Shown piece after piece: positions 1-64,000 of a stretch of 64,000 nt of DNA (the first letter of the stretch is position 1; each line of letters opens with the position of its first letter). The translations under genes were made by a program, and so were the position numbers. This stretch comes from Candidatus Bathyarchaeia archaeon (GTDB taxonomy: Archaea; Thermoproteota; Bathyarchaeia; Bathyarchaeales; Bathycorpusculaceae), in contig JAVZLM010000004.1 of the NCBI GenBank assembly GCA_038883775.1, positions 32,001 to 96,000 of the forward strand, in the 5' to 3' direction. The notes beneath the pieces were generated by a model. The model ran no database searches, was not told the origin of the DNA, and saw only the letters and a program-made list of their open reading frames with translations.

Positions 1-649
1 AGTCCACATCTCTCCAGTTCAGCCTTAACGCTTCACCCGCCCTCATTCCAGTCTCCTTCAGAAGCTGCAGGAAAGCTGCAACCTTTTTTCCTGCACCAGC
101 CACTAGATTATCAAGTTCGTTTTCAAGGGGTATAAAGGGAAGTTTCCTTTGTCTAACGCATTTAGGCTTTTCCCACGTTAACCCATGCATTTTCAGAAAG
201 GCGTTTGCAGCACATATGGCATGATGCTTCCAGGAGTTGCTTTTATTCAGCCTAGCCAGAACATCTTTGATGCTTTCAGGGTTTAGGATATTTGCCGTGT
301 TTTCAACCATCATTTTTAGGAATTCCACGTAATTCGCTATCGTATGCTCAGAACGCCCCTGCTTTTTAAGCCACCAGGCGAACTCTACGAGTCTTCCTTT
401 AATGTCTGATGAAAGCTGTGTGGCCCCCGCATCCTGCCTTTCACCCTTCAATTCAAGGGTCAATGGGGCCCTCTCCAATATTATCGACTTGTGGTTTTGC
501 TTTTGACTTTTATGGCTTGGATCCGTGAAGCGGTGTCCACAGTTTCGGCAGACAAACCTTTGAGCTGCTGAGCCATCTGTTAGGTAACGCATTCCATTCT
601 TCCACAGAAGCGGTGAACCACATTGAGGACATCGAATGGGCTTATCCAT
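1..649 (-). CDS. Tyrosine recombinase/integrase with N-terminal zinc ribbon (3' end runs off window)
   Basis: Read manually from ATG at 649: MDKPIRCPQCGS..KNG..QRFVCRNCGHRF, then EFAWWLKKQGRSEHTI, KLPFIPLENE and the catalytic box LLKETGMRAGEALRLNWRDVD. Frame is open to base 1. Confidence 0.9.
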   Translation of the reverse strand, partial: MDKPIRCPQCGSPLLWKNGMRYLTDGSAAQRFVCRNCGHRFTDPSHKSQKQNHKSIILERAPLTLELKGERQDAGATQLSSDIKGRLVEFAWWLKKQGRSEHTIANYVEFLKMMVENTANILNPESIKDVLARLNKSNSWKHHAICAANAFLKMHGLTWEKPKCVRQRKLPFIPLENELDNLVAGAGKKVAAFLQLLKETGMRAGEALRLNWRDVD

Positions 650-655
650 CGACCT

Positions 656-1090
656 TTATCCTTGGCTTGCTTTGTGTTCAAGCATGTGGTTCCATTGGTC
701 GCAGATTTGCCATGCAAGTTTCCAGAAGCTTACACCGCCTAATGGAGCCCTTTTTGGTATGGGCTGCTTTATGAGGACGTATGCTTGAACTATTTTGCCT
801 GTTTCCCTGTCGCATATTTGCTGTTGGCTTATGAAACCGAAGTCTAAGAGGCGCCTTAAAACCGTTCGGTATAGGCTTGAACGCCTATAACTGAAGCCCT
901 TTTCTGCTTGGCCTTTCTGAAGCTTCCATGCGAAGCGGCTCAGCTGCGTGGATTTTGCATATCCTCCTCTCTTAAGCATCCAGTTGAACAGCAGCCTTGA
1001 AGCATACACTGTTTTGCGGTTTCTGAAGAGAAGCCTGAAAACGTCGCCGTTTTCAGAATTAGCCTCTTTTAAGGATTTAAGGCTTCTCAC
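656..1090 (-). CDS. Hypothetical basic protein, possible winged-helix DNA-binding protein
   Basis: 144 aa ORF directly upstream of the integrase; RRSSLYRTVLRRLLDFGFI resembles a wHTH recognition helix. Confidence 0.6.
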   Translation of the reverse strand: MRSLKSLKEANSENGDVFRLLFRNRKTVYASRLLFNWMLKRGGYAKSTQLSRFAWKLQKGQAEKGFSYRRSSLYRTVLRRLLDFGFISQQQICDRETGKIVQAYVLIKQPIPKRAPLGGVSFWKLAWQICDQWNHMLEHKASQG

Positions 1091-1211
1091 CTTTCGTAGC
1101 CTCGAATTGCTGAGGATTAGGCTGCAGTCCTATTGTAATGGCAACCCGTAGATGCCAAGTGCAACCCATAGACGATGAAAATTTTAGCATTGAAGGGTCT
1201 AGGCTGTTTGT

Positions 1212-1550
1212 TCACCATTCAGCCTTTCCAGTGTGGTATTCGCCTTCAAGTAGGCGTATTCCTTCAGCCTCAAGCCTTTCAGCAATCCGCCTTTTGGCTT
1301 CTTCCCTATGCTTTTTAAGCTCCTCCGTCTCGCCATCAACAGCTAAGCCCTGATAGTATGTTGTTTCGTAGCGTAGTATTAGCCCATAATATGGGTCTAG
1401 GGCTGTTAGCCTAAACTTTCGGCGTTCAAACAATTCTTTGCGCTGAAGCCAATCGCTAAGCCTTGCTTCGCTTAGGTTTCTACGCTTTAGCTCCTCAATG
1501 AAGGTTTCAAGGCTTGTTAGTTGCAGGTAGACTAGAGGTTTGGAATCCAT
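1212..1550 (-). CDS. Hypothetical protein of the element
   Basis: 112 aa ORF overlapping the end of the ATPase gene; charged helical composition. Confidence 0.65.
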   Translation of the reverse strand: MDSKPLVYLQLTSLETFIEELKRRNLSEARLSDWLQRKELFERRKFRLTALDPYYGLILRYETTYYQGLAVDGETEELKKHREEAKRRIAERLEAEGIRLLEGEYHTGKAEW

Positions 1551-2629
1551 TCGTCGCCTTCCCTTTTTATGGCCTTTAAGTGTTCAAGGTAGTTTAGTCG
1601 TCTGTAAATTGTGGCTGGGCTGTAGAGGCTTGAAAGCGCGTCTAGTATGCGGTTTGGTGTTGCTGGAAGCGTGAGCATTATGCGGAAGCTTGGCTCGTCT
1701 CCGCTGTATGGGCTTAGCCATAGAACGCTTAGGGCTTTGAGCAGTTTAACGTCGCTCTCGTCTACTTCCGTCCTGTTTCCGCGTAGGGCTGAAGCCTTAG
1801 CCATTGCCAAGACGTGGCGATGCGACCGGAAACGCGTTTCATCGCGGTTTACAGCCGCTATGACTCTTCCTAGGCGCATCAGGGCTTCTTTATGCTTTTC
1901 CGGAATTGCGATGCACACAGGCTTTTCCGGGAAGTCCAGCTTTACTGGTTTAAACGTGGGTTCAGCCCTGTATAGGGCTTGTTCCCCGCGGATTATGTCT
2001 TCAGGCGCGATGTGATAGCTTATTGGGACTGCTCGGCTGAGAAAGCCTAAGCGTATCCATTGTTTGCGTCTTGCTTTCCATTCGTCCGTTGTTAAGGCTG
2101 TTATAACGCCCGCCTTGACCGGCGTTGGCGAGTGGAATCGTATGTGGAAGGTGTCTATGTTTTGGACACCCTCTTCTATCAAAGCGTTAAGCGTCAACAG
2201 TATTTGGTGCCACACAGGGTTTCCTCTGGCTGTAAGCCGGACTAGATCCGCAACCATGACATGGCGTATAAGCCCGGCTTGGATTTGTCCAAGCAATCCC
2301 GTAAGCCCATAGCTTGTGAAATCGTTGTAAAGCGCGATGCCTCTGTTTTCTGTGTAAGCCTTAAGCAGCTCTGTTTTTCCGCTTCCTACAGGCGCGATGA
2401 TAAGCATGCTTAAAGGGTCGTATGGCTCAATGTAGCCGGTGTAAAGGGCCAGTTCAACGCTTACGGCTGTTGGAAGAAGTCCGGGCGGAAACTCTCTCAG
2501 AACAGTCGATGTCTTCTCAGAAGCGCATATATCACTAGAGATACATACACGCCTGAGATAAGAAAACTTCTCTGAGAGAAACCTTTCCAAAAGCCTAAGC
2601 CTAACCAAATAAGCCTTCTCAGCACGCAT
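1532..2629 (-). CDS. AAA+ ATPase, MCM-like putative replicative helicase with C-terminal wHTH
   Basis: Walker A IAPVGSGKT; Walker B-like HVMVAD; GFLSR arginine-finger region; MCM-like lid AMAKASALRGNRTEVDESDV; C-terminal SPATIYRRLNYLE wHTH. Confidence 0.75.
   Translation of the reverse strand: MRAEKAYLVRLRLLERFLSEKFSYLRRVCISSDICASEKTSTVLREFPPGLLPTAVSVELALYTGYIEPYDPLSMLIIAPVGSGKTELLKAYTENRGIALYNDFTSYGLTGLLGQIQAGLIRHVMVADLVRLTARGNPVWHQILLTLNALIEEGVQNIDTFHIRFHSPTPVKAGVITALTTDEWKARRKQWIRLGFLSRAVPISYHIAPEDIIRGEQALYRAEPTFKPVKLDFPEKPVCIAIPEKHKEALMRLGRVIAAVNRDETRFRSHRHVLAMAKASALRGNRTEVDESDVKLLKALSVLWLSPYSGDEPSFRIMLTLPATPNRILDALSSLYSPATIYRRLNYLEHLKAIKREGDEWIPNL
2493..2622. repeat. Iteron-like TCTCAG repeats in inverted arrangement (putative replication origin)
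   Basis: TCTCAGAA at 2495 and 2515; inverted CTGAGA at 2553 and 2572 around an AT-richer spacer; a further TCTCAG at 2617. Confidence 0.55.
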
Positions 2630-2631
2630 CT

Positions 2632-3159
2632 CTAACCCTCAAAGAAGTATCGCGTAGGCGTTGTCGGGATTTTGAAGGCTCTGCCTTCGCTAACCAAAAG
2701 TTCAAAAGCAGACGTTATTACATCATCAGGATAGCCCAATCCCGCACTTTTGGCATCAGCGACAGTATACGCTTTGCCTTTCTCAAGGGTTTCAACTAAT
2801 CGTTTCTTGCAAGTTGATATCGAATCCTTTTGTGCTGCATCTGATGAAATAACAGCCTCAACTTTCCTGTCCCTATGCTTCCAAGCCAAAAACTTAACTT
2901 TCCGGCCGACCCATAGGTCCGTGTTACGTCCAAGAACAGAAATGAAGGCTCCGAGCTTAGAGTTAGGCCCAACGCGCTCCCTCTTCCATAACATCGTCGC
3001 ACATAAGCTTCCATCCCTGACATTACAAAGCGTAGCCCGCCATGCCTCAAGGCCTCGAAGCGGTGTTTTATTGATGTGCTCTACTGTTTCTATAGCGTAG
3101 GTTTCGCCTTCCTTTGGCTCCGGCAGAGGTTGGATGAACTCAACGTCTATCTCAGGCAT
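2632..3159 (-). CDS. Hypothetical protein, possible phage-type OB-fold ssDNA-binding protein with C-terminal wHTH
   Basis: ATG at 3159 with a GGTGA RBS; SKLGAFISVLG..LWVGRKV resembles DUF669-like phage SSB proteins; lies upstream of the helicase-like gene. Confidence 0.55.
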   Translation of the reverse strand: MPEIDVEFIQPLPEPKEGETYAIETVEHINKTPLRGLEAWRATLCNVRDGSLCATMLWKRERVGPNSKLGAFISVLGRNTDLWVGRKVKFLAWKHRDRKVEAVISSDAAQKDSISTCKKRLVETLEKGKAYTVADAKSAGLGYPDDVITSAFELLVSEGRAFKIPTTPTRYFFEG

Positions 3160-3316
3160 TTTTATCACCTAGTTTTTCTATGTTTGCTAAGCCTTGGATG
3201 ATAGATTGCCTTATAAGCTCGCTTCTGCTGATTCCCGTTTTGCGCTTGAATTCATCGACAAGCGACAGTAGCTCAAAAGGTATTGAAAAAGTTATAATTG
3301 CCGTTTTTCTTGGCAT
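3152..3316 (-). CDS. Ribbon-helix-helix (CopG-like) regulator, 54 aa, missing from ORF track
   Basis: MPRKTAIITFSIPFELLSLVDEFKRKTGISRSELIRQSIIQGL...; beta-strand plus SRSELIR signature; GGTGA RBS upstream. Confidence 0.85.
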   Translation of the reverse strand: MPRKTAIITFSIPFELLSLVDEFKRKTGISRSELIRQSIIQGLANIEKLGDKNA

Positions 3317-3375
3317 TTTTTCACCATTTTTAAATAAAAGGTAAAATTTAAAGGCTTTTTCTTAAAATAAGCTCA

Positions 3376-3445
3376 TTATGTTAATATTAACATTTTCTTC
3401 TAATTTCAATATTGAAATTACGCCGTAAGTTTAATATTGAAATTG
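3376..3445. promoter_or_regulatory. Three palindromic operator-like sites with 25-bp period between divergent genes
   Basis: TTATGTTAATATTAACATTT (3376), TAATTTCAATATTGAAATTA (3401, perfect 20-bp palindrome), TAAGTTTAATATTGAAATTG (3426); AATATT cores at 3383, 3408 and 3433. Confidence 0.75.
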
Positions 3446-3496
3446 GGACAAATCCTTTACAAAAACTTTAAAGTTATTACAGACGTATTTAAATTG

Positions 3497-4243
3497 ATGA
3501 ATTATCTTAAAATTAAAAGAAAAAGTCGAATTCAGAGACTGGTCAGGATAATTCTTCACTTGACCCATTGCGAAGATTACTTAGAGAGTATGCTTACAAA
3601 GTTCCGGCACTGTCACAATGAGGTAAAGGAAAGAACCTTATTATCAAAGGATATCAAATACCTAAAAAAAATGCGTATAATTAAGATCGCACGGATAGAG
3701 AAGGGTCGCGGGCTACCCAAGAAGTATTACACGCTGAATTTAGACGTCGTTTTAAATGTTCTGGGTCAAGGTAGAATTAAAGGAGCGGAAAAGCAAATAA
3801 TTATCGAAGGATGCAAGGCAGCTTCAAAAATGATCAACGCATTGAAGATCAGAAACTCTTCCAAACTAGACACTCAAATTATTTTAAAAGCTCCTTTTAT
3901 AGCAACGTTGCATATGGGTGAAATGGTGAGAAGCCCACCCCTTATTAAACTTCCACAATACCCACTAGGCAGTGAAAGTACTAGAAATGAGGAAAGGGAT
4001 TATTATAAGGCTGAGATCGGTGAAGATTCAGCAAATTGGTTTTGGAATGATGAAAAATGGAGTTCTTTCGAGAAAGCTGTTAAAAAATTTGTTACCGAAA
4101 GGGACGTAAAGGTTTTTTATGACGCCATAAGCGAAATTCCGAATGGTGATTTGGAGTCATGTTTAAAGGTTCTCTCGAAGTTTTCCTCAAAGTTTCACGA
4201 ACCCCTTAAAGTAATAATTGACATCTTTTCACGGGCTTGTTAA
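3497..4243 (+). CDS. Winged-HTH transcriptional regulator (putative repressor of the element)
   Basis: LLSKDIKYLKKMRII..EKGRGLPKKYYTLN helix-wing pattern; divergent from the replication operon. ATG 3497 preferred over TTG 3437, which lies inside an operator; TTTAAA ~30 bp upstream of 3497. Confidence 0.65.
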   Translation: MNYLKIKRKSRIQRLVRIILHLTHCEDYLESMLTKFRHCHNEVKERTLLSKDIKYLKKMRIIKIARIEKGRGLPKKYYTLNLDVVLNVLGQGRIKGAEKQIIIEGCKAASKMINALKIRNSSKLDTQIILKAPFIATLHMGEMVRSPPLIKLPQYPLGSESTRNEERDYYKAEIGEDSANWFWNDEKWSSFEKAVKKFVTERDVKVFYDAISEIPNGDLESCLKVLSKFSSKFHEPLKVIIDIFSRAC

Positions 4244-4833
4244 GTATATTGCTACATGAACGGTCACCGAATAGCTATTTAGGTTCGACCATGACCAATA
4301 TAATTTTGGTCCAGCTATATACCTCGTACTCCAGCATTCAAATAATGTTGGAAAAGTAATGTCTGGAAGATATACAGGGACATCCCAATTCGCAAATATT
4401 ATAAGACCACTTGTTGATGTAAAACCGAAGGCAAATCTGACGTTAATCGTATCACCACTAGCCGCGGGCCCTTCTGCTCTGACAGCTACTGTTATTGTTT
4501 TATATCCCGTTAAATTCCCTAAATACGCGTAGCCGATCATGCCCATGGCAGGAGGTATCGTCCAATTTAATGTGATTTCTTTGCTTAAAGTTTCCATTAC
4601 TACTCGTTTTGCTGGGGGTCTCCTGTTTTTCCATATGCCTTCCATATTGCCAACGCATCTAATCCATCTATTCGCCCATCATCGTTAACGTCCAGCCATG
4701 GATCATAATCGCTGGTTCCAGCCTTGCCAGAGGATTGGCTGCGCAATGATTGACTTTCAGAAACGCATATGAAACCTAAAGCCAATATTATGGCACTGAG
4801 GCAAACAGATATCGAGTATTTTTTCCAATTCAA
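4229..4833 (-). pseudogene. Secreted dockerin-like protein split into two frames at a C5 tract
   Basis: ORF 4600-4833 has a signal peptide and YDPWLDVNDDGRIDGLDALAIWKAYGKTGDP; it continues as AKRVVMETLSK in the 4229-4645 frame if one C is added at ~4614-4618. Confidence 0.6.
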
Positions 4834-4953
4834 AATATAATATCACCTCCTTTCTCCTCTCAAATCAAATAATGTTCAAGGTTAAGCAAATTTTAAGTTT
4901 ACGGGACAATAAACTACCCGCCCCTTTGGAGGCCATTCAGCAAATGGATCCTC

Positions 4954-5238
4954 TTAATTGCTTCTTTTAAGCTTATTTATTAGGCGTAATGCTTCAGTTA
5001 TGGCTGGATTTATCACGCCTTCATCCATCATTATGTGGTTCGCTGCAGAAATGTATGCTTTCCAGTCTCCACCTGAGATTATGAAGGTTTCGAAAGGCGT
5101 TTTAATAGGGTTGTGGCGCATCAGCCTATGATTTTTGCCTAAACGCTTATATGGCTCATCCATCCACTTATGGAGCCAACTATAACGTTTACCGAAAAGC
5201 AGCATATCCAAATATTCGTGTATACGTCTAGAGGGCAT
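4954..5238 (-). CDS. Small His/Asp-rich hypothetical protein, possible metal-dependent hydrolase
   Basis: H..LHKWMD..HRLMRH..HIMMD pattern; 94 aa. Confidence 0.6.
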   Translation of the reverse strand: MPSRRIHEYLDMLLFGKRYSWLHKWMDEPYKRLGKNHRLMRHNPIKTPFETFIISGGDWKAYISAANHIMMDEGVINPAITEALRLINKLKRSN

Positions 5239-5381
5239 ATTTTATCCACTTAACGCTAAGGCGTCGATAAATATAAACGTCGCGAAAATTGGGTTTAAAT
5301 TTAAGCTAAAAAGCGTTTTGAAGCCGTTTCAGGGTTTAAAGCTTAAATTGAAGGTCAAACTCCATATTTAGCGTGTAGGAG

Positions 5382-5603
5382 ATGGACAGGCGTTACCCAT
5401 CCTATTACAAGGTAAGCGAAGTTGCGCAAATGCTTAACGTGACAGATCAAACTGTCTACCGATGGATTAAGAAGGGCCTAATAGTTTGCATTAGGCTGCC
5501 CTCCGGCCATTTAAGAATCCCCAGCAGTCAGCTTTTCAAAATTTATGCGAATTATAGGCTTAATCGTAGACGAATAAGGCGCAAACTTTATCATTTTATA
5601 TAA
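5382..5603 (+). CDS. MerR-type HTH, excisionase-like protein
   Basis: YKVSEVAQMLNVTDQTVYRWIKKGLI..RLPSGHLRIP is typical of HTH_17/Xis-like domains. Confidence 0.8.
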   Translation: MDRRYPSYYKVSEVAQMLNVTDQTVYRWIKKGLIVCIRLPSGHLRIPSSQLFKIYANYRLNRRRIRRKLYHFI

Positions 5604-5737
5604 TTTAACCACAAATAACTTCAATTGACTTGTTTTGCTATAATTGACCCAAAACTTGGATAAGGGTGTTTTCCACGATGAGCTCCAAGATTATTTAATT
5701 TTAAACAGGTTAAACCTTCAAAATAGGAAAAATTGGG

Positions 5738-7810
5738 TTACGGGTCCTTTTCTCCGTATCTGCTTGTTGCTATGACAATATCGTAAATGTTTATTACGCC
5801 ATCGTCTAGCCAGTCAACATTTGGGTTATAGTTTGGCTGTCCGATTGTGGAGCCATATGTGCTTGTTATCAAAACAACATCATAAATGTCTATGTCTCCG
5901 TCAGCGTCAGCGTCCCCTGGTGTCACTATGCAAACCCATCCGTTGATGTAGTTGTTGTTGGCTTCCTCTGTTTCGCCCCGAACTGGGGGGATGTAAGCTG
6001 TTATTGTATAGTTTCCTTTCGTGAGACCTGATGGGTGCCAACAGATTATTACTGTTGTCGAGTTTTTACCGGTTATGGTTAATTCGTACGTGCCTATGGT
6101 TGTTGTGTTAGCGTAAAGTGTTAAGTGGAAGGTCTCTGTTATGTCGCCATTATTTTGAACTGTTACGGAGATTTTCAGTCTATAGCCTTCTCCGACAAGC
6201 GTTTTTTCGAGGTGGACATCTGCGATGGCAATGTCGCAGATGATGACTTTAACCTCAACCATGCCGTTAACATAATGATTATTCTCCGCATTTCTTTCGC
6301 CGGAGATTGGAGACGCATATGCGCTTATTGTATAGTTTCCCAACGCAATATTTGTGGCGTTCCATAGGAATGTTATTGTTTTTATGTTGTCCGGTGCAAG
6401 GTTGGAGACCGTTTGCGTTCCAATGGGGTTAGAATCGTAGTAAACGGTGACGTTGAAGGTTTCTGTGAAGTATCCCAGATTTGCAACAGAAACATTTATG
6501 GTCAAGAAATCCCAACCCTGCCCTAAAACGGTTTTTGAAGGAGAAACATTCGCTATGGAAACGTCGTGGAAGGGCATAACTTTAACAACCCAGAAATCAC
6601 TCTTACCAGCCCCATACGAATATGTGTAGCCAGCTGCCACATATCCTCCATCGCTTGTCTGCTGAACAGACAGCGCCCCTTCCGATCCAACTCCGCCAAA
6701 GGCTTTATTCCATTCCATGTTTCCGTAAGCGTCAACCTTAACAAGCCAAGCGTCATATTCCCCAGATCCAATTGATTTCGTTTTTCCAGCAATTATGTAC
6801 CCTCCATCAAAGGTCTTCTGAATTTCACATCCAACATCATCTTGACTCCCACCATACGTTTTATTCCATTCCATGTTTCCGTAAGCGTCAACCTTAACAA
6901 GCCAAGCGTCATATTCCCCAGATCCAAAAGACTTTGTTGAACCAATAACGATGTACCCTCCATCACTCGTCTGTAAAACATATGAAGCAAAGTCGCTCTC
7001 GGCTCCACCATACGTTTTATTCCATTCCATGTTTCCGTAAGCGTCAACCTTAACAAGCCAGAAATCTTCCATTTGACCAACTGCACTAGTGTAGCCGGCC
7101 ATTATGTATCCTGTGTCACTTGTTTGTTTAACATCCCACGCTTCTTGGAATAAAGCATCTCCATACGTTTTATTCCATTCCATGTTTCCGTAAGCGTCAA
7201 CCTTAACAAGCCAAGCGTCATAGTTGCCAGCCCCAAACGACCTAGTCCAGCCAGCAACAGCGTACCCCCCATCGCTTGTCTGCTGAACAGAATAGGCCAA
7301 ATCCCAATCCTGTCCGCCACAGGTTTTATTCCACTTCACGTTACCCTCTGAATCTACCTTAACAAGCAGAAAATCATCCCGTAAAGCTCCTATTTCAGGG
7401 ATAAAAACAGCCGTTCGTCCAGCCATTATGTATCCTCCGTCACTTGTCTGCTGAGCCGAATACGCCATGTCTGCGTATGTCCCACCGTACGTTCTATTCC
7501 ACAACGTGTTTCCGTACGCGTCGGTTTTAATCAGCCAAAAATCTGAAGATCCAATGCTGAAAGAGCCAGTCCACCCAACAATCGCGTAGCCTCCATCACC
7601 GGTCTCATGAACCCAATAAGCTACGTCAAGTTGGCTTCCACCATACGTTTGGTTCCATTCCACAATCGAATTTTGCACCAGTACTTTTTTGGTCTCGCCT
7701 ACACCAAAGCTTAAAGCCTCATCAAGCCAAAAGGTGTCACGACAAAAATTAACCAATAACCCTGCCAAAAGAATCATAATAGAAGCTAAGACAATAGCGA
7801 TCTTCACCAA
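5738..7810 (-). CDS. Secreted surface protein: seven ~52-aa beta-propeller-type repeats, two CARDB-like domains, C-terminal dockerin-like domain
   Basis: Signal peptide; seven WNxT/AxG...DGGY...D(F/A)WLVK repeats; HDVSIANVSPSKT and NYTISAYA CARDB motifs; GDADADGDIDIYD dockerin-like motif. Confidence 0.85.
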   Translation of the reverse strand: MVKIAIVLASIMILLAGLLVNFCRDTFWLDEALSFGVGETKKVLVQNSIVEWNQTYGGSQLDVAYWVHETGDGGYAIVGWTGSFSIGSSDFWLIKTDAYGNTLWNRTYGGTYADMAYSAQQTSDGGYIMAGRTAVFIPEIGALRDDFLLVKVDSEGNVKWNKTCGGQDWDLAYSVQQTSDGGYAVAGWTRSFGAGNYDAWLVKVDAYGNMEWNKTYGDALFQEAWDVKQTSDTGYIMAGYTSAVGQMEDFWLVKVDAYGNMEWNKTYGGAESDFASYVLQTSDGGYIVIGSTKSFGSGEYDAWLVKVDAYGNMEWNKTYGGSQDDVGCEIQKTFDGGYIIAGKTKSIGSGEYDAWLVKVDAYGNMEWNKAFGGVGSEGALSVQQTSDGGYVAAGYTYSYGAGKSDFWVVKVMPFHDVSIANVSPSKTVLGQGWDFLTINVSVANLGYFTETFNVTVYYDSNPIGTQTVSNLAPDNIKTITFLWNATNIALGNYTISAYASPISGERNAENNHYVNGMVEVKVIICDIAIADVHLEKTLVGEGYRLKISVTVQNNGDITETFHLTLYANTTTIGTYELTITGKNSTTVIICWHPSGLTKGNYTITAYIPPVRGETEEANNNYINGWVCIVTPGDADADGDIDIYDVVLITSTYGSTIGQPNYNPNVDWLDDGVINIYDIVIATSRYGEKDP
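6704..7213. repeat. Four identical 45-bp intragenic repeats with 153-156 bp period
   Basis: TTTATTCCATTCCATGTTTCCGTAAGCGTCAACCTTAACAAGCCA at 6704, 6860, 7016 and 7169, encoding WLVKVDAYGNMEWNK on the minus strand. Confidence 0.9.
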
Positions 7811-7923
7811 TCATCTCCAACATTCTTAGAGAGGCAACTCTTATTTTAGGATAACGTTGCAAAGCTTAAATATGACATAAGTCAAAAATATTGAAGAAAT
7901 GTATATGTGTATATTAAAAAAAA

Positions 7924-10900
7924 TTGATCAACAAACTTGTGCTTGCCATGATTCTGACAAGCTCATTAACATCTTTTAATGTCCCGTTTATAAAAGCACA
8001 AATTAGGGATAAAGCGACTGCAATAAAGTTTCTAGAGGATATTGTAGGCCTCAAAATGGATGCTTATGATATTTGGTTTGAAGCTGAAGGCAGTTACGTT
8101 TCAGAATTCTCAGGACATTTGGAGACCTATTTTAATATAAGACTTCGTAGTGTAAATGGAGAACTTTGCGCCAATTTTGTCTTTGTAGATGGCAATGTAT
8201 ACTTCTACGCGTTGGAGAGAACATCCTCAAATGCGCTGTTGATGTTAGACTATTCTGAAAAGGATTACGTTTATATTGTAAATAGGGCACTTCAACAATA
8301 TCAGCTCAGCTTTAATAAACCCTACTACGCTGGCTTCGCCAAAATGCTTGAAAACGTCACGATCTTTCAGAACCAAACAATAGAAATAGACTCTATTACC
8401 CTTACATTGATGCACACAGAACATGACATTTGCCTATACTGGTGTAGCAACATAGATGGCACAGAAGTTCCAGACAAAACCTTCTCCATGCGCATATCTA
8501 AGGATGGTTTCATCGATAGGTTTTCGGATGGTTGGGAGATTAACAAGATAGCCACTATGAACGTTAATGTGTCAAGAGGAGAAGCGCTGAACTTTGCTTA
8601 CGGCATTGCTAAACCATATGCTGACAAAATTGGTGCCAAAATAGTGGCTAATGAGACAACGCTACATTTTTCAAGGGACATTTCACGAAAGCGCGATGAT
8701 TATTACGTGATCTATCCTTTATGGACGGTAAACTTTGAATTTAATAGCGCCGTCAAAGGCATATGTGGATATTCAGTGGGTATATGGGCAGATAATGGCG
8801 AACTTTATTATAAAGCTCCGCAAGCGTTCTATGGGCGTTCAGCCACCATACTTGGCTCATCAGACCCCTTAGACGAACAATTACGACAAGATGTTACATT
8901 GTGTATACAAAGCAGTTTCATAACCGACCCTGCTTATGATACTGTATACTATTGGTACGGGGACAACACCACAAAGGAGAACATATATATTGCTGCTACA
9001 GGGGCCGGACGAAACTATTCTATATCATTTTACGTAGGCCATGGCGAAAAATATACGGAAACTGATGGAACTACACATTGGAGAATATACGATCATGACT
9101 GCACCCAAGTAATAAGGGATACGGATATATTTCCATACTCTGTTAATCAGCGAGTAAGGTTTGTGTTTTTATGGGCTTGTTATCAAGGGGACTACATTGG
9201 AGGAAATGATTCATCAGGTAATCCTCAAGGAATGCCCTATGCGTGGCTTCATACAACAAATCTGAGTAAATATGGGTACAAGACTCCTGATTATGGCGGC
9301 TATACATTTATAGGATTCTATGGTCTATCTCCAGCCTTAACAACGCCACTGGATGGTAAACCTAACGCCAGTTACTGGTTTTTACGCTACTTCTACAATG
9401 AAGCGTTGTACCCTCGAGCTTACAATTTGAGAACCTCCCTTGATCGCGCTTCCCTTGAGCTATGGGGTAAGTACTTTGGCAGCTGTATATTGTATAACGG
9501 ATATGCGTGTCCTCAAGGTCAAGGTCAAATGGTGGTTTACGGCGACGGATCTATGTTCATTGGCACAATATCACAACTAACAGTGCGAACATACGCGCGC
9601 AATGAAATCGGTGAACCTTATGAAGAGATCGAAAATGTGACAGTTTGGGTGAACGGAACAAAATATCTTTCTCCAGCTTTCGTCGCAGTCCATGAAGGAA
9701 TATACAACGTTACCGTACCTTTAAAGTCTTACTCTCCTCAAGGGGACTTACTTTACAAGTTTGAGCGTTGGGAAAACCACAACACAAACAATTCAAGGAT
9801 TCTGAACGTTAAAAGCGACACGAGTCTAAGCGCTTATTATTTCGCGGAAACTAACGATTCTCCATTAACTCCGCATAAACCCAGCGGCAACACTTCAATA
9901 TACACGGTCCAACAGTACGCGTATACCACTAAGACCATAGATCCTGAAGGCGATTTGGTTTACTACAACTTCAGTTGGGGTGATGGCACTTATACTATGG
10001 TGGGTCCGTTTAAGTCGAATGAAACTGCAAGTGCTTCTCATACATGGGATCTTGGCGGAACATATAACATTACAGTTAAAGCCATAGATCCAGGAGGAAA
10101 AGAGAGCAGCTGGTCTGAACCGCTAGAAGTCAGCACTATTAATAGGCCGCCAAGCATTCCCTTGAAACCTTGGTGCCACACTTACACTGGATATGTTGGC
10201 GTTTCATACACGTGGAGCACAAGCACAATAGACCTTGAGGGAGACAACGTTTGTTACCTTTTCGATTGGAGCGACGGCTCAACAAGCTTAGTGGGTCCAT
10301 ACGCTTCGGGCGTTACAGCTTCAGCAACCCACAATTGGACTTCAACGGGAACATACTACGTTAAGGTTAAGGCCAAGGACGTTCATGGAAACTGGAGCGA
10401 TTGGTCTCCAAGCCAAACCATGAACATCATAGAAACGCCACCACCAAGCGGCTGCCCATTTGTCTATGTTTGGAACGGCACGCATTATGTCATTGATAAT
10501 AACGTTTTGCCAGCTGCTGAAGACTCTGGCGGACTTGATGTTAATGATTACTATGTGCTTCATCAGCCTCTCACTCCAACATTTCAAGGCGCATACCACG
10601 CGATTTACTCGCTAAAATTGTGCGAATTTGGACAAGAACACGACTATATAGACCGGGTTAGGCTTTTTGCTGTTGATCACGCTGTAGGCGTTAATGTGGC
10701 AGTTAGCCCATACGGCGAAATCCTAACATACGCCAATCCAGCCTCGCCCACAACTGCTGTAGATAACAACGGCATTGACGTTTTATCGTTGTTGAATGCT
10801 ATGGATGGAAGCTATTATCAGGGCTATAATGGAAGCTACGTAACATTAACATTCGCAGGCTCTGACGTTTCCAACGGCGCAAAACTTGTCATAAGGGAGG

Positions 10901-11328
10901 ACGGACCAGTGAGAAAATGTCCCATCCACGTTCAAGTGTTGAATGTATCTGGCTATTGGGAGAATGTGGCCACATTCTATACTAGGCATTATTGGACCAC
11001 CGACGTAATCAACATGACTGGCTGCTTGCCGGACGCTGAAGGAAAAATGCGCGTCAGACTGTGCTTCGTGGACGTGGACAGAATAGACTATGTAGGCTTA
11101 GACACAAGCCCACAAGCAGAAATCCAAATGCAAGAGGCTTATCTGGTTTCAGCATACCACTCTCAAGAAGGCCTTGTAACGTTAAAGCTGCTCTGTAACG
11201 ACAACATATACGCAGAACTAACTCCACAACAACAAATAAAATTAACATTCATCCTACTCGCGCAACCAAATGAAACCAGAACGTTCATATTCTACGCTGA
11301 AGGCCACTACTACACCATAACAGGCTAA
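7924..11328 (+). CDS. Large secreted multidomain protein with caspase/gingipain-like domain and two PKD domains
   Basis: Signal peptide; FYVGHG and FVFLWACYQG motifs; two DPEGD..Y.F.W.DG..ASH.W...GTY PKD-like repeats; C-terminal GCPFVYVWNG domain. Confidence 0.8.
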   Translation: MINKLVLAMILTSSLTSFNVPFIKAQIRDKATAIKFLEDIVGLKMDAYDIWFEAEGSYVSEFSGHLETYFNIRLRSVNGELCANFVFVDGNVYFYALERTSSNALLMLDYSEKDYVYIVNRALQQYQLSFNKPYYAGFAKMLENVTIFQNQTIEIDSITLTLMHTEHDICLYWCSNIDGTEVPDKTFSMRISKDGFIDRFSDGWEINKIATMNVNVSRGEALNFAYGIAKPYADKIGAKIVANETTLHFSRDISRKRDDYYVIYPLWTVNFEFNSAVKGICGYSVGIWADNGELYYKAPQAFYGRSATILGSSDPLDEQLRQDVTLCIQSSFITDPAYDTVYYWYGDNTTKENIYIAATGAGRNYSISFYVGHGEKYTETDGTTHWRIYDHDCTQVIRDTDIFPYSVNQRVRFVFLWACYQGDYIGGNDSSGNPQGMPYAWLHTTNLSKYGYKTPDYGGYTFIGFYGLSPALTTPLDGKPNASYWFLRYFYNEALYPRAYNLRTSLDRASLELWGKYFGSCILYNGYACPQGQGQMVVYGDGSMFIGTISQLTVRTYARNEIGEPYEEIENVTVWVNGTKYLSPAFVAVHEGIYNVTVPLKSYSPQGDLLYKFERWENHNTNNSRILNVKSDTSLSAYYFAETNDSPLTPHKPSGNTSIYTVQQYAYTTKTIDPEGDLVYYNFSWGDGTYTMVGPFKSNETASASHTWDLGGTYNITVKAIDPGGKESSWSEPLEVSTINRPPSIPLKPWCHTYTGYVGVSYTWSTSTIDLEGDNVCYLFDWSDGSTSLVGPYASGVTASATHNWTSTGTYYVKVKAKDVHGNWSDWSPSQTMNIIETPPPSGCPFVYVWNGTHYVIDNNVLPAAEDSGGLDVNDYYVLHQPLTPTFQGAYHAIYSLKLCEFGQEHDYIDRVRLFAVDHAVGVNVAVSPYGEILTYANPASPTTAVDNNGIDVLSLLNAMDGSYYQGYNGSYVTLTFAGSDVSNGAKLVIREDGPVRKCPIHVQVLNVSGYWENVATFYTRHYWTTDVINMTGCLPDAEGKMRVRLCFVDVDRIDYVGLDTSPQAEIQMQEAYLVSAYHSQEGLVTLKLLCNDNIYAELTPQQQIKLTFILLAQPNETRTFIFYAEGHYYTITG

Positions 11329-11400
11329 AATCAAAGAAAAAGTGAGTTTGCGGGGGAGATTTCGCCAAGCATGCCGATAGCCGTGGTAAAGGGCTAACCG

Positions 11401-11808
11401 CTAAGCTTTCCTTTTCCTTGTTTTCAGCTCTTGTTCTCCGTAGCCTTGTTCAGAACTTAGTTTCCTTTGGATTTTTATTCGCTTTTCTTCTATCGAATGC
11501 GCCTTATGTATTTCCTTCATGTACCATCCTCTTTCCCTTGCATAATGAACGCTTACCATGATTCCAGCTAAGAGTAAGACCAAACCAATGGACGTTAAAG
11601 TTAAACCTAATAGGCTGTAGGGATGTGGTGTCAAATGGTATGGAATTATCAAAAGCCACTCTGGATTCTCAACTTTTATAACAGTTTCAAGTAATCCGCC
11701 CACAAAAAATATGGAGCCTATTATGATTATTAAATAGCCAACCGTTTCATTATGCCTTGATTCTTCCGCCTTTTCATGCAAATATTCGCTAAAAAGCATC
11801 AAAATCAC
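11401..11808 (-). CDS. Small membrane protein (2 TM)
   Basis: Two hydrophobic segments and a basic C-terminal tail. Confidence 0.7.
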   Translation of the reverse strand: MILMLFSEYLHEKAEESRHNETVGYLIIIIGSIFFVGGLLETVIKVENPEWLLIIPYHLTPHPYSLLGLTLTSIGLVLLLAGIMVSVHYARERGWYMKEIHKAHSIEEKRIKIQRKLSSEQGYGEQELKTRKRKA

Positions 11809-11921
11809 GGTTTGAGCAGCGGCATGGTTATCTATAAACTTTATTGCGACTTCCGAATAGGTTTATAACAAATGCCTCAAATAGTTATTAAACAAATGCC
11901 TTGCGTTTACTTGGGGTTTGG

Positions 11922-12593
11922 ATGCCGTTAAAGGATGAATGTGGAATATGCGGCAGGGTTCTTCCTTATGCCTATCTTAGGCGCTGTCAAAGATGTGGAA
12001 AACTTTTCTGTAAAGATTGCATGGTTCCAGATGTTTCTACAAGTGATCCCACAAGAATGTTATGTCTCCATTGCGCAAGAAAAATAGTTTCGCCGAAATC
12101 CACAACAAAATATGGAGCGCTTACAAACTATCTAAAATTTAGGGCAACCTTCACCAACACCGTTAAGCTTTCCCTTGCTGAAATAGATGGGATAATAAAG
12201 GATAACCTGCCCATAAACGCATATAAAAACGAGGAATGGTGGAATAACAACCCAGCAAACGCTCATGCTAAGGCTTGGATCGACGTCGGATGGAAGGTGC
12301 AAGAGACAAATTTGAAAGAAGGCTATGTGATCTTTCAAAAAGTAAAGGAAGTAAAGGCAAAAGGGTTTAAGAAAAAAGCCAATGGGAAAGAAATCAAAAA
12401 GCCTTTTACACCCGTTTCCGCCCGGTTTCCAAAAAGCAAAAAACCATCAAAAACAAAAGTTTCAAAACTCTATGCCAGACTAAAAAATATAGAAAGACAA
12501 AGAAAAAACATGCCAGTATATCCGGGCAGTTTCAAACCAAAACCCACCCACGAGAAAAAACTTTTCAAGCCAGAAAAGAAACCTCAATCATAA
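11922..12593 (+). CDS. Zn-finger protein with WW-N domain and Lys-rich tail (hypothetical nucleic-acid-binding protein)
   Basis: Four CxxC pairs; YGALTNYL..EEWWNN..HAKAWIDVGW domain; ATG 11922 is the likely start. Confidence 0.75.
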   Translation: MPLKDECGICGRVLPYAYLRRCQRCGKLFCKDCMVPDVSTSDPTRMLCLHCARKIVSPKSTTKYGALTNYLKFRATFTNTVKLSLAEIDGIIKDNLPINAYKNEEWWNNNPANAHAKAWIDVGWKVQETNLKEGYVIFQKVKEVKAKGFKKKANGKEIKKPFTPVSARFPKSKKPSKTKVSKLYARLKNIERQRKNMPVYPGSFKPKPTHEKKLFKPEKKPQS

Positions 12594-12647
12594 AAAGAAA
12601 TTTTATCTATCCCCGTTCTAAATATTCAATACAGAAAATGGTGAAAA

Positions 12648-12725
12648 GCGGTCGTCGTCTAGTCTGGTTAGGACACAAGCCTTCCAAGCTTGCGATCCCG
12701 GGTTCAAATCCCGGCGACCGCACCA
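12648..12725 (+). tRNA. trnG: tRNA-Gly(TCC), encoded CCA
   Basis: GCGGTCG/CGACCGC acceptor stem; anticodon stem CAAGC/GCTTG with loop CTTCCAA; GGTTCAAATCC T-arm; ends in ACCA. Confidence 0.97.
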
Positions 12726-12759
12726 CCATCCTTGGTTTGGGTGAGATAAGATACTTTTA

Positions 12760-13911
12760 TTATATTGCTTCGTAAACTTTTTCGCCCTTCAAAAAAACCA
12801 TTTCAACTTTTGATTTCACTTTTAATGGATCATCTGAAAACACAACAATGTCAGCATCTTTTCCAGGCTCCAAACTTCCAACCTTGTCGCCTATTCCTAT
12901 AGCTTCCGCCGGGTTTATCGTTATAGCTTTTAACGCTTCTTTACGATTCATTCCATTTATAACAGCCACAATAGCGGATATTCTCAGGTATTTCTCTGCA
13001 ATTACTGGATGATCTGTCATTATAGAAGTTTTAACTCCCTTAGATGATAAAATAGCAGGAATTTCATCTGAAACATATTTATACATTTGAGAGAGTCTAG
13101 CTATCATAAGAGGCCCAGATATAACTGGAATGTTTGCTTCAGCAAGCTTTTCAGCTACTATTTGCGATCCAAAGCCGTGGTCTATGGTTACCTTAATATT
13201 AAATTCCTTAGCTATATTTATAACAGCTAATATTTCATCAGGATCCAAAGATGTATGGATTCTGGCGGGAATCTCTCTTCTTAGAACTCTTGACAAGGCT
13301 TGATAGGCAATTTCTTCCTCTCCTACTATTTTTTCAGTTTTAAGTTTTCCTTCCATGTATCTCTTTGCGTTTTGGAGCATACTCCTTAGCAATGCAATTG
13401 TACCCATTTTGGTGGTTGGATACGGTAGTTTTGACTTCATCTCTCTCTTTCTTTTTGCGCCGGTAGCCATTTTAACACTCGCGAAATCATTTACTATCAT
13501 CTCTTCGGGAGTTTTTCCAAATGTTTTGAGAATTACGCCTATTCCTCCAATTACATTTGCGCTTCCTGGTCCTGTGTAAACTGTTGTAACTCCTCCTTCA
13601 AGGGCATCTTTAAAACCCGGATCAAAAAGGTTCACTGCATCTATAGCTCTAAGGTGTGGAGTTAATGGACTGTAAAAGTCGTTGGCGTCACCGTATTCCC
13701 AATCTAACCCCTCAGTGGTCATTCCAATGTGACTGTGCCCGTCGACCAATCCCGGTGAAATGTATTTCCCTTCAGCTTCCACAATTTCAGCCTTTTCTGG
13801 AATCTTTAAATCTTTCCCAACTTCTAATATTTTTCCTTCATCGAATATTATGACACCTTTAGGAATTGTCTGCTCTGGAGTTAATATTGTAGCTCCCACT
13901 ATGGCTTTCAC
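12760..13911 (-). CDS. Metal-dependent amidohydrolase
   Basis: PGLVDGHSHIG, TDHP, GSLEPGKDADIV; likely GTG start at 13911 just after the upstream stop. Confidence 0.9.
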   Translation of the reverse strand: MKAIVGATILTPEQTIPKGVIIFDEGKILEVGKDLKIPEKAEIVEAEGKYISPGLVDGHSHIGMTTEGLDWEYGDANDFYSPLTPHLRAIDAVNLFDPGFKDALEGGVTTVYTGPGSANVIGGIGVILKTFGKTPEEMIVNDFASVKMATGAKRKREMKSKLPYPTTKMGTIALLRSMLQNAKRYMEGKLKTEKIVGEEEIAYQALSRVLRREIPARIHTSLDPDEILAVINIAKEFNIKVTIDHGFGSQIVAEKLAEANIPVISGPLMIARLSQMYKYVSDEIPAILSSKGVKTSIMTDHPVIAEKYLRISAIVAVINGMNRKEALKAITINPAEAIGIGDKVGSLEPGKDADIVVFSDDPLKVKSKVEMVFLKGEKVYEAI

Positions 13912-13912
13912 T

Positions 13913-15076
13913 TCAGCTCCCTCTATGAACCACTTCTCCATCTACTATAGTATACAGAACTTTGCTTTCAACCTCTGTTGGATCTCCGCTAAAGACTGTA
14001 ATGTCAGCGTCTTTTCCAGGCTCCAAACTTCCCACATAGTTAAACACTCCAGCTATCTTCGCTGCATTCAATGTTATTGGTTTCAGTCCGTTCTGCAATC
14101 CTTCTATCTCAGCCACTCCTGCTAGTATTCTCAAATATTGTATTGGAAGGGTTGGATGATCTGTGGTTAGAGCAAACAACACCCCTGCCTTCTCCAGAAT
14201 TGCTGCAGATTTTGCTGAGAGGTTAGCAAGTTCTGGTCCTCTTTTTGAAAACAATAAAGGTCCAAATACTACTGGAATTTTTTCTTTTGCTAACGTCTCT
14301 GCAATGATATAAGCTTCAGTAGCATGTTCAAATATTACGTCAAAGTCAAACTCTTTAGCCAATCTTAAAACCGCTGTCATATCTCTGGCCAGGTGAGCGT
14401 GAACCCTTGCTGGAAATTCTTTTTGCAAAAGTCCCTTAAGCGCTTCTATTTTGGGATCTTCCTCAATTTTTTCTTCTTGGAGATTCTCGTCTTGCTGCTT
14501 TTTTTTCTCCATGGATTTCTTAGTTTTTTCTAAAATGGCTCTTATGGCAGCCATTATACCCATTCTGGTGGTAGGTGAAAGTTTGAGTTCAGCTAAATAT
14601 CTTTTTGGATGCTCCCCCACAGCCATTTTGATGCCTACACATTCTTTGACTATTCTTCCGTTAATCTTGACGAAAGCGCTTCTTCCAGGAATTATGGTTA
14701 TAGGTTCTACTATCTGTCCAAAGGACATAGGTGAACCGGGATGAACAACTACAGATGTGATTCCACCCTTTGCCGCGTCAGCAAAAGCAGGATCAAATGG
14801 ATCCAAAGCATCAACTACACTTAGTTGTGGTGTCAATGGATCTGAAGTCTCAACAAAACCTTCGGTGGTTCTCTCCAAAGGTAAAACGCCTATGTGTGTG
14901 TGAGCATCTATAAGCCCAGGAGTTATCACTTTTCCTTCAATTGTTTCTGCATCGTTTGGTATTTTGACCTCTGTGCCGACGTCAACGATTTTTCCTTTTT
15001 CCACGAGAATTATTCCGTTATTTAATGTTCCCTTTTCTGAGAGAGTTTCTATTTTTTCTCCTTTTATTGCTAACAT
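13913..15076 (-). CDS. Metal-dependent amidohydrolase (paralog)
   Basis: PGLIDAHTHIG, KMAVGEHPK, HAH, EHA, TDHP, GSLEPGKDAD. Confidence 0.9.
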   Translation of the reverse strand: MLAIKGEKIETLSEKGTLNNGIILVEKGKIVDVGTEVKIPNDAETIEGKVITPGLIDAHTHIGVLPLERTTEGFVETSDPLTPQLSVVDALDPFDPAFADAAKGGITSVVVHPGSPMSFGQIVEPITIIPGRSAFVKINGRIVKECVGIKMAVGEHPKRYLAELKLSPTTRMGIMAAIRAILEKTKKSMEKKKQQDENLQEEKIEEDPKIEALKGLLQKEFPARVHAHLARDMTAVLRLAKEFDFDVIFEHATEAYIIAETLAKEKIPVVFGPLLFSKRGPELANLSAKSAAILEKAGVLFALTTDHPTLPIQYLRILAGVAEIEGLQNGLKPITLNAAKIAGVFNYVGSLEPGKDADITVFSGDPTEVESKVLYTIVDGEVVHRGS

Positions 15077-15082
15077 TTTACT

Positions 15083-16072
15083 TCACCTTTCAATTTTTGG
15101 AGAATTTGAAATTTTGTGACAAGCTACAAAATGACCCTTTTTAACTTCTAACAGTTGGGGTTCTTCAGTTTTGCAAATTTCTTCAACATAAGGGCATCTT
15201 GGACCCAATCTGCAGCCAACTGGATTAATGGAAAGATGAGGTTCTCCTGAAATTTTTATCTCAACTTCTGGAGCTTTTGGATTCGCCGTAAGAACACTTC
15301 CGGTGAGAGCAATCACGTAAGGATGCATCGGGTTTTCTATTATTTCTTCGGTCTCAGCGATTTCAACCACTTTTCCTAGATACATAACCACTATTCGTTC
15401 ACAAATGTGTTTGGCTGTTGCTATATCATGTGTGATGAACAAAACAGTGGATTGGTGTTCGTTTTTAATTTTCATTATAAGATTGAGGATTCCTACCCTA
15501 ATACTTGCATCGAGCATAGAAGTAGGTTCATCTGCTATCAAAAGTTGTGGATTTAAGATCATAGCTCTAGCGATGCTTGCCCGCTGGAGTTGTCCGCCGC
15601 TCATCTCATGAGGATATCTATATAGAAATTCTTCGGCTGGAAAAAGCCCTACTTCTTCTAGGATTTTAGACATAATTCCTATTTTTTCCTCTGGCGTTTC
15701 ACCAATGTCATGTGTAGTTAAAGGCTCGAGTAAGCTGGAATATAAGTTATATCTTGGATCAAAAGACGTATATGGATTTTGAAATATCATCTGAACTTTC
15801 CTTCTGAAAACCTTAAGTTGTTCTCCCTTAATTTTGGTAACATCTTCTCCACAAAAGAATACTTTTCCATCTGTAGGATCTTCAAGTTTTGCCAAAACTT
15901 TTCCTAACGTTGTTTTGCCACTTCCACTTTCTCCAACTAGACCAACTATTTCTCCAGGATTCAAGGAAACAGTTACGCCATCCACGGCTTTTATGTAACT
16001 TTTCACTTTGAAAATACTTTTTTCATATGGAAAATACTTTTTAAGATCAACCGTCTTGATTACCTCTACCAT
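15083..16072 (-). CDS. dppF: Peptide ABC transporter ATPase (DppF/OppF)
   Basis: GESGSGKT, YPHEMSGGQ, IADEPTSMLD, C-terminal oligopeptide-ABC Cys cluster; start MVEVIK at 16072. Confidence 0.9.
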   Translation of the reverse strand: MVEVIKTVDLKKYFPYEKSIFKVKSYIKAVDGVTVSLNPGEIVGLVGESGSGKTTLGKVLAKLEDPTDGKVFFCGEDVTKIKGEQLKVFRRKVQMIFQNPYTSFDPRYNLYSSLLEPLTTHDIGETPEEKIGIMSKILEEVGLFPAEEFLYRYPHEMSGGQLQRASIARAMILNPQLLIADEPTSMLDASIRVGILNLIMKIKNEHQSTVLFITHDIATAKHICERIVVMYLGKVVEIAETEEIIENPMHPYVIALTGSVLTANPKAPEVEIKISGEPHLSINPVGCRLGPRCPYVEEICKTEEPQLLEVKKGHFVACHKISNSPKIER

Positions 16073-17037
16073 TCTATTTTTCCTCCCACGTCGAAGTGAC
16101 AAAGTGTAAGATGTTCTTTTTCTACCATTTTTAATGGAGGAGTTTTTTCTTCGCATATTTTTTTGGCATAAGGACAGCGTGGATGGAAAACGCATCCTTT
16201 TGGCGGATTTAAGAGATCTACAGGTGAACCTTTAATTTCTTCAATGTCTCCCCTTCTTTTTTTAATGTCCGTGTGGGATCTTAGGAGCATGAAGGTGTAC
16301 GGATTTCGTGGATTTAAGAAAATTTCTTCAGAAGGGCCATATTCAAAGATATATCCACCGTATAGGACTGCCACCAAATCGCTTACGTAAGCGCAGGCGG
16401 ATATATCATGGCTGATAAAAATTATAGTAATCCCCGTTCTTTCTTGCAGAGACCTAAATTCTTTTAAAAGTTTGTATTGCAATATGGCGTCTAAACCTGT
16501 TGTTGGTTCATCAGCTATTGCAACTTCCGGATTGAAAAGGAGGCTGGCGGCGATGAGGGCTCTTTCTTTCATTCCACCGCTCAGTTCGAAAAAATATCTG
16601 TTCATCATTTCCTCTGAAAGCCCCACTATTTTGAAAGTTTCTTTAACTCTTTGGATGGCTTGATCTTTATTTAATTTCATTCTCTCCATTAGCACTTCAG
16701 AAAGCTGGTTTCCTAATTTATGAATTGGGCTTAAAGCATTCAAGGCATTTTGCGGTATCAATGAGATATGTTTACCTCGTATTTCCTGCATTTCTTCTTC
16801 TGATAATTGAATGAGATTTTTATCGCGAAAGAAAATTTTACCTTTAACAACCCTTCCGTTTGGCGGCAAAACTCCCAATATTGTTTTTGCTAAAGTTGAC
16901 TTCCCGGATCCCGATTCTCCTAAGATTGCTGTTACTTTTCCTTGTGGAATGTTGAAGGAAACGTTGTTTAACGCTTTTACAGTTTTTCCCTTAAAATAGT
17001 ATTCCACTGACAGCTCTTCAATTTTAATTAAACTCAT
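16066..17037 (-). CDS. dppD: Peptide ABC transporter ATPase (DppD/OppD)
   Basis: GESGSGKS, ELSGGM, IADEPTT, GCVFHPRCP; ATG 17037 forms an ATGA overlap with the dppC stop. Confidence 0.9.
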   Translation of the reverse strand: MSLIKIEELSVEYYFKGKTVKALNNVSFNIPQGKVTAILGESGSGKSTLAKTILGVLPPNGRVVKGKIFFRDKNLIQLSEEEMQEIRGKHISLIPQNALNALSPIHKLGNQLSEVLMERMKLNKDQAIQRVKETFKIVGLSEEMMNRYFFELSGGMKERALIAASLLFNPEVAIADEPTTGLDAILQYKLLKEFRSLQERTGITIIFISHDISACAYVSDLVAVLYGGYIFEYGPSEEIFLNPRNPYTFMLLRSHTDIKKRRGDIEEIKGSPVDLLNPPKGCVFHPRCPYAKKICEEKTPPLKMVEKEHLTLCHFDVGGKIEW

Positions 17038-17888
17038 TTTGCCACCATTCCTTTTGGAGAGAGAATCCTTGCAACAGCATCTCCTATCAAGTGAAGCGCA
17101 AATGTTGTTAGTAAAAGCATTAATCCTGGAAATAGGGAAAGCCACCAGCATGTTGTTATGAAACTCTGTCCATGGTAAATCATCTTGCCCCACGTTATTG
17201 CGTTAGGGTCTCCTAAACCCAAAAAACTTAATCCAGCTTCGGTTATCATCGCCCCAGCACTTTGGAGAATTGTGTTTGCTATAACTGGTTGAATTGAGTT
17301 GGGTATAACGTGGTAAAACAGTATTTTAAAGTTGCTTACTCCAATAACTTTGGAGGCTTGAACAAATTCTCTTTCTTTAACTGTTAAAACTTGTGCTCTT
17401 GTAATTCTGGCATTGGACGGCCAAATTAAAAACCCTATAACGATCATCACATAGAAAATATTTCCTCCATAGATTGCAACTATAAAAAGCGCCAAGAAAA
17501 AGACAGGAATAACTAGAAAAATGTCCGTAATTCTGCAGAGAAGATCATCTAATAATCCTCCATAATATCCAGCCACTCCTCCAAGGGTCAACCCTATAAC
17601 GAGGGATATAAACGCAGCCATAAATCCTATAGCTATCGAGGTTCTGCCTCCCCATATGACTCTGCTAAGGAGGTCCCTTCCAAGAGCATCTGTTCCCATG
17701 GGATGTTCAAGAGATGGTGGTTGCAAAGGTGCATACACCAGAACAACGGGATTTGCTATTGGCAAGTATGGAGCTAAAATGGCTAGTAGGGCAATAGTGC
17801 TCAAAATTATTAATCCAATAACTCCAAATTTATCTTTAGAGTAACTTACAAAAAAATTTTGAAGTTTTTTGAGGACTGTAAACCGCAA
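17034..17888 (-). CDS. dppC: Peptide ABC transporter permease (DppC)
   Basis: HPMGTDALGRD, EFVQASKVIG EAA loop, EAGLSFLGLG. Confidence 0.9.
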   Translation of the reverse strand: MRFTVLKKLQNFFVSYSKDKFGVIGLIILSTIALLAILAPYLPIANPVVLVYAPLQPPSLEHPMGTDALGRDLLSRVIWGGRTSIAIGFMAAFISLVIGLTLGGVAGYYGGLLDDLLCRITDIFLVIPVFFLALFIVAIYGGNIFYVMIVIGFLIWPSNARITRAQVLTVKEREFVQASKVIGVSNFKILFYHVIPNSIQPVIANTILQSAGAMITEAGLSFLGLGDPNAITWGKMIYHGQSFITTCWWLSLFPGLMLLLTTFALHLIGDAVARILSPKGMVAK

Positions 17889-17912
17889 CTTCTTCTTTCA
17901 CCTCTCAATCCT

Positions 17913-18893
17913 TTATCTGTATTTAACTCTGGGATCTAGGAACGTGTAGATTATATCTGTTATGAAGCTAGCCGTGGTCACCCCTATAGCCATAATTAGG
18001 TAGATCCCCATCAAGAGGGGATAATCTCTGTAGTTGGCTGCATTGAGCATTAGCCTTCCAATGCCAGGCCATGCGAAAACTGTTTCAGTTAATGCGGCGC
18101 CCGTTAGCACAAAGCCGAGTGATATTCCGAATATAGTTACTGGTGGTAACAGGGCGTTTCGTAGGATATACTTTCTAAATATTTTATTTTTAGGTAATCC
18201 ATAAGATTGAAATGTTGACACATACTCTTCATTAGACTGCTCCAAGACGCTTGACCTTGTAACTTTATAGAAAACTGGCGCATACGCACCAATGGCTAAA
18301 ACGGATGCTGGAAGAATTAAATGGTATAAAACGTCTAACCAATATCTTATACCCGTATAGCTACCTCTTGGATCCAGCATTCCAGCCACTGGAAATATTC
18401 GAAGGTGAACCGAGAATATTAAAATCATTATTATAGCAAACCAGAAAACCGGCATAGAATACAGTAGCAAGGCTGAAAATGAGAGTCCCGTATCTATTCG
18501 TGATGGGAATTTTCTTGCCGAGAAAGCTCCTAGAAGAACGCCTACCACGAAACCTATGGGTAGACTGGTTAGCGTAAGAAGTAGTGTTGGAATCATTCTC
18601 TCCATTATTAACTCAATGACAGGCGCTGTAAATCTGTATGAATAGCCAAAATCTCCCTGAATCAGATGGGACATATAAATAATGAACCGTTCATAAATTG
18701 GTTTGTCCAATCCCCATCTTTTTGTCATGGCCTCCAGATACTCTGGATCTGATACTGCGTATTCTCCAGCCATATATCTTACTGGGTTGCCTGGAGCTAA
18801 ATTTATAATGAAAAAGTTTAATGATAAAACGAATATTATCGTTATAACCATTTGAATCAGACGTCTTACGATATAACGAGTCGTTCCGCCCAT
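17913..18893 (-). CDS. dppB: Peptide ABC transporter permease (DppB)
   Basis: APGNP, GLDKP, GDFGYS, LRNALLP, ETVFAWPGIG, RDYP, DPRV. Confidence 0.92.
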   Translation of the reverse strand: MGGTTRYIVRRLIQMVITIIFVLSLNFFIINLAPGNPVRYMAGEYAVSDPEYLEAMTKRWGLDKPIYERFIIYMSHLIQGDFGYSYRFTAPVIELIMERMIPTLLLTLTSLPIGFVVGVLLGAFSARKFPSRIDTGLSFSALLLYSMPVFWFAIIMILIFSVHLRIFPVAGMLDPRGSYTGIRYWLDVLYHLILPASVLAIGAYAPVFYKVTRSSVLEQSNEEYVSTFQSYGLPKNKIFRKYILRNALLPPVTIFGISLGFVLTGAALTETVFAWPGIGRLMLNAANYRDYPLLMGIYLIMAIGVTTASFITDIIYTFLDPRVKYR

Positions 18894-18928
18894 TTTAATT
18901 TCCCTTACAAAAATAAAAAAGGGATAAT

Positions 18929-20872
18929 TTAAGTTTTCTTCTTTTTTGTGTAATAGATTCCTATCGCAAGCACTACGATTACGATTATAACAATTGCCGC
19001 TACTATCAATTCAATGGGATACGCTGGCGGTGGGGTTGGTGGAGGAGGTTGTTCCGGTGTTGTTGCACTTTCGGCTGCTGCTATAGCTTGTTGACATAGG
19101 GTTGCTGCAGCTTCGTAGTCTCCTTCTTCAAAAGCGTCAAGTGCTTGTTGATAAAGTGTCCTAGCTTGGTCGAGGCCTACTGATCTATTTTCAGCTTCAG
19201 CTTCAGCTATTGCAGCTTCTACATCATCAAAAGTTGTAGTTGAGAATCCTTGTTCCCACCATGTGTATTGGTAAGAACCGATGCCGACTGTTCTGGACCA
19301 TGGCCTTTCAAACCATAAGTCATGGAAATATGTGTGCCAAATTCCGAAGCCTGTTACTTCAAGTATCCATATATATGGAAGATCCCTTGCCACTATACTT
19401 TGTATTCTATAGTATATTTCTTTCCTAGCTTCTAAGTCTGTTTCTTGGAGACCTTGATCAAAAAGCTGGTCAACTTCCGTGTTATTGTAGCCTGCAAAGT
19501 TAATGTATTCCTTGCTTCCCACTCGCAATATGAAGTTGGCTGGATCTGGACCTTGGAAACCGTCACAGAGCGCTATGTCATAGTCGCGTTGTTTAACTAC
19601 TTTTTCCTCCCAGATGTTAAACTCAGACACTCTTAAAGTAACTTCAATTCCAACTCTTGCCAACTGATCCCTTATCACTTCGCCTATAGACTCCTCTTCG
19701 GGGCCAGTCCAACAGTCATATGTTATAGTAAACCTTATACCAGTAACTGGATCTTTAGGATAGCCAGCCTCGTCCAGCAGTCTTTCGGCCTCTGTAATGT
19801 TGTACTCTGGCAGTGTTGCACTTTCATTTATTGCCCAAGCCACCGCAGGCGTGTAATGATATTTCGCTGGAATATTCCAACCTTTACAGGCTACTTCGTT
19901 TATTTCAGTTCTGTTTATGGCGTATGCCAAAGCAAATCTCACACGAACATCTTGGAATAAAGTTCTGTTAAGGTTCATTCCTATATACCATCTGCTCGCA
20001 GTTGGATAGCTTCGAACCCTTGTATCTACAGTTGCGTTAATCAAAGGTATTAACGAAAGCTCAGGTCTTTGTGTTAATATGTCTCCTTCTCGAGCTTGGA
20101 AAGCTTGAAGGGCCACGGATGCGTCTGGAATTATTTTGAAAACTACTTTGCTCACGTAAGGTCTTCCCTTATGGTAATCATAGAATGGTTCCAGCGTTAT
20201 ATGTTCTCCTCTCATCCATTCCACTAACTTGAATGGACCGCTTCCTATGGGCTGAGTTAAATATGGAATACTTGCATCAAGCCAATTTCCTACCACACTC
20301 CAGTCTCCGTTAGGGTTGCAAATTGGTTCCCATATGTGCGCGGGCATGATCCATGTGCCATACCAGGACACCATTGTTAGGAAAGGCGCATATCCAGTTT
20401 TTAGGTGAAAGACAACAGTATGGTTATCCGGACACTCTATGCTTTCAATGTTACTAGCTTTTATTCGACCATAAGATACTCCTTTCGAATAATTAATGGC
20501 TTCGAAGGTGAACTTGACATCATGGCTTGTTACTGGAACACCATCATGCCACGTGGCATTAGGATACAAATAGAATGTCCAATTTTTAGCATCAGGTGAG
20601 GCCTCCCAAGCGTAAGCTAGGTCTGGAACCACGTCGTATTCCCTTGTTAGCACAAATAACTGATTGTAAATATTTCTAAAGATAGCTGCACCTGCATCAT
20701 CAACTTGCGCATTGGGGTTCATGCTTTTAGGATCTTCCCAGTGAATTACCACAAGGATACCGCCATATCTAGGTCCTTCTACAGTAGATTCAGCAAAAAT
20801 CGCCGTATAATTCAGAGTTGACAATAGGCAAACTAGTACAAGCGAAAAAAGGCTTCTTACTTTCTTATTCAT
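18929..20872 (-). CDS. dppA: Peptide ABC transporter substrate-binding protein with C-terminal membrane anchor
   Basis: PDLA..W, WHDGVPVTSHDVKFT, PIGSGPFK; helical domain, Pro linker, TM segment and KKKT tail. Confidence 0.92.
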   Translation of the reverse strand: MNKKVRSLFSLVLVCLLSTLNYTAIFAESTVEGPRYGGILVVIHWEDPKSMNPNAQVDDAGAAIFRNIYNQLFVLTREYDVVPDLAYAWEASPDAKNWTFYLYPNATWHDGVPVTSHDVKFTFEAINYSKGVSYGRIKASNIESIECPDNHTVVFHLKTGYAPFLTMVSWYGTWIMPAHIWEPICNPNGDWSVVGNWLDASIPYLTQPIGSGPFKLVEWMRGEHITLEPFYDYHKGRPYVSKVVFKIIPDASVALQAFQAREGDILTQRPELSLIPLINATVDTRVRSYPTASRWYIGMNLNRTLFQDVRVRFALAYAINRTEINEVACKGWNIPAKYHYTPAVAWAINESATLPEYNITEAERLLDEAGYPKDPVTGIRFTITYDCWTGPEEESIGEVIRDQLARVGIEVTLRVSEFNIWEEKVVKQRDYDIALCDGFQGPDPANFILRVGSKEYINFAGYNNTEVDQLFDQGLQETDLEARKEIYYRIQSIVARDLPYIWILEVTGFGIWHTYFHDLWFERPWSRTVGIGSYQYTWWEQGFSTTTFDDVEAAIAEAEAENRSVGLDQARTLYQQALDAFEEGDYEAAATLCQQAIAAAESATTPEQPPPPTPPPAYPIELIVAAIVIIVIVVLAIGIYYTKKKKT

Positions 20873-21118
20873 ATTGATATTCTCCTGAAACCATTTTTTA
20901 ATAGTTATTTGAGAATTTAAATTTTATTCCCTTTATTATCAAATTAAACTGCTTAAACAGAAAAATGCATTTTAAAATTTGAAAAAGATTCTTTATCTAT
21001 AACAAAAACATAGAAGAGAGAGTCTATGCTGATTTGATTTCACACAAAATTTGATGCGATTTGTTTATGTTTAACTAATCACGCTAATATTCAGAGCCAA
21101 AAGTAAAGGTGAAAATAA

Positions 21119-22186
21119 TTGCAAACTAATAAGGGTAACATAACCATGTTGCATGGCGCCGGCGGAACCGTCATGCATGAGCTTGTTAAGAATTATATAG
21201 TTAAGTATTTTGGCGGTTTTGGCAATGCCGAGGTTCCATTAGAAGCTTTAGATGATGCAGCAGTTGTAGGCGCTATAGTGCTTAAAAGCGATTCCCACGC
21301 CGTAAAACCTATCTTTTTCCCAGGCGGAGACATTGGACGCTTGGCAGTTTCTGGCACAGTCAACGACATTGCGGTTTTAGGCGCCGAACCCTACGCTTTA
21401 ACCTGCGGCTTTGTTTTGGAAGAAGGCTTAGCCATATCTAATTTTGAAAAAATTTTGGCTAGCATGCAAAAAACATGTCGTGAAGCAGCCGTGAGCATTG
21501 TTACTGGCGATACGAAAGTTGTGGAGAAGGGGAGCCTAGGCGGCTGCATAATAAACACTTCTGGGATCGGCAGAAGAACCCAAGCCCTAGAAGAAAATTT
21601 TAAGATTGTTAAAAAGTTTAGAAGGGATTTTAGTGCTCGTTGGGTTTTGGATTCAAACCTTAAAGAAGGCGACAAAATCATATTGTCTGGAACAGTGGGC
21701 GATCATGGCTTAGCAGTTTTATCAGCCCAAGAAGGACTAAGCTTCGGAAGCAGCATAAAATCTGACGTCAAACCCCTAAATCGCTTAATTCAACGCTTAT
21801 TGGGCGAAGTTGGCGGCATAGTCGCCATGAAAGATCCAACAAGGGGCGGCTTAGCTGACGCCTTAAACGAGTTCAGCGAAAAATCCAACATTGGCATACT
21901 AATCCATGAAGAAAAAATTCCAATAAGGGAAAATGTGCGAGCAGCATGCGAAATGTTGGGATTAGACCCCTTAGAAGTTGGAAACGAAGGCAAAGTAATC
22001 ATCGGAGTTGTGAAGGAAAAAACTGAAGAAATTTTGGAAATGTTAAGGACTACAAAGGAAGGGAAAGAAGCAGAAATCATAGGCGAAACAACAAAAGGTT
22101 TCAAAGGCGTTGCCATGCAAACCGTTGTCGGCGGAAAAAGAATAATAGCCAGACCCATAGGAGATCCCGTTCCAAGGATATGTTAA
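21119..22186 (+). CDS. hypE: Hydrogenase maturation protein HypE
   Basis: HGAGG, FFPGGDIG, GDTKVV, DPTRGG, C-terminal PRIC. Confidence 0.95.
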   Translation: MQTNKGNITMLHGAGGTVMHELVKNYIVKYFGGFGNAEVPLEALDDAAVVGAIVLKSDSHAVKPIFFPGGDIGRLAVSGTVNDIAVLGAEPYALTCGFVLEEGLAISNFEKILASMQKTCREAAVSIVTGDTKVVEKGSLGGCIINTSGIGRRTQALEENFKIVKKFRRDFSARWVLDSNLKEGDKIILSGTVGDHGLAVLSAQEGLSFGSSIKSDVKPLNRLIQRLLGEVGGIVAMKDPTRGGLADALNEFSEKSNIGILIHEEKIPIRENVRAACEMLGLDPLEVGNEGKVIIGVVKEKTEEILEMLRTTKEGKEAEIIGETTKGFKGVAMQTVVGGKRIIARPIGDPVPRIC

Positions 22187-22284
22187 CTATCATGAAATCA
22201 TACAATTTTTAATCAAATTTTACAAAACGAGAATGTATAGTTTTGTTTCTGAATAAGCTCTAGAAAAATAAAGAAAGTGAAGGA

Positions 22285-22824
22285 TCATGGTGGAGGCGGA
22301 GGAGGTTGAGAAGGCGGTGGAGGTACGGCAGATATCTTTATTGAGAAGAACGCTACGGCAACAAGTATCCAAGCTACAAGCATCAATATTGCGCCGATAA
22401 TTATTATGGTTAAAATGGCGCCTATGAGTAGCAGTAATCCAGCAGTATCAAACATTTTCTCTCCGGACTTCATGGAAAGAATGTTAAAAGATTTCTTAAA
22501 GAATATAGCGCCAAGTAAATAGAAGATGAACATGAGGACCACAGCGAAAATCACGCCTCCAATAAATGCGAGGGGATCTGCAAACATACCGCCGAAGAAA
22601 GCGCCCACTAAAACAAAAGCAGCTGCTACAACTGCTATTATATAAAAGATGATCCCATAAAGTGCATTTTGGAATATAGCGTTTTCTTTGTAGTATTCAG
22701 CTAGGCCCTTAAGGGCTATCATCACTAGTATTATGCCGATAATGCCTATTATTGGAACTATAGCTCCTATTGCAACTAGTAGCGCGCCTATGCCGCCTAA
22801 TGTTTTGTTTGATTCTAAGCTCAT
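22285..22824 (-). CDS. DUF996-like archaeal membrane protein
   Basis: MSLESNKTLGGIGALL..., several TM segments, IFQNALY, poly-Pro tail. Confidence 0.75.
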   Translation of the reverse strand: MSLESNKTLGGIGALLVAIGAIVPIIGIIGIILVMIALKGLAEYYKENAIFQNALYGIIFYIIAVVAAAFVLVGAFFGGMFADPLAFIGGVIFAVVLMFIFYLLGAIFFKKSFNILSMKSGEKMFDTAGLLLLIGAILTIIIIGAILMLVAWILVAVAFFSIKISAVPPPPSQPPPPPP

Positions 22825-22901
22825 TTATAAAACCTCGGTGAGTGGTTTGCGTCTTTTAAATAAAAGCTTTTCTATAAATTCAAATTAAGGCAATTTTCGC
22901 A

Positions 22902-23048
22902 TCATCTTCTCTGAAGATAATTGTAGAGTTCTCTTGCATAATTTGCAAGGCTTTCAACACGTTTACTCAACTCTTCAACCCTCACTTCAAGCTTAACAAT
23001 TCTCTCTCGAAGCTCCAAAAGTTCCTTCTTTAATTCCTCTTCAGGCAT
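22902..23048 (-). CDS. 48-aa coiled-coil protein, missing from ORF track
   Basis: MPEEELKKELLELRERIVKLEVRVEELSKRVESLANYARELYNYLQRR; heptad Leu/Val pattern; GGTG RBS; directly downstream of hypD. Confidence 0.7.
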   Translation of the reverse strand: MPEEELKKELLELRERIVKLEVRVEELSKRVESLANYARELYNYLQRR

Positions 23049-23075
23049 AAGCACCAAATCCAATTGTTATTTATT

Positions 23076-24164
23076 TTATCTTGTTATATTTATCGCCTTC
23101 GCCCATATGCGGCATGTTCCTTCTATGCTAACCATGCAAGCGCCAACTGGCTTTTGTGGCGTGCACGCCTTCATGAAAAGTGGGCATTCTGTTGGTTTTA
23201 TTTTCCCGATGATGACGAGGTGGCATTTGCAGCCATGTTGTATGTCAACGCCGCTTTCAACTTTAACATCATATTTTAAATGAGCATCGTATGCCGCATA
23301 CTCCTCATTCATGGCAAGTTTGGAGGAGGGAATTGTTCCTATTCCACGCCAGTTGCCATCCGCAACACTGAAAACTTTCTGCATAATTTTTTGCGCTTTC
23401 GTGTTGCCTTCCCAACGTACAGCCCGAGTATACTCGTTTTCCAGGCGTGGTTTGCCTTCGCTTACCTGTTTCAGAATCATGTAAATGCCAAATAATACGT
23501 CTATTGGTTCGAAACCAGCCACAACAGTTGGCATGCCATAATTTTTTGGAAAAATTTTGTAAGGCTTAAGCCCAATAATTGTGCTGACATGCCCAGGGGC
23601 TATGAAACCGTTTAGGCTTAAGTCTTTCTTTTCAACGAGCACTTTCATTGCTGGAGGAATCAAACGATGCGAAACCAAGAAGCTAAGATTTTCGGGCGGC
23701 TTTTTCAGAATCTCCACCGCTGTGGAAGGCGCGGTTGTTTCAAAGCCAATGGCGAAAAAGGCAAATTCTTTATGCGGTTCTTTCTCAGCCATTTTGACAG
23801 CATCGCTAACGCTGTAGACTATCCTGACAGCGGCGCCTTCAGCTTTAGCGTCTAAAAGCGACATTTTCGAGCCTGGAACCCGCAGAACATCACCAAAACA
23901 TGTTATAATAACGCCTTTTAGGGCTAAACGTATTGCTTCGTCAACTTCTGATGCTGGTGTTACGCAAACTGGACAGCCTGGTCCAGCGATAACTTCAACA
24001 TTTTTGGGTAGGAGGCTACGGATGCCATAATGCGTGATAGTCCATTCGTGGGTGCCGCAGACATGACAAATCTTTATTTGAGCTTCTTTTGGTGTGGTTT
24101 CATGGATTTTTTCTGCTATGCGCTTCGCCAATTTTGGGTCTCTAAACCTTAACTTTTCAGCCAT
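23076..24164 (-). CDS. hypD: Hydrogenase maturation protein HypD
   Basis: CGTH, GPGCPVC, GFETT, APGHVS, GACMVSIEGTC. Confidence 0.96.
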   Translation of the reverse strand: MAEKLRFRDPKLAKRIAEKIHETTPKEAQIKICHVCGTHEWTITHYGIRSLLPKNVEVIAGPGCPVCVTPASEVDEAIRLALKGVIITCFGDVLRVPGSKMSLLDAKAEGAAVRIVYSVSDAVKMAEKEPHKEFAFFAIGFETTAPSTAVEILKKPPENLSFLVSHRLIPPAMKVLVEKKDLSLNGFIAPGHVSTIIGLKPYKIFPKNYGMPTVVAGFEPIDVLFGIYMILKQVSEGKPRLENEYTRAVRWEGNTKAQKIMQKVFSVADGNWRGIGTIPSSKLAMNEEYAAYDAHLKYDVKVESGVDIQHGCKCHLVIIGKIKPTECPLFMKACTPQKPVGACMVSIEGTCRIWAKAINITR

Positions 24165-24174
24165 ATCCCTTCAA

Positions 24175-24408
24175 CTACTGTTTAGCTTCAGTTTCTGCTT
24201 GGAGGATTTCATTCCATACGCTTATTGTTTCCAAAGCCTCTTTCTCGCTTAATACTTGAATTGCGTAACCAGCATGAACAAGAACATAATCGCCAACTTT
24301 GGCATCCACAAGCGTTACATTAACTTCTCTTAAAACACCCTCGCCGAAATCTACTTGGGCTTTATCTTCTTTGATGTTTATGACTTTTGCTGGGATAGCC
24401 AAACACAT
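24175..24408 (-). CDS. hypC: Hydrogenase chaperone HypC
   Basis: MCLAIPAKV...GDYVLVHAGYAI. Confidence 0.96.
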   Translation of the reverse strand: MCLAIPAKVINIKEDKAQVDFGEGVLREVNVTLVDAKVGDYVLVHAGYAIQVLSEKEALETISVWNEILQAETEAKQ

Positions 24409-24456
24409 CTTTATCACTAAACCCGAAAGATTAACAAAAATAAATTGGTTATGGTT

Positions 24457-26748
24457 TCAAAGGAAAAATCCGCCAAAAACCGCTTGACCAAAAGACACGC
24501 CTCCATCACCAGGCGGAACAGCCTTATGAACCACAAAACGTAAGCCAGCCCCTTCCACAATTTTTCGCATAACCAAAGACATAATTTGATTACAAGCAAC
24601 TCCACCAGAAAAACCAATGGTCTTAATGCCATTTTCTAAAGCTTTTTCTATGGCTAATGCAGCCAAGCCTTTAGCTAAATATGCATGGGCTGAATAGGTC
24701 AAATCCGCCTTAGATTGCTTTTCTCTGTTCAAGAATATTTCGTATAACATTTGCGTGGTATCCAACACTTCACCTTTTATTACTGGTTGCATTTTCAGCG
24801 CATCATTACCTTTTATGGCGGCGGATTCAAGCTTCATGGCTGGTTCACCCTCATAAGTGCGTTCATAACATATTCCCAAAACCGCCGCCACAGCATCCAA
24901 AACTCTTCCACAACTCGTCGTTTCAATAATATTACGGCTTTTTTTAAGCTGTTGGAGAATTAATTGAATTTCACTTTCTCCGTGTGGAAAGTGCTGCTTG
25001 TTTTGCCAAAGCCAATTTTCCACATTCACGATCTTGTGAAGTATTCCAACCGCCATTCTAAGCGGATAACGGGTTGCCAAATCTCCACCAAGTAAAGGCT
25101 GCCTTTGAAGGTGAGCAACTCTTTTGAAAATTGCGCTTTCTCTCGTGCCGAGTATTATTTCGCCACCCCATGCTTCGCCGTCAATGCCGTATCCATATCC
25201 GTCGCAGCATATGCCAACAATTTCGTTTAGGTTATGTTCAGCCATCAAAGCTGCAACATGCGCATAATGATGTTGAACTTGGATTAGTTGCCAGCCATTT
25301 TCTTGAGCTAATTCTTGGGCTAGTTTTGTTGTTGTGAATTTTGGATGCAAATCGCATGCTACGGCTTCTACTTTGCTGTTCGTTAAGCGAATTAGGTGGC
25401 GGGTAGCGTTTTCCAAAAAATCCCTTGTTTCAACATTTTCCACATCGCCAATATGCTGAGAAATGAACGCCTTATTATCAAGCAAAACACAAGCAGTATT
25501 ATTCAATTCCCCGCCCAAACCAACAACACAACGCTTCGCCCTTTCTTTAAGAATTATGGGTGCTGGAGCATAACCACGAGAACGCCTAATAAAAACTAAA
25601 CTTTTACCGTGCATGCGCACAACAGAGTCGTCACATCGGTGGGCTATTTGGCGATTGTGAAAAAGAAAATAATCAACGGTATCGCCCAACCTTTGCAAGG
25701 CTTCATCATTATCCTTTATTATTGGCTGGTTAGGCGGATTAGCGCTTGTCATGACAAAAGCTGGCTCATACACCCCATCAAAGAGCATGTAATGCAAGCC
25801 CGTGTATGGCAACATAACGCCAACATTATGCAAACCTGGAGCAATCAAATCTGAAAGATAATAATTCTCATTTTTGTTGAGCAAAACAATTGGGCGAGTA
25901 TAAGAAGTTAAAAGTTTTTCTTCATTTTCGCTTACTTCTGCAAAAGTTTTAATGGCTTCCAAACTTTTCGCCATAATGGCAAAGGGCTTCTGGCTTCTAT
26001 GCTTAACCCTTCTAAGCCTAATAAGAGGCGCATCCTTCAATGTGGAGGTTGCAACATGAAAACCGCCATACCCTTTTATGGCAACTATAAAACCTTCTGA
26101 AAGAAGCTTACCAGCCTCTCTAATCGGGTCTTTACACTTTAAGAGTTGACCATCATTGTTTGTAAGATATGCTTTTGGTCCACACTTCGAACACGCAACA
26201 GTTTGAGCATGAAAGCGCCTATTCAACGGATTCGTATATTCGCCATGGCAAAATGGGCACATGGTGAAATCGCGCATTGTCGTGTTTTCACGGTCATAGG
26301 GCAAAGCTTCAATAATCGTGTATCTTGGACCACAATCAGTACACGTTATAAAAAAATAGTCGTGCCGCGGGTCTTTTGGGTTTTTAAGCTCTTTTAGGCA
26401 ATTGTCACAGATGGCTATGTCTGGCGGAATAACAGAACCAGAAAGCTCCATCTCTTCAGAGCTCTTGTAAATTGTGAACGTATTAAAAGTGTTTTTTCCA
26501 CCCAACTTTTTTACAAGAATTTGGTGAATTTGCGCCAGAGGAGGCTTATTTTCCTTTAAATCCTTTAAAAAATGTTTTATTTGACTTTCTTCTCCTTCCA
26601 AAAGGATTTCTACACCAGCATCACCGCGGTTTCTAACGTAACCCTTTAAACCATTTTTTATGGCAGTGCGGTAAATGAAAGGACGAAATCCAACACCTTG
26701 AACTATGCCTGTGACGTTAACTTTGACTCGCAATTGGGCATCTCTCAT
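24457..26748 (-). CDS. hypF: Carbamoyltransferase HypF
   Basis: GIVQGVGFRPF, CTDCGPRY, RRFHAQ, KGYGGFH, QHHYAH, PPGDGG; exact start uncertain. Confidence 0.96.
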   Translation of the reverse strand: MRDAQLRVKVNVTGIVQGVGFRPFIYRTAIKNGLKGYVRNRGDAGVEILLEGEESQIKHFLKDLKENKPPLAQIHQILVKKLGGKNTFNTFTIYKSSEEMELSGSVIPPDIAICDNCLKELKNPKDPRHDYFFITCTDCGPRYTIIEALPYDRENTTMRDFTMCPFCHGEYTNPLNRRFHAQTVACSKCGPKAYLTNNDGQLLKCKDPIREAGKLLSEGFIVAIKGYGGFHVATSTLKDAPLIRLRRVKHRSQKPFAIMAKSLEAIKTFAEVSENEEKLLTSYTRPIVLLNKNENYYLSDLIAPGLHNVGVMLPYTGLHYMLFDGVYEPAFVMTSANPPNQPIIKDNDEALQRLGDTVDYFLFHNRQIAHRCDDSVVRMHGKSLVFIRRSRGYAPAPIILKERAKRCVVGLGGELNNTACVLLDNKAFISQHIGDVENVETRDFLENATRHLIRLTNSKVEAVACDLHPKFTTTKLAQELAQENGWQLIQVQHHYAHVAALMAEHNLNEIVGICCDGYGYGIDGEAWGGEIILGTRESAIFKRVAHLQRQPLLGGDLATRYPLRMAVGILHKIVNVENWLWQNKQHFPHGESEIQLILQQLKKSRNIIETTSCGRVLDAVAAVLGICYERTYEGEPAMKLESAAIKGNDALKMQPVIKGEVLDTTQMLYEIFLNREKQSKADLTYSAHAYLAKGLAALAIEKALENGIKTIGFSGGVACNQIMSLVMRKIVEGAGLRFVVHKAVPPGDGGVSFGQAVFGGFFL

Positions 26749-26838
26749 TTTAGGCATGTATTCTCTCATATATATGAAAATGCCTATGAAAACCGAATTA
26801 AACATGAAAAATAGCGTTTAATAAATGGAAATGGAGAT

Positions 26839-28578
26839 TTAGGCTTTTGCTTCTGCCTTTTTGCGTTCTTCTTCTTGGAGTACCCTTTTTAGGACTTTGC
26901 CAACCAGCGTCATGGGCAGTTCTTTGCGAAATTCTACTTCCCTTATCGCTTTGTAGGGCGCCACCTTCTCATTCACGAAATCCATGATTTCCTTTTCCGT
27001 AGCTGTCATTCCTTCTTTTAAAACAACAAAAGCCTTTGGAATTTCACCCGCCACTGGGTCTGGTTTGCCTATTACTGCGCAGAGTTTTACGGCTGGATGC
27101 TCATATAAGACGTCTTCCAATTCTCTTGGGTAGACGCTGTAGCCCTTGTATTTTATTAGGTCTTTTTTGCGGTCTGTTATGTAAAAGTAGCCATCCTCAT
27201 CCATTTTACCAATATCTCCAGTGTAAAGCCAACCATCCCTCAAAACCTGCGCTGTTTCTTCAGGCATTTTCCAATAACCCTTCATAACCTGCGGTCCCTT
27301 CACAACCAACTCGCCAATCTCACTGGGTGCAAGCTCCTTCTCGCCCGTTTCAGCATCCATTATTTTCGCATCCGTATCCGGCCAAGGAATGCCTATGGAA
27401 CCCACTTTTACGGTTTTCATTGTTTTGTCCAGTGGGTTGCAGTGAGTTACTGGCGAAGATTCGGTCAAGCCATAACCTTCTACCAAGACGCCGCCAGTTA
27501 CTTCCATGAATTTCTTCTGAATTTCCGGCGGAAGCGGCGCAGAACCAGATATGCAGAAACGCACAGAAGTGCAGTCGTATTTGCCCAAATCTGGATGAGC
27601 TAAAAGCATGGCGTACATGGTTGGTGCTCCACAGAAAACTGTAACCCTATACTTTTGTATTGCTTGGAAGGTGCTTACTGCATCAAAGCGTGGGAGCAAA
27701 ACAATTCTTCCGCCTATGTAGATGGGTGCATTCATGCCCGTTGTCATGCCGTAAATGTGGAATAGGGGTAGTACTGCCAAAAAGGTTTCTTCCCCTTCCA
27801 TCACGTCCTTAAGCCAAGCCTTACACATGACAGCGTTTGAAACCAAGTTCATATGGGTTAACATGGCGCCCTTAGACGTTCCAGTGGTTCCGCCAGTATA
27901 CTGCAGCGCCACCAAATCCTCTTTGGGGTTTATCTCCACCTTCGGCGGGTTTGGCGGATACTTATCCACAAGCTCCTTAAAGAAGTAAACGTTAGGTTTA
28001 CGTTCAATTTTTTGAGATGGAATCTTCTTCAACAAAGAACCCAGAAAGGCTGTGGCTCCAGGCATATACTCTTTCAAACTTGCCACAATTACCCTTTTCA
28101 ATTTTGTTTTCTGCCAAACCTTCTCCACGATGGAATAGAGGAGGTCTAAAACAACTATTGTTTCGGCTTCGGAATCGTTAAGTTGATGCTCCACTTCCCG
28201 CTCCTTATATAGCGGGCTTATGGCTGTTGCGATAGCTCCAGTTTTTATGGCACCATAATATGCCATTATAAATTGAGGAATGTTTGGCAAGTAAATAGCC
28301 ACTTTGTCGCCCTTTTTCACGCCGAAATCTGTGAGGGCTGTTGCAAACTTGTCCGTAATCGTATCTAACTCCTTATAACTGATTTTTCTGTCAAAATAGA
28401 CTATTGCAGTTTTTTCTGGATATTTCGCCGCCGTGTCTCTAAGAAACTGGAAAAGCGGAATTTCAGGATAATCTATATGTTTAGGAACCCCTTCAGGCCA
28501 AAACTTATACCAAGGTTTTTCGAGCGCTTCCTTCCTTTCAATTTTTTCTTCTTTCACCTTTCTTCTTCTGGGACACAT
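26839..28578 (-). CDS. fadD: Long-chain fatty-acid/acyl-CoA ligase (AMP-forming)
   Basis: QYTGGTTGTSKG, EGYGLTE, GWLYTGD, LPMTLVGK. Confidence 0.93.
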   Translation of the reverse strand: MCPRRRKVKEEKIERKEALEKPWYKFWPEGVPKHIDYPEIPLFQFLRDTAAKYPEKTAIVYFDRKISYKELDTITDKFATALTDFGVKKGDKVAIYLPNIPQFIMAYYGAIKTGAIATAISPLYKEREVEHQLNDSEAETIVVLDLLYSIVEKVWQKTKLKRVIVASLKEYMPGATAFLGSLLKKIPSQKIERKPNVYFFKELVDKYPPNPPKVEINPKEDLVALQYTGGTTGTSKGAMLTHMNLVSNAVMCKAWLKDVMEGEETFLAVLPLFHIYGMTTGMNAPIYIGGRIVLLPRFDAVSTFQAIQKYRVTVFCGAPTMYAMLLAHPDLGKYDCTSVRFCISGSAPLPPEIQKKFMEVTGGVLVEGYGLTESSPVTHCNPLDKTMKTVKVGSIGIPWPDTDAKIMDAETGEKELAPSEIGELVVKGPQVMKGYWKMPEETAQVLRDGWLYTGDIGKMDEDGYFYITDRKKDLIKYKGYSVYPRELEDVLYEHPAVKLCAVIGKPDPVAGEIPKAFVVLKEGMTATEKEIMDFVNEKVAPYKAIREVEFRKELPMTLVGKVLKRVLQEEERKKAEAKA

Positions 28579-28643
28579 TATACAACCCTAATCTTAAATA
28601 TTAGAGGCGATGGGGTAATAATACTTTCTACAATGGGGTTGCC

Positions 28644-29447
28644 TTGAAAACTGAAACGGTTTGGATAGATTGCGGAGACTTGCGACTTTACGGCGAATTG
28701 TATATTCCAGACCATGTTCCAGCACCAGCCTTACTCATATGCCACGGCATGAACGCCCAAGGCTTTCACGCCATCAAAATTTATGAAAAATTAGCAAAAA
28801 AGGCATGCGAAAACGGTTTTGTAGTGTTGCTCTTTGATTTTAGAGGAGTTGGAAAAAGCCTTGGAAGTTTTGACTATGGCTTTGGCGAACAGAAAGACGC
28901 GAAATGCGCCATCAACTATTTAGCCTCGCGGGCAGAGGTTATTTCTGATAAAATTTTTGTTGTGGGACACAGTTTGGGCGGAGCGGTTTCACTTTATTCT
29001 GTCCAAAATGATAAGCGCATTAAAGGACTTATTTTGTGGTCCACACCAAACAACCATGACTACAATGTTAGAAAGTTCATTACTCACACAAGGGGAAAGA
29101 GCGGCTTACATTGGTTTATGCTTTTCTCTTGGATTGACAAGCTTTTTGACACTTCAAAATTGTTTAAACTGGAAGTTTTTGGAATAAAGTTACGCCCAAG
29201 ATATGTTAGGGAGAAACTCATGAAGTTAAACGAATGCGAAGCAGTAACAAAATTGAGTGCTGTTCCCTTGTTAGTTGTGATTGGTGATGCTGACGTTCTC
29301 GTGGGCGTTGAAGAAGCCCGCCAAGTGTTTGAGTTGGCAAAAGAACCAAAAACTTTCTTGATAGTTAATGGCGGCGACCACATTTATAGTGGGAAAGAAG
29401 AAGTAGTTATAACTGAAACTTTGAATTGGATAAAAAAGTGGAAATAG
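28644..29447 (+). CDS. Alpha/beta hydrolase (esterase/thioesterase-like)
   Basis: CHG, FDFRGVGKS, GHSLGG nucleophile elbow, GDAD and GGDH triad residues. Confidence 0.88.
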   Translation: MKTETVWIDCGDLRLYGELYIPDHVPAPALLICHGMNAQGFHAIKIYEKLAKKACENGFVVLLFDFRGVGKSLGSFDYGFGEQKDAKCAINYLASRAEVISDKIFVVGHSLGGAVSLYSVQNDKRIKGLILWSTPNNHDYNVRKFITHTRGKSGLHWFMLFSWIDKLFDTSKLFKLEVFGIKLRPRYVREKLMKLNECEAVTKLSAVPLLVVIGDADVLVGVEEARQVFELAKEPKTFLIVNGGDHIYSGKEEVVITETLNWIKKWK

Positions 29448-29457
29448 AAACGCATTT

Positions 29458-29895
29458 TCAGGGCGGAACAAATTCGTATGTGGCGTAGCCTTCAGGCGAA
29501 ATTTTCGCCACAAGCTTAACCCTCATACCAACGCTGATTTGCGATAATTTGAAACCCGTCAACCAAGCCAAAACACGCACACCTTCTTTTAGCTTGCCAA
29601 TCGCCACGGTATAAGGCTTATAATGCTGAAACGTTGTGGGTCGGATAACTACATGCGTGAAAGTTTCGATTTCTGCTTCGCTGCTTAATTCGATCCAGTC
29701 CATTTCAGATGATAAGCATTCTGGGCAGTCAGCTGATGGCGGAAAGTACATTTTTCCACATTTTTTGCATTTTGTTGCGTAAACCTTCCCTTCCTTTAAG
29801 CCTTCCCAAAACTTTAATGTCTTGCTTATTGGTATATCTTGAACAATTTTTATTTCCCTAGATTTTATTGTCGGCATTCCTGACATATCCATCAT
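29458..29895 (-). CDS. DUF35 Zn-ribbon/OB-fold thiolase partner
   Basis: FWEGLKEGK, CKKCG..FPP..CPEC; directly downstream of the thiolase. Confidence 0.92.
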   Translation of the reverse strand: MMDMSGMPTIKSREIKIVQDIPISKTLKFWEGLKEGKVYATKCKKCGKMYFPPSADCPECLSSEMDWIELSSEAEIETFTHVVIRPTTFQHYKPYTVAIGKLKEGVRVLAWLTGFKLSQISVGMRVKLVAKISPEGYATYEFVPP

Positions 29896-31064
29896 CTCCT
29901 TAATATGGTAACGTAGCAGTAATGCCCAGTTCCACCCACGTTATGCGCTAATCCCACATAATTTTTCAGTGGAACTTGCCTTCCGCGTTCCACAGCCTCT
30001 TCACGAAGCTGTTTTGTAAGCTCGTATATCATGGAGCAACCCGTCGCGCCGATCGGGTGTCCTTTAGCCTTTAAGCCTCCGTCCATGTTCACTGGAATTT
30101 TTCCGCCAATTTCCGTCTGCCCTTCACGAATGAGTTTGGCGCCTTCGCCTTTTCTGCAGAACCCCAAATCTTCATAAGCCATTATTTCAGCTATCGTAAA
30201 ACAGTCGTGAACTTCTGCGAAGTCAACCTGTTCTGGGCTGATTCCAGCCATTTTGTAAGCCATTTTGGCTGCGTGCACGCTGGCTTCTAAACTAACATAA
30301 TCAAGTCTTTTGCTAAGGTTTGCTGTTCCAGAGGAATAGCCAATTCCCGCAACCCAAACTGGCGTATCTACGCCTAACTCTTTGACTTTCTCCTCTGAAG
30401 CAAGAACCACTGCTGCGGAACCGTCTGTCATTGGGCAGCAGTCGAAGAGTTTCAATGGCGAAGCTATAACCATGGAAGATAAGACATCATCAACCGTTAT
30501 TCTATTCTGAAGATGGGCTATGGGGTTCATAGAACCATACTTATGGTTTTTAACAGCCACCAAAGCCAAATCCTCCTCCGTAGTTCCGAACTTTGCCATA
30601 TGCGCAGTGGCATGCAGAGCATAATAGGCTGGAAAGGTTAATCCAAAATTGTGAAATTCCCATAGGTAGTATCCAGCCCTGCCAATCCACTCCATAGCCG
30701 TTGGCGTATCAATTTCCCTCATCTTCTCAACACCCAAAGCCATAGCAATTTCCGCCTGCCCACTCGCAATTGTGGAGTACGCTGCTTGGAAGGCTGCGCT
30801 ACCACTTGCACATGCCGCTTCGCATCGAACTAATCCCGCCCTTGTTAGACCACAGTATTCAGCTGCCACAACGGCTGGAAGCAGCTCCTCATACCATGCT
30901 CCAGCCCCCGTGGTTCCTAACGCTACAAATTCTACATCTTTTGTGGTTATTCCAGCGTCCTCCAAGGCAGGCTTTACAGCTTCGAAGGCTAATTCCGCAA
31001 CGTTCACGTCGCTTCTATTTCCAAACTTGGAGTTGCCAACTCCTATAACAGCTACTTTCCTCAT
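29892..31064 (-). CDS. Archaeal thiolase (acetyl-CoA acetyltransferase)
   Basis: EAACASG, HDCFT, GHPIGATG, HNVGG. Confidence 0.94.
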   Translation of the reverse strand: MRKVAVIGVGNSKFGNRSDVNVAELAFEAVKPALEDAGITTKDVEFVALGTTGAGAWYEELLPAVVAAEYCGLTRAGLVRCEAACASGSAAFQAAYSTIASGQAEIAMALGVEKMREIDTPTAMEWIGRAGYYLWEFHNFGLTFPAYYALHATAHMAKFGTTEEDLALVAVKNHKYGSMNPIAHLQNRITVDDVLSSMVIASPLKLFDCCPMTDGSAAVVLASEEKVKELGVDTPVWVAGIGYSSGTANLSKRLDYVSLEASVHAAKMAYKMAGISPEQVDFAEVHDCFTIAEIMAYEDLGFCRKGEGAKLIREGQTEIGGKIPVNMDGGLKAKGHPIGATGCSMIYELTKQLREEAVERGRQVPLKNYVGLAHNVGGTGHYCYVTILRR

Positions 31065-31129
31065 CCCAATCCCTTTTTGATTTATTATTAATATAGTATA
31101 GAAAAGAGGGAAATATTAGAAAAGCGTGG

Positions 31130-31918
31130 TTATTTGCCTTTAAACTCGGCTTTTCTCCTCGACATAAAGGCTTCTACGCCCTCTTTCAAATCTTCTGTGG
31201 AAAATGTTAGTCCCATCAGCCCAGCCTCAAGTCTTAATCCAACTTCTAATGGCACCTGTGTTCCAAAGTTTAGGGCATGCTTTGCATATTTCATGGCTAT
31301 GGGCGGGCCTTCTGCAAGTTTTGTTGCCAAGGTGCGGGCTTCTTCTCGCAATTTTTCGTAATGCACAACTTTATGCACAAGTCCTATTTTTAAGGCTTCT
31401 TCCGCTTTCATTCTGCCGCCGAGCATAACCATCTCTTTCGCCTTCGCCAAGCCTACAATTCGCACAAGCCTCTGGGTTCCACCCCATCCTGGAATCAAAC
31501 CTAAGCCTATTTCTGGGCTTCCAAGCTCGGCGTGTTCGGCTGCTATCCTAAAGTCGCATGCTAAGGCTAGTTCTAAGCCTCCTCCTAGGGCGAAGCCATT
31601 TATTGCAGCTATTACTGGTTTTGACATTTCCTCTATTTTGCCGAAAACTTTCTGTCCAGCCCTCGAAAATTCCTCCGCCTTTGTTGGAGTAGCCTTTGGA
31701 AACATTGTCACGTCTGCCCCTGCACTGAAGGATCTGTCTCCTTCACCTGTTATTATTAAGCATCTTATGGAGGGATCTTTTTCAGCCGTGTCTAATGCGT
31801 CAGCAAGCTCTTCCATTAAGACGTCATTGAAGGCGTTTAACCTATGGGGCCTGTTTAGTATTATCCACAAGAGATTTTGTTCCCTTTCAATTTTTATTGT
31901 TTCGTAGGCTTTACTCAA
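31130..31918 (-). CDS. Enoyl-CoA hydratase
   Basis: LNRPHRLNA, FSAGAD, GFALGGGLELA, PEIGLGLIPGWGGTQRL; TTG start at 31918 behind GGTGA. Confidence 0.93.
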   Translation of the reverse strand: MSKAYETIKIEREQNLLWIILNRPHRLNAFNDVLMEELADALDTAEKDPSIRCLIITGEGDRSFSAGADVTMFPKATPTKAEEFSRAGQKVFGKIEEMSKPVIAAINGFALGGGLELALACDFRIAAEHAELGSPEIGLGLIPGWGGTQRLVRIVGLAKAKEMVMLGGRMKAEEALKIGLVHKVVHYEKLREEARTLATKLAEGPPIAMKYAKHALNFGTQVPLEVGLRLEAGLMGLTFSTEDLKEGVEAFMSRRKAEFKGK

Positions 31919-31940
31919 ATTTTCACCACACAATCACTTT

Positions 31941-31953
31941 TGTAACCGTTACA
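31941..31953. promoter_or_regulatory. Perfect palindrome TGTAACCGTTACA next to a TATA-like box
   Basis: 13-bp inverted repeat between an AT-rich box and the hydratase start. Confidence 0.4.
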
Positions 31954-31976
31954 TATATTATTTTTAATTCACTTTC

Positions 31977-33131
31977 CTAGTACTTTCTCAATAGATATTT
32001 GAGAACTGTTAGCTTCTGGATTTCGCTTGTTCCTTCGTAAATTTCGGTTATTTTCGCATCTCTATGATACCTTTCAACCCTATAGTCACCCAAGTAACCA
32101 TATCCCCCAAGAGTTTGAATAGCAAAATCTGTCACTTCCATGGCTACTCGGCTTGCGTACTGTTTTGCCATGGCTGTTGCCATCGGATCCATTTTTCCAA
32201 CGTCCACAAGCCAAGCAGCCCTATAAGTTAGCCATCTTGCGGCTTCAATTTTTGTCATGGCTTCTGCTAATCCGCAGCCTATTAGTTCGTGTTGGAGTAT
32301 GGGTTGTCCGAAGGCTTCTCTTTGTTTGGCGTATTTGAAGGCTATTTCCCATGCGCCTTGTGCCATGCCGACTGCTTGGGCTGCAACGCCCACTCTGGTT
32401 TTGTCAAAGAATTCCATGGAACAATAGAAGCCTCTGTTTAATTCGCCTACAATGTTCCAGTCCGTCACTTTAACATTATTGAAGACAACTTCACCAGTCA
32501 CTGAACATCTGATCCCCATCTTGTTATGAAGTTTTGTTGTTTCAAGTCCAGGTGTACCTTTGTCCACAACAAATAGGGTTTCGCCTCTGTAGGTGGGTCT
32601 AACTTTTGTGTCTGTCTGTGTTAAAACAACTATGAAGTCGGCAAGGGTGGCATTTGTTATGAAAGTTTTTGTGCCATTTATCCACCATTCATTTCCATAT
32701 TTTGTGACTGTTGTTTCCATGCGTGTTATGTCGCTTCCACTAACGTTGGGTTCTGTGAAGGCTGCTGCTGACATTGTTTCACCTTTGCATATGGGTGGAA
32801 GATACTTTTCCTTCTGCTCTTTTGATCCGTAAGCCAAAATGAGTTCGCTGCCAAAGTTTCCACTCGAAATAGCCACGCCAAGGGAAGAATCAGCCCTGCA
32901 CATTTCTTCAATGACCAAGCATGTTTCAAGCAAGCCGCATCCTTGACCGCCATACTCTTGCGGGAAAAACATGCTTGTGAAACCAAGCTTTGCAGCCTTC
33001 TTGTAAAGCTCAATAGGATATTCCTCTTTCTTATCCAGTTCCAAGGCTAGTTCTGGCTTGAACTCTTTTTCGCAAAACTCTTTAACAGCATTTTTTATTG
33101 CCAACTGCTCCTCTGTCAACTCAAACTTCAT
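31977..33131 (-). CDS. Acyl-CoA dehydrogenase
   Basis: FTEPNVSGSD, INGTKTFITN, KMGIR, RDAKITEIYEGTSEIQ; ATG 33131 in a TAATG overlap. Confidence 0.94.
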   Translation of the reverse strand: MKFELTEEQLAIKNAVKEFCEKEFKPELALELDKKEEYPIELYKKAAKLGFTSMFFPQEYGGQGCGLLETCLVIEEMCRADSSLGVAISSGNFGSELILAYGSKEQKEKYLPPICKGETMSAAAFTEPNVSGSDITRMETTVTKYGNEWWINGTKTFITNATLADFIVVLTQTDTKVRPTYRGETLFVVDKGTPGLETTKLHNKMGIRCSVTGEVVFNNVKVTDWNIVGELNRGFYCSMEFFDKTRVGVAAQAVGMAQGAWEIAFKYAKQREAFGQPILQHELIGCGLAEAMTKIEAARWLTYRAAWLVDVGKMDPMATAMAKQYASRVAMEVTDFAIQTLGGYGYLGDYRVERYHRDAKITEIYEGTSEIQKLTVLKYLLRKY

Positions 33132-34318
33132 TAATAGAACCCCCTTCCAGACTTTTTGCCAGTCCACCCCTTGCTAACATACTCTTCTAACAGTGGGCAT
33201 GGCTTGTAAAGCTCCAGATTATATTTCGCATACAATTCCTTAAGCCTATTAAGCATAGTATCCAAGCCCATTCTGTCAGCATACTCGCAAGGTCCAGAAG
33301 GCCAATAGGTTCCCAACTTCATTCCAGTGTCGATGTCTGCTGGGTTTGCAGCATCATCATGGATAAGCCAAGCGGCTTCGTTGGCAGCCACGGCCCATGA
33401 CCTTTCAACATCATATTCCTCGAGAAGATTAAAGGGTATTCTTGGTCTTCCCTTAGTCCAGTCGTAAAAGCCCATGCCTGTTTTTTGTCCAAGCTTGCCT
33501 CCTTTCACTAAAGGTTCTATCACTTCTGCGCATGGTTTCATTCTTTCGCCATAAGCTTCATACAAAATTTTGCCCACTTCGTAGGCTATGTCTAAACCAA
33601 CAAAATCCGCCAGTTCAAACCAACCCATTGGAAAGCCGCCGCTATATTTTACTGAAGCGTCTATTCCCTCCTTTGTGGCTTCTCCTCTGTGGAATGCCCA
33701 AAAGGCTTCGTTGAAAACTGCGCCCAATATCCTGTTCACTATAAAGCCTCTCACGTCTTTTCGCACCACTATGGGTGTTTTTCCAAGTTTTTTGGCAAGT
33801 TCCACAAGCATGTTTATGGTTTCTTGGCTTGTGCTTTCGCCCTTTATAACTTCAACCAAAGCCATTAGTTGGGGTGGGTTAAAGAAGTGCATTCCAGCCA
33901 CTTTTTCTGGACGTTTTGTGGCTTTTCCCATTTCCGTTATGCTTAACGTTGAAGTGTTTGATGCAAATATGGCATGAGGAGGCGCCAACTGGTCAAGGGT
34001 TGCGAAAACTTTCTTTTTTACCTCAATATTTTCTACAACTGCTTCTATGGCTAGGTCTATGTCTTTCGCTGCTTGCTCATAACTTGTTGTCGTAGTTATC
34101 CGAGCTAAAGCTGCTGCTGCATCCTCTGCCCTTATCCGCTTTTTTTCAACAAATTTATCTAAACTCCATTTAATCTTCTCTTTTCCCTTTTGCAGAAGTT
34201 CGTCGCTTATGTCTACCATTGAGACTTCCTGGCCAGCCATTGCCAAAAGCTGAGCTATTCCATGACCCATTGCTCCAGAACCTATAACTGCCGCTTTTTT
34301 CAAATTTCCAATCGCCAC
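33131..34318 (-). CDS. 3-hydroxyacyl-CoA dehydrogenase
   Basis: GSGAMGHGIA, ASNTS, GMHFFNP, GFIVNR, duplicated C-terminal domain ending GRGFY; GTG start 34318 behind GGAGG. Confidence 0.94.
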   Translation of the reverse strand: MAIGNLKKAAVIGSGAMGHGIAQLLAMAGQEVSMVDISDELLQKGKEKIKWSLDKFVEKKRIRAEDAAAALARITTTTSYEQAAKDIDLAIEAVVENIEVKKKVFATLDQLAPPHAIFASNTSTLSITEMGKATKRPEKVAGMHFFNPPQLMALVEVIKGESTSQETINMLVELAKKLGKTPIVVRKDVRGFIVNRILGAVFNEAFWAFHRGEATKEGIDASVKYSGGFPMGWFELADFVGLDIAYEVGKILYEAYGERMKPCAEVIEPLVKGGKLGQKTGMGFYDWTKGRPRIPFNLLEEYDVERSWAVAANEAAWLIHDDAANPADIDTGMKLGTYWPSGPCEYADRMGLDTMLNRLKELYAKYNLELYKPCPLLEEYVSKGWTGKKSGRGFY

Positions 34319-34419
34319 AAATTTTCCTCCTTCTAATGCATAATGCTGAAGGAGGGCAAAGGTAATAAGATTTTTGAAAATAGAAAGCCGATTTATCAAA
34401 GACAGAAAAGAAGAAAAGG

Positions 34420-35574
34420 CTAAGTTTGTTTTTGTAGGAAATTGATTATGGTAAGTTTTTGAATTTCGCTTGTTCCTTCGTAAATTTCAGTTATCTTCGC
34501 ACAGCGGTGAAAACGTTCCACGTGATAGTCTGCTAAATAGCCGTATCCTCCAAATATTTGAATAGCCTCATCTGTGACTTCCATTGCTACGCGGCTGGCG
34601 TAAGCCTTTGCCATAGAAGTTGCCATTGGATTTGGTTTTTCCTTATCGTAAAGCCATGCAGCCTTATACGTCATTAAGCGGGCTGCCTCTATTTTCATAG
34701 TCATCTCAGCAAGTTTGAAGGATACTCCCTGAAAGTTTATTAGTGGTTGGCCAAATTGTTTGCGAGTTTTGGCATAGTTTAGGGCTCTTTCGAAGGCTCC
34801 TTGAGCCATTCCAACCGCTTGGGCTGCGACGGTTATGCGGGTTCCATCGAAAAGCTCCAACGCATAATAGAAGCCTTTGTTTAATTCGCCAACCAAGTTT
34901 GTTTCTGGCACTTTTAAATCGCTTAGAGAAAGTGAGCCAGTAACGCATGGTTTTATGCCCATCTTTCCATGAAGTTTTGTGGCTTCTAATCCTGGCATGC
35001 CCTTTTCGGCTAGGAATAGGCTTTGTCCTCTGTGGGGTGGTGTTGCATTTGGGTCTGTTTGGCACAGTATTATGAAAGTGTCTGCTATGGGAGCGTTTGT
35101 AATGAATTGTTTATCGCCGTTAATAATCCATTCATTTCCATGTTTGACAGCTGTTGTATCCATGCGTGTTATGTCGCTTCCATGCTCCGGCTCCGTGAAG
35201 GCAGCAGCCGCAATTTTCTCTCCTTTCGCAAGTGGCGGAATGTATTTTTCTTTTTGCTCTTCGCTGCCATGTTTTAGAAGCACATCTGGCACCATAAGAT
35301 TTCCGAGGGATACTGCCACTCCTAAACCTGGGTCGACACGGCACATTTCTTCAACGACTATACAGTCCTCTAGGACGCCGTAGCCTTGTCCGCCATATTC
35401 TGTTGGTATTCTCATGCTTGTAAATCCAAGTTGAGCAGCCTTTTTGTAGAGTGCCATTGGAAACTCTTCTTTTTTGTCGTATTCTAAAGCGAGTTCTGGC
35501 GTGAATTCTTTTTCGCAGAATTCTCTGGCAGCACGCTTTATTTCTTGTTGTTCTTCGTTTAGTTTAAACTCCAT
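34420..35574 (-). CDS. Acyl-CoA dehydrogenase (paralog)
   Basis: FTEPEHGSD, FITN, RKQFG, EIYEGTSEIQ. Confidence 0.94.
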   Translation of the reverse strand: MEFKLNEEQQEIKRAAREFCEKEFTPELALEYDKKEEFPMALYKKAAQLGFTSMRIPTEYGGQGYGVLEDCIVVEEMCRVDPGLGVAVSLGNLMVPDVLLKHGSEEQKEKYIPPLAKGEKIAAAAFTEPEHGSDITRMDTTAVKHGNEWIINGDKQFITNAPIADTFIILCQTDPNATPPHRGQSLFLAEKGMPGLEATKLHGKMGIKPCVTGSLSLSDLKVPETNLVGELNKGFYYALELFDGTRITVAAQAVGMAQGAFERALNYAKTRKQFGQPLINFQGVSFKLAEMTMKIEAARLMTYKAAWLYDKEKPNPMATSMAKAYASRVAMEVTDEAIQIFGGYGYLADYHVERFHRCAKITEIYEGTSEIQKLTIINFLQKQT

Positions 35575-35604
35575 TTTCAGTTCTCTCCTTTTAAGGTTTA
35601 GAGT

Positions 35605-36594
35605 TTAGGCTTTCTGTCCCTTCAACTCATAAATCTTGTTTTTCAAAGACGGCACAATTTTGAACAAGTCTTCAACAACGCCATAGTCTGCGAAACTGAA
35701 TATTGGGGCATTTGGGTCTTTGTTTATGGCTATTATTAAGTCAGAGTTTTTCATTCCCAAAACATGTTGGAAGGCGCCGCTTATTCCCACAGCAATGTAA
35801 AGTTTCGGCTTTACGGTTTTTCCTGAACTTCCAACTTGGCGATCGTTGGGAAGCCAGCCCTTATCCACTATTGGACGTGAACATGCGAGGACGGCGCCTA
35901 TGATTTTGGCAAAATCCTCTATTAAAGGTATGTTGCTTTGGTCTTTTATTCCGCGTCCTATCCCAACAAGTTTTTCTGCGGCTGTTATGTCAACTCCGCC
36001 TGGTGGCGGCAGTATATACTGGATGAAGCGTTTTGTGGTTACCTCTTCTGTGAGGGGCGATGGCTTTTCTATTATTTCTCCGTTTGCTGGCGTGGCTGGT
36101 TTTTTGGCGGTAAAGGCTGCTTGGCGAACTGTTATCATGTAGCTTTCTGCTTTGCGCATGGATGCGTTTACGTTAACTTTTCCGCCATACATTTGCCTCG
36201 TAACATTCAGTGTGTCACCCTCCAATGTGAGGTCTATGCAGTCTGTAGAAAGTGGAATATTCAAGGCTGCGGCAAGTCTTGGAGCTAATTCAATGCCATA
36301 AGACGTGTGCCCAATCATTGTTAGGGTTGGCTTATATTCCCTAATGAGGTTTGCGAGCACTTTTTGATAAGCATCAGAATTAAAGTTCTCAAGTTTTGAG
36401 TCTTCAACAACCAAAACTTTTTTGGCATACTCACTCAATGCTTTCGCTTTTTCCTTAACTTCTTTACCGAGAATCACAGCGGTCAATTCCATGCTTGCTT
36501 TTTCTGCGGTTTCTCTGGCTTTTGTCAACATCTCATAAGTTATGTCACGGATTTGTCCTTGCCTATGCTCAGCTAAAACAAAAATTTCTGGCAT
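35605..36594 (-). CDS. etfA: Electron transfer flavoprotein alpha subunit
   Basis: GRG, SRP, QVGSSG, LYIAVGISGAFQH, INKDPNAPIF. Confidence 0.95.
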   Translation of the reverse strand: MPEIFVLAEHRQGQIRDITYEMLTKARETAEKASMELTAVILGKEVKEKAKALSEYAKKVLVVEDSKLENFNSDAYQKVLANLIREYKPTLTMIGHTSYGIELAPRLAAALNIPLSTDCIDLTLEGDTLNVTRQMYGGKVNVNASMRKAESYMITVRQAAFTAKKPATPANGEIIEKPSPLTEEVTTKRFIQYILPPPGGVDITAAEKLVGIGRGIKDQSNIPLIEDFAKIIGAVLACSRPIVDKGWLPNDRQVGSSGKTVKPKLYIAVGISGAFQHVLGMKNSDLIIAINKDPNAPIFSFADYGVVEDLFKIVPSLKNKIYELKGQKA

Positions 36595-37383
36595 TTATAT
36601 CAGCCCCCTTGCCTTTAAGATTTCAGCAATTTTCGCAGCAATCTCATCGGGAGTTCCTTTGAGAAATTCTGCTTGCTTTTCTGCTGGCGGCACGTAAAGC
36701 TTTTCTATTTTCAGCCAAGAACCGGCTTCGCCCACTTCTGCCTCGGACAAGCCTGTATCCGCCAAAGTCATAACTTTTATTTCTTTTTGCATAGCCTTTC
36801 GAATGCCCATTATGGAAACGTAACGTGGCTCATTAATGCCCGTTTGAACCGAAATTAGTGCTGGCAATCGTATTTCAAGCTGTTCTTCTAATCCTCCTTC
36901 AAGTTCACGGTTAACTTTGGCTGCTCCAGCCTCTAACTCAATTTTTTTAACCATCGTTGTATGGGGGATTCCAAGCATCTCAGCCAATATTGGACCTACC
37001 ATGGCGTAACCGTCATCGCCAGCCTGCATACCAGTCAAAATCAAATCATAATGAAGACTTTTAATGACGCTGTGCAAAATTTTCGCTATAGCATAGGCGT
37101 CTGAACCAGCAAATTTTGGGTCTGTTAAGCGTATGGCTTTATCTGCTCCTCGGGCTAAACACTTGCGCAGTGTGCTGTCCGAATCTTCAGCGCCTATGGT
37201 TATGGCTGTAACTGTTCCGCCAAATTTCTCTTTAATGCGCACAGCCTCTTCCAAAGCATAATCGTCCCACTCGTTAATGTCAAAGACCAAACCAGCCTTT
37301 TCTATGCCTTTGCCGCTAGCGTCAATTTTTAGTTCTGCCTCTGCAGTTTCCGGAACATGCTTAACACAAACAATAACATCCAA
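36595..37383 (-). CDS. etfB: Electron transfer flavoprotein beta subunit
   Basis: VCVKHVP, INEWDDYALEEA, GAD, INEPRY. Confidence 0.95.
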   Translation of the reverse strand: MDVIVCVKHVPETAEAELKIDASGKGIEKAGLVFDINEWDDYALEEAVRIKEKFGGTVTAITIGAEDSDSTLRKCLARGADKAIRLTDPKFAGSDAYAIAKILHSVIKSLHYDLILTGMQAGDDGYAMVGPILAEMLGIPHTTMVKKIELEAGAAKVNRELEGGLEEQLEIRLPALISVQTGINEPRYVSIMGIRKAMQKEIKVMTLADTGLSEAEVGEAGSWLKIEKLYVPPAEKQAEFLKGTPDEIAAKIAEILKARGLI

Positions 37384-37525
37384 TTCATTTTACTCTCCAT
37401 CAGACTTTGAGTTTTGATTACACTCGCATTTCATATAATTTTTGCTTACAAAACACTTTCTTGAACATCTCAAATAGCCATAAAACCTTAATAGCAAAAA
37501 TCTAGAGGGGGGAGGTGCTATTGGT

Positions 37526-39756
<2,231 letters not shown>

Positions 39757-39764
<8 letters not shown>

Positions 39765-40986
39765 TTTCTTTTGCCTCCACAGCTTCAATTTTTAATGGTG
39801 GCATAGCAGCTATTTTCTTGAAAAAATTTTCAAATTTCTGATTAAATTCTCCCACACATCTGGGCGAAACTGTAAAAAGTTCAAATCGCTCAAATAGTCC
39901 TGTCTTTTTTATGAAGTTTTTAAGCACATCCATATTTCTGTCGGCTGTTTCTCTTCCCTCTTGAAGTTTGCAGTCTTCTGCCGAACAAACAACAGCCATG
40001 ACGCCGTCAAAACCGCTGTGTAGGGCTTCAACAACGTGAACTGGGTCAAGAGCCTTAAAGCATGGAATTTCCATGACTACAGCCTTCTTCTTAAAAAGTA
40101 GGCATTCTGGGTCATCTAAACAGGAAAATTCTGACCATTGACAGCAGAAAACAAGTATGGATGGAAAGCCGGCTTCAGTTTTCATTTTTTTGGCTGCTTC
40201 TCCGTAAAGCCTCACTAATTTGCTAATGTTTTCGAATTCGAAACCCTTAACTTGGATTGCCAAATGGGGACAAACAAGTGCGCATGCTCCACAACCCATG
40301 CACCTTTCCTGAATTATTCGTGGCGTTGCAAACTCTTCAGCTTCTATTGCGCCGTAGGGGCATATGAAAACGCATTTATCGCAACCAACACATTTTTCTG
40401 TGTCATAAACAGCCTTATGCGAATACTTGATAACCTTCAAAGCCTCTTTGCTATAGCCTAACTGCTCCAAAACAACCTTTCCAAGTATAAGCCTCCTAGT
40501 GTTAATTTTTGTTCCCCTTTTGAAGCGGCAAAACTCATCTTCACATTGAATGGAAACAATGTTCTTTATGCCAGAATTTAACGCTTTAAAAATAAATTCT
40601 GTGGGCACTCTTCCAGAACAAGGTATACGCAATGGAATATAGTTCCTTATGTTTAAACCTTGACTTTCAAGAATATCCTCAATTTCGCATGTAGCAGGAG
40701 AGTTTCCCCTACACATGAGAACAAGCGTATCACCCTTTTCCTTTTCCCTCATACAATTAACATAGTTCAGCAAGCTTTCATAATTGTAATAGACAATTTC
40801 TATCGCTAGGGAGGGACATGCGCTATAGCATATTCCGCAAACTTGGCATTTTTGAAGGTCTATTTCCACTTTTCCCGTTTCAGCATCACGTTTTATAGCC
40901 TCGTAGGGGCATATGGAATGGCATATTGAACATCTGCTGCAATAGTCTGGGTTAATTGTTACTGCGGCGGCGCAAGGTTCACTCAT
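39757..40986 (-). CDS. Polyferredoxin/MvhD tandem fusion (Fd-MvhD-Fd-MvhD)
   Basis: Four CxxCxxCxxxCP motifs in two pairs; MvhD-like IPCSGRV..QCEDEFC and FCCQWS..IPCFKALD..GFDGV..VCSAEDC segments. Confidence 0.85.
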
Positions 40987-41095
40987 CTAAATCTCTCCAA
41001 ACGCTTTGCGTTAAACGGTTTTGCTTTAAATTTGCGTTAAGGTTTAGAATTCATGAAAAGAGCGTTCCAAAAATATAATGATTTTGGAGTGATTC

Positions 41096-42040
41096 TCACG
41101 GTTTATAATAATAAGGTCTTCGAATGTAACCATAAGCCTCTAACGCTGCAGTTATACCTTGTCCCACAGCTGTTCCCACCTGCTTAACCGGATGATTCGT
41201 AACATCGCCAGCAGCATAAACTCCCATAATGTTTGTTCTTTGGCGAATGTCAACCAAAATATAACCATCCTCATCAACAGCAACCCCCGCCTCTTTGGCT
41301 AGTTGACTGTTTGGGTCTTCTCCAACCTGAACAAAAACGCCGTCAACAAGCAACTCCTTAGTTTCGTTAGTCTTTTTGTTGAAAATTATAGCTTTGTTAA
41401 CTAATCTTTCGCCCTTAATTTCAGTAATTTCCGTGTTCCACAAAATTTCAACATTCTCCTTAGCCTTCAACGCCTTTACAAGCGCTTCTTCAGCTCTAAA
41501 TTCTTCCCTGCGATGAGCAATTTTAACTTCTGAGGATAAATCTGCCAAGTACAAGGCTGTTATGACAGCAGAGTTTCCGCCACCAATAACAAGCACACGT
41601 TTACCCTTAAACAATGGTCCATCACAAATGCCACAGTAACTAACGCCTCTACCACGAAATTCTTTTTCTCCTGGAACGCTAAGTTCACGATAATGTGAGC
41701 CAGAAGCTATTATAACGGCTTTTGCTTCATATGCAGTTTTACTTGTCTTTACAATTTTTTTATCGCCTTTAAGGTGCATTTCAACAACTTTTTCAAACTC
41801 ATGAATTGCGGCGCCAGCTTTTCTGCAGTGAGTTACCATTTTTTGGGCTAATTCCATCCCGTTTATGGTTTGAAAACCTGGATAATTCTCAATTAGAGGC
41901 GCATCAGCCATTGTTCCTCCTGCCAATTTTTCATCCAAAACAAGCGTTTTCAATCCACTTCTTGCACCATAAATTCCGGCGGCTAAACCAGCGGCGCCTC
42001 CGCCAATTATTATTAAGTCCCAATTTTCCATGTTCAACAA
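41096..42040 (-). CDS. trxB: Thioredoxin reductase
   Basis: GGGAAG, IENYPG, GRGVSYCGICDG, GGGNSA, AAGD. Confidence 0.92.
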   Translation of the reverse strand: MLNMENWDLIIIGGGAAGLAAGIYGARSGLKTLVLDEKLAGGTMADAPLIENYPGFQTINGMELAQKMVTHCRKAGAAIHEFEKVVEMHLKGDKKIVKTSKTAYEAKAVIIASGSHYRELSVPGEKEFRGRGVSYCGICDGPLFKGKRVLVIGGGNSAVITALYLADLSSEVKIAHRREEFRAEEALVKALKAKENVEILWNTEITEIKGERLVNKAIIFNKKTNETKELLVDGVFVQVGEDPNSQLAKEAGVAVDEDGYILVDIRQRTNIMGVYAAGDVTNHPVKQVGTAVGQGITAALEAYGYIRRPYYYKP

Positions 42041-42083
42041 CCCAGAGACAGAATAGTTTGGATTGCGTTTAAATGGGTTATGC

Positions 42084-42227
42084 CTAATATTCTTCGTCTT
42101 CGTAATCCATGTCCGCTATTTCTATTTCATAACATTCTTGGCATAAGCCATCAAAGTTTTCGTATTCTTCTTTTGTGATTTTTCTGCCACACATTATACA
42201 CTCGTAAACTTCTTCTTTCTCATTCAT
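42084..42227 (-). CDS. 47-aa acidic zinc-finger microprotein, missing from ORF track
   Basis: MNEKEEVYECIMCGRKITKEEYENFDGLCQECYEIEIADMDYEDEEY. Confidence 0.8.
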   Translation of the reverse strand: MNEKEEVYECIMCGRKITKEEYENFDGLCQECYEIEIADMDYEDEEY

Positions 42228-42228
42228 T

Positions 42229-42393
42229 CTACATAACATCTCCAAACATCATGAGCGATTCTTCAGTCATCTGGTCATCCCAGCATTCCCAGCACATTTC
42301 ATCATACGCCTCATACTCTTCTCGGCTAATTTCTCGACCACAAACAGAACAATAATACCTTTCTTCATCTTCCCTCTTTTTCCGTTTTTTCAA
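42229..42393 (-). CDS. 54-aa acidic zinc-finger microprotein (paralog), missing from ORF track
   Basis: TTG start behind GGTGA: MKKRKKREDEERYYCSVCGREISREEYEAYDEMCWECWDDQMTEESLMMFGDVM. Confidence 0.8.
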   Translation of the reverse strand: MKKRKKREDEERYYCSVCGREISREEYEAYDEMCWECWDDQMTEESLMMFGDVM

Positions 42394-42497
42394 TTAAAAT
42401 CACCAAATGAGCATCCGATTACTTAAATGAAAAGATAAACCCTAAAAACATTATGAATTAGAAGCAAGTGTTAACACTTCTGCTATGTCACTTTTGG

Positions 42498-43301
42498 TTA
42501 TTTTGGTTTTACGCCGTAAACTGTTATGCTTGCAATCGAACTGGTAAATTTTTTCGCTTCTTCCATGGAGATATTTAAATCTTTCACTATGTCTTCTGCA
42601 CATGAGTCATTAAACAAAAAATCCATAGGAAAGCGGTTTTCTTCAACCAGTTTAACATCGCTAAAGCCTGCATTTTTTATTAGTTCAAGATACTCTTCTT
42701 TCATCATCGCTCCGGAAACACAGCTAACATACGCTTTCTTGCTTGTCTTTATTGCTTTGGGCAGTTCTTTCAGTAAGACAATGTCAGAAATCATTAATCT
42801 ACCACCAGGTTTTAGCACTCTAAAGGCTTCTTCGAATACTCGCTTTTTGTTTGGTGAAAGGTTAATGACACAGTTTGAAATTACAATGTCAACACTGCTG
42901 TCTGCAACTGGAAGGTTTTCAATTTCTCCAAGTCGGAATTCCACATTTTTGTATTTGCCTTTTCTACAGTTTTCCCTAGCCTTATCAATCATTTCAGGCG
43001 TCATGTCAACACCAATAACGTGGCCTTTTTCTCCAACCTTCTTTGCAGCCAAAAAACAGTCAAGCCCGCCACCACAGCCAAGGTCGAGAACTGTTTCGCC
43101 CTCTTTAACTGATGCAAATGCTACTGGATTTCCGCATCCAAGACTGAAAGCGGCACTTTCAGGAATGGATTCTATTTCTTCTTTGCTGTAGCCAATTTTC
43201 TTGTTACATTCGCAACTACAACAGCAAGATTCCTTTTTGGCTGCTTTGGCGTAGCTTTCTCTTACTATTTTTCTAATTTCCTCTTCTTTCACGTCTTCCA
43301 C
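42498..43301 (-). CDS. arsM: Arsenite S-adenosylmethionine methyltransferase
   Basis: VRESY..CCC, LGCGNP, VLDLGCGGGLD, ISNCVINL, SCVSGA. Confidence 0.92.
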   Translation of the reverse strand: MEDVKEEEIRKIVRESYAKAAKKESCCCSCECNKKIGYSKEEIESIPESAAFSLGCGNPVAFASVKEGETVLDLGCGGGLDCFLAAKKVGEKGHVIGVDMTPEMIDKARENCRKGKYKNVEFRLGEIENLPVADSSVDIVISNCVINLSPNKKRVFEEAFRVLKPGGRLMISDIVLLKELPKAIKTSKKAYVSCVSGAMMKEEYLELIKNAGFSDVKLVEENRFPMDFLFNDSCAEDIVKDLNISMEEAKKFTSSIASITVYGVKPK

Positions 43302-43545
43302 CTTCTGTTTGAAAAATCTCTTTCAATACTGGTCCAAGCGTATCCTTTACTGTGTTTTCAAAATTTTGGGCTTTGACCATCATAATACAGCATAATTCAC
43401 CGTTACGTTCACATCCGATTACTACCAATTTATCGTTTGGTTTTAGCTTAGCTTTTTCTCTTAGGTCTTTTGGAAGAACAATTTGTCCCTTTGAATCGAC
43501 TGTGACTACAGCATCTACTTTGCAGCATCCAACATTATCAGTCAT
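43273..43545 (-). CDS. AbrB/MazE-type protein with vicinal Cys pairs (HgcC-like)
   Basis: CCKVDAVVTVDSKGQIVLPKDLREK AbrB motif; second CC pair in GELCCI. Confidence 0.8.
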   Translation of the reverse strand: MTDNVGCCKVDAVVTVDSKGQIVLPKDLREKAKLKPNDKLVVIGCERNGELCCIMMVKAQNFENTVKDTLGPVLKEIFQTEGGRRERRGN

Positions 43546-43646
43546 TTTTACTCGCTCATGAAAGACGTGATCGGAATATTTAGCTTTTTCGTAAAAATCA
43601 GAATATTCAGAAAATCCAACAATGTTCTAGAATAGCATAAATAATA

Positions 43647-44756
43647 TTAAATGGCTAAAGCGAGCAGTTCTGCAACATCCATTACTTGGATTTTGCCCTC
43701 ATTCCCAGTTGTCTTAACCGCATCTTCGATAGTTAACAAGCAGAAGGGGCATGCCACAGCCAAAATTTCTGCACCAGCAGCAACAGCATCCTTAACACGA
43801 ATTTCTGCTAAGCGCGGTCCTGGAATGTCAACCCACATTCTTCCGCCACCGCCTTCGCAGCATAAGCTTCTTGCCCTTGAACGATCAAACTCCAACAGTG
43901 TTACGCCTGGTATGCTTTGAATGACTTTTCTGGGTTCTTCGTAGATGTTGTTTTGTTTTCCAAGGAAGCATGGGTCATGATAAATAACTCTCTTTTTTAC
44001 TTCTTTCGAGAAAGTCAATTTTTGTTCATCAATTAGTTTTGCAAGCAATTGTGTGTGATGTTGAACTTCAAAGCTTGTTTGGTTGTAACGATTTTTGAAG
44101 GCATGAAAACCATGGGGACAATTTGTCACTGCTTGTTTTATGTTGTATTTGTTGAAGATTTTCATGTTCTCTTCGACGAGAAATTCGAATAAGCCCTTCT
44201 CGCCCATGCCGTAAACTTCGCTTCCACAACAGCTTTCTTCATCGCCTAAAACGCCAAAATTTAAACCAGCCTTTTGAAAACATGCGACAAGGGCTTTGGC
44301 TACGTTTTGAACTCTTGGGTCGTAGGCTGAAGTGCAACCCACATAATATAGGATTTCTGCGCCCTGAGAAACATGTTTAACGTTTAAGCCTTGAAGCCAC
44401 TCTGAACGTTTGCTGCGAATTCTAGCCCAGGGATTACCATTTTTGAATATGCTTTCAAGGGCATCACGGATGGTTGGGGCAATCTGTCCATCTTCAACCG
44501 CCATGCTGCGAATATCAATCAAAAATTCGTAGGGGTTAAGGTCTTTTGGACATCGAACGCCGCAGGTGGAGCATGTTGTGCAACTCCACAATTCATTCTG
44601 TGGATGTATTGCTAACTTGCCCAAGGCGGAAACTTCTCGCATATACCGCCTAATATTCAAATTAGCTTTCTTTGAAACTGGACAAGCGCCCGTGCACATT
44701 CCGCATTGGATGCATTCTAGAAGCTTATGTTTTTGAATGAGTTCTTGAACGTTCAT
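43647..44756 (-). CDS. HdrD-like Fe-S oxidoreductase (2x[4Fe-4S] plus CCG domains)
   Basis: CIQCGMCTGACP, WSCTTCSTC..RCP, ESCCG, YHDPCFLG, LCCEGGGG, ACPFC. Confidence 0.9.
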   Translation of the reverse strand: MNVQELIQKHKLLECIQCGMCTGACPVSKKANLNIRRYMREVSALGKLAIHPQNELWSCTTCSTCGVRCPKDLNPYEFLIDIRSMAVEDGQIAPTIRDALESIFKNGNPWARIRSKRSEWLQGLNVKHVSQGAEILYYVGCTSAYDPRVQNVAKALVACFQKAGLNFGVLGDEESCCGSEVYGMGEKGLFEFLVEENMKIFNKYNIKQAVTNCPHGFHAFKNRYNQTSFEVQHHTQLLAKLIDEQKLTFSKEVKKRVIYHDPCFLGKQNNIYEEPRKVIQSIPGVTLLEFDRSRARSLCCEGGGGRMWVDIPGPRLAEIRVKDAVAAGAEILAVACPFCLLTIEDAVKTTGNEGKIQVMDVAELLALAI

Positions 44757-44856
44757 TTTCTACATCACTTTTGTTGCCTTTAAGAGGTAAGATTTTTAAT
44801 AAGTCTTATCCTTTCTATCAATCCAAACGTATCATGAAAACTGGAGATAAGCGCCG

Positions 44857-47226
44857 ATGGAAAAGAAGATGCCAAGAATTGGAATTTTTGTCTGCGAATG
44901 CGGTGGAAACATAGGCGATGTTGTAGACGTTAAAGCTGTTGTTGACACAGTTAAAAACTGGGAAGGCGTGGTAACCGCAAAATACCACAAATATTTATGC
45001 AGCAAACCAGCCCAAGAAATGATACTCGAAGCCATAAAGAAAGAGAACCTTGACAGAGTGGTTGTCGCCAGCTGCACCCCAAGAATGCATTTGGCAACAT
45101 TCCAAAACGTTCTGGAAAGGGCTGGCTTAAACCCTTACATGCTCGAGTTTGTAAACATAAGAGAGCAAGACTCATGGGTTCATGGAACACATGGATTATC
45201 CGCGGAAGCAACAAAAAAGGCTATAAGCCTAATAAGAGGCGGATATGAGCGAAGTTTAGAGCTTGAACCCCTCCAGCCCATAAGCGAGAAAGGTTCACGG
45301 GAAATCCTCATTATAGGCGGAGGAATAGCCGGCATAACCGCTGCCCTCGAGCTTGGCTATTTAGGCTTTAAAGTGCACTTGGTGGAGAGAAAACCAAGCA
45401 TAGGCGGAAACATGGCAAAATTAACAAAAGTTTTTCCAACATTGGACTGCGCCCAATGCATACTCACGCCGAGAATGGCGGAGGTGGGAAGAAACCCCAA
45501 CGTGAACTTGCTGACTTATGCTGAAGTGCAAGAGGTCAGCGGAAGACCAGGCAATTATACAGTTAAAGTTTTCATGAAACCCCGTGGCGTAGACGTCGAA
45601 AAGTGTAGAAGTTGTGGCGTGTGCGCAAAAGTTTGCCCCGTGTCTGTTCCAGACGAATTCAATGAGGGCTTATCCCAACGAAAAGCAGCTTACATAGAGT
45701 TTCCACAAGCGGTTCCATCCGCTTATGCCATAGACTTTAATGCATGCACAAAATGCCGAAAGTGTGAACAGCTCTGTCCAGCCAAAGCTATAAACATAGA
45801 CGACCCGGGCAAAATTGTTGAGTTAAATGTTGGAGCAATAATTTTGGCTACTGGATACGAGCTTTATGATGCGCATAATTTGGAAATTTATGGGTATGGC
45901 AATTATAAAGACGTTATAACAATGATGGATTTAGAAAGGCTCACTTCCGCAACTGGACCAACAGGCGGCTATGTTAAGCGTGCCGACGGAAGTGACGTGC
46001 GTAAAATGGCTATTGTTTTGTGCGCTGGTTCCAGAGATAAGAATTACATTCCCTATTGCAGCCGAATCTGCTGCATGTACTCATTAAAACAAGCTTTCGT
46101 GCTTAAGAAAATGTTAGGAATAGACGTTACAGTCTACTATATCGATATAAGGGCTACGGGAAAAGGCTACGAGGATTTGTACTGGCGTGACCAAGAAGCC
46201 GGCGTCGTTTTTGTAAAGGGAAAAGTTGCTGAAATTTACAAGAACAATGAGAATGGTAAGCTTGTTGTTTTGGCTGAGGATACGTTAACTGGCGAGATGC
46301 GCGAAGATGAATATGATATGGTAGCCTTAGCCACACCCATGATTCCACCATCTGGATTGAAGGAGCTAGCTGAAAAACTAAAAGTTCCATTGGGCGAAGA
46401 CGGCTTCATTACAGAAAAGCATCCAAAACTTGACCCAGTGGATACGCTTGTTACTGGAATATTTGCAGGCGGCTGCGCCCTCAGCCCAAAAGACGTGCGT
46501 GACACTGTCTCTGATGGTTTAGGAGCTGCTGCTAAAGCATCATTATTCCTCAAAAGCGATTATGTAACCACAAGCCCAGAGAAAGCCTTTGTAATTGCCG
46601 ATTTGTGCAATGGCTGCAAAGCATGCGTGCCAATTTGCCCAGTAAACGCAATAACCATGCAAGAAGACAAAGCAAAAATTGACCCATTCCAATGCATTGG
46701 TTGCGGCGCATGCATCCCAGTCTGTCCACAAGAGGCTATAGACTTTAAGAATTCAACAAGTAGGCAGATTGTTGCCGAATTGCGGGGTGTTTTAGCTGAC
46801 AAGACAGCAGACGAGGTTAGAATTGTAGCCTTTGTGGATAAGAATGTGGGTTATACGGGCATGGACTTTTTAGGGCTTGACCGAGCAGTTTACCCAGAAA
46901 ACGTGAGAATCGTGGCTGTTCCATCCACAGCAATCTTAGGTCTAAAGCATTTACTAACAGCCTTTGCCTTCGGCGCCGACGGAGTCCTAGTCATCGAAGG
47001 AAGCGAAGAAATCGATGAAAAATTCACTAAAAAAAGAATGGTTGATATGACAAGAGAATTAGCCAAATATGGCGTTGAAAGTATGCGAGTACGTTACAGT
47101 TATGTGCCCTTACCAGTTTACAAGAAAGCCGCCGAACTTTTTAACATGTTCACAGACAGAATCAAAAAATTCGGTCCATTAACGGAAGAAGAACGTGACA
47201 CAATAAGACAGCAATTGAAAATCTGA
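44857..47226 (+). CDS. hdrA: HdrA with C-terminal Cys-less MvhD-like domain
   Basis: VCECGGNI, ASCTPR, GGGIAG, FPTLDCAQC, CAGSRD, CSRICCMY, ferredoxin motifs; C-terminal YPENVRI..GADGVL domain. Confidence 0.92.
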   Translation: MEKKMPRIGIFVCECGGNIGDVVDVKAVVDTVKNWEGVVTAKYHKYLCSKPAQEMILEAIKKENLDRVVVASCTPRMHLATFQNVLERAGLNPYMLEFVNIREQDSWVHGTHGLSAEATKKAISLIRGGYERSLELEPLQPISEKGSREILIIGGGIAGITAALELGYLGFKVHLVERKPSIGGNMAKLTKVFPTLDCAQCILTPRMAEVGRNPNVNLLTYAEVQEVSGRPGNYTVKVFMKPRGVDVEKCRSCGVCAKVCPVSVPDEFNEGLSQRKAAYIEFPQAVPSAYAIDFNACTKCRKCEQLCPAKAINIDDPGKIVELNVGAIILATGYELYDAHNLEIYGYGNYKDVITMMDLERLTSATGPTGGYVKRADGSDVRKMAIVLCAGSRDKNYIPYCSRICCMYSLKQAFVLKKMLGIDVTVYYIDIRATGKGYEDLYWRDQEAGVVFVKGKVAEIYKNNENGKLVVLAEDTLTGEMREDEYDMVALATPMIPPSGLKELAEKLKVPLGEDGFITEKHPKLDPVDTLVTGIFAGGCALSPKDVRDTVSDGLGAAAKASLFLKSDYVTTSPEKAFVIADLCNGCKACVPICPVNAITMQEDKAKIDPFQCIGCGACIPVCPQEAIDFKNSTSRQIVAELRGVLADKTADEVRIVAFVDKNVGYTGMDFLGLDRAVYPENVRIVAVPSTAILGLKHLLTAFAFGADGVLVIEGSEEIDEKFTKKRMVDMTRELAKYGVESMRVRYSYVPLPVYKKAAELFNMFTDRIKKFGPLTEEERDTIRQQLKI

Positions 47227-47310
47227 ATAGGCATGTTGAAATTGTAGTTTCAAGTCGCAAAGTTTAATTTTCATGTCGAACTCAACACTCACAAAAGAGG
47301 TTATCCTACC

Positions 47311-50106
47311 ATGGTTACTTTGTATTTGGATAAGATTTTTAATCCAAGAAGCGTCGCTATAATCGGCGCCAGCGACGAGGAAGGAAGCGTAGGCTATGCT
47401 TTAATGAAAAATTTTATTGATTTAGATTTTGATGGAAAAGTTTATCCTGTTAACATTCGCAAAAATGAAATTTTAGGTTTAAAAGCTTACCAATCTGTAG
47501 ACCAAATTCCAGAACCCATAGATCTTGCAGTCATCGCAACTCCAGCGAAAACTGTTCCTGAAATTGTTGAACAGTGTGGAAAGGCTGGAATAAAGGGTAT
47601 AATCATAATTAGCGCGGGCTTTAAGGAGGTTGGCGCTGAAGGCAAAGCCTTAGAGGAACAAATTCTTGAAATAAAAAACAAATATGGCTTACGCATTATT
47701 GGACCAAACTGTTTGGGCATAATCCGCCCAAGCATAAAACTAAACGCCACATTCATTAATAAAATGCCGAAATCGGGCAACATAGCCTTCATAAGCCAAT
47801 CTGGAGCCTTAGGCTCGGCAATTTTAGACTGGGCTATTCGGGAAAACATTGGCTTCAGCAACTTCGTATCTATAGGTTCAATGTTGGATGTGGATTTCGG
47901 CGATTTAATAGACTATTTCGGCACAGACCCCCAAACAAGAAGCATACTAATGTACATAGAAGGTTTAACAGACGCAAGAAAATTCCTGTCCGCCGCCCGC
48001 CACTTCGCAAGAACAAAACCAATAATTGTGGTAAAGGCTGGAAAATTCTCGGAAAGCGCAAAAGCTGCAGCCAGCCACACGGGTTCTCTTACGGGCGAAG
48101 ACGTGGTTTATGATGCTGCTTTTAAGCGTGCTGGAATCGTTCGAGTAGAAGAGATCGCCGACTTGTTCAATTGTGCTGAAGTTTTGGGCTTGCAGCCATT
48201 GCCGAAAGGTCCAAATCTTGTCATAATAACAAATGCTGGTGGACCAGGAGTTATGGCTACTGACGCGCTCATAGCTAGAGGCGGAAAACTGGCGAAGCTT
48301 AGCCAAAAAACAATGGAATACCTCAACAGCATTCTTCCTCACTATTGGAGTAGGGGAAACCCCGTTGACATTTTGGGAGATGCAAAAGCGGATCGTTACA
48401 AGGCGGTTTTGGAAGCTTGTCTTGATGATGAGAATGTGGATGGCGTATTAATTATTTATACTGCTCAGGCTGTGGCGGAACCTGTGGAAATTGCAAAAAG
48501 CATAGTTGAAGTATGCAAAAACAAGGGTTACCAAAACAAAACAGTTCTAACCTCTTTTATGGGTAGTGGGGTGGTGGAAGAGGCAAATAGAATTTTTAAT
48601 CAGAATAGCATTCCCACTTACGCTACTCCAGAACAAGCGGTTAAAACGTATCTTTACATGTACCAATACAAACGCAACCTTGAACTGCTTTATGAAACAC
48701 CTGAAGAGTTGCCGGTTGATGCTGCCCCACCCAAACGTCCCATAATGGTAATAATGAGAAATGCTGCCTTGGAAAATCGTGAACTTTTGAATGAAGCAGA
48801 AGCCAAAAAACTATTGGAATATTATGATTTTCCAGTTGTGAAAACTGCAGTGGCTAAAACACCTGATGAAACCGCAGCTGTAGCCATGCAAATCGGCTAT
48901 CCAGTGGTTCTTAAAATTTTGTCCCCTCAAATAGTTCATAAAACCGAGGCAGGCGGTGTAATTCTTGACATAAATTCTGAGGCTGAACTTAGAGAGGCTT
49001 TTGAATGTATCATGGAGAGAGCAAAAAAGTATAATCCAAATGCTGAGATTTTGGGCGTCACGGTTCAGAAAATGGTAAAGAGGCGGGGATACGAGATAAT
49101 AATTGGGGCAAAGACAGATCCGCTTTTTGGTCCAGTTATCCTATTTGGAATGGGCGGAATCGGCGTAGAACTCTTTAAAGATTTTTCAGTTGGGCTTCCA
49201 CCTTTGAACCAGACATTAGTTAGGAGGCTTATGGAAGAAACTAAGGTTTACCAGCTTTTGAAGGGTTATAGAAATGTGCCTCCAGCCAACCTTAAACTTC
49301 TTGAAGAGTTGATAGTTCGTTTCTCCCAACTCCTCATAGACTTTCCACAACTAAAAGAAGTCGACATTAACCCGCTGTTTATAGATGAAAACGACGCCGT
49401 AATCATAGACGCTAGAATAGTTATTGATAAAGAAAAAGTGTTCCAGAAACTTGAGCCTCACCAACATCTGGTAATAAGCCCCTATCCTAAGAAATATGAA
49501 ACTTTGTGGAGAATGCGAGATGGGCGCATGGTTCTGCTTAGGCCGATAAAGCCTGAAGACGAGCCTCTATGGTTGGAAATGTTTAGGAATTTCTCCGAGG
49601 AATCTATACGTTTTAGGTTCTTCCAGATAATTAAGGATACGCCTCATGAGGTGCGGGTGAGATATTGCAATATTGATTATGATAGAGAAATAGCAATAGT
49701 TGCAGAACTAACAGAAAATGGACAGAGAAAAATCCTCGGTGTGGTGAGAGTGAGCTTAGAACCTGACAGAAAAAGTGGTGAGATAGCCTTTATTGTGGCT
49801 GATCCATGGCAAGGTTTAGGCTTGGGAACAAAAATGGTGGATTATACAATTGAAATCTGCAAGGACATTGGAGTCGAAGCTCTCTACGCCATAATGCTTC
49901 CAGACAATTATAGAGCAATAAACCTTACAAAGAAAATGGGCTTTACGCTTAAGTATCAAGAGGATGGCACGGTTAAGGGAATTTTAAACTTGAAGGAAGA
50001 AGCAACACGAAGTCAAGAAGAGAAGCTTAAAGAAAAAGCGCAGGTTGTGGCAGCACCCTCTGAACAAAAAGAGCAAAGAAGAGAAGCAGAAACCGTTAGC
50101 AGTTAA
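47311..50106 (+). CDS. ADP-forming acyl-CoA synthetase alpha-beta fusion with C-terminal GNAT domain (Pat-like)
   Basis: IGPNCLG, SQSGA, ASHTGSL, TNAGGPG, HKTEAGGV, DPLFGP, DINPL; GNAT motif WQGLGLG. Confidence 0.92.
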   Translation: MVTLYLDKIFNPRSVAIIGASDEEGSVGYALMKNFIDLDFDGKVYPVNIRKNEILGLKAYQSVDQIPEPIDLAVIATPAKTVPEIVEQCGKAGIKGIIIISAGFKEVGAEGKALEEQILEIKNKYGLRIIGPNCLGIIRPSIKLNATFINKMPKSGNIAFISQSGALGSAILDWAIRENIGFSNFVSIGSMLDVDFGDLIDYFGTDPQTRSILMYIEGLTDARKFLSAARHFARTKPIIVVKAGKFSESAKAAASHTGSLTGEDVVYDAAFKRAGIVRVEEIADLFNCAEVLGLQPLPKGPNLVIITNAGGPGVMATDALIARGGKLAKLSQKTMEYLNSILPHYWSRGNPVDILGDAKADRYKAVLEACLDDENVDGVLIIYTAQAVAEPVEIAKSIVEVCKNKGYQNKTVLTSFMGSGVVEEANRIFNQNSIPTYATPEQAVKTYLYMYQYKRNLELLYETPEELPVDAAPPKRPIMVIMRNAALENRELLNEAEAKKLLEYYDFPVVKTAVAKTPDETAAVAMQIGYPVVLKILSPQIVHKTEAGGVILDINSEAELREAFECIMERAKKYNPNAEILGVTVQKMVKRRGYEIIIGAKTDPLFGPVILFGMGGIGVELFKDFSVGLPPLNQTLVRRLMEETKVYQLLKGYRNVPPANLKLLEELIVRFSQLLIDFPQLKEVDINPLFIDENDAVIIDARIVIDKEKVFQKLEPHQHLVISPYPKKYETLWRMRDGRMVLLRPIKPEDEPLWLEMFRNFSEESIRFRFFQIIKDTPHEVRVRYCNIDYDREIAIVAELTENGQRKILGVVRVSLEPDRKSGEIAFIVADPWQGLGLGTKMVDYTIEICKDIGVEALYAIMLPDNYRAINLTKKMGFTLKYQEDGTVKGILNLKEEATRSQEEKLKEKAQVVAAPSEQKEQRREAETVSS

Positions 50107-50247
50107 AACATTATACTACAATTTAAATTAAACATAACGCAAAGATTTTCATAGTCTTTTTTCTATTTACGAATGGCTAAATTTAAATTATAGAAATGCG
50201 ATTATCTTTCTCTTTCATTGGAAAGCTTCACTTAGTTTGGTGATGAG

Positions 50248-51186
50248 ATGGAGAAGTTAAAAGTAGCCTTTTACTGGGCTGCAAGCTGTGGGGGCTGCGA
50301 AATAGCTGTTTTAGATATAAACGAAAAAATTCTCGATGTAGTAGCAAAAGCAGACATTGTCTTCTGGCCGGTTGCCATAGACATAAAATACAAAGATGTT
50401 GAGGCTATGCCAGACAAAAGCATCGATGCATGCTTCTTTAATGGTGCAATACGTAACAGCGAACAGGAGCATTTGGCAAAACTGTTGAGGCAAAAATCAA
50501 AGATTCTCGTGGCTTTCGGCTCATGCGCTTGTGACGGGTGCGTTGTGGGATTAGGAAATCTTTGGGGCAAGAAAGCAATTTTTGAACGTGCATATTTTGA
50601 AACGCCTTCCACTAAAAATCCGCAATCCGCAACGCCTCAAACTCGCCTCAAAGTGAAAGAAGGTGAGCTTGAACTTCCAGAATTCTACGACACTGTAAAA
50701 ACCTTAGCTCAAACAGTTGAAGTGGACTATTTCATTTCAGGCTGTCCACCACCAGTTCCGCGAATAATTGAAGCTTTCGAAGCAATACTAAGTGGCAAGT
50801 TGCCTCCAAAGGGCTCAAGCTTCCTATTAAACAAGTCCATATGCGACGAATGCCCCAGAGAAAAGAAGGATAGAAAAGTTGCCCATGTAAAGAGAATCTA
50901 CGAAATAGAGGACGATTTTAAAACATGCTTCTTAGATCAAGGAGTCGTATGCATGGGTCCAGCAACCCGTGGCGGATGCGGCGCCCAATGTTTAAAGGCG
51001 AATATTCCATGCACTGGGTGTGGTGGTCCAGCCCCAAGAGTGGCGGACCAAGGCGCTGCGATGATAAGCGCATTTGCCTCCATTGCAACAGAACCCAAAG
51101 TTATAGAACAAGTTGTAGACCCTGTTGGAACTTTCTACAAGTATTCCCTTGCAAATTCCATTCTGCGAAGGAGAGTGATTAAATGA
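50248..51186 (+). CDS. mvhG: Group 3c [NiFe]-hydrogenase small subunit
   Basis: SCGGCE, FGSCA, GCPP, CDECP, CMGPATRGGC..C..PCTGC. Confidence 0.93.
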   Translation: MEKLKVAFYWAASCGGCEIAVLDINEKILDVVAKADIVFWPVAIDIKYKDVEAMPDKSIDACFFNGAIRNSEQEHLAKLLRQKSKILVAFGSCACDGCVVGLGNLWGKKAIFERAYFETPSTKNPQSATPQTRLKVKEGELELPEFYDTVKTLAQTVEVDYFISGCPPPVPRIIEAFEAILSGKLPPKGSSFLLNKSICDECPREKKDRKVAHVKRIYEIEDDFKTCFLDQGVVCMGPATRGGCGAQCLKANIPCTGCGGPAPRVADQGAAMISAFASIATEPKVIEQVVDPVGTFYKYSLANSILRRRVIK

Positions 51187-52646
51187 AAGAAATAGTGATA
51201 AACCCAATTACGAGATTGGAAGGGCACGGAAAAATAACAATCTTCTTAAACGACGAAGGAAACGTAGAAGAAGCCTACTTCCAAGTCCCAGAACTTAGAG
51301 GCTTCGAAAAATTCTGCGAAGGAAGAAGAGCCGAAGACTTACCAATAATAACCACAAGAATTTGCGGAGTCTGCCCAGTAGCCCACCACATGGCAGGAGC
51401 CAAAGCCTTAGACGCTGCCTTTAATGTGGAACCTCCAGAAACAGCCAAAAAACTTAGGGAGCTCATGTATTGCGGTTATTACCTTTACGACCACACATTA
51501 CACTTCTACTATCTTGGAGCTCCAGACTTTGTCGTCGGACCAGACGCCCCTCCAGCGAAAAGAAACGTTCTCGGAGTGATAGAAAAGGTTGGTCTTGAAA
51601 TAGGCAAGGAAGTCATAAAACATAGGGCTTATGGACAAAAAATAACAGAAATATTGGGCGGTAAGGCAACCCACCCCGTAAGCGCTTGTGTTCCAGGCGG
51701 AATCACGAGACCATTGTCTGAAGAGGAAAGGCAAGAAATTGAGAAAATGGTGCGCAGCTTCATAGAATTCGCAAAGTTCACCCTCAAAATCTTTGATGAC
51801 GTTGTCCTAAAAAACACTAACTATGTAAACCTAATCAAAAGCGAACCCTACACCCTAAAAACCTATTACATGGGAACAGTTGACAAAAACAACCACGTAA
51901 ACTTTTACGACGGCAAAGTCCGCGTCGTAGACACGCAAGGAAAGGAATTCGTGAAATTCTCTTCAAAAGAATACTTAGACGTTATCGAAGAGCATGTTGA
52001 ACCATGGACCTATGTCAAATTGCCCTACCTAAAAAAGGTTGGATGGAAAGGACTAGTTGGCGGACAAGACAGCGGACTTTATAGAGTGGGTCCCCTTGGA
52101 AGACTCAACGCTGCGGAAGGAATGGCAACACCCATAGCCCAAGCAGAATACGAAAGAATGTATGAAACTCTCGGCGGAAAACCCGTCCATAATACTTTGG
52201 CTTATCATTGGGCTAGAGTTATAGAGCTAATGTATGCGGCTGAAAGAGCTTTAGAATTGATAACAGATCCGGAAATAACTGGAAAGGACATTAGAAACAA
52301 GCCTGGAAAACCAGGCGAAGGTGTTGGCATAGTGGAAGCAGCAAGGGGCACACTTATTCATCATTACCAACTGGATGAGAACGCTCTTGCCAAAAAAGTC
52401 AACTTGATAGTAGCCACAACACACAATGCACCAAGTATTTGCATATCCGTTAAAAATGCGGCAAAGAGCCTCATACAAAATGGCAAGGTTAATGATGGAA
52501 TATTAAACATGGTTGAAATGGCATTTAGAGCTTACGACCCATGTTTCGCATGTGCAACCCATTTTGCAGTTGGACAAATGCCGCTAACCATTGAAATTTA
52601 CAATCATGAAAGGCAATTGTTAAAAACTATAAGGAGGAAGGGGTGA
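51183..52646 (+). CDS. mvhA: Group 3c [NiFe]-hydrogenase large subunit
   Basis: TRLEGH, RICGVCPVAH (L1), RAYDPCFACATH (L2), followed by a C-terminal extension. Confidence 0.95.
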   Translation: MKEIVINPITRLEGHGKITIFLNDEGNVEEAYFQVPELRGFEKFCEGRRAEDLPIITTRICGVCPVAHHMAGAKALDAAFNVEPPETAKKLRELMYCGYYLYDHTLHFYYLGAPDFVVGPDAPPAKRNVLGVIEKVGLEIGKEVIKHRAYGQKITEILGGKATHPVSACVPGGITRPLSEEERQEIEKMVRSFIEFAKFTLKIFDDVVLKNTNYVNLIKSEPYTLKTYYMGTVDKNNHVNFYDGKVRVVDTQGKEFVKFSSKEYLDVIEEHVEPWTYVKLPYLKKVGWKGLVGGQDSGLYRVGPLGRLNAAEGMATPIAQAEYERMYETLGGKPVHNTLAYHWARVIELMYAAERALELITDPEITGKDIRNKPGKPGEGVGIVEAARGTLIHHYQLDENALAKKVNLIVATTHNAPSICISVKNAAKSLIQNGKVNDGILNMVEMAFRAYDPCFACATHFAVGQMPLTIEIYNHERQLLKTIRRKG

Positions 52647-52648
52647 AA

Positions 52649-55066
52649 ATGGATAAGGTTAAGGTTGGCGTATTCCTTTCAGACTGCGGAAACCAAATAT
52701 CCCAAATCCTTGACTTCGAAGCCCTAATTGAATATGTAAAGGAAATTCCGGGGGTTGCGCTTGTTGCTAGAGCTAGCGAATTTTGGCGTGGCGAAGGATT
52801 AAAAACAATAGTCGAAGCCGTTAAAGGCAAAAAAGTAAACCGCGTTGTTGTGGCAGAAACAATTCCAAAACTAAGCGAAATAAACATTCTCGAGTCTGTG
52901 GAAAAAGCTGGGCTTAACCCATACTTAGCGGAGATAATAGACTTGAAAGACCATTGCGCATGGCCCCATAAAGACTCGCCAAAAGAAGCCACAGAAAAAG
53001 CTAAAGCAATGCTTTTGTCCGCCATTGAACGGGCTAAACTTCTCGAACCCATAGAGAAACTTGAGTTTCCAGCAACCAAATCCGTTTTGGTCATAGGCGG
53101 TGGCATAGCGGGAATACAAGCAGCTGAAGACTTGGCGGAAATGGGATTTGTAGTATATTTAATTGAGAAGGAACCATTCCTCGGAGGTTTGGCTGCCCGT
53201 GCTGGACGCTTCTTCCCCACTGATGATTGTGCCATATGCATACAGTCTCCAGCTTCAGACTTGAAAACTGTGACCCATACTTCCCGCAAATGCGTTTATC
53301 GTTCGGGGTTCACGGAAATTCCAAACCTAAACGTGCTAACAAATTCAAGGGTTCTAAAAGTTGAAGGAGTTCCGGGAAACTATAAGGTTACGATAGAGAA
53401 GAAGCCAAGATATGTTAATGAGGAAAAATGTGTTGCCTGCGACTTATGCACAACTGTTTGCCCAGTAGAAGTTCCAGACGCATATAATGCTAATCTTAAA
53501 AAACGCAAAGCCATCTACATAAACACGCCAATAGTTTATCCACCAGTCTACGCCATTGATGCCAGCGCCTGCAAATTTGACGAATGTGCCAAATGCGTGG
53601 AAGTTTGTCCAACAAAAGCTATAGAATTAAACCAGAAAAGCAAGAAAATGACGTTAAACGTTGGCAGCATAATAGTTGCCACGGGCTTTAAAGAGTATGA
53701 CCCAAGCGTAATAAAGGAATACCATTACGGTGAATACCCAGATGTAATAACCCAACTTGAACTGGCAAGGATGATTGACGGTTTTGGTCCCACAAAAGGC
53801 ATGATAATTAGACCTTCTGATGGAAAACCAGCAAAAAGAATAGTTTTCGTGCAATGTGTTGGTTCCAGAGATAGACGTTGGAACCCATGGTGTTCAAGCA
53901 TCTGCTGCATGATATCACTAAAACATGCTACGCTAATTAAATCGGCCTATCCAGACACTGATGTCACAATATGCTACATTGACATAAGAACAACTGGAAG
54001 AGAACACGAATACTATTACGAACGGGCAAGAGAGATGGGAGTAAAATTCGTGAAGGGTAGACCAACAGAAATTTTGCATGACCCAGAAGCGAACGTTTTG
54101 GTTGTTGATGTGGAAGATGAGCTTCTGCGAAGGTTCTTAGAATTGGAAGCTGATTTGGTGGTTTTGGCGCCTTCCATGGTTCCAGCGGATGGCACAAAAG
54201 AGCTTGCTGAAATTTTAGGTTTAGAATTGGACGAGGATGGTTTCTTTAAGGAATATAACGCCAAGCTTAGACCAACAGAAACCAAAAAGAGGGGAATCTT
54301 CCTTTGCGGCGGAGCCACATTTCCAAAGGATGCTCCGACAACATCCCTTCAGGCTCATTCAGCAGCTATGAAAGCCGCCAAGTTCCTTAACATGGGCAAA
54401 ATAGTTAAAGACCAGAGAACAGCTGTTGTAAATGAAGAGTATTGTGGCGACTGCGAATTCTGTCCGGTCACTTGTCCCTATGGTGCTATAACTTTGACTC
54501 CTAAAGGTGACGGGCATTTTGTTGCAAAAATATCCGACCTCCTATGCGAGGGATGCGGCGTCTGTGTAGGCACATGTCCGGTTAACGCTATTGAACTCCG
54601 ACATTCCAGACCAAACCAAATGTTAGCTCAAATGAGAGCTCTCCTCTCAATAAATGGAACATCAAAACCACTAGTTCTAGCCATAACCTGCTTAGAATGC
54701 GGAAATGCCGCTGTGGATTCTTCTGGCATGGCTATGATGCAGTATCCAGCCAACGTAAGAATAATGAGGGTTCCATGCACTGGAATTTTGCAAGTTCAGC
54801 AAATCCTTGAAGCCTTTAGGGCTGGCGCCCAAGGAGTCATGGTTGTTGGATGCAAAACCGACGGCTGCCACTATGAAATTGGGAGTCAAATAGCCCAAAG
54901 AAAAGTGGAATTGGCAAAAATGTTGCTTAAAGAGTATGGCATAGAACCCGAACGGCTGGAAATGTTCAACATGGTTTACATTGAAGGAGACAAATTCGCC
55001 GAAGCTGCAAAAATGATGACTGAAAGAGTAGAGAAACTTGGTCCCATCAAAATAACATCATCTTAA
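52649..55066 (+). CDS. hdrA: HdrA-MvhD fusion with degenerate N-terminal domain
   Basis: GGGIAG, FPTDDC, CVGSRD, CSSICCMISLK, ferredoxin motifs; intact MvhD domain (CLEC, VPCTG, GCKTDGCHY). Confidence 0.92.
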   Translation: MDKVKVGVFLSDCGNQISQILDFEALIEYVKEIPGVALVARASEFWRGEGLKTIVEAVKGKKVNRVVVAETIPKLSEINILESVEKAGLNPYLAEIIDLKDHCAWPHKDSPKEATEKAKAMLLSAIERAKLLEPIEKLEFPATKSVLVIGGGIAGIQAAEDLAEMGFVVYLIEKEPFLGGLAARAGRFFPTDDCAICIQSPASDLKTVTHTSRKCVYRSGFTEIPNLNVLTNSRVLKVEGVPGNYKVTIEKKPRYVNEEKCVACDLCTTVCPVEVPDAYNANLKKRKAIYINTPIVYPPVYAIDASACKFDECAKCVEVCPTKAIELNQKSKKMTLNVGSIIVATGFKEYDPSVIKEYHYGEYPDVITQLELARMIDGFGPTKGMIIRPSDGKPAKRIVFVQCVGSRDRRWNPWCSSICCMISLKHATLIKSAYPDTDVTICYIDIRTTGREHEYYYERAREMGVKFVKGRPTEILHDPEANVLVVDVEDELLRRFLELEADLVVLAPSMVPADGTKELAEILGLELDEDGFFKEYNAKLRPTETKKRGIFLCGGATFPKDAPTTSLQAHSAAMKAAKFLNMGKIVKDQRTAVVNEEYCGDCEFCPVTCPYGAITLTPKGDGHFVAKISDLLCEGCGVCVGTCPVNAIELRHSRPNQMLAQMRALLSINGTSKPLVLAITCLECGNAAVDSSGMAMMQYPANVRIMRVPCTGILQVQQILEAFRAGAQGVMVVGCKTDGCHYEIGSQIAQRKVELAKMLLKEYGIEPERLEMFNMVYIEGDKFAEAAKMMTERVEKLGPIKITSS

Positions 55067-55078
55067 CAATGGAGATAA

Positions 55079-55594
55079 ATGGAAATGGCACAACAAAAAA
55101 CCTCCCCAAAAAATTTTTCCAAAGAGATAACAAGCCGACTTGGCGGCGAAACAATAACCTTTTGCTATCAATGCGGAACATGCGCCAGCAGCTGCCCAGT
55201 TGCCAAAATTACGGAAAAGTTCAATCCAAGAGAAGTTATTAGACTGGCGCTTTTGGGAATGAGGGATGAGGTTTTAGCTGGCGATGCCATTTGGCTTTGT
55301 TCTTCATGCTACAACTGTCAAGAACGTTGTCCTCAAAAAGTGGAAATAGCTGATGTCATCTATGCCTTAAGAAATATAGCCATACGAGAAGGGCACATTC
55401 CAAACATTTATTCAGAGTTTGCAGCTGGACTAATGAGTGAAGGACGCATAGTTCCAATCTCCAAATTTTTAGAAAAGAAGAGACCAGAATACGGTTTGCC
55501 ACCCCTAAAACCAGCAGGAGTTGAAGCAATAAGAAAGATTCTTTCCGCCACTGGTTTTGACAAGATTCAATTCAAAAAAGGTGAGACGCCATGA
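55079..55594 (+). CDS. hdrC: Heterodisulfide reductase subunit C
   Basis: CYQCGTCASSCP, WLCSSCYNCQERCP. Confidence 0.93.
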   Translation: MEMAQQKTSPKNFSKEITSRLGGETITFCYQCGTCASSCPVAKITEKFNPREVIRLALLGMRDEVLAGDAIWLCSSCYNCQERCPQKVEIADVIYALRNIAIREGHIPNIYSEFAAGLMSEGRIVPISKFLEKKRPEYGLPPLKPAGVEAIRKILSATGFDKIQFKKGETP

Positions 55595-56466
55595 CCACAT
55601 ACGCTTTATTCCTCGGCTGCACGATACCAGCCCGCCAACCACACTATGAATTGTCTGCAAGGAAAGCCTTAACAAAATTGGGAATAGAACTTGTCGACTT
55701 AGATAATATGACATGCTGCGCTCCTCCACCATTGCAGTCAATAGATTTGGAAACAAGCTTGGCTATTGCCGCGCATAATATTTGTATAGCTGAAGAGGCA
55801 GACCTTAACATAGTTACTCTTTGCACGGGCTGTTTCGAATCCTTGGCGATGGCAAATGCCATTTTAAAAGAGAATGAAGAACTGAAAGCGAAAGTGAACA
55901 AAATCCTTTCCAGTGTCGGTAAAGAGTTTAAGGGCAACAAGGAAGTTAGGCATTACCTTCAAGTTTTGATGAATGATGTAGGCTTAAAGCGCTTAGAAAA
56001 GAGCGTAGTTAAAAAATTAAATAACTTGAAAGTGGCATCCTTTTCTGGTTGTCACCTTCTCAGACCCAGCGCGCTTTTAAAATTTGATGATCCAGAACGC
56101 CCACGAATATTTGATAGCCTCATTGAAGCCTTAGGCGCGAAAAGCATTTGGTATCGAAACAAGCTAAAATGTTGTGGAGGACTTTTGAGAGGCTATGCCG
56201 ATGATGTTGCCTTAGCCATCGCAAAAGACAAAATTGTAAACGCTACAAGAGCTGGCGCCGATTGCATATCAACCCTTTGTCCCTTCTGCTTCTTAACATT
56301 AGATCTGGGGCAGATGCTCATAAAATCCACCTACAAAGAAGAATACAACATGCCAATCATTCACTACTCTGAACTTCTAAGCCTAAGTTTGGGAATAGAC
56401 CCAAAAGAGCTTGCCCTTGACTTTCACAAGGTAAAAGTGGACCCGGTGCTGAAAAAATTAGGTTAA
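55591..56466 (+). CDS. hdrB: Heterodisulfide reductase subunit B
   Basis: FLGC, TCC, CTGC, GCHLLRP, KCCGG, CPFC. Confidence 0.93.
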   Translation: MTTYALFLGCTIPARQPHYELSARKALTKLGIELVDLDNMTCCAPPPLQSIDLETSLAIAAHNICIAEEADLNIVTLCTGCFESLAMANAILKENEELKAKVNKILSSVGKEFKGNKEVRHYLQVLMNDVGLKRLEKSVVKKLNNLKVASFSGCHLLRPSALLKFDDPERPRIFDSLIEALGAKSIWYRNKLKCCGGLLRGYADDVALAIAKDKIVNATRAGADCISTLCPFCFLTLDLGQMLIKSTYKEEYNMPIIHYSELLSLSLGIDPKELALDFHKVKVDPVLKKLG

Positions 56467-56488
56467 GCCAAAAATTTCGTCTTTACAG

Positions 56489-56737
56489 ATGGAAAGCGTT
56501 AATAGTTTGAAACTTCACCCAATTTTTGGGAAGCATAAAATGAAAGTAGTTGCTTTAAAAGAGCATACTTGTTATTGTTGTGGAGAAACAATAAAAAAGG
56601 GTGAAGAATGCATCGCCTTATTTGTAAACCCTTCCAACCCAGCAAAAAACGAGTTTGATGTGATTTACACTTGTCTAAAATGTTTCGGAGAAGAAGCTTG
56701 CAAGCTTAGAATAGAGAAAAGGAAAGCAGTTCAATAA
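56489..56737 (+). CDS. Small Cys-rich zinc-finger-like protein
   Basis: HTCYCCGETIKKGE..C..YTCLKC. Confidence 0.65.
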   Translation: MESVNSLKLHPIFGKHKMKVVALKEHTCYCCGETIKKGEECIALFVNPSNPAKNEFDVIYTCLKCFGEEACKLRIEKRKAVQ

Positions 56738-56741
56738 CGCT

Positions 56742-57215
56742 TTAGTTACTATTGTTTACTTTTGGAATGTAAACTTCAAAAGCCTCATTATTATTGCACT
56801 TCATAACCATATCTTCAATTTTTAAATGCTTAACTGGAAGGTTTAGTTTTTGGCATTCGTCAACGCAAACCTCTATTCCATTCGAGTCTTTGTGGCATTT
56901 TTTCTGGCAAATTTCTAAACCGTCCACACCTGTATGAAGTGTAACTTTTTGGTCCTTGCAGCGGCATTGCATCAATATCCTAACGTAGTTTTCATCTTCG
57001 AAAACATCAATTAATGGTTCTTCCAATTGCGGAAGGGGAATAAAATGTTTAACTGGGCTTGGTTCAACTTGTTCGCTTATTATGTATTTTCTGTAAAGAA
57101 GTCTTTCCATCGGTTCCACAACAACATCGCTCTTTTCTTCCTCTTCAGCAATCTTCCTAGCTAAGACCTTGCAGAAAACATCGATATTTCGTAATGCTTC
57201 TTCAAAATCATCCAA
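56742..57215 (-). CDS. Hsp20/alpha-crystallin-like protein, Cys-rich
   Basis: EPLIDVFEDENYVRI..LPV..NNEAFEVYIPK resembles an Hsp20 domain. Confidence 0.6.
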   Translation of the reverse strand: MDDFEEALRNIDVFCKVLARKIAEEEEKSDVVVEPMERLLYRKYIISEQVEPSPVKHFIPLPQLEEPLIDVFEDENYVRILMQCRCKDQKVTLHTGVDGLEICQKKCHKDSNGIEVCVDECQKLNLPVKHLKIEDMVMKCNNNEAFEVYIPKVNNSN

Positions 57216-57301
57216 GGTCTCGACGCCCTCTGTATTTATGTTATTTACTTTTATCCTTAAAAGGCTTCTTATGTTATAATTAACGCATAAACCATTTATG
57301 C

Positions 57302-58378
57302 TTACGCCTTCTTTTTCACTGGCAATGGTGCGGTTCGAACGTGCTTCACTACCCGGATAATATGCTCCACATCTTTTCTCGGCTGCTCCAACGCTCTGTT
57401 TATTGCTATATCTGCAATTGTCGCCCCTTTATCTGCAATCTTGTTCAGACAAGAAATATTCGCCCTTAAATATGGAATTTCAGGAGCTTCTCGCATAAGT
57501 TTTTCTGCCTCCATTTCCAACACATTCTTCATTTCCAACACTCCATTGGCAACTCTTAGGTCTCGTGTGAAGATGCAGTCTAAGGCTTTCTGGAAGATAG
57601 TCTGCGTTAACTCGCCCATATGATAAATCCTTTCCACAATCTCCTTTGGAATTCTATCTCTATAGGGTTCCAATTCGACAATTTTTCTGGCTATGTCCTC
57701 AGAATAGTCTGCGATTAACTCTAAATACTGCAATATTAAACGGGTGGCTGGAATGAAGAGGATGTCTGTTGCGCCTATTTGCTCTGCCACAGCGGGTTTT
57801 GCTTGTGCAGAAAGGAGCAGACGCACCGCCAAATAATAGATAGTGTCTGCTTCGTCTTCTCGGCTTACCGCCTCATTGGCTAAGGAATAATTTTTCTCCA
57901 AGAAAGCCTGCATGGCTTCAGACAAAATTGTTGAAGCAATTAGGGACAATCGTCTAATAAGCATGTCAATTTTAAACTTGGCTGGGTCCACGGAGCATTG
58001 CAACAAAATATTGTTTGGTGTTTCTTCCAGAATACCTAAACCAATGAGTTTCCGAACAATTCTCCGAATTTCATCCACATGCATCTTCCCTATTCTGCTT
58101 GAAGATGTTATCCTTATAACATCCCGTCCGAGAATGTAGCTTCCAACAATTATTCTTTCCAGCATGCCTTGCTCATCGCATGCGTCCGCATTTATTATGT
58201 ATTCTTCAGCTTCCTCTTTCAGCGCCATTTGACTTGGCACAATTTTTAATGTGCCGTCTCTTTCCGGGATGAGGAAAACAGGGTCTCCGGGGTTAATGTT
58301 GTTTTGTTTTGCCCATTCGCTTGGAAGCGAAACCGTCATTGTTGAGTATCCTACTTTTTGCACTTTTCTACTTTCCAA
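57302..58378 (-). CDS. phoU: PhoU-family regulator with N-terminal AbrB domain
   Basis: RKVQKVGYSTMTVSLPSEWA, EDEADTIY, LELIADY, IAD; TTG 58378 is the likely start. Confidence 0.88.
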   Translation of the reverse strand: MESRKVQKVGYSTMTVSLPSEWAKQNNINPGDPVFLIPERDGTLKIVPSQMALKEEAEEYIINADACDEQGMLERIIVGSYILGRDVIRITSSSRIGKMHVDEIRRIVRKLIGLGILEETPNNILLQCSVDPAKFKIDMLIRRLSLIASTILSEAMQAFLEKNYSLANEAVSREDEADTIYYLAVRLLLSAQAKPAVAEQIGATDILFIPATRLILQYLELIADYSEDIARKIVELEPYRDRIPKEIVERIYHMGELTQTIFQKALDCIFTRDLRVANGVLEMKNVLEMEAEKLMREAPEIPYLRANISCLNKIADKGATIADIAINRALEQPRKDVEHIIRVVKHVRTAPLPVKKKA

Positions 58379-58512
58379 AATAGATTCCTTCGCATGGTAT
58401 TTACTATTATTTGTTTTATATGCATTACGCATATCTCTTCTATTATGTTATGTATTAGCTAAATATTGAGTAAAAATGATAAAATGTAGCGAAATGTTGA
58501 GAAGGGTAGTTT

Positions 58513-58734
58513 ATGATAGAAAAACCTGTTAGAAGTTTAGTTAAAGCCATTTCTTGGCGAATTGTTGCAACCATAACCACTATACTCTTGGTTGTAGTTT
58601 TCAGTAAGGATTTGGCTTTGGGTACGATTGTGGGCATTACGGAACTTGTGGTGAAGACTATTGTTTATTATGTTCATGAGCGTGTTTGGAATTTGTCCAA
58701 CTTTGGTAGAGAAGTCAAAAGCAAAGTGCAGTGA
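58513..58734 (+). CDS. DUF2061 small membrane protein
   Basis: RSLVKAISWR..YYVHERVW. Confidence 0.88.
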   Translation: MIEKPVRSLVKAISWRIVATITTILLVVVFSKDLALGTIVGITELVVKTIVYYVHERVWNLSNFGREVKSKVQ

Positions 58735-58847
58735 TTATTTCAATGTCGTCTAAATATGGTATTTACTATTATAATTTATAAATGCACTAAGTATATATTT
58801 AATTCTTGCACTATATATCACTCAAGGTTAAAGGAGGTTGATAAAAA

Positions 58848-59450
58848 ATGACCGAAAAAACATCAGAATGGAAAACCGTAAGCATAAGACAAGAACTCAT
58901 AAAAGAAATAGAAGAAGCCATAAAAACAGGACGTTACCGAAGCATTTCGGAATTCGTCTCAGAAGCCATCCGCCTACGCTTAGAAGACCTAATGCGGGCA
59001 GAAGGAATCCCAATTGAAAAACGCAAAGAACTTTTAGCAAAACCAGAATTGCTACTCTACACGCCTAAACACACATGGGCTCAAATCACTCCTGAAGGAA
59101 ACATAAGAGTCGGCGTTTCCGAATATGCCCAAAAACACTTGAAAAGCATAGTTCGCGTATTAACCGAGCCAGTAGGAAAGGAAATCACCAAAATGGAGCC
59201 CTTCGGAGTTGCCGAAACCTGGATGTTCATGTTCGACCTTTACGCTCCAGTTAGTGGCAAAATAGTCAAGGTCAACGAGAAATTGAAGAACGAGCCCAAC
59301 ATCATAAACGAAGACCCCTACAATGAAGGATGGATTATTGAGATAAAGCCCAAAAACTCTTTGGTTCTGGAAGAGGAACTTAAAAAGTTACTTAGCGCAA
59401 GAGAGTACAACAAGTGGATAAGCAAGCTTGAAGGAAGATTACGCGAATAA
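58848..59450 (+). CDS. RHH DNA-binding domain fused to a glycine-cleavage-H-like domain lacking the lipoyl lysine
   Basis: WKTVSI..GRYRSISEFVSEAIR (RHH); YTPKHTW, VGVSEYAQ, DLYAPVSGKIVKVN, INEDPYNEGWI (GcvH fold); AETWMF replaces AESVKA. Confidence 0.88.
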   Translation: MTEKTSEWKTVSIRQELIKEIEEAIKTGRYRSISEFVSEAIRLRLEDLMRAEGIPIEKRKELLAKPELLLYTPKHTWAQITPEGNIRVGVSEYAQKHLKSIVRVLTEPVGKEITKMEPFGVAETWMFMFDLYAPVSGKIVKVNEKLKNEPNIINEDPYNEGWIIEIKPKNSLVLEEELKKLLSAREYNKWISKLEGRLRE

Positions 59451-59571
59451 TTTCCCATCTCCCCCTTTTTATTTGCTGCATTTTTGATGCGTTATAATTG
59501 TGTTAAGTTTAACTTAGGTGGCTTAATATATTAGGCTTATAAAACTTTACATAGGTAAAGCTGGTTCCATA

Positions 59572-61284
59572 ATGGCAGCTAAAACTGAAACAAAAGTGAG
59601 AAAACTTCCACCATGCCGCGCGGCATGCCCAGCCCATGTCAACGTTCAAGGATATGTAGCTTTGTTGCAAATGGGAAAATTCAAGGAAGCCGTTGAAATC
59701 ATAAGAAGGGACATGCCCTTTCCGGCAATATGCGGAAGAGTCTGCTTCAGCCCATGCGAAGATGCGTGTGCTAGAACCAACGTGGATCAAGCAGTAGCCA
59801 TACGCGCCCTAAAAAGACTTGTCGCTGATATTGAAAGAGAAACTGGAAGAGTGAAGGCAGAACCCATACCGAAAAAATACAGCGAAAAAGTCGCCATAAT
59901 AGGCGCAGGTCCAGCGGGTTTAACAGCAGCTTACGAGCTTGCAAAGCTTGGTTATCCAATAACAGTTTTTGAGCGAATGAGCGAGGCTGGCGGAATGATG
60001 CGTTATTGCATACCCGAATTTCGACTTGAAAAATTTGTTGTAGCCAACGAAATAGCCTACATAAAAGATTTAGGCGTCGAAATTAAAACAGGCGTGGAAT
60101 TTGGAAAAGACATAACTATCCAAAGTCTGCAAGATGAAGGTTACAAGGCTATTTTCTTAGCCATCGGAACACAACTGGGCATGAAGTTAAATGTACCAGG
60201 CGAAGATTTAGAAGGCGTGATAAACGCTGTTGACTTCTTGAGAGCTGTGAATTTGGGAGAACATGTTAAGGTTGGAGAAAAGGTTGCGGTTGTTGGAGGT
60301 GGAAACACTGCTATTGACGCTGCGCGCACGGCGAAAAAGCTTGACGCTAAAGAAGTTATGATATTGTATAGACGTTCCCGCGAAGAAATGCCAGCCTTGC
60401 CCCATGAAGTTGAATTGGCTGAGAAGGATGGAATAAAGTTCTATTTTCTTGTTGCTCCAAAACAGATTATAGGTGAAAATGGCAAGGTTAAAGCCATTGA
60501 ATGCTTAAGAATGCGGTTGGGCGAACCAGACGAAAGCGGAAGAAGACGCCCAATTCCAATAAGCTTTTCTGAACATCAATATGAAGTTGACATGGTGATT
60601 CCAGCCCTTGGACAAGTGGCAGAAATATCATGCATACCAAAAGAACTTCTAGACAAAGAAACAAGAGCTCCATCATTAAAAGTTGACCCAACAACCCTAG
60701 AAACAAACATGCCAGGCGTTTTCGCAGGAGGCGACATAGCCACAGGACCAGCAAGCATAATTGAAGCTGTAGGTGCTGGGAAAAGAGCCGCTGTTTCAAT
60801 TCACCGTTATCTTCAAGGGATAGATTTGCGAAGTGGAAGAGAAGAGGTTGAAGAAACAACATGGGTTAAAAACTGGGGATACATTAACAAAAAAGAACGC
60901 AGATATGAGCCTCCAGTGGAGAAGCCGCGGCTGAGTTTTGAGGAGGCAATGGAATATTTAGAAAAGATAAAACAGCAAGCCATGTTTGAAGCTTTTCGCT
61001 GCTTGGGATGTGGACCTTGCGCTGAATGCTTGGCAAACTTGGAATTATGTGAGGGTGACAAGGCTATTATTGATGAAACGTTATGTATAGGCTGCAATGT
61101 CTGCGCTGTCGTCTGTCCATTTGGAGCAATTAAAAAGAACGAAAAGGAAATCGCCCAAGTAAACGAAGACCTTTGCAAGGGCTGCGGAATTTGCGCGGCA
61201 AGATGCCCAGAACAAGCCATAACAATGAAGAAACTGCCAAACGAGAGAATTCTAAGCCTCGCTTTAGCAACTATTAAGGGGTGA
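59572..61284 (+). CDS. GltD-like FAD/NAD(P)H oxidoreductase with C-terminal ferredoxin domain (HdrL-insert-like)
   Basis: PPCRAACP, CGRVCFSPCE, GAGPAG, GGGNTAID, YRRS, AGGD, RCLGCGPC, two CxxCxxCxxxCP motifs. Confidence 0.9.
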   Translation: MAAKTETKVRKLPPCRAACPAHVNVQGYVALLQMGKFKEAVEIIRRDMPFPAICGRVCFSPCEDACARTNVDQAVAIRALKRLVADIERETGRVKAEPIPKKYSEKVAIIGAGPAGLTAAYELAKLGYPITVFERMSEAGGMMRYCIPEFRLEKFVVANEIAYIKDLGVEIKTGVEFGKDITIQSLQDEGYKAIFLAIGTQLGMKLNVPGEDLEGVINAVDFLRAVNLGEHVKVGEKVAVVGGGNTAIDAARTAKKLDAKEVMILYRRSREEMPALPHEVELAEKDGIKFYFLVAPKQIIGENGKVKAIECLRMRLGEPDESGRRRPIPISFSEHQYEVDMVIPALGQVAEISCIPKELLDKETRAPSLKVDPTTLETNMPGVFAGGDIATGPASIIEAVGAGKRAAVSIHRYLQGIDLRSGREEVEETTWVKNWGYINKKERRYEPPVEKPRLSFEEAMEYLEKIKQQAMFEAFRCLGCGPCAECLANLELCEGDKAIIDETLCIGCNVCAVVCPFGAIKKNEKEIAQVNEDLCKGCGICAARCPEQAITMKKLPNERILSLALATIKG

Positions 61285-61291
61285 TAATTGA

Positions 61292-62047
61292 ATGGAAGCA
61301 GACAAATACAACATTGTTTGTTTCATGTGCAACTGGGCGTTCTGTGAAGAGGAAATGCAAATCCCATCAGACGTGAATGTTGTCCGCGTAATGTGTATTG
61401 GACGATTAGACCCAGTTCTAATTCTGGAAACCTTTGAAAAGGGCGTAGACGGCATCATGCTCGTTGGCTGCAAACCACCAGACTGCCACTACATTGACGG
61501 AAACCTTCACGCAGAACGTACCGTGAAAATGTTAAGAAAACTTCTTAAACTAACTGGCTTAGAAACAGAACGCATAAAACTCCTCTGGTATTCTCCCACG
61601 GACGAGAAAAGTTTTGGGAGTTATGCTAAAAAATTTTTGAAAGAAATTAAAGAAATTGGCTTTTCTCCACTAAGAAGAGAAGCGCCAAAATCTACACTTT
61701 TGGTTAATGTTCTAGCAGCTAAAAATGCCGCCTCAGACTTTAGGCTAAGGGTTTTGCTTGGAAGAGAAAAGGAGTTAACAGAAGGTGTGAACGTTTACGG
61801 CGAAAAATTGTCAGCAGAAGAGTTTGATGCTTTATTAGATGAAATTGTCACGGAAGAATTTGTTCGACACAAAATCCATGTTCTAACCAAAACCGAACCC
61901 CTCTCTGTGAAGGCTTTGGCTGATGTCCTTGAAATGAAAACTGCAAACGTTCTTAGGCACATTGTGAACATGCGCAGAAAAAACATGATAGCCCTAGACC
62001 ATGTGGAGGGCACAACTCCACTTTACAGGGCATTGGAGGTTAAATAA
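61292..62047 (+). CDS. mvhD: MvhD-like [2Fe-2S] protein with C-terminal winged-helix-like extension
   Basis: FMCNWA, VMCIGRLD, GCKPPDCHY; C-terminal LSVKALADVLEMKTANVLRHIVNMRRKN. Confidence 0.85.
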   Translation: MEADKYNIVCFMCNWAFCEEEMQIPSDVNVVRVMCIGRLDPVLILETFEKGVDGIMLVGCKPPDCHYIDGNLHAERTVKMLRKLLKLTGLETERIKLLWYSPTDEKSFGSYAKKFLKEIKEIGFSPLRREAPKSTLLVNVLAAKNAASDFRLRVLLGREKELTEGVNVYGEKLSAEEFDALLDEIVTEEFVRHKIHVLTKTEPLSVKALADVLEMKTANVLRHIVNMRRKNMIALDHVEGTTPLYRALEVK

Positions 62048-62048
62048 A

Positions 62049-64000
62049 ATGACAGAAGAGAAAGTAGGAGCAGTTCTCGTTGTTGGCGGAGGAGTAGCGG
62101 GAATACAGGCGTCGCTGGATTTGGCGGATTCCGGCTTTAAAGTGTATTTAATTGATGAGGGGGCAAGCATTGGCGGAGTGATGGCTCAGCTTGACAAGAC
62201 ATTTCCAACAAACGATTGTTCAATGTGTATTTTATCGCCTAAGCTTGTGGCAACTGGGAGACACCCAAACATCACAATTTTAACTAACACTGAAATATTG
62301 GGTTTGAAGGGTGAGGCTGGAAACTTCGAAGTGAAACTTCGAAAACGTAGCCGTTATATAATCGAAGAGAAATGCAACGGATGTGGTTTATGCGCACAAA
62401 AATGTCCCATCGAAGCCGTGGACATGTATAATGAGGGTTTAAGCGAAAGAAGCGCAATTTACGTTGATTATCCCCAAGCGGTTCCACTAAAATACAAGAT
62501 TGACCGTGAAAAATGCATTGGATGCGGAACATGCTACGAAATCTGCAAAGCAAAGGCTGTAGCCTACGACCAACAAGACAGCGAAGCCACCCTAAAAGTA
62601 GGCTCAATAATCCTTGCGCCGGGATTTGAACCCTTCGACGCCAAATTGAAAAGTGAATACGGTTATGGACGCTACTTAAACGTGGTTACAAGCATAGAAT
62701 TTGAACGCATCTTAAGCGCTTCTGGACCTTACGGTGGACTTGTTTTAAGACCTTCGGATGGCGAAATTCCAAAAAAGATAGCGTTTATTCAATGTGTTGG
62801 TTCCCGCGATTATAAGCTTGGAAACAATTATTGTTCTGCTGCATGTTGCATGTATGGAATGAAAGAGGCAGTAATAGCAAAAGAACACACCCCGACGAAG
62901 TTGGATGCCACAATTTTCTATATGGATTTGAGGGCTTATGGAAAAGAATTCGATGCTTACTATGATAGGGCAAAGGAAGAGTGGGGCATACGGTTTGTAA
63001 GGTCAAGAGTGGCCTCAATAACAGAAGACCCATCCACTGGAAATCTTTTCGTTCATTACGTGGAGGATGAACAGCCTAAAACAGAAGAATTTGACATGGT
63101 CGTCCTATCCATAGGCATGCAACCGCCAAAAAATGTTGAAAAAATAGCCAAAGTTTTAGGCATAGAACTTAACAAATACAAGTTTTGCGAAACAAAAACT
63201 TTTTCACCATTAGAAACATCAAAACCCGGCATATTCGTCTGCGGAGCCTTCAGTGCACCAAAGGACATCCCAGAAAGCGTTGCCCAAGCAAGCGGCGCCG
63301 CAGCAAAGGCAATGAGCATAATTGCCAGTGAAAGAGGAAAGCTTGTAGCAGTTAAGGAATATCCGCCAGAAAGAGATATTAGCCAAGAAGAACCCCGCAT
63401 AGGCGTTTTTGTCTGCCACTGTGGCATAAACATAGGCGGAGTTGTTAACGTTCCAGAAGTGGTGGAATATGCAAAAACTTTGCCAAATGTGGTTTATGCC
63501 GAAGCCAACCTATACACATGCTCACAGGATACCCAGAAGCTGATTAGAGAGAAAATCCAACAATACAAACTTAACCGCGTTGTTGTAGCCTCTTGCACAC
63601 CGCGAACGCATGAGCCACTATTTAGAGAAACTGTTCAAGAGGCTGGCTTAAACCCATACCTGTTTGAGATGGCAAACATAAGAGACCAGTGCAGCTGGGT
63701 GCACATGCACGAGCCAAAAGAGGCAACAGAAAAAGCAAAAGACCTTGTCCGCTCGGTTGTGGCAAAAGCCAAACTTCTCAAACCACTGAAAAAGCCAGAG
63801 ATAAGCGTAACACCAGTAGGCTTAATCATAGGCGGCGGCGTCGCTGGAATGACAGCAGCCTTAGAACTGGCAAAACAAGGGTTTGAGGTGCATCTTGTTG
63901 AAAGAGAAAAGGAGTTAGGTGGGCACTTACGCAAAATTTACTATTTGTTGGAAGGCGAAAACCCAAAGGAAATTTTAGATGCGCTAATTAATGATGTTAT
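62049..64000 (+). CDS. hdrA: Large permuted/double HdrA (runs off window), missing from ORF track
   Basis: ATG 62049: MTEEKVGAVLVVGGGVAG..LDKTFPTNDCSMC..CVGSRD..CSAACCMY, then an internal RIGVFVCHCGINIGG..ASCTPRTHEPLF domain and a second GGGVAG FAD motif. Confidence 0.93.
   Translation, partial: MTEEKVGAVLVVGGGVAGIQASLDLADSGFKVYLIDEGASIGGVMAQLDKTFPTNDCSMCILSPKLVATGRHPNITILTNTEILGLKGEAGNFEVKLRKRSRYIIEEKCNGCGLCAQKCPIEAVDMYNEGLSERSAIYVDYPQAVPLKYKIDREKCIGCGTCYEICKAKAVAYDQQDSEATLKVGSIILAPGFEPFDAKLKSEYGYGRYLNVVTSIEFERILSASGPYGGLVLRPSDGEIPKKIAFIQCVGSRDYKLGNNYCSAACCMYGMKEAVIAKEHTPTKLDATIFYMDLRAYGKEFDAYYDRAKEEWGIRFVRSRVASITEDPSTGNLFVHYVEDEQPKTEEFDMVVLSIGMQPPKNVEKIAKVLGIELNKYKFCETKTFSPLETSKPGIFVCGAFSAPKDIPESVAQASGAAAKAMSIIASERGKLVAVKEYPPERDISQEEPRIGVFVCHCGINIGGVVNVPEVVEYAKTLPNVVYAEANLYTCSQDTQKLIREKIQQYKLNRVVVASCTPRTHEPLFRETVQEAGLNPYLFEMANIRDQCSWVHMHEPKEATEKAKDLVRSVVAKAKLLKPLKKPEISVTPVGLIIGGGVAGMTAALELAKQGFEVHLVEREKELGGHLRKIYYLLEGENPKEILDALINDV

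Follow-up and report, generated by a model that had tools for sequence, protein, structure and literature searches.

A gene in a Bathyarchaeia genome assembled from a metagenome encodes a protein that joins an N-terminal ribbon-helix-helix (RHH) domain to an H-protein fold without the lipoyl lysine. The gene (58848..59450, forward strand; 200 amino acids, with the stop codon included in the coordinates) lies in the 64,000-nucleotide stretch of DNA analysed here, which we call the window, and we refer to its product as RHH-GcvH. This architecture is real, conserved and under purifying selection. The protein is likely to be a one-component regulator of the RHH class whose sensor domain derives from the H-protein fold; allowing the H-protein-derived domain to act in either sensing or docking, we put the probability of a one-component regulator at roughly 0.55. 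Literature searches returned no description of an RHH domain fused to a lysine-less GcvH; supplementary gene tables might list the protein.

An RHH domain and an H-protein fold without the lipoyl lysine

Residues 66-195 (59043..59432, forward strand) form an H-protein (GCV_H) fold, as assigned by Pfam, alignment and Foldseek. The Pfam GCV_H model matches residues 69-192 with 110.5 bits, and in an AlphaFold model computed from a 13-row alignment (pLDDT 85) the all-beta domain superposes on solved H-proteins with TM scores of 0.90-0.94 and an rmsd of 1.2-1.9 Å, at 32-40% identity to solved GcvH chains. In the hairpin AETWMFMFD (residues 122-130; 59211..59237, forward strand), the segment E-T-W-M aligns with E-S-T/V-K of the M. 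tuberculosis and pea GcvH proteins (3ift, 1dxm; phmmer), which places Met126 (codon 59223-59225) at the position of the lipoyl lysine. Judged from these alignments, the fold is intact and the canonical lipoylation site is gone, such that the protein is predicted not to be lipoylatable there; with neither this lysine nor a Cys anywhere in its sequence, it should be unable to carry lipoate or to form a disulfide. An earlier note, made from the letters of this DNA, had described an RHH domain and a lysine-less H-protein fold with a Met codon at 59223, and Pfam, the alignment and AlphaFold/Foldseek all confirm it. Compared with GcvH itself (PF01597, TIGR00527), with which it shares fold and hairpin geometry, RHH-GcvH differs in having Met for the lipoyl lysine and an added RHH, in scoring below the TIGR00527 equivalog cut-off (104.8 versus 115.85) and in not being encoded beside gcvT or gcvP.

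The RHH domain spans residues 8-51 (58869..59000, forward strand) and was assigned from an RHH_1 match to the isolated N-terminus and from a family profile compared with solved chains. Its predicted parts are a beta-strand (WKTVSIR), a helix at residues 13-26 and a second helix at residues 33-51 that carries the signature G-x-Y-x-S-x-S-E-F-V-S-E-A-I. On the full-length protein RHH_1 scored 20.3 bits over residues 10-46, just below the cut-off of 20.5, and when residues 1-58 were scanned alone it scored 24.5 bits. RHH_1 was matched by 6 of 12 family members tested, the other six having no match at E 0.1. A profile of 12 family N-termini searched against solved structures matched the H. pylori NikR RHH (E 0.011) and ParD/CopG antitoxins, with a coiled coil (VASP) scoring slightly above the NikR RHH; the NikR, ParD and CopG matches suggest an RHH domain with moderate strength. 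The AlphaFold model has helices at residues 13-26 and 33-51, a linker helix and then the all-beta domain; both RHH helices are thus present, and the N-terminal strand is not formed in this monomer model. We counted the full-length score of 20.3 against 20.5, the 6 of 12 members without a match and the unformed strand against a regulator. A two-copy complex prediction scored 0.27 (mark 0.42), a value that counts neither for nor against dimerisation.

The layout follows the logic of NikR, in which a CopG/NikR-type N-terminal RHH is likewise followed by a C-terminal domain that does not bind DNA. The C-terminal domain of NikR is ACT-like and binds nickel, whereas that of RHH-GcvH is an H-protein fold with no Cys and no His cluster. 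Among H-proteins, GcvH-L of Streptococcus pyogenes (PDB 5a35; Foldseek E 5.7e-6) is another divergent paralogue outside the glycine cleavage system; it is a lipoyl carrier, has no RHH and is 14% identical to RHH-GcvH. The barrel-sandwich-hybrid domains RnfC_N and NqrA_N resemble the present case in using a lipoyl/biotinyl-like fold without cofactor as a structural or interaction module but, unlike RHH-GcvH, are parts of membrane redox complexes and have no fused DNA-binding motif. A paralogue encoded next to one relative of RHH-GcvH gives a weak match to RnfC_N. Closest in setting is LbpA, described in PMC6067878 as the lipoate-binding, lipoylated carrier of sulfur-oxidising sHdr systems, which is a GcvH-like protein encoded beside Hdr-like genes, as is RHH-GcvH. 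LbpA is lipoylated on a conserved lysine, whereas RHH-GcvH lacks that lysine and has a fused RHH, and unlike the shdr set with its dedicated lipoate ligase, the neighbours here are AbrB-PhoU, GltD, MvhD and HdrA genes of the soluble, bifurcating type.

The host genome has its own glycine cleavage and lipoate genes. A canonical GcvH with the hairpin ESVKAVSD is encoded on contig 1, as is gcvT, and gcvPA/PB are on contig 2; the window contains no gcvT or gcvP, in agreement with the earlier note. Two BPL_LplA_LipB-family (lipoate-ligase-family) genes both lie outside the window, on contig 4 at 114914 and on contig 1. RHH-GcvH is therefore best seen as a paralogue with another job. A third, weak GCV_H match in the genome is the biotin carrier (AMKM) of a carboxylase. 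Nothing in the gene context ties RHH-GcvH to the glycine cleavage genes, which are on other contigs, or to lipoate-dependent enzymes.

Conservation, selection and origin

A word-indexed search found 836 relatives, the best 120 of which are at least 82% identical to RHH-GcvH. Most of the names given to those of the 120 that have one are 'glycine cleavage system H protein'; two entries are instead called 'ribbon-helix-helix protein, CopG family'. ESM Atlas clusters are automatically named merely 'Glycine cleavage H-protein domain-containing protein'. By label, the nearest proteins and contigs all come from Candidatus Bathyarchaeia/Bathyarchaeota. Separately, one cluster of relatives carries a Baldrarchaeota label. 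An exhaustive search of 50%-identity representatives recovered members with an identical two-domain layout down to about 32% identity, and none of these two-domain representatives has the lipoyl lysine; their hairpins read WMFMF, WMFKF, RFAHV, VARWPLVIH, TSNRLF, PAWCFIH, PGWWYLR, WLSTY or WWFTR.

We collected 84 copies of the gene from 80 Bathyarchaeia loci (GTDB species representatives). The reading frame is intact in all 84, and none has a lysine at the aligned lipoyl position. Their hairpins are ETWMF(M/V)F in 80 copies, ETWWF in three and ETTSNKLF in one, so the WMF hairpin, flagged in the earlier note as a feature whose conservation should be checked, is widely kept. For 63 ungapped orthologues we obtained a median dN/dS of 0.057 over the entire gene (n = 33 with unsaturated dS), against 0.071 in the RHH (n = 54) and 0.041 in the H-protein part (n = 16), and the nine hairpin codons differ from those of the window by 189 synonymous and 9 non-synonymous changes. 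These data bear on a possibility that the earlier note had itself raised, that this copy is just decayed; in its full form, the gene would be a decayed gcvH or gcvH pseudogene without function, whose N-terminal extension arose by chance. The loss of the defining lysine and the use of the name GcvH in databases would fit such a copy, but the intact frames, the low dN/dS, the preserved hairpin and the recurrence of the same architecture down to 32% identity do not, and we give this explanation practically no weight; it is refuted by the selection data.

An alignment of 151 sequences took in the window protein, a paralogue, P0300, and 149 of the 150 best representatives, the remaining one, P0138, being omitted for its length. 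The lipoyl column holds Lys in 105 of these and another residue or none in 46. In a FastTree phylogeny of the H-protein domain (145 rows, each of at least 100 residues), all 19 lysine-less rows with at least 44 N-terminal residues fall in a single clade of 28 rows, all of them lysine-less (SH-like support 0.86), and the remaining 12 lysine-less rows are scattered elsewhere in the tree. A long N-terminus is here a matter of length only, with P0139 and P0238 clearly having other N-termini. Because all 19 are in one lysine-less clade, the relatives with a long N-terminus appear to have a single origin. The clade splits into two subclades, A (the type found in the window) and B. The hairpin tip is hydrophobic and rich in Met and aromatic residues, is conserved within type A and differs between the subclades, a pattern that would be expected of a partner- or ligand-specific surface.

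Gene neighbourhood and distribution

Upstream of RHH-GcvH and divergent from it is a gene for an AbrB(SpoVT)-PhoU protein (57302..58432, reverse strand; Pfam MazE_antitoxin/AbrB and two PhoU domains), and between the divergent pair is a variably present gene for a small DUF2061 membrane protein (58513..58734, forward strand; Pfam). Downstream, on the same strand as RHH-GcvH, are genes for a GltD/NfnB-like NAD(P)H flavoprotein with a C-terminal 2x[4Fe-4S] domain (59572..61284; domain matches), an MvhD-like protein with a C-terminal extension (61292..62047; Pfam) and an HdrA-like flavoprotein (62001..64000), which runs off the window and probably starts further in, at an ATG near 62049. Locus L004 is near-identical, and there the operon goes on past the point equivalent to the end of the window with more HdrA/MvhD genes, HdrC and HdrB.

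Searching the 80 loci with the window's neighbours by tblastn, we found a divergent AbrB-PhoU gene within 1.5 kb upstream in 70 of the 72 loci with at least 1.3 kb of upstream flank, making it the most constant neighbour of RHH-GcvH, ahead of hdr genes; the DUF2061 gene was present in between in 29 of these 72. A GltD-like gene lies within 1.5 kb downstream in 63 of the 74 loci with at least 1.5 kb downstream, and GltD, MvhD and HdrA all follow in 49 of the 56 loci with at least 4.5 kb. The linkage to hdr genes, another point raised in the earlier note, is thus kept in most loci, and it extends to 42% identity. At that distance, a metagenome scan for the type B member P0130 returned two loci, one of them useful (L084); its contig encodes, in order, a divergent AbrB, P0130 (42% identical to the window protein), the type A paralogue P0300 (WMFKF), a GltD-like protein, MvhD and HdrA. 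Eleven loci have no GltD downstream, and the two examined carry NuoEFG-like and [NiFe]-hydrogenase genes instead of the GltD set: L063 has genes for TauE, a 2Fe-2S thioredoxin-like protein and NuoF-like and NuoG-like proteins downstream, and L069 has a converging NuoF/NuoG-like cluster with the small and large subunits of a [NiFe]-hydrogenase.

To describe the phyletic pattern, we used two samples. The first, 301 genomes drawn evenly from the phylum, had full-length matches in at least nine genomes among the matches listed, all belonging to the family or order of the window. The second comprised 151 genomes of the order and yields descriptive counts, since it includes incomplete genomes and relatives that are not independent of one another. 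In it, RHH-GcvH was full-length in 39 genomes and represented by partial matches alone in three more. A near-full-length GltD orthologue (at least 64% identity) was found in 25 of the 151, with one further partial match (G415). RHH-GcvH was present in 24 of these 25, and the GltD orthologue was missing from 15 of the 39 genomes with RHH-GcvH. An AbrB-PhoU orthologue (at least 50% identity) occurred in 42 genomes, including 37 of the 39. These counts point to AbrB-PhoU and RHH-GcvH as a constant module with a variable downstream operon. The asymmetry between GltD and RHH-GcvH favours a regulator, because regulators can be rewired, and makes a dedicated enzyme subunit less likely.

RHH-GcvH could instead be a non-catalytic accessory or docking subunit, or an assembly factor, of Hdr-like and hydrogenase complexes, its H-protein domain binding the docking place of a carrier and its N-terminal helices just dimerising. 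Hdr-type genes are indeed nearby in most loci. In addition, the protein P0138 fuses three lysine-less GCV_H domains to an FAD-linked oxidase, a 4Fe-4S dicluster and two CCG domains (HdrD-like). Its domain content shows, at the level of sequence, that lysine-less GCV_H domains can be built-in parts of Hdr-type enzymes, and because of this fusion P0138 favours an enzyme subunit. Moreover, a GcvH gene inside an Hdr/hydrogenase cluster of Culexarchaeia, beside Hdr genes, is proposed in PMC9723716 to encode a disulfide carrier. Against a subunit, a dithiol cofactor could not be carried, as the protein lacks Cys and its hairpin tip lacks Lys, the GltD orthologue is missing from more than a third of the genomes with RHH-GcvH, and we consider this explanation unlikely.

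RHH-GcvH relatives also occur as tandem gene pairs of types B and A (L081-83, L084, G141, G216, G320 and others), with a second copy also in L058, and P0121 is a single 417-residue chain that holds both tandem units in the same order. RHH units must pair. Because RHH domains need to do so, the tandem paralogues and the P0121 fusion fit a regulator. Weak matches to ParD and antidote families would also allow an RHH antitoxin-like protein of a toxin-antitoxin pair, a very improbable reading that we rejected: no adjoining toxin gene was found in any locus examined, the C-terminal part folds as an H-protein, and it is AbrB-PhoU and redox operons that are conserved nearby.

Promoter boxes and proposed function

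An alignment of 71 distinct orthologous upstream regions delimits a conserved promoter and leader at 58759..58837 (forward strand, as are the terminator-like and gltD promoter elements below). In the window it comprises a GTATTTAC box (58759-58766), a first box made up of TGCACTA (58783-58789) and TATATAT (58792-58798), a second in which TGCACTA (58807-58813) overlaps TATATAT (58812-58818), and, in the leader, the Shine-Dalgarno sequence GGAGG (58833-58837). The conserved layout is GTATTTAC, then [..GCAyTA nn TATATAT], about 17 nt, [..gyTATATATCA] and then TAAAGGAGG, with the consensus GTATTTAC ... TATaTgCatTA.aTATATAT, about 10 variable nt, tTT..gcTATATATcActCA ... TAAAGGAGG. The two TATATAT boxes are invariant, and each is preceded by a variable heptamer of which TGCACTA is the window's version. 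The earlier note had drawn attention to the TGCACTA repeat at 58783 and 58807. Both copies are present, but the exact heptamer occurs at both sites in the window alone among the 71 regions and is no commoner in the window than expected (3 copies against 7.6), and we rejected it as an operator on both counts; what is conserved is the two-box layout beneath it.

Directly past the stop codon, a C-rich stretch and T-runs (59454..59486) resemble an archaeal terminator, a function we assign from sequence, and a C-rich stretch with a T-run follows the stop in nearly all of 64 intergenic regions. Next comes the gltD promoter region (59488..59531), with the repeats TGCGTTA (59488) and TGTGTTA (59499), 11 bp apart, and a TATA-like CTTAATATAT (59522-59531) 40 nt upstream of the gltD ATG. 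Orthologues of at least 70% identity have ATGTTA-N5-ATGTTA direct repeats and a conserved CTTAATATAT about 40 nt ahead of gltD. Because of the conserved T-run and gltD's own conserved TATA box, the RHH-GcvH gene is probably monocistronic: its transcript would end at a terminator of its own, and gltD would start from a different promoter. In the four deepest loci (L080-83), the intergenic region is only 57-64 nt with no such TATA box, and co-transcription with gltD is possible there. The earlier description of the gene as heading an hdr operon therefore needs correcting: GltD-like, MvhD-like and HdrA genes do follow on the same strand, but the T-run, the TATA box of gltD and the 15 genomes without GltD speak against a single unit.

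A relaxed motif, TGYRYTA, fits all four window sites (58783, 58807, 59488 and 59499). Same-strand pairs of it occur at 58421/58451, at the start of abrB-phoU; at 58783/58807; at 59488/59499; and at 41007/41033, preceding an MvhD-ferredoxin/NfnA-like/NfnB-like operon; a further pair (20033/20070) is inside a coding region. Overall, the window holds fewer copies of the motif than expected (38 against 64), and the pairs are a suggestive lead that does not define a regulon. Being TATA-like, the conserved boxes may be plain promoter elements. The non-conservation of TGCACTA, the under-representation of TGYRYTA and the TATA-like nature of the boxes were all counted against a regulator. As a side observation, summed contig depth over 58774-59309 was 890-2361 and 439-966 in two runs labelled metatranscriptomic but flagged as probably DNA, in which the neighbours had depths of about 10-160; depth was even, at about 110-500, in two DNA runs from that study, and contig depth of this kind cannot rank genes.

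On balance, a regulator fits better than an enzyme subunit because of the sequence signature shared with NikR, CopG and ParD, the tandem genes and their fusion, the gene's own promoter and terminator-like T-run separating it from the gltD promoter, a constant partner (AbrB-PhoU) that is itself predicted to bind DNA, and the variable redox operons. The boxes kept across the 71 upstream regions, and gltD's own TATA box with its direct repeats, also count in favour of a regulator. In the mechanism we propose, the N-terminal RHH would dimerise and bind repeated boxes in three promoters: that of its own gene, that of the divergent abrB-phoU and that of the adjacent redox operon. The H-protein fold would have lost its lipoyl lysine once, early in the lineage, and would now serve as a signal-receiving or partner-docking, possibly oligomerising, module, much like the C-terminal domain of NikR. 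Transcribed from its own promoter and ending at its own T-run, RHH-GcvH would form with the divergent AbrB-PhoU a conserved regulatory module set before differing electron-bifurcating or hydrogen-metabolism operons in different lineages, such as GltD-MvhD-HdrA here and the NuoEFG-like and [NiFe]-hydrogenase genes in L063 and L069. The architecture, the loss of the lysine, the purifying selection, the gene context and the conserved promoter boxes are observed; that RHH-GcvH binds DNA, at which operator sites, in which direction it regulates and in response to what signal are inferred. Of the interpretation first offered for this gene, the one-component regulator survives as the best reading and a likely one; the hdr-operon head, the hairpin as a mimic of the lipoyl arm and the TGCACTA operator have no support as originally put, and the idea that the protein couples lipoate-dependent enzymes to Hdr expression is likewise speculative.

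The evidence for a regulator and that for a subunit could also be combined, in an RHH regulator whose H-protein-like domain docks onto an Hdr-type, lipoyl-handling or AbrB-PhoU partner, with occupancy or redox state controlling DNA binding by partner switching. The 37-40% identity to true GcvH and a pass of the looser subfamily model NF002270 (124.6 versus 117) suggest that docking surfaces may persist, and the co-occurrence of AbrB-PhoU in 37 of 39 genomes would supply a partner; we hold this combination to be quite improbable. For the regulator, a more specific and still doubtful proposal is that the lysine-less domain is a carrier-protein mimic that reports the state of electron bifurcation to the RHH. 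It would do so by docking onto Hdr-type (CCG/HdrB/D-like) or lipoyl-handling enzymes, or by binding the disulfide/thiol substrate of the Bathyarchaeia Hdr in the cleft of the lipoyl arm. If this were true, RHH-GcvH would be a transcription factor made from a dead swinging-arm carrier and would form a two-protein switch with AbrB-PhoU, and P0138 would be its enzyme-bound counterpart.

A survey of HdrA types reports GltD insertions in HdrA of Bathyarchaeota, and the portion of its text available to us does not mention GcvH (PMC12054007). Hundreds of database entries misname RHH-GcvH 'glycine cleavage system protein GcvH', which inflates inferences of glycine cleavage and lipoate metabolism in metabolic reconstructions of Bathyarchaeia. 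The pair of AbrB-PhoU and RHH-GcvH, together with the promoter, offers concrete targets for binding and interaction work. If RHH-GcvH is a regulator, it would be the first candidate for controlling the soluble, electron-bifurcating Hdr/Mvh-type clusters in this archaeal class, which is abundant and uncultured. It would then also show clearly how the fold of a swinging-arm carrier can be converted to sensing or docking.

Paralogues and the divergent partner gene

Tandem paralogue pairs of RHH-GcvH* are found in many genomes, in the order type B upstream and type A downstream, these being the two subclades of the RHH-GcvH* clade. Such pairs are carried by the genome or metagenome loci L058, L081-L083 and L084 and, within the sampled order, by the genomes G141, G216, G320, G322, G325, G331, G334, G337, G343, G349 and G356. 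In the protein representative P0121, a type B and a type A unit are joined as a single chain of 417 amino acids. The genome of the window has type A alone. On contig 1 (locus L001, region 127-1968), its canonical gcvH adjoins a gene for a 448-amino-acid pyridine-nucleotide-disulfide oxidoreductase rather than gcvT or gcvP.

In 70 of 72 loci, RHH-GcvH* has as its divergent partner a gene for a protein with an AbrB/SpoVT domain and two PhoU domains (57302-58432, minus strand, in the window). The two occur together in 37 of 39 genomes and seem to make up a conserved module of two regulators.

Sequencing runs X5 and X8 carry a metatranscriptomic label but are flagged as 'probably DNA'. Their summed contig depth over the RHH-GcvH* gene (58774-59443) was approximately 10-40 times that of the neighbours and fell in the gap preceding gltD; contig depth is a measure that cannot rank genes. 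Depth over the 58774-59443 region was flat in the DNA runs X2 and X3 of the same study.

Hdr/Mvh genes and repeats in the window

The MvhD-like protein (61292-62047, plus strand; 251 amino acids) is extended at its C-terminus by some 120 residues, which give weak winged-helix matches (HTH_20, E = 0.003; an ArsR/SmtB model, E = 0.002); the protein's entire length is kept across orthologous loci.

Upstream of the RHH-GcvH* gene lies a dense Hdr/Mvh gene block (43647-56466), comprising an HdrD-like gene (43647-44756, minus strand), two HdrA-MvhD fusions (44857-47226 and 52643-55066), the small and large subunits of a [NiFe]-hydrogenase (50248-52646), HdrC (55079-55594) and HdrB (55591-56466). A 931-amino-acid fusion (47311-50106, plus strand) joins an ADP-forming acyl-CoA synthetase, with CoA-binding, succinyl-CoA-ligase-like and ATP-grasp domains, to a C-terminal GNAT acetyltransferase, the architecture of a Pat-like protein acetyltransferase.

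The sequence TTGCGTTAA is present twice, 26 bp apart, on the plus strand at 41004-41041, flanked by minus-strand ORFs at 39757-40986 and 41096-42040. The repeat falls within the promoter region of an operon encoding an MvhD-ferredoxin fusion, an NfnA-like protein and an NfnB(GltD)-like protein (37526-40986, minus strand), and is similar to the repeats preceding gltD at 59488 and 59499.

Lysine-less H-protein domains beyond the RHH family

GcvH-like stand-alone proteins lacking both the lipoyl lysine and an RHH domain include the representatives P0147, P0149, P0174, P0175, P0184, P0201 and P0203, among others. These fall scattered outside the RHH clade, so the lysine has been lost on several occasions.

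P0138, a 1,391-amino-acid protein from the representative library with no assigned taxon, contains three lysine-less GCV_H domains in one chain, fused to a GlcD-like FAD-linked oxidase, a 4Fe-4S dicluster and two HdrD-like CCG domains. P0138 covalently links Hdr-type enzymes and cofactor-less H-protein folds.
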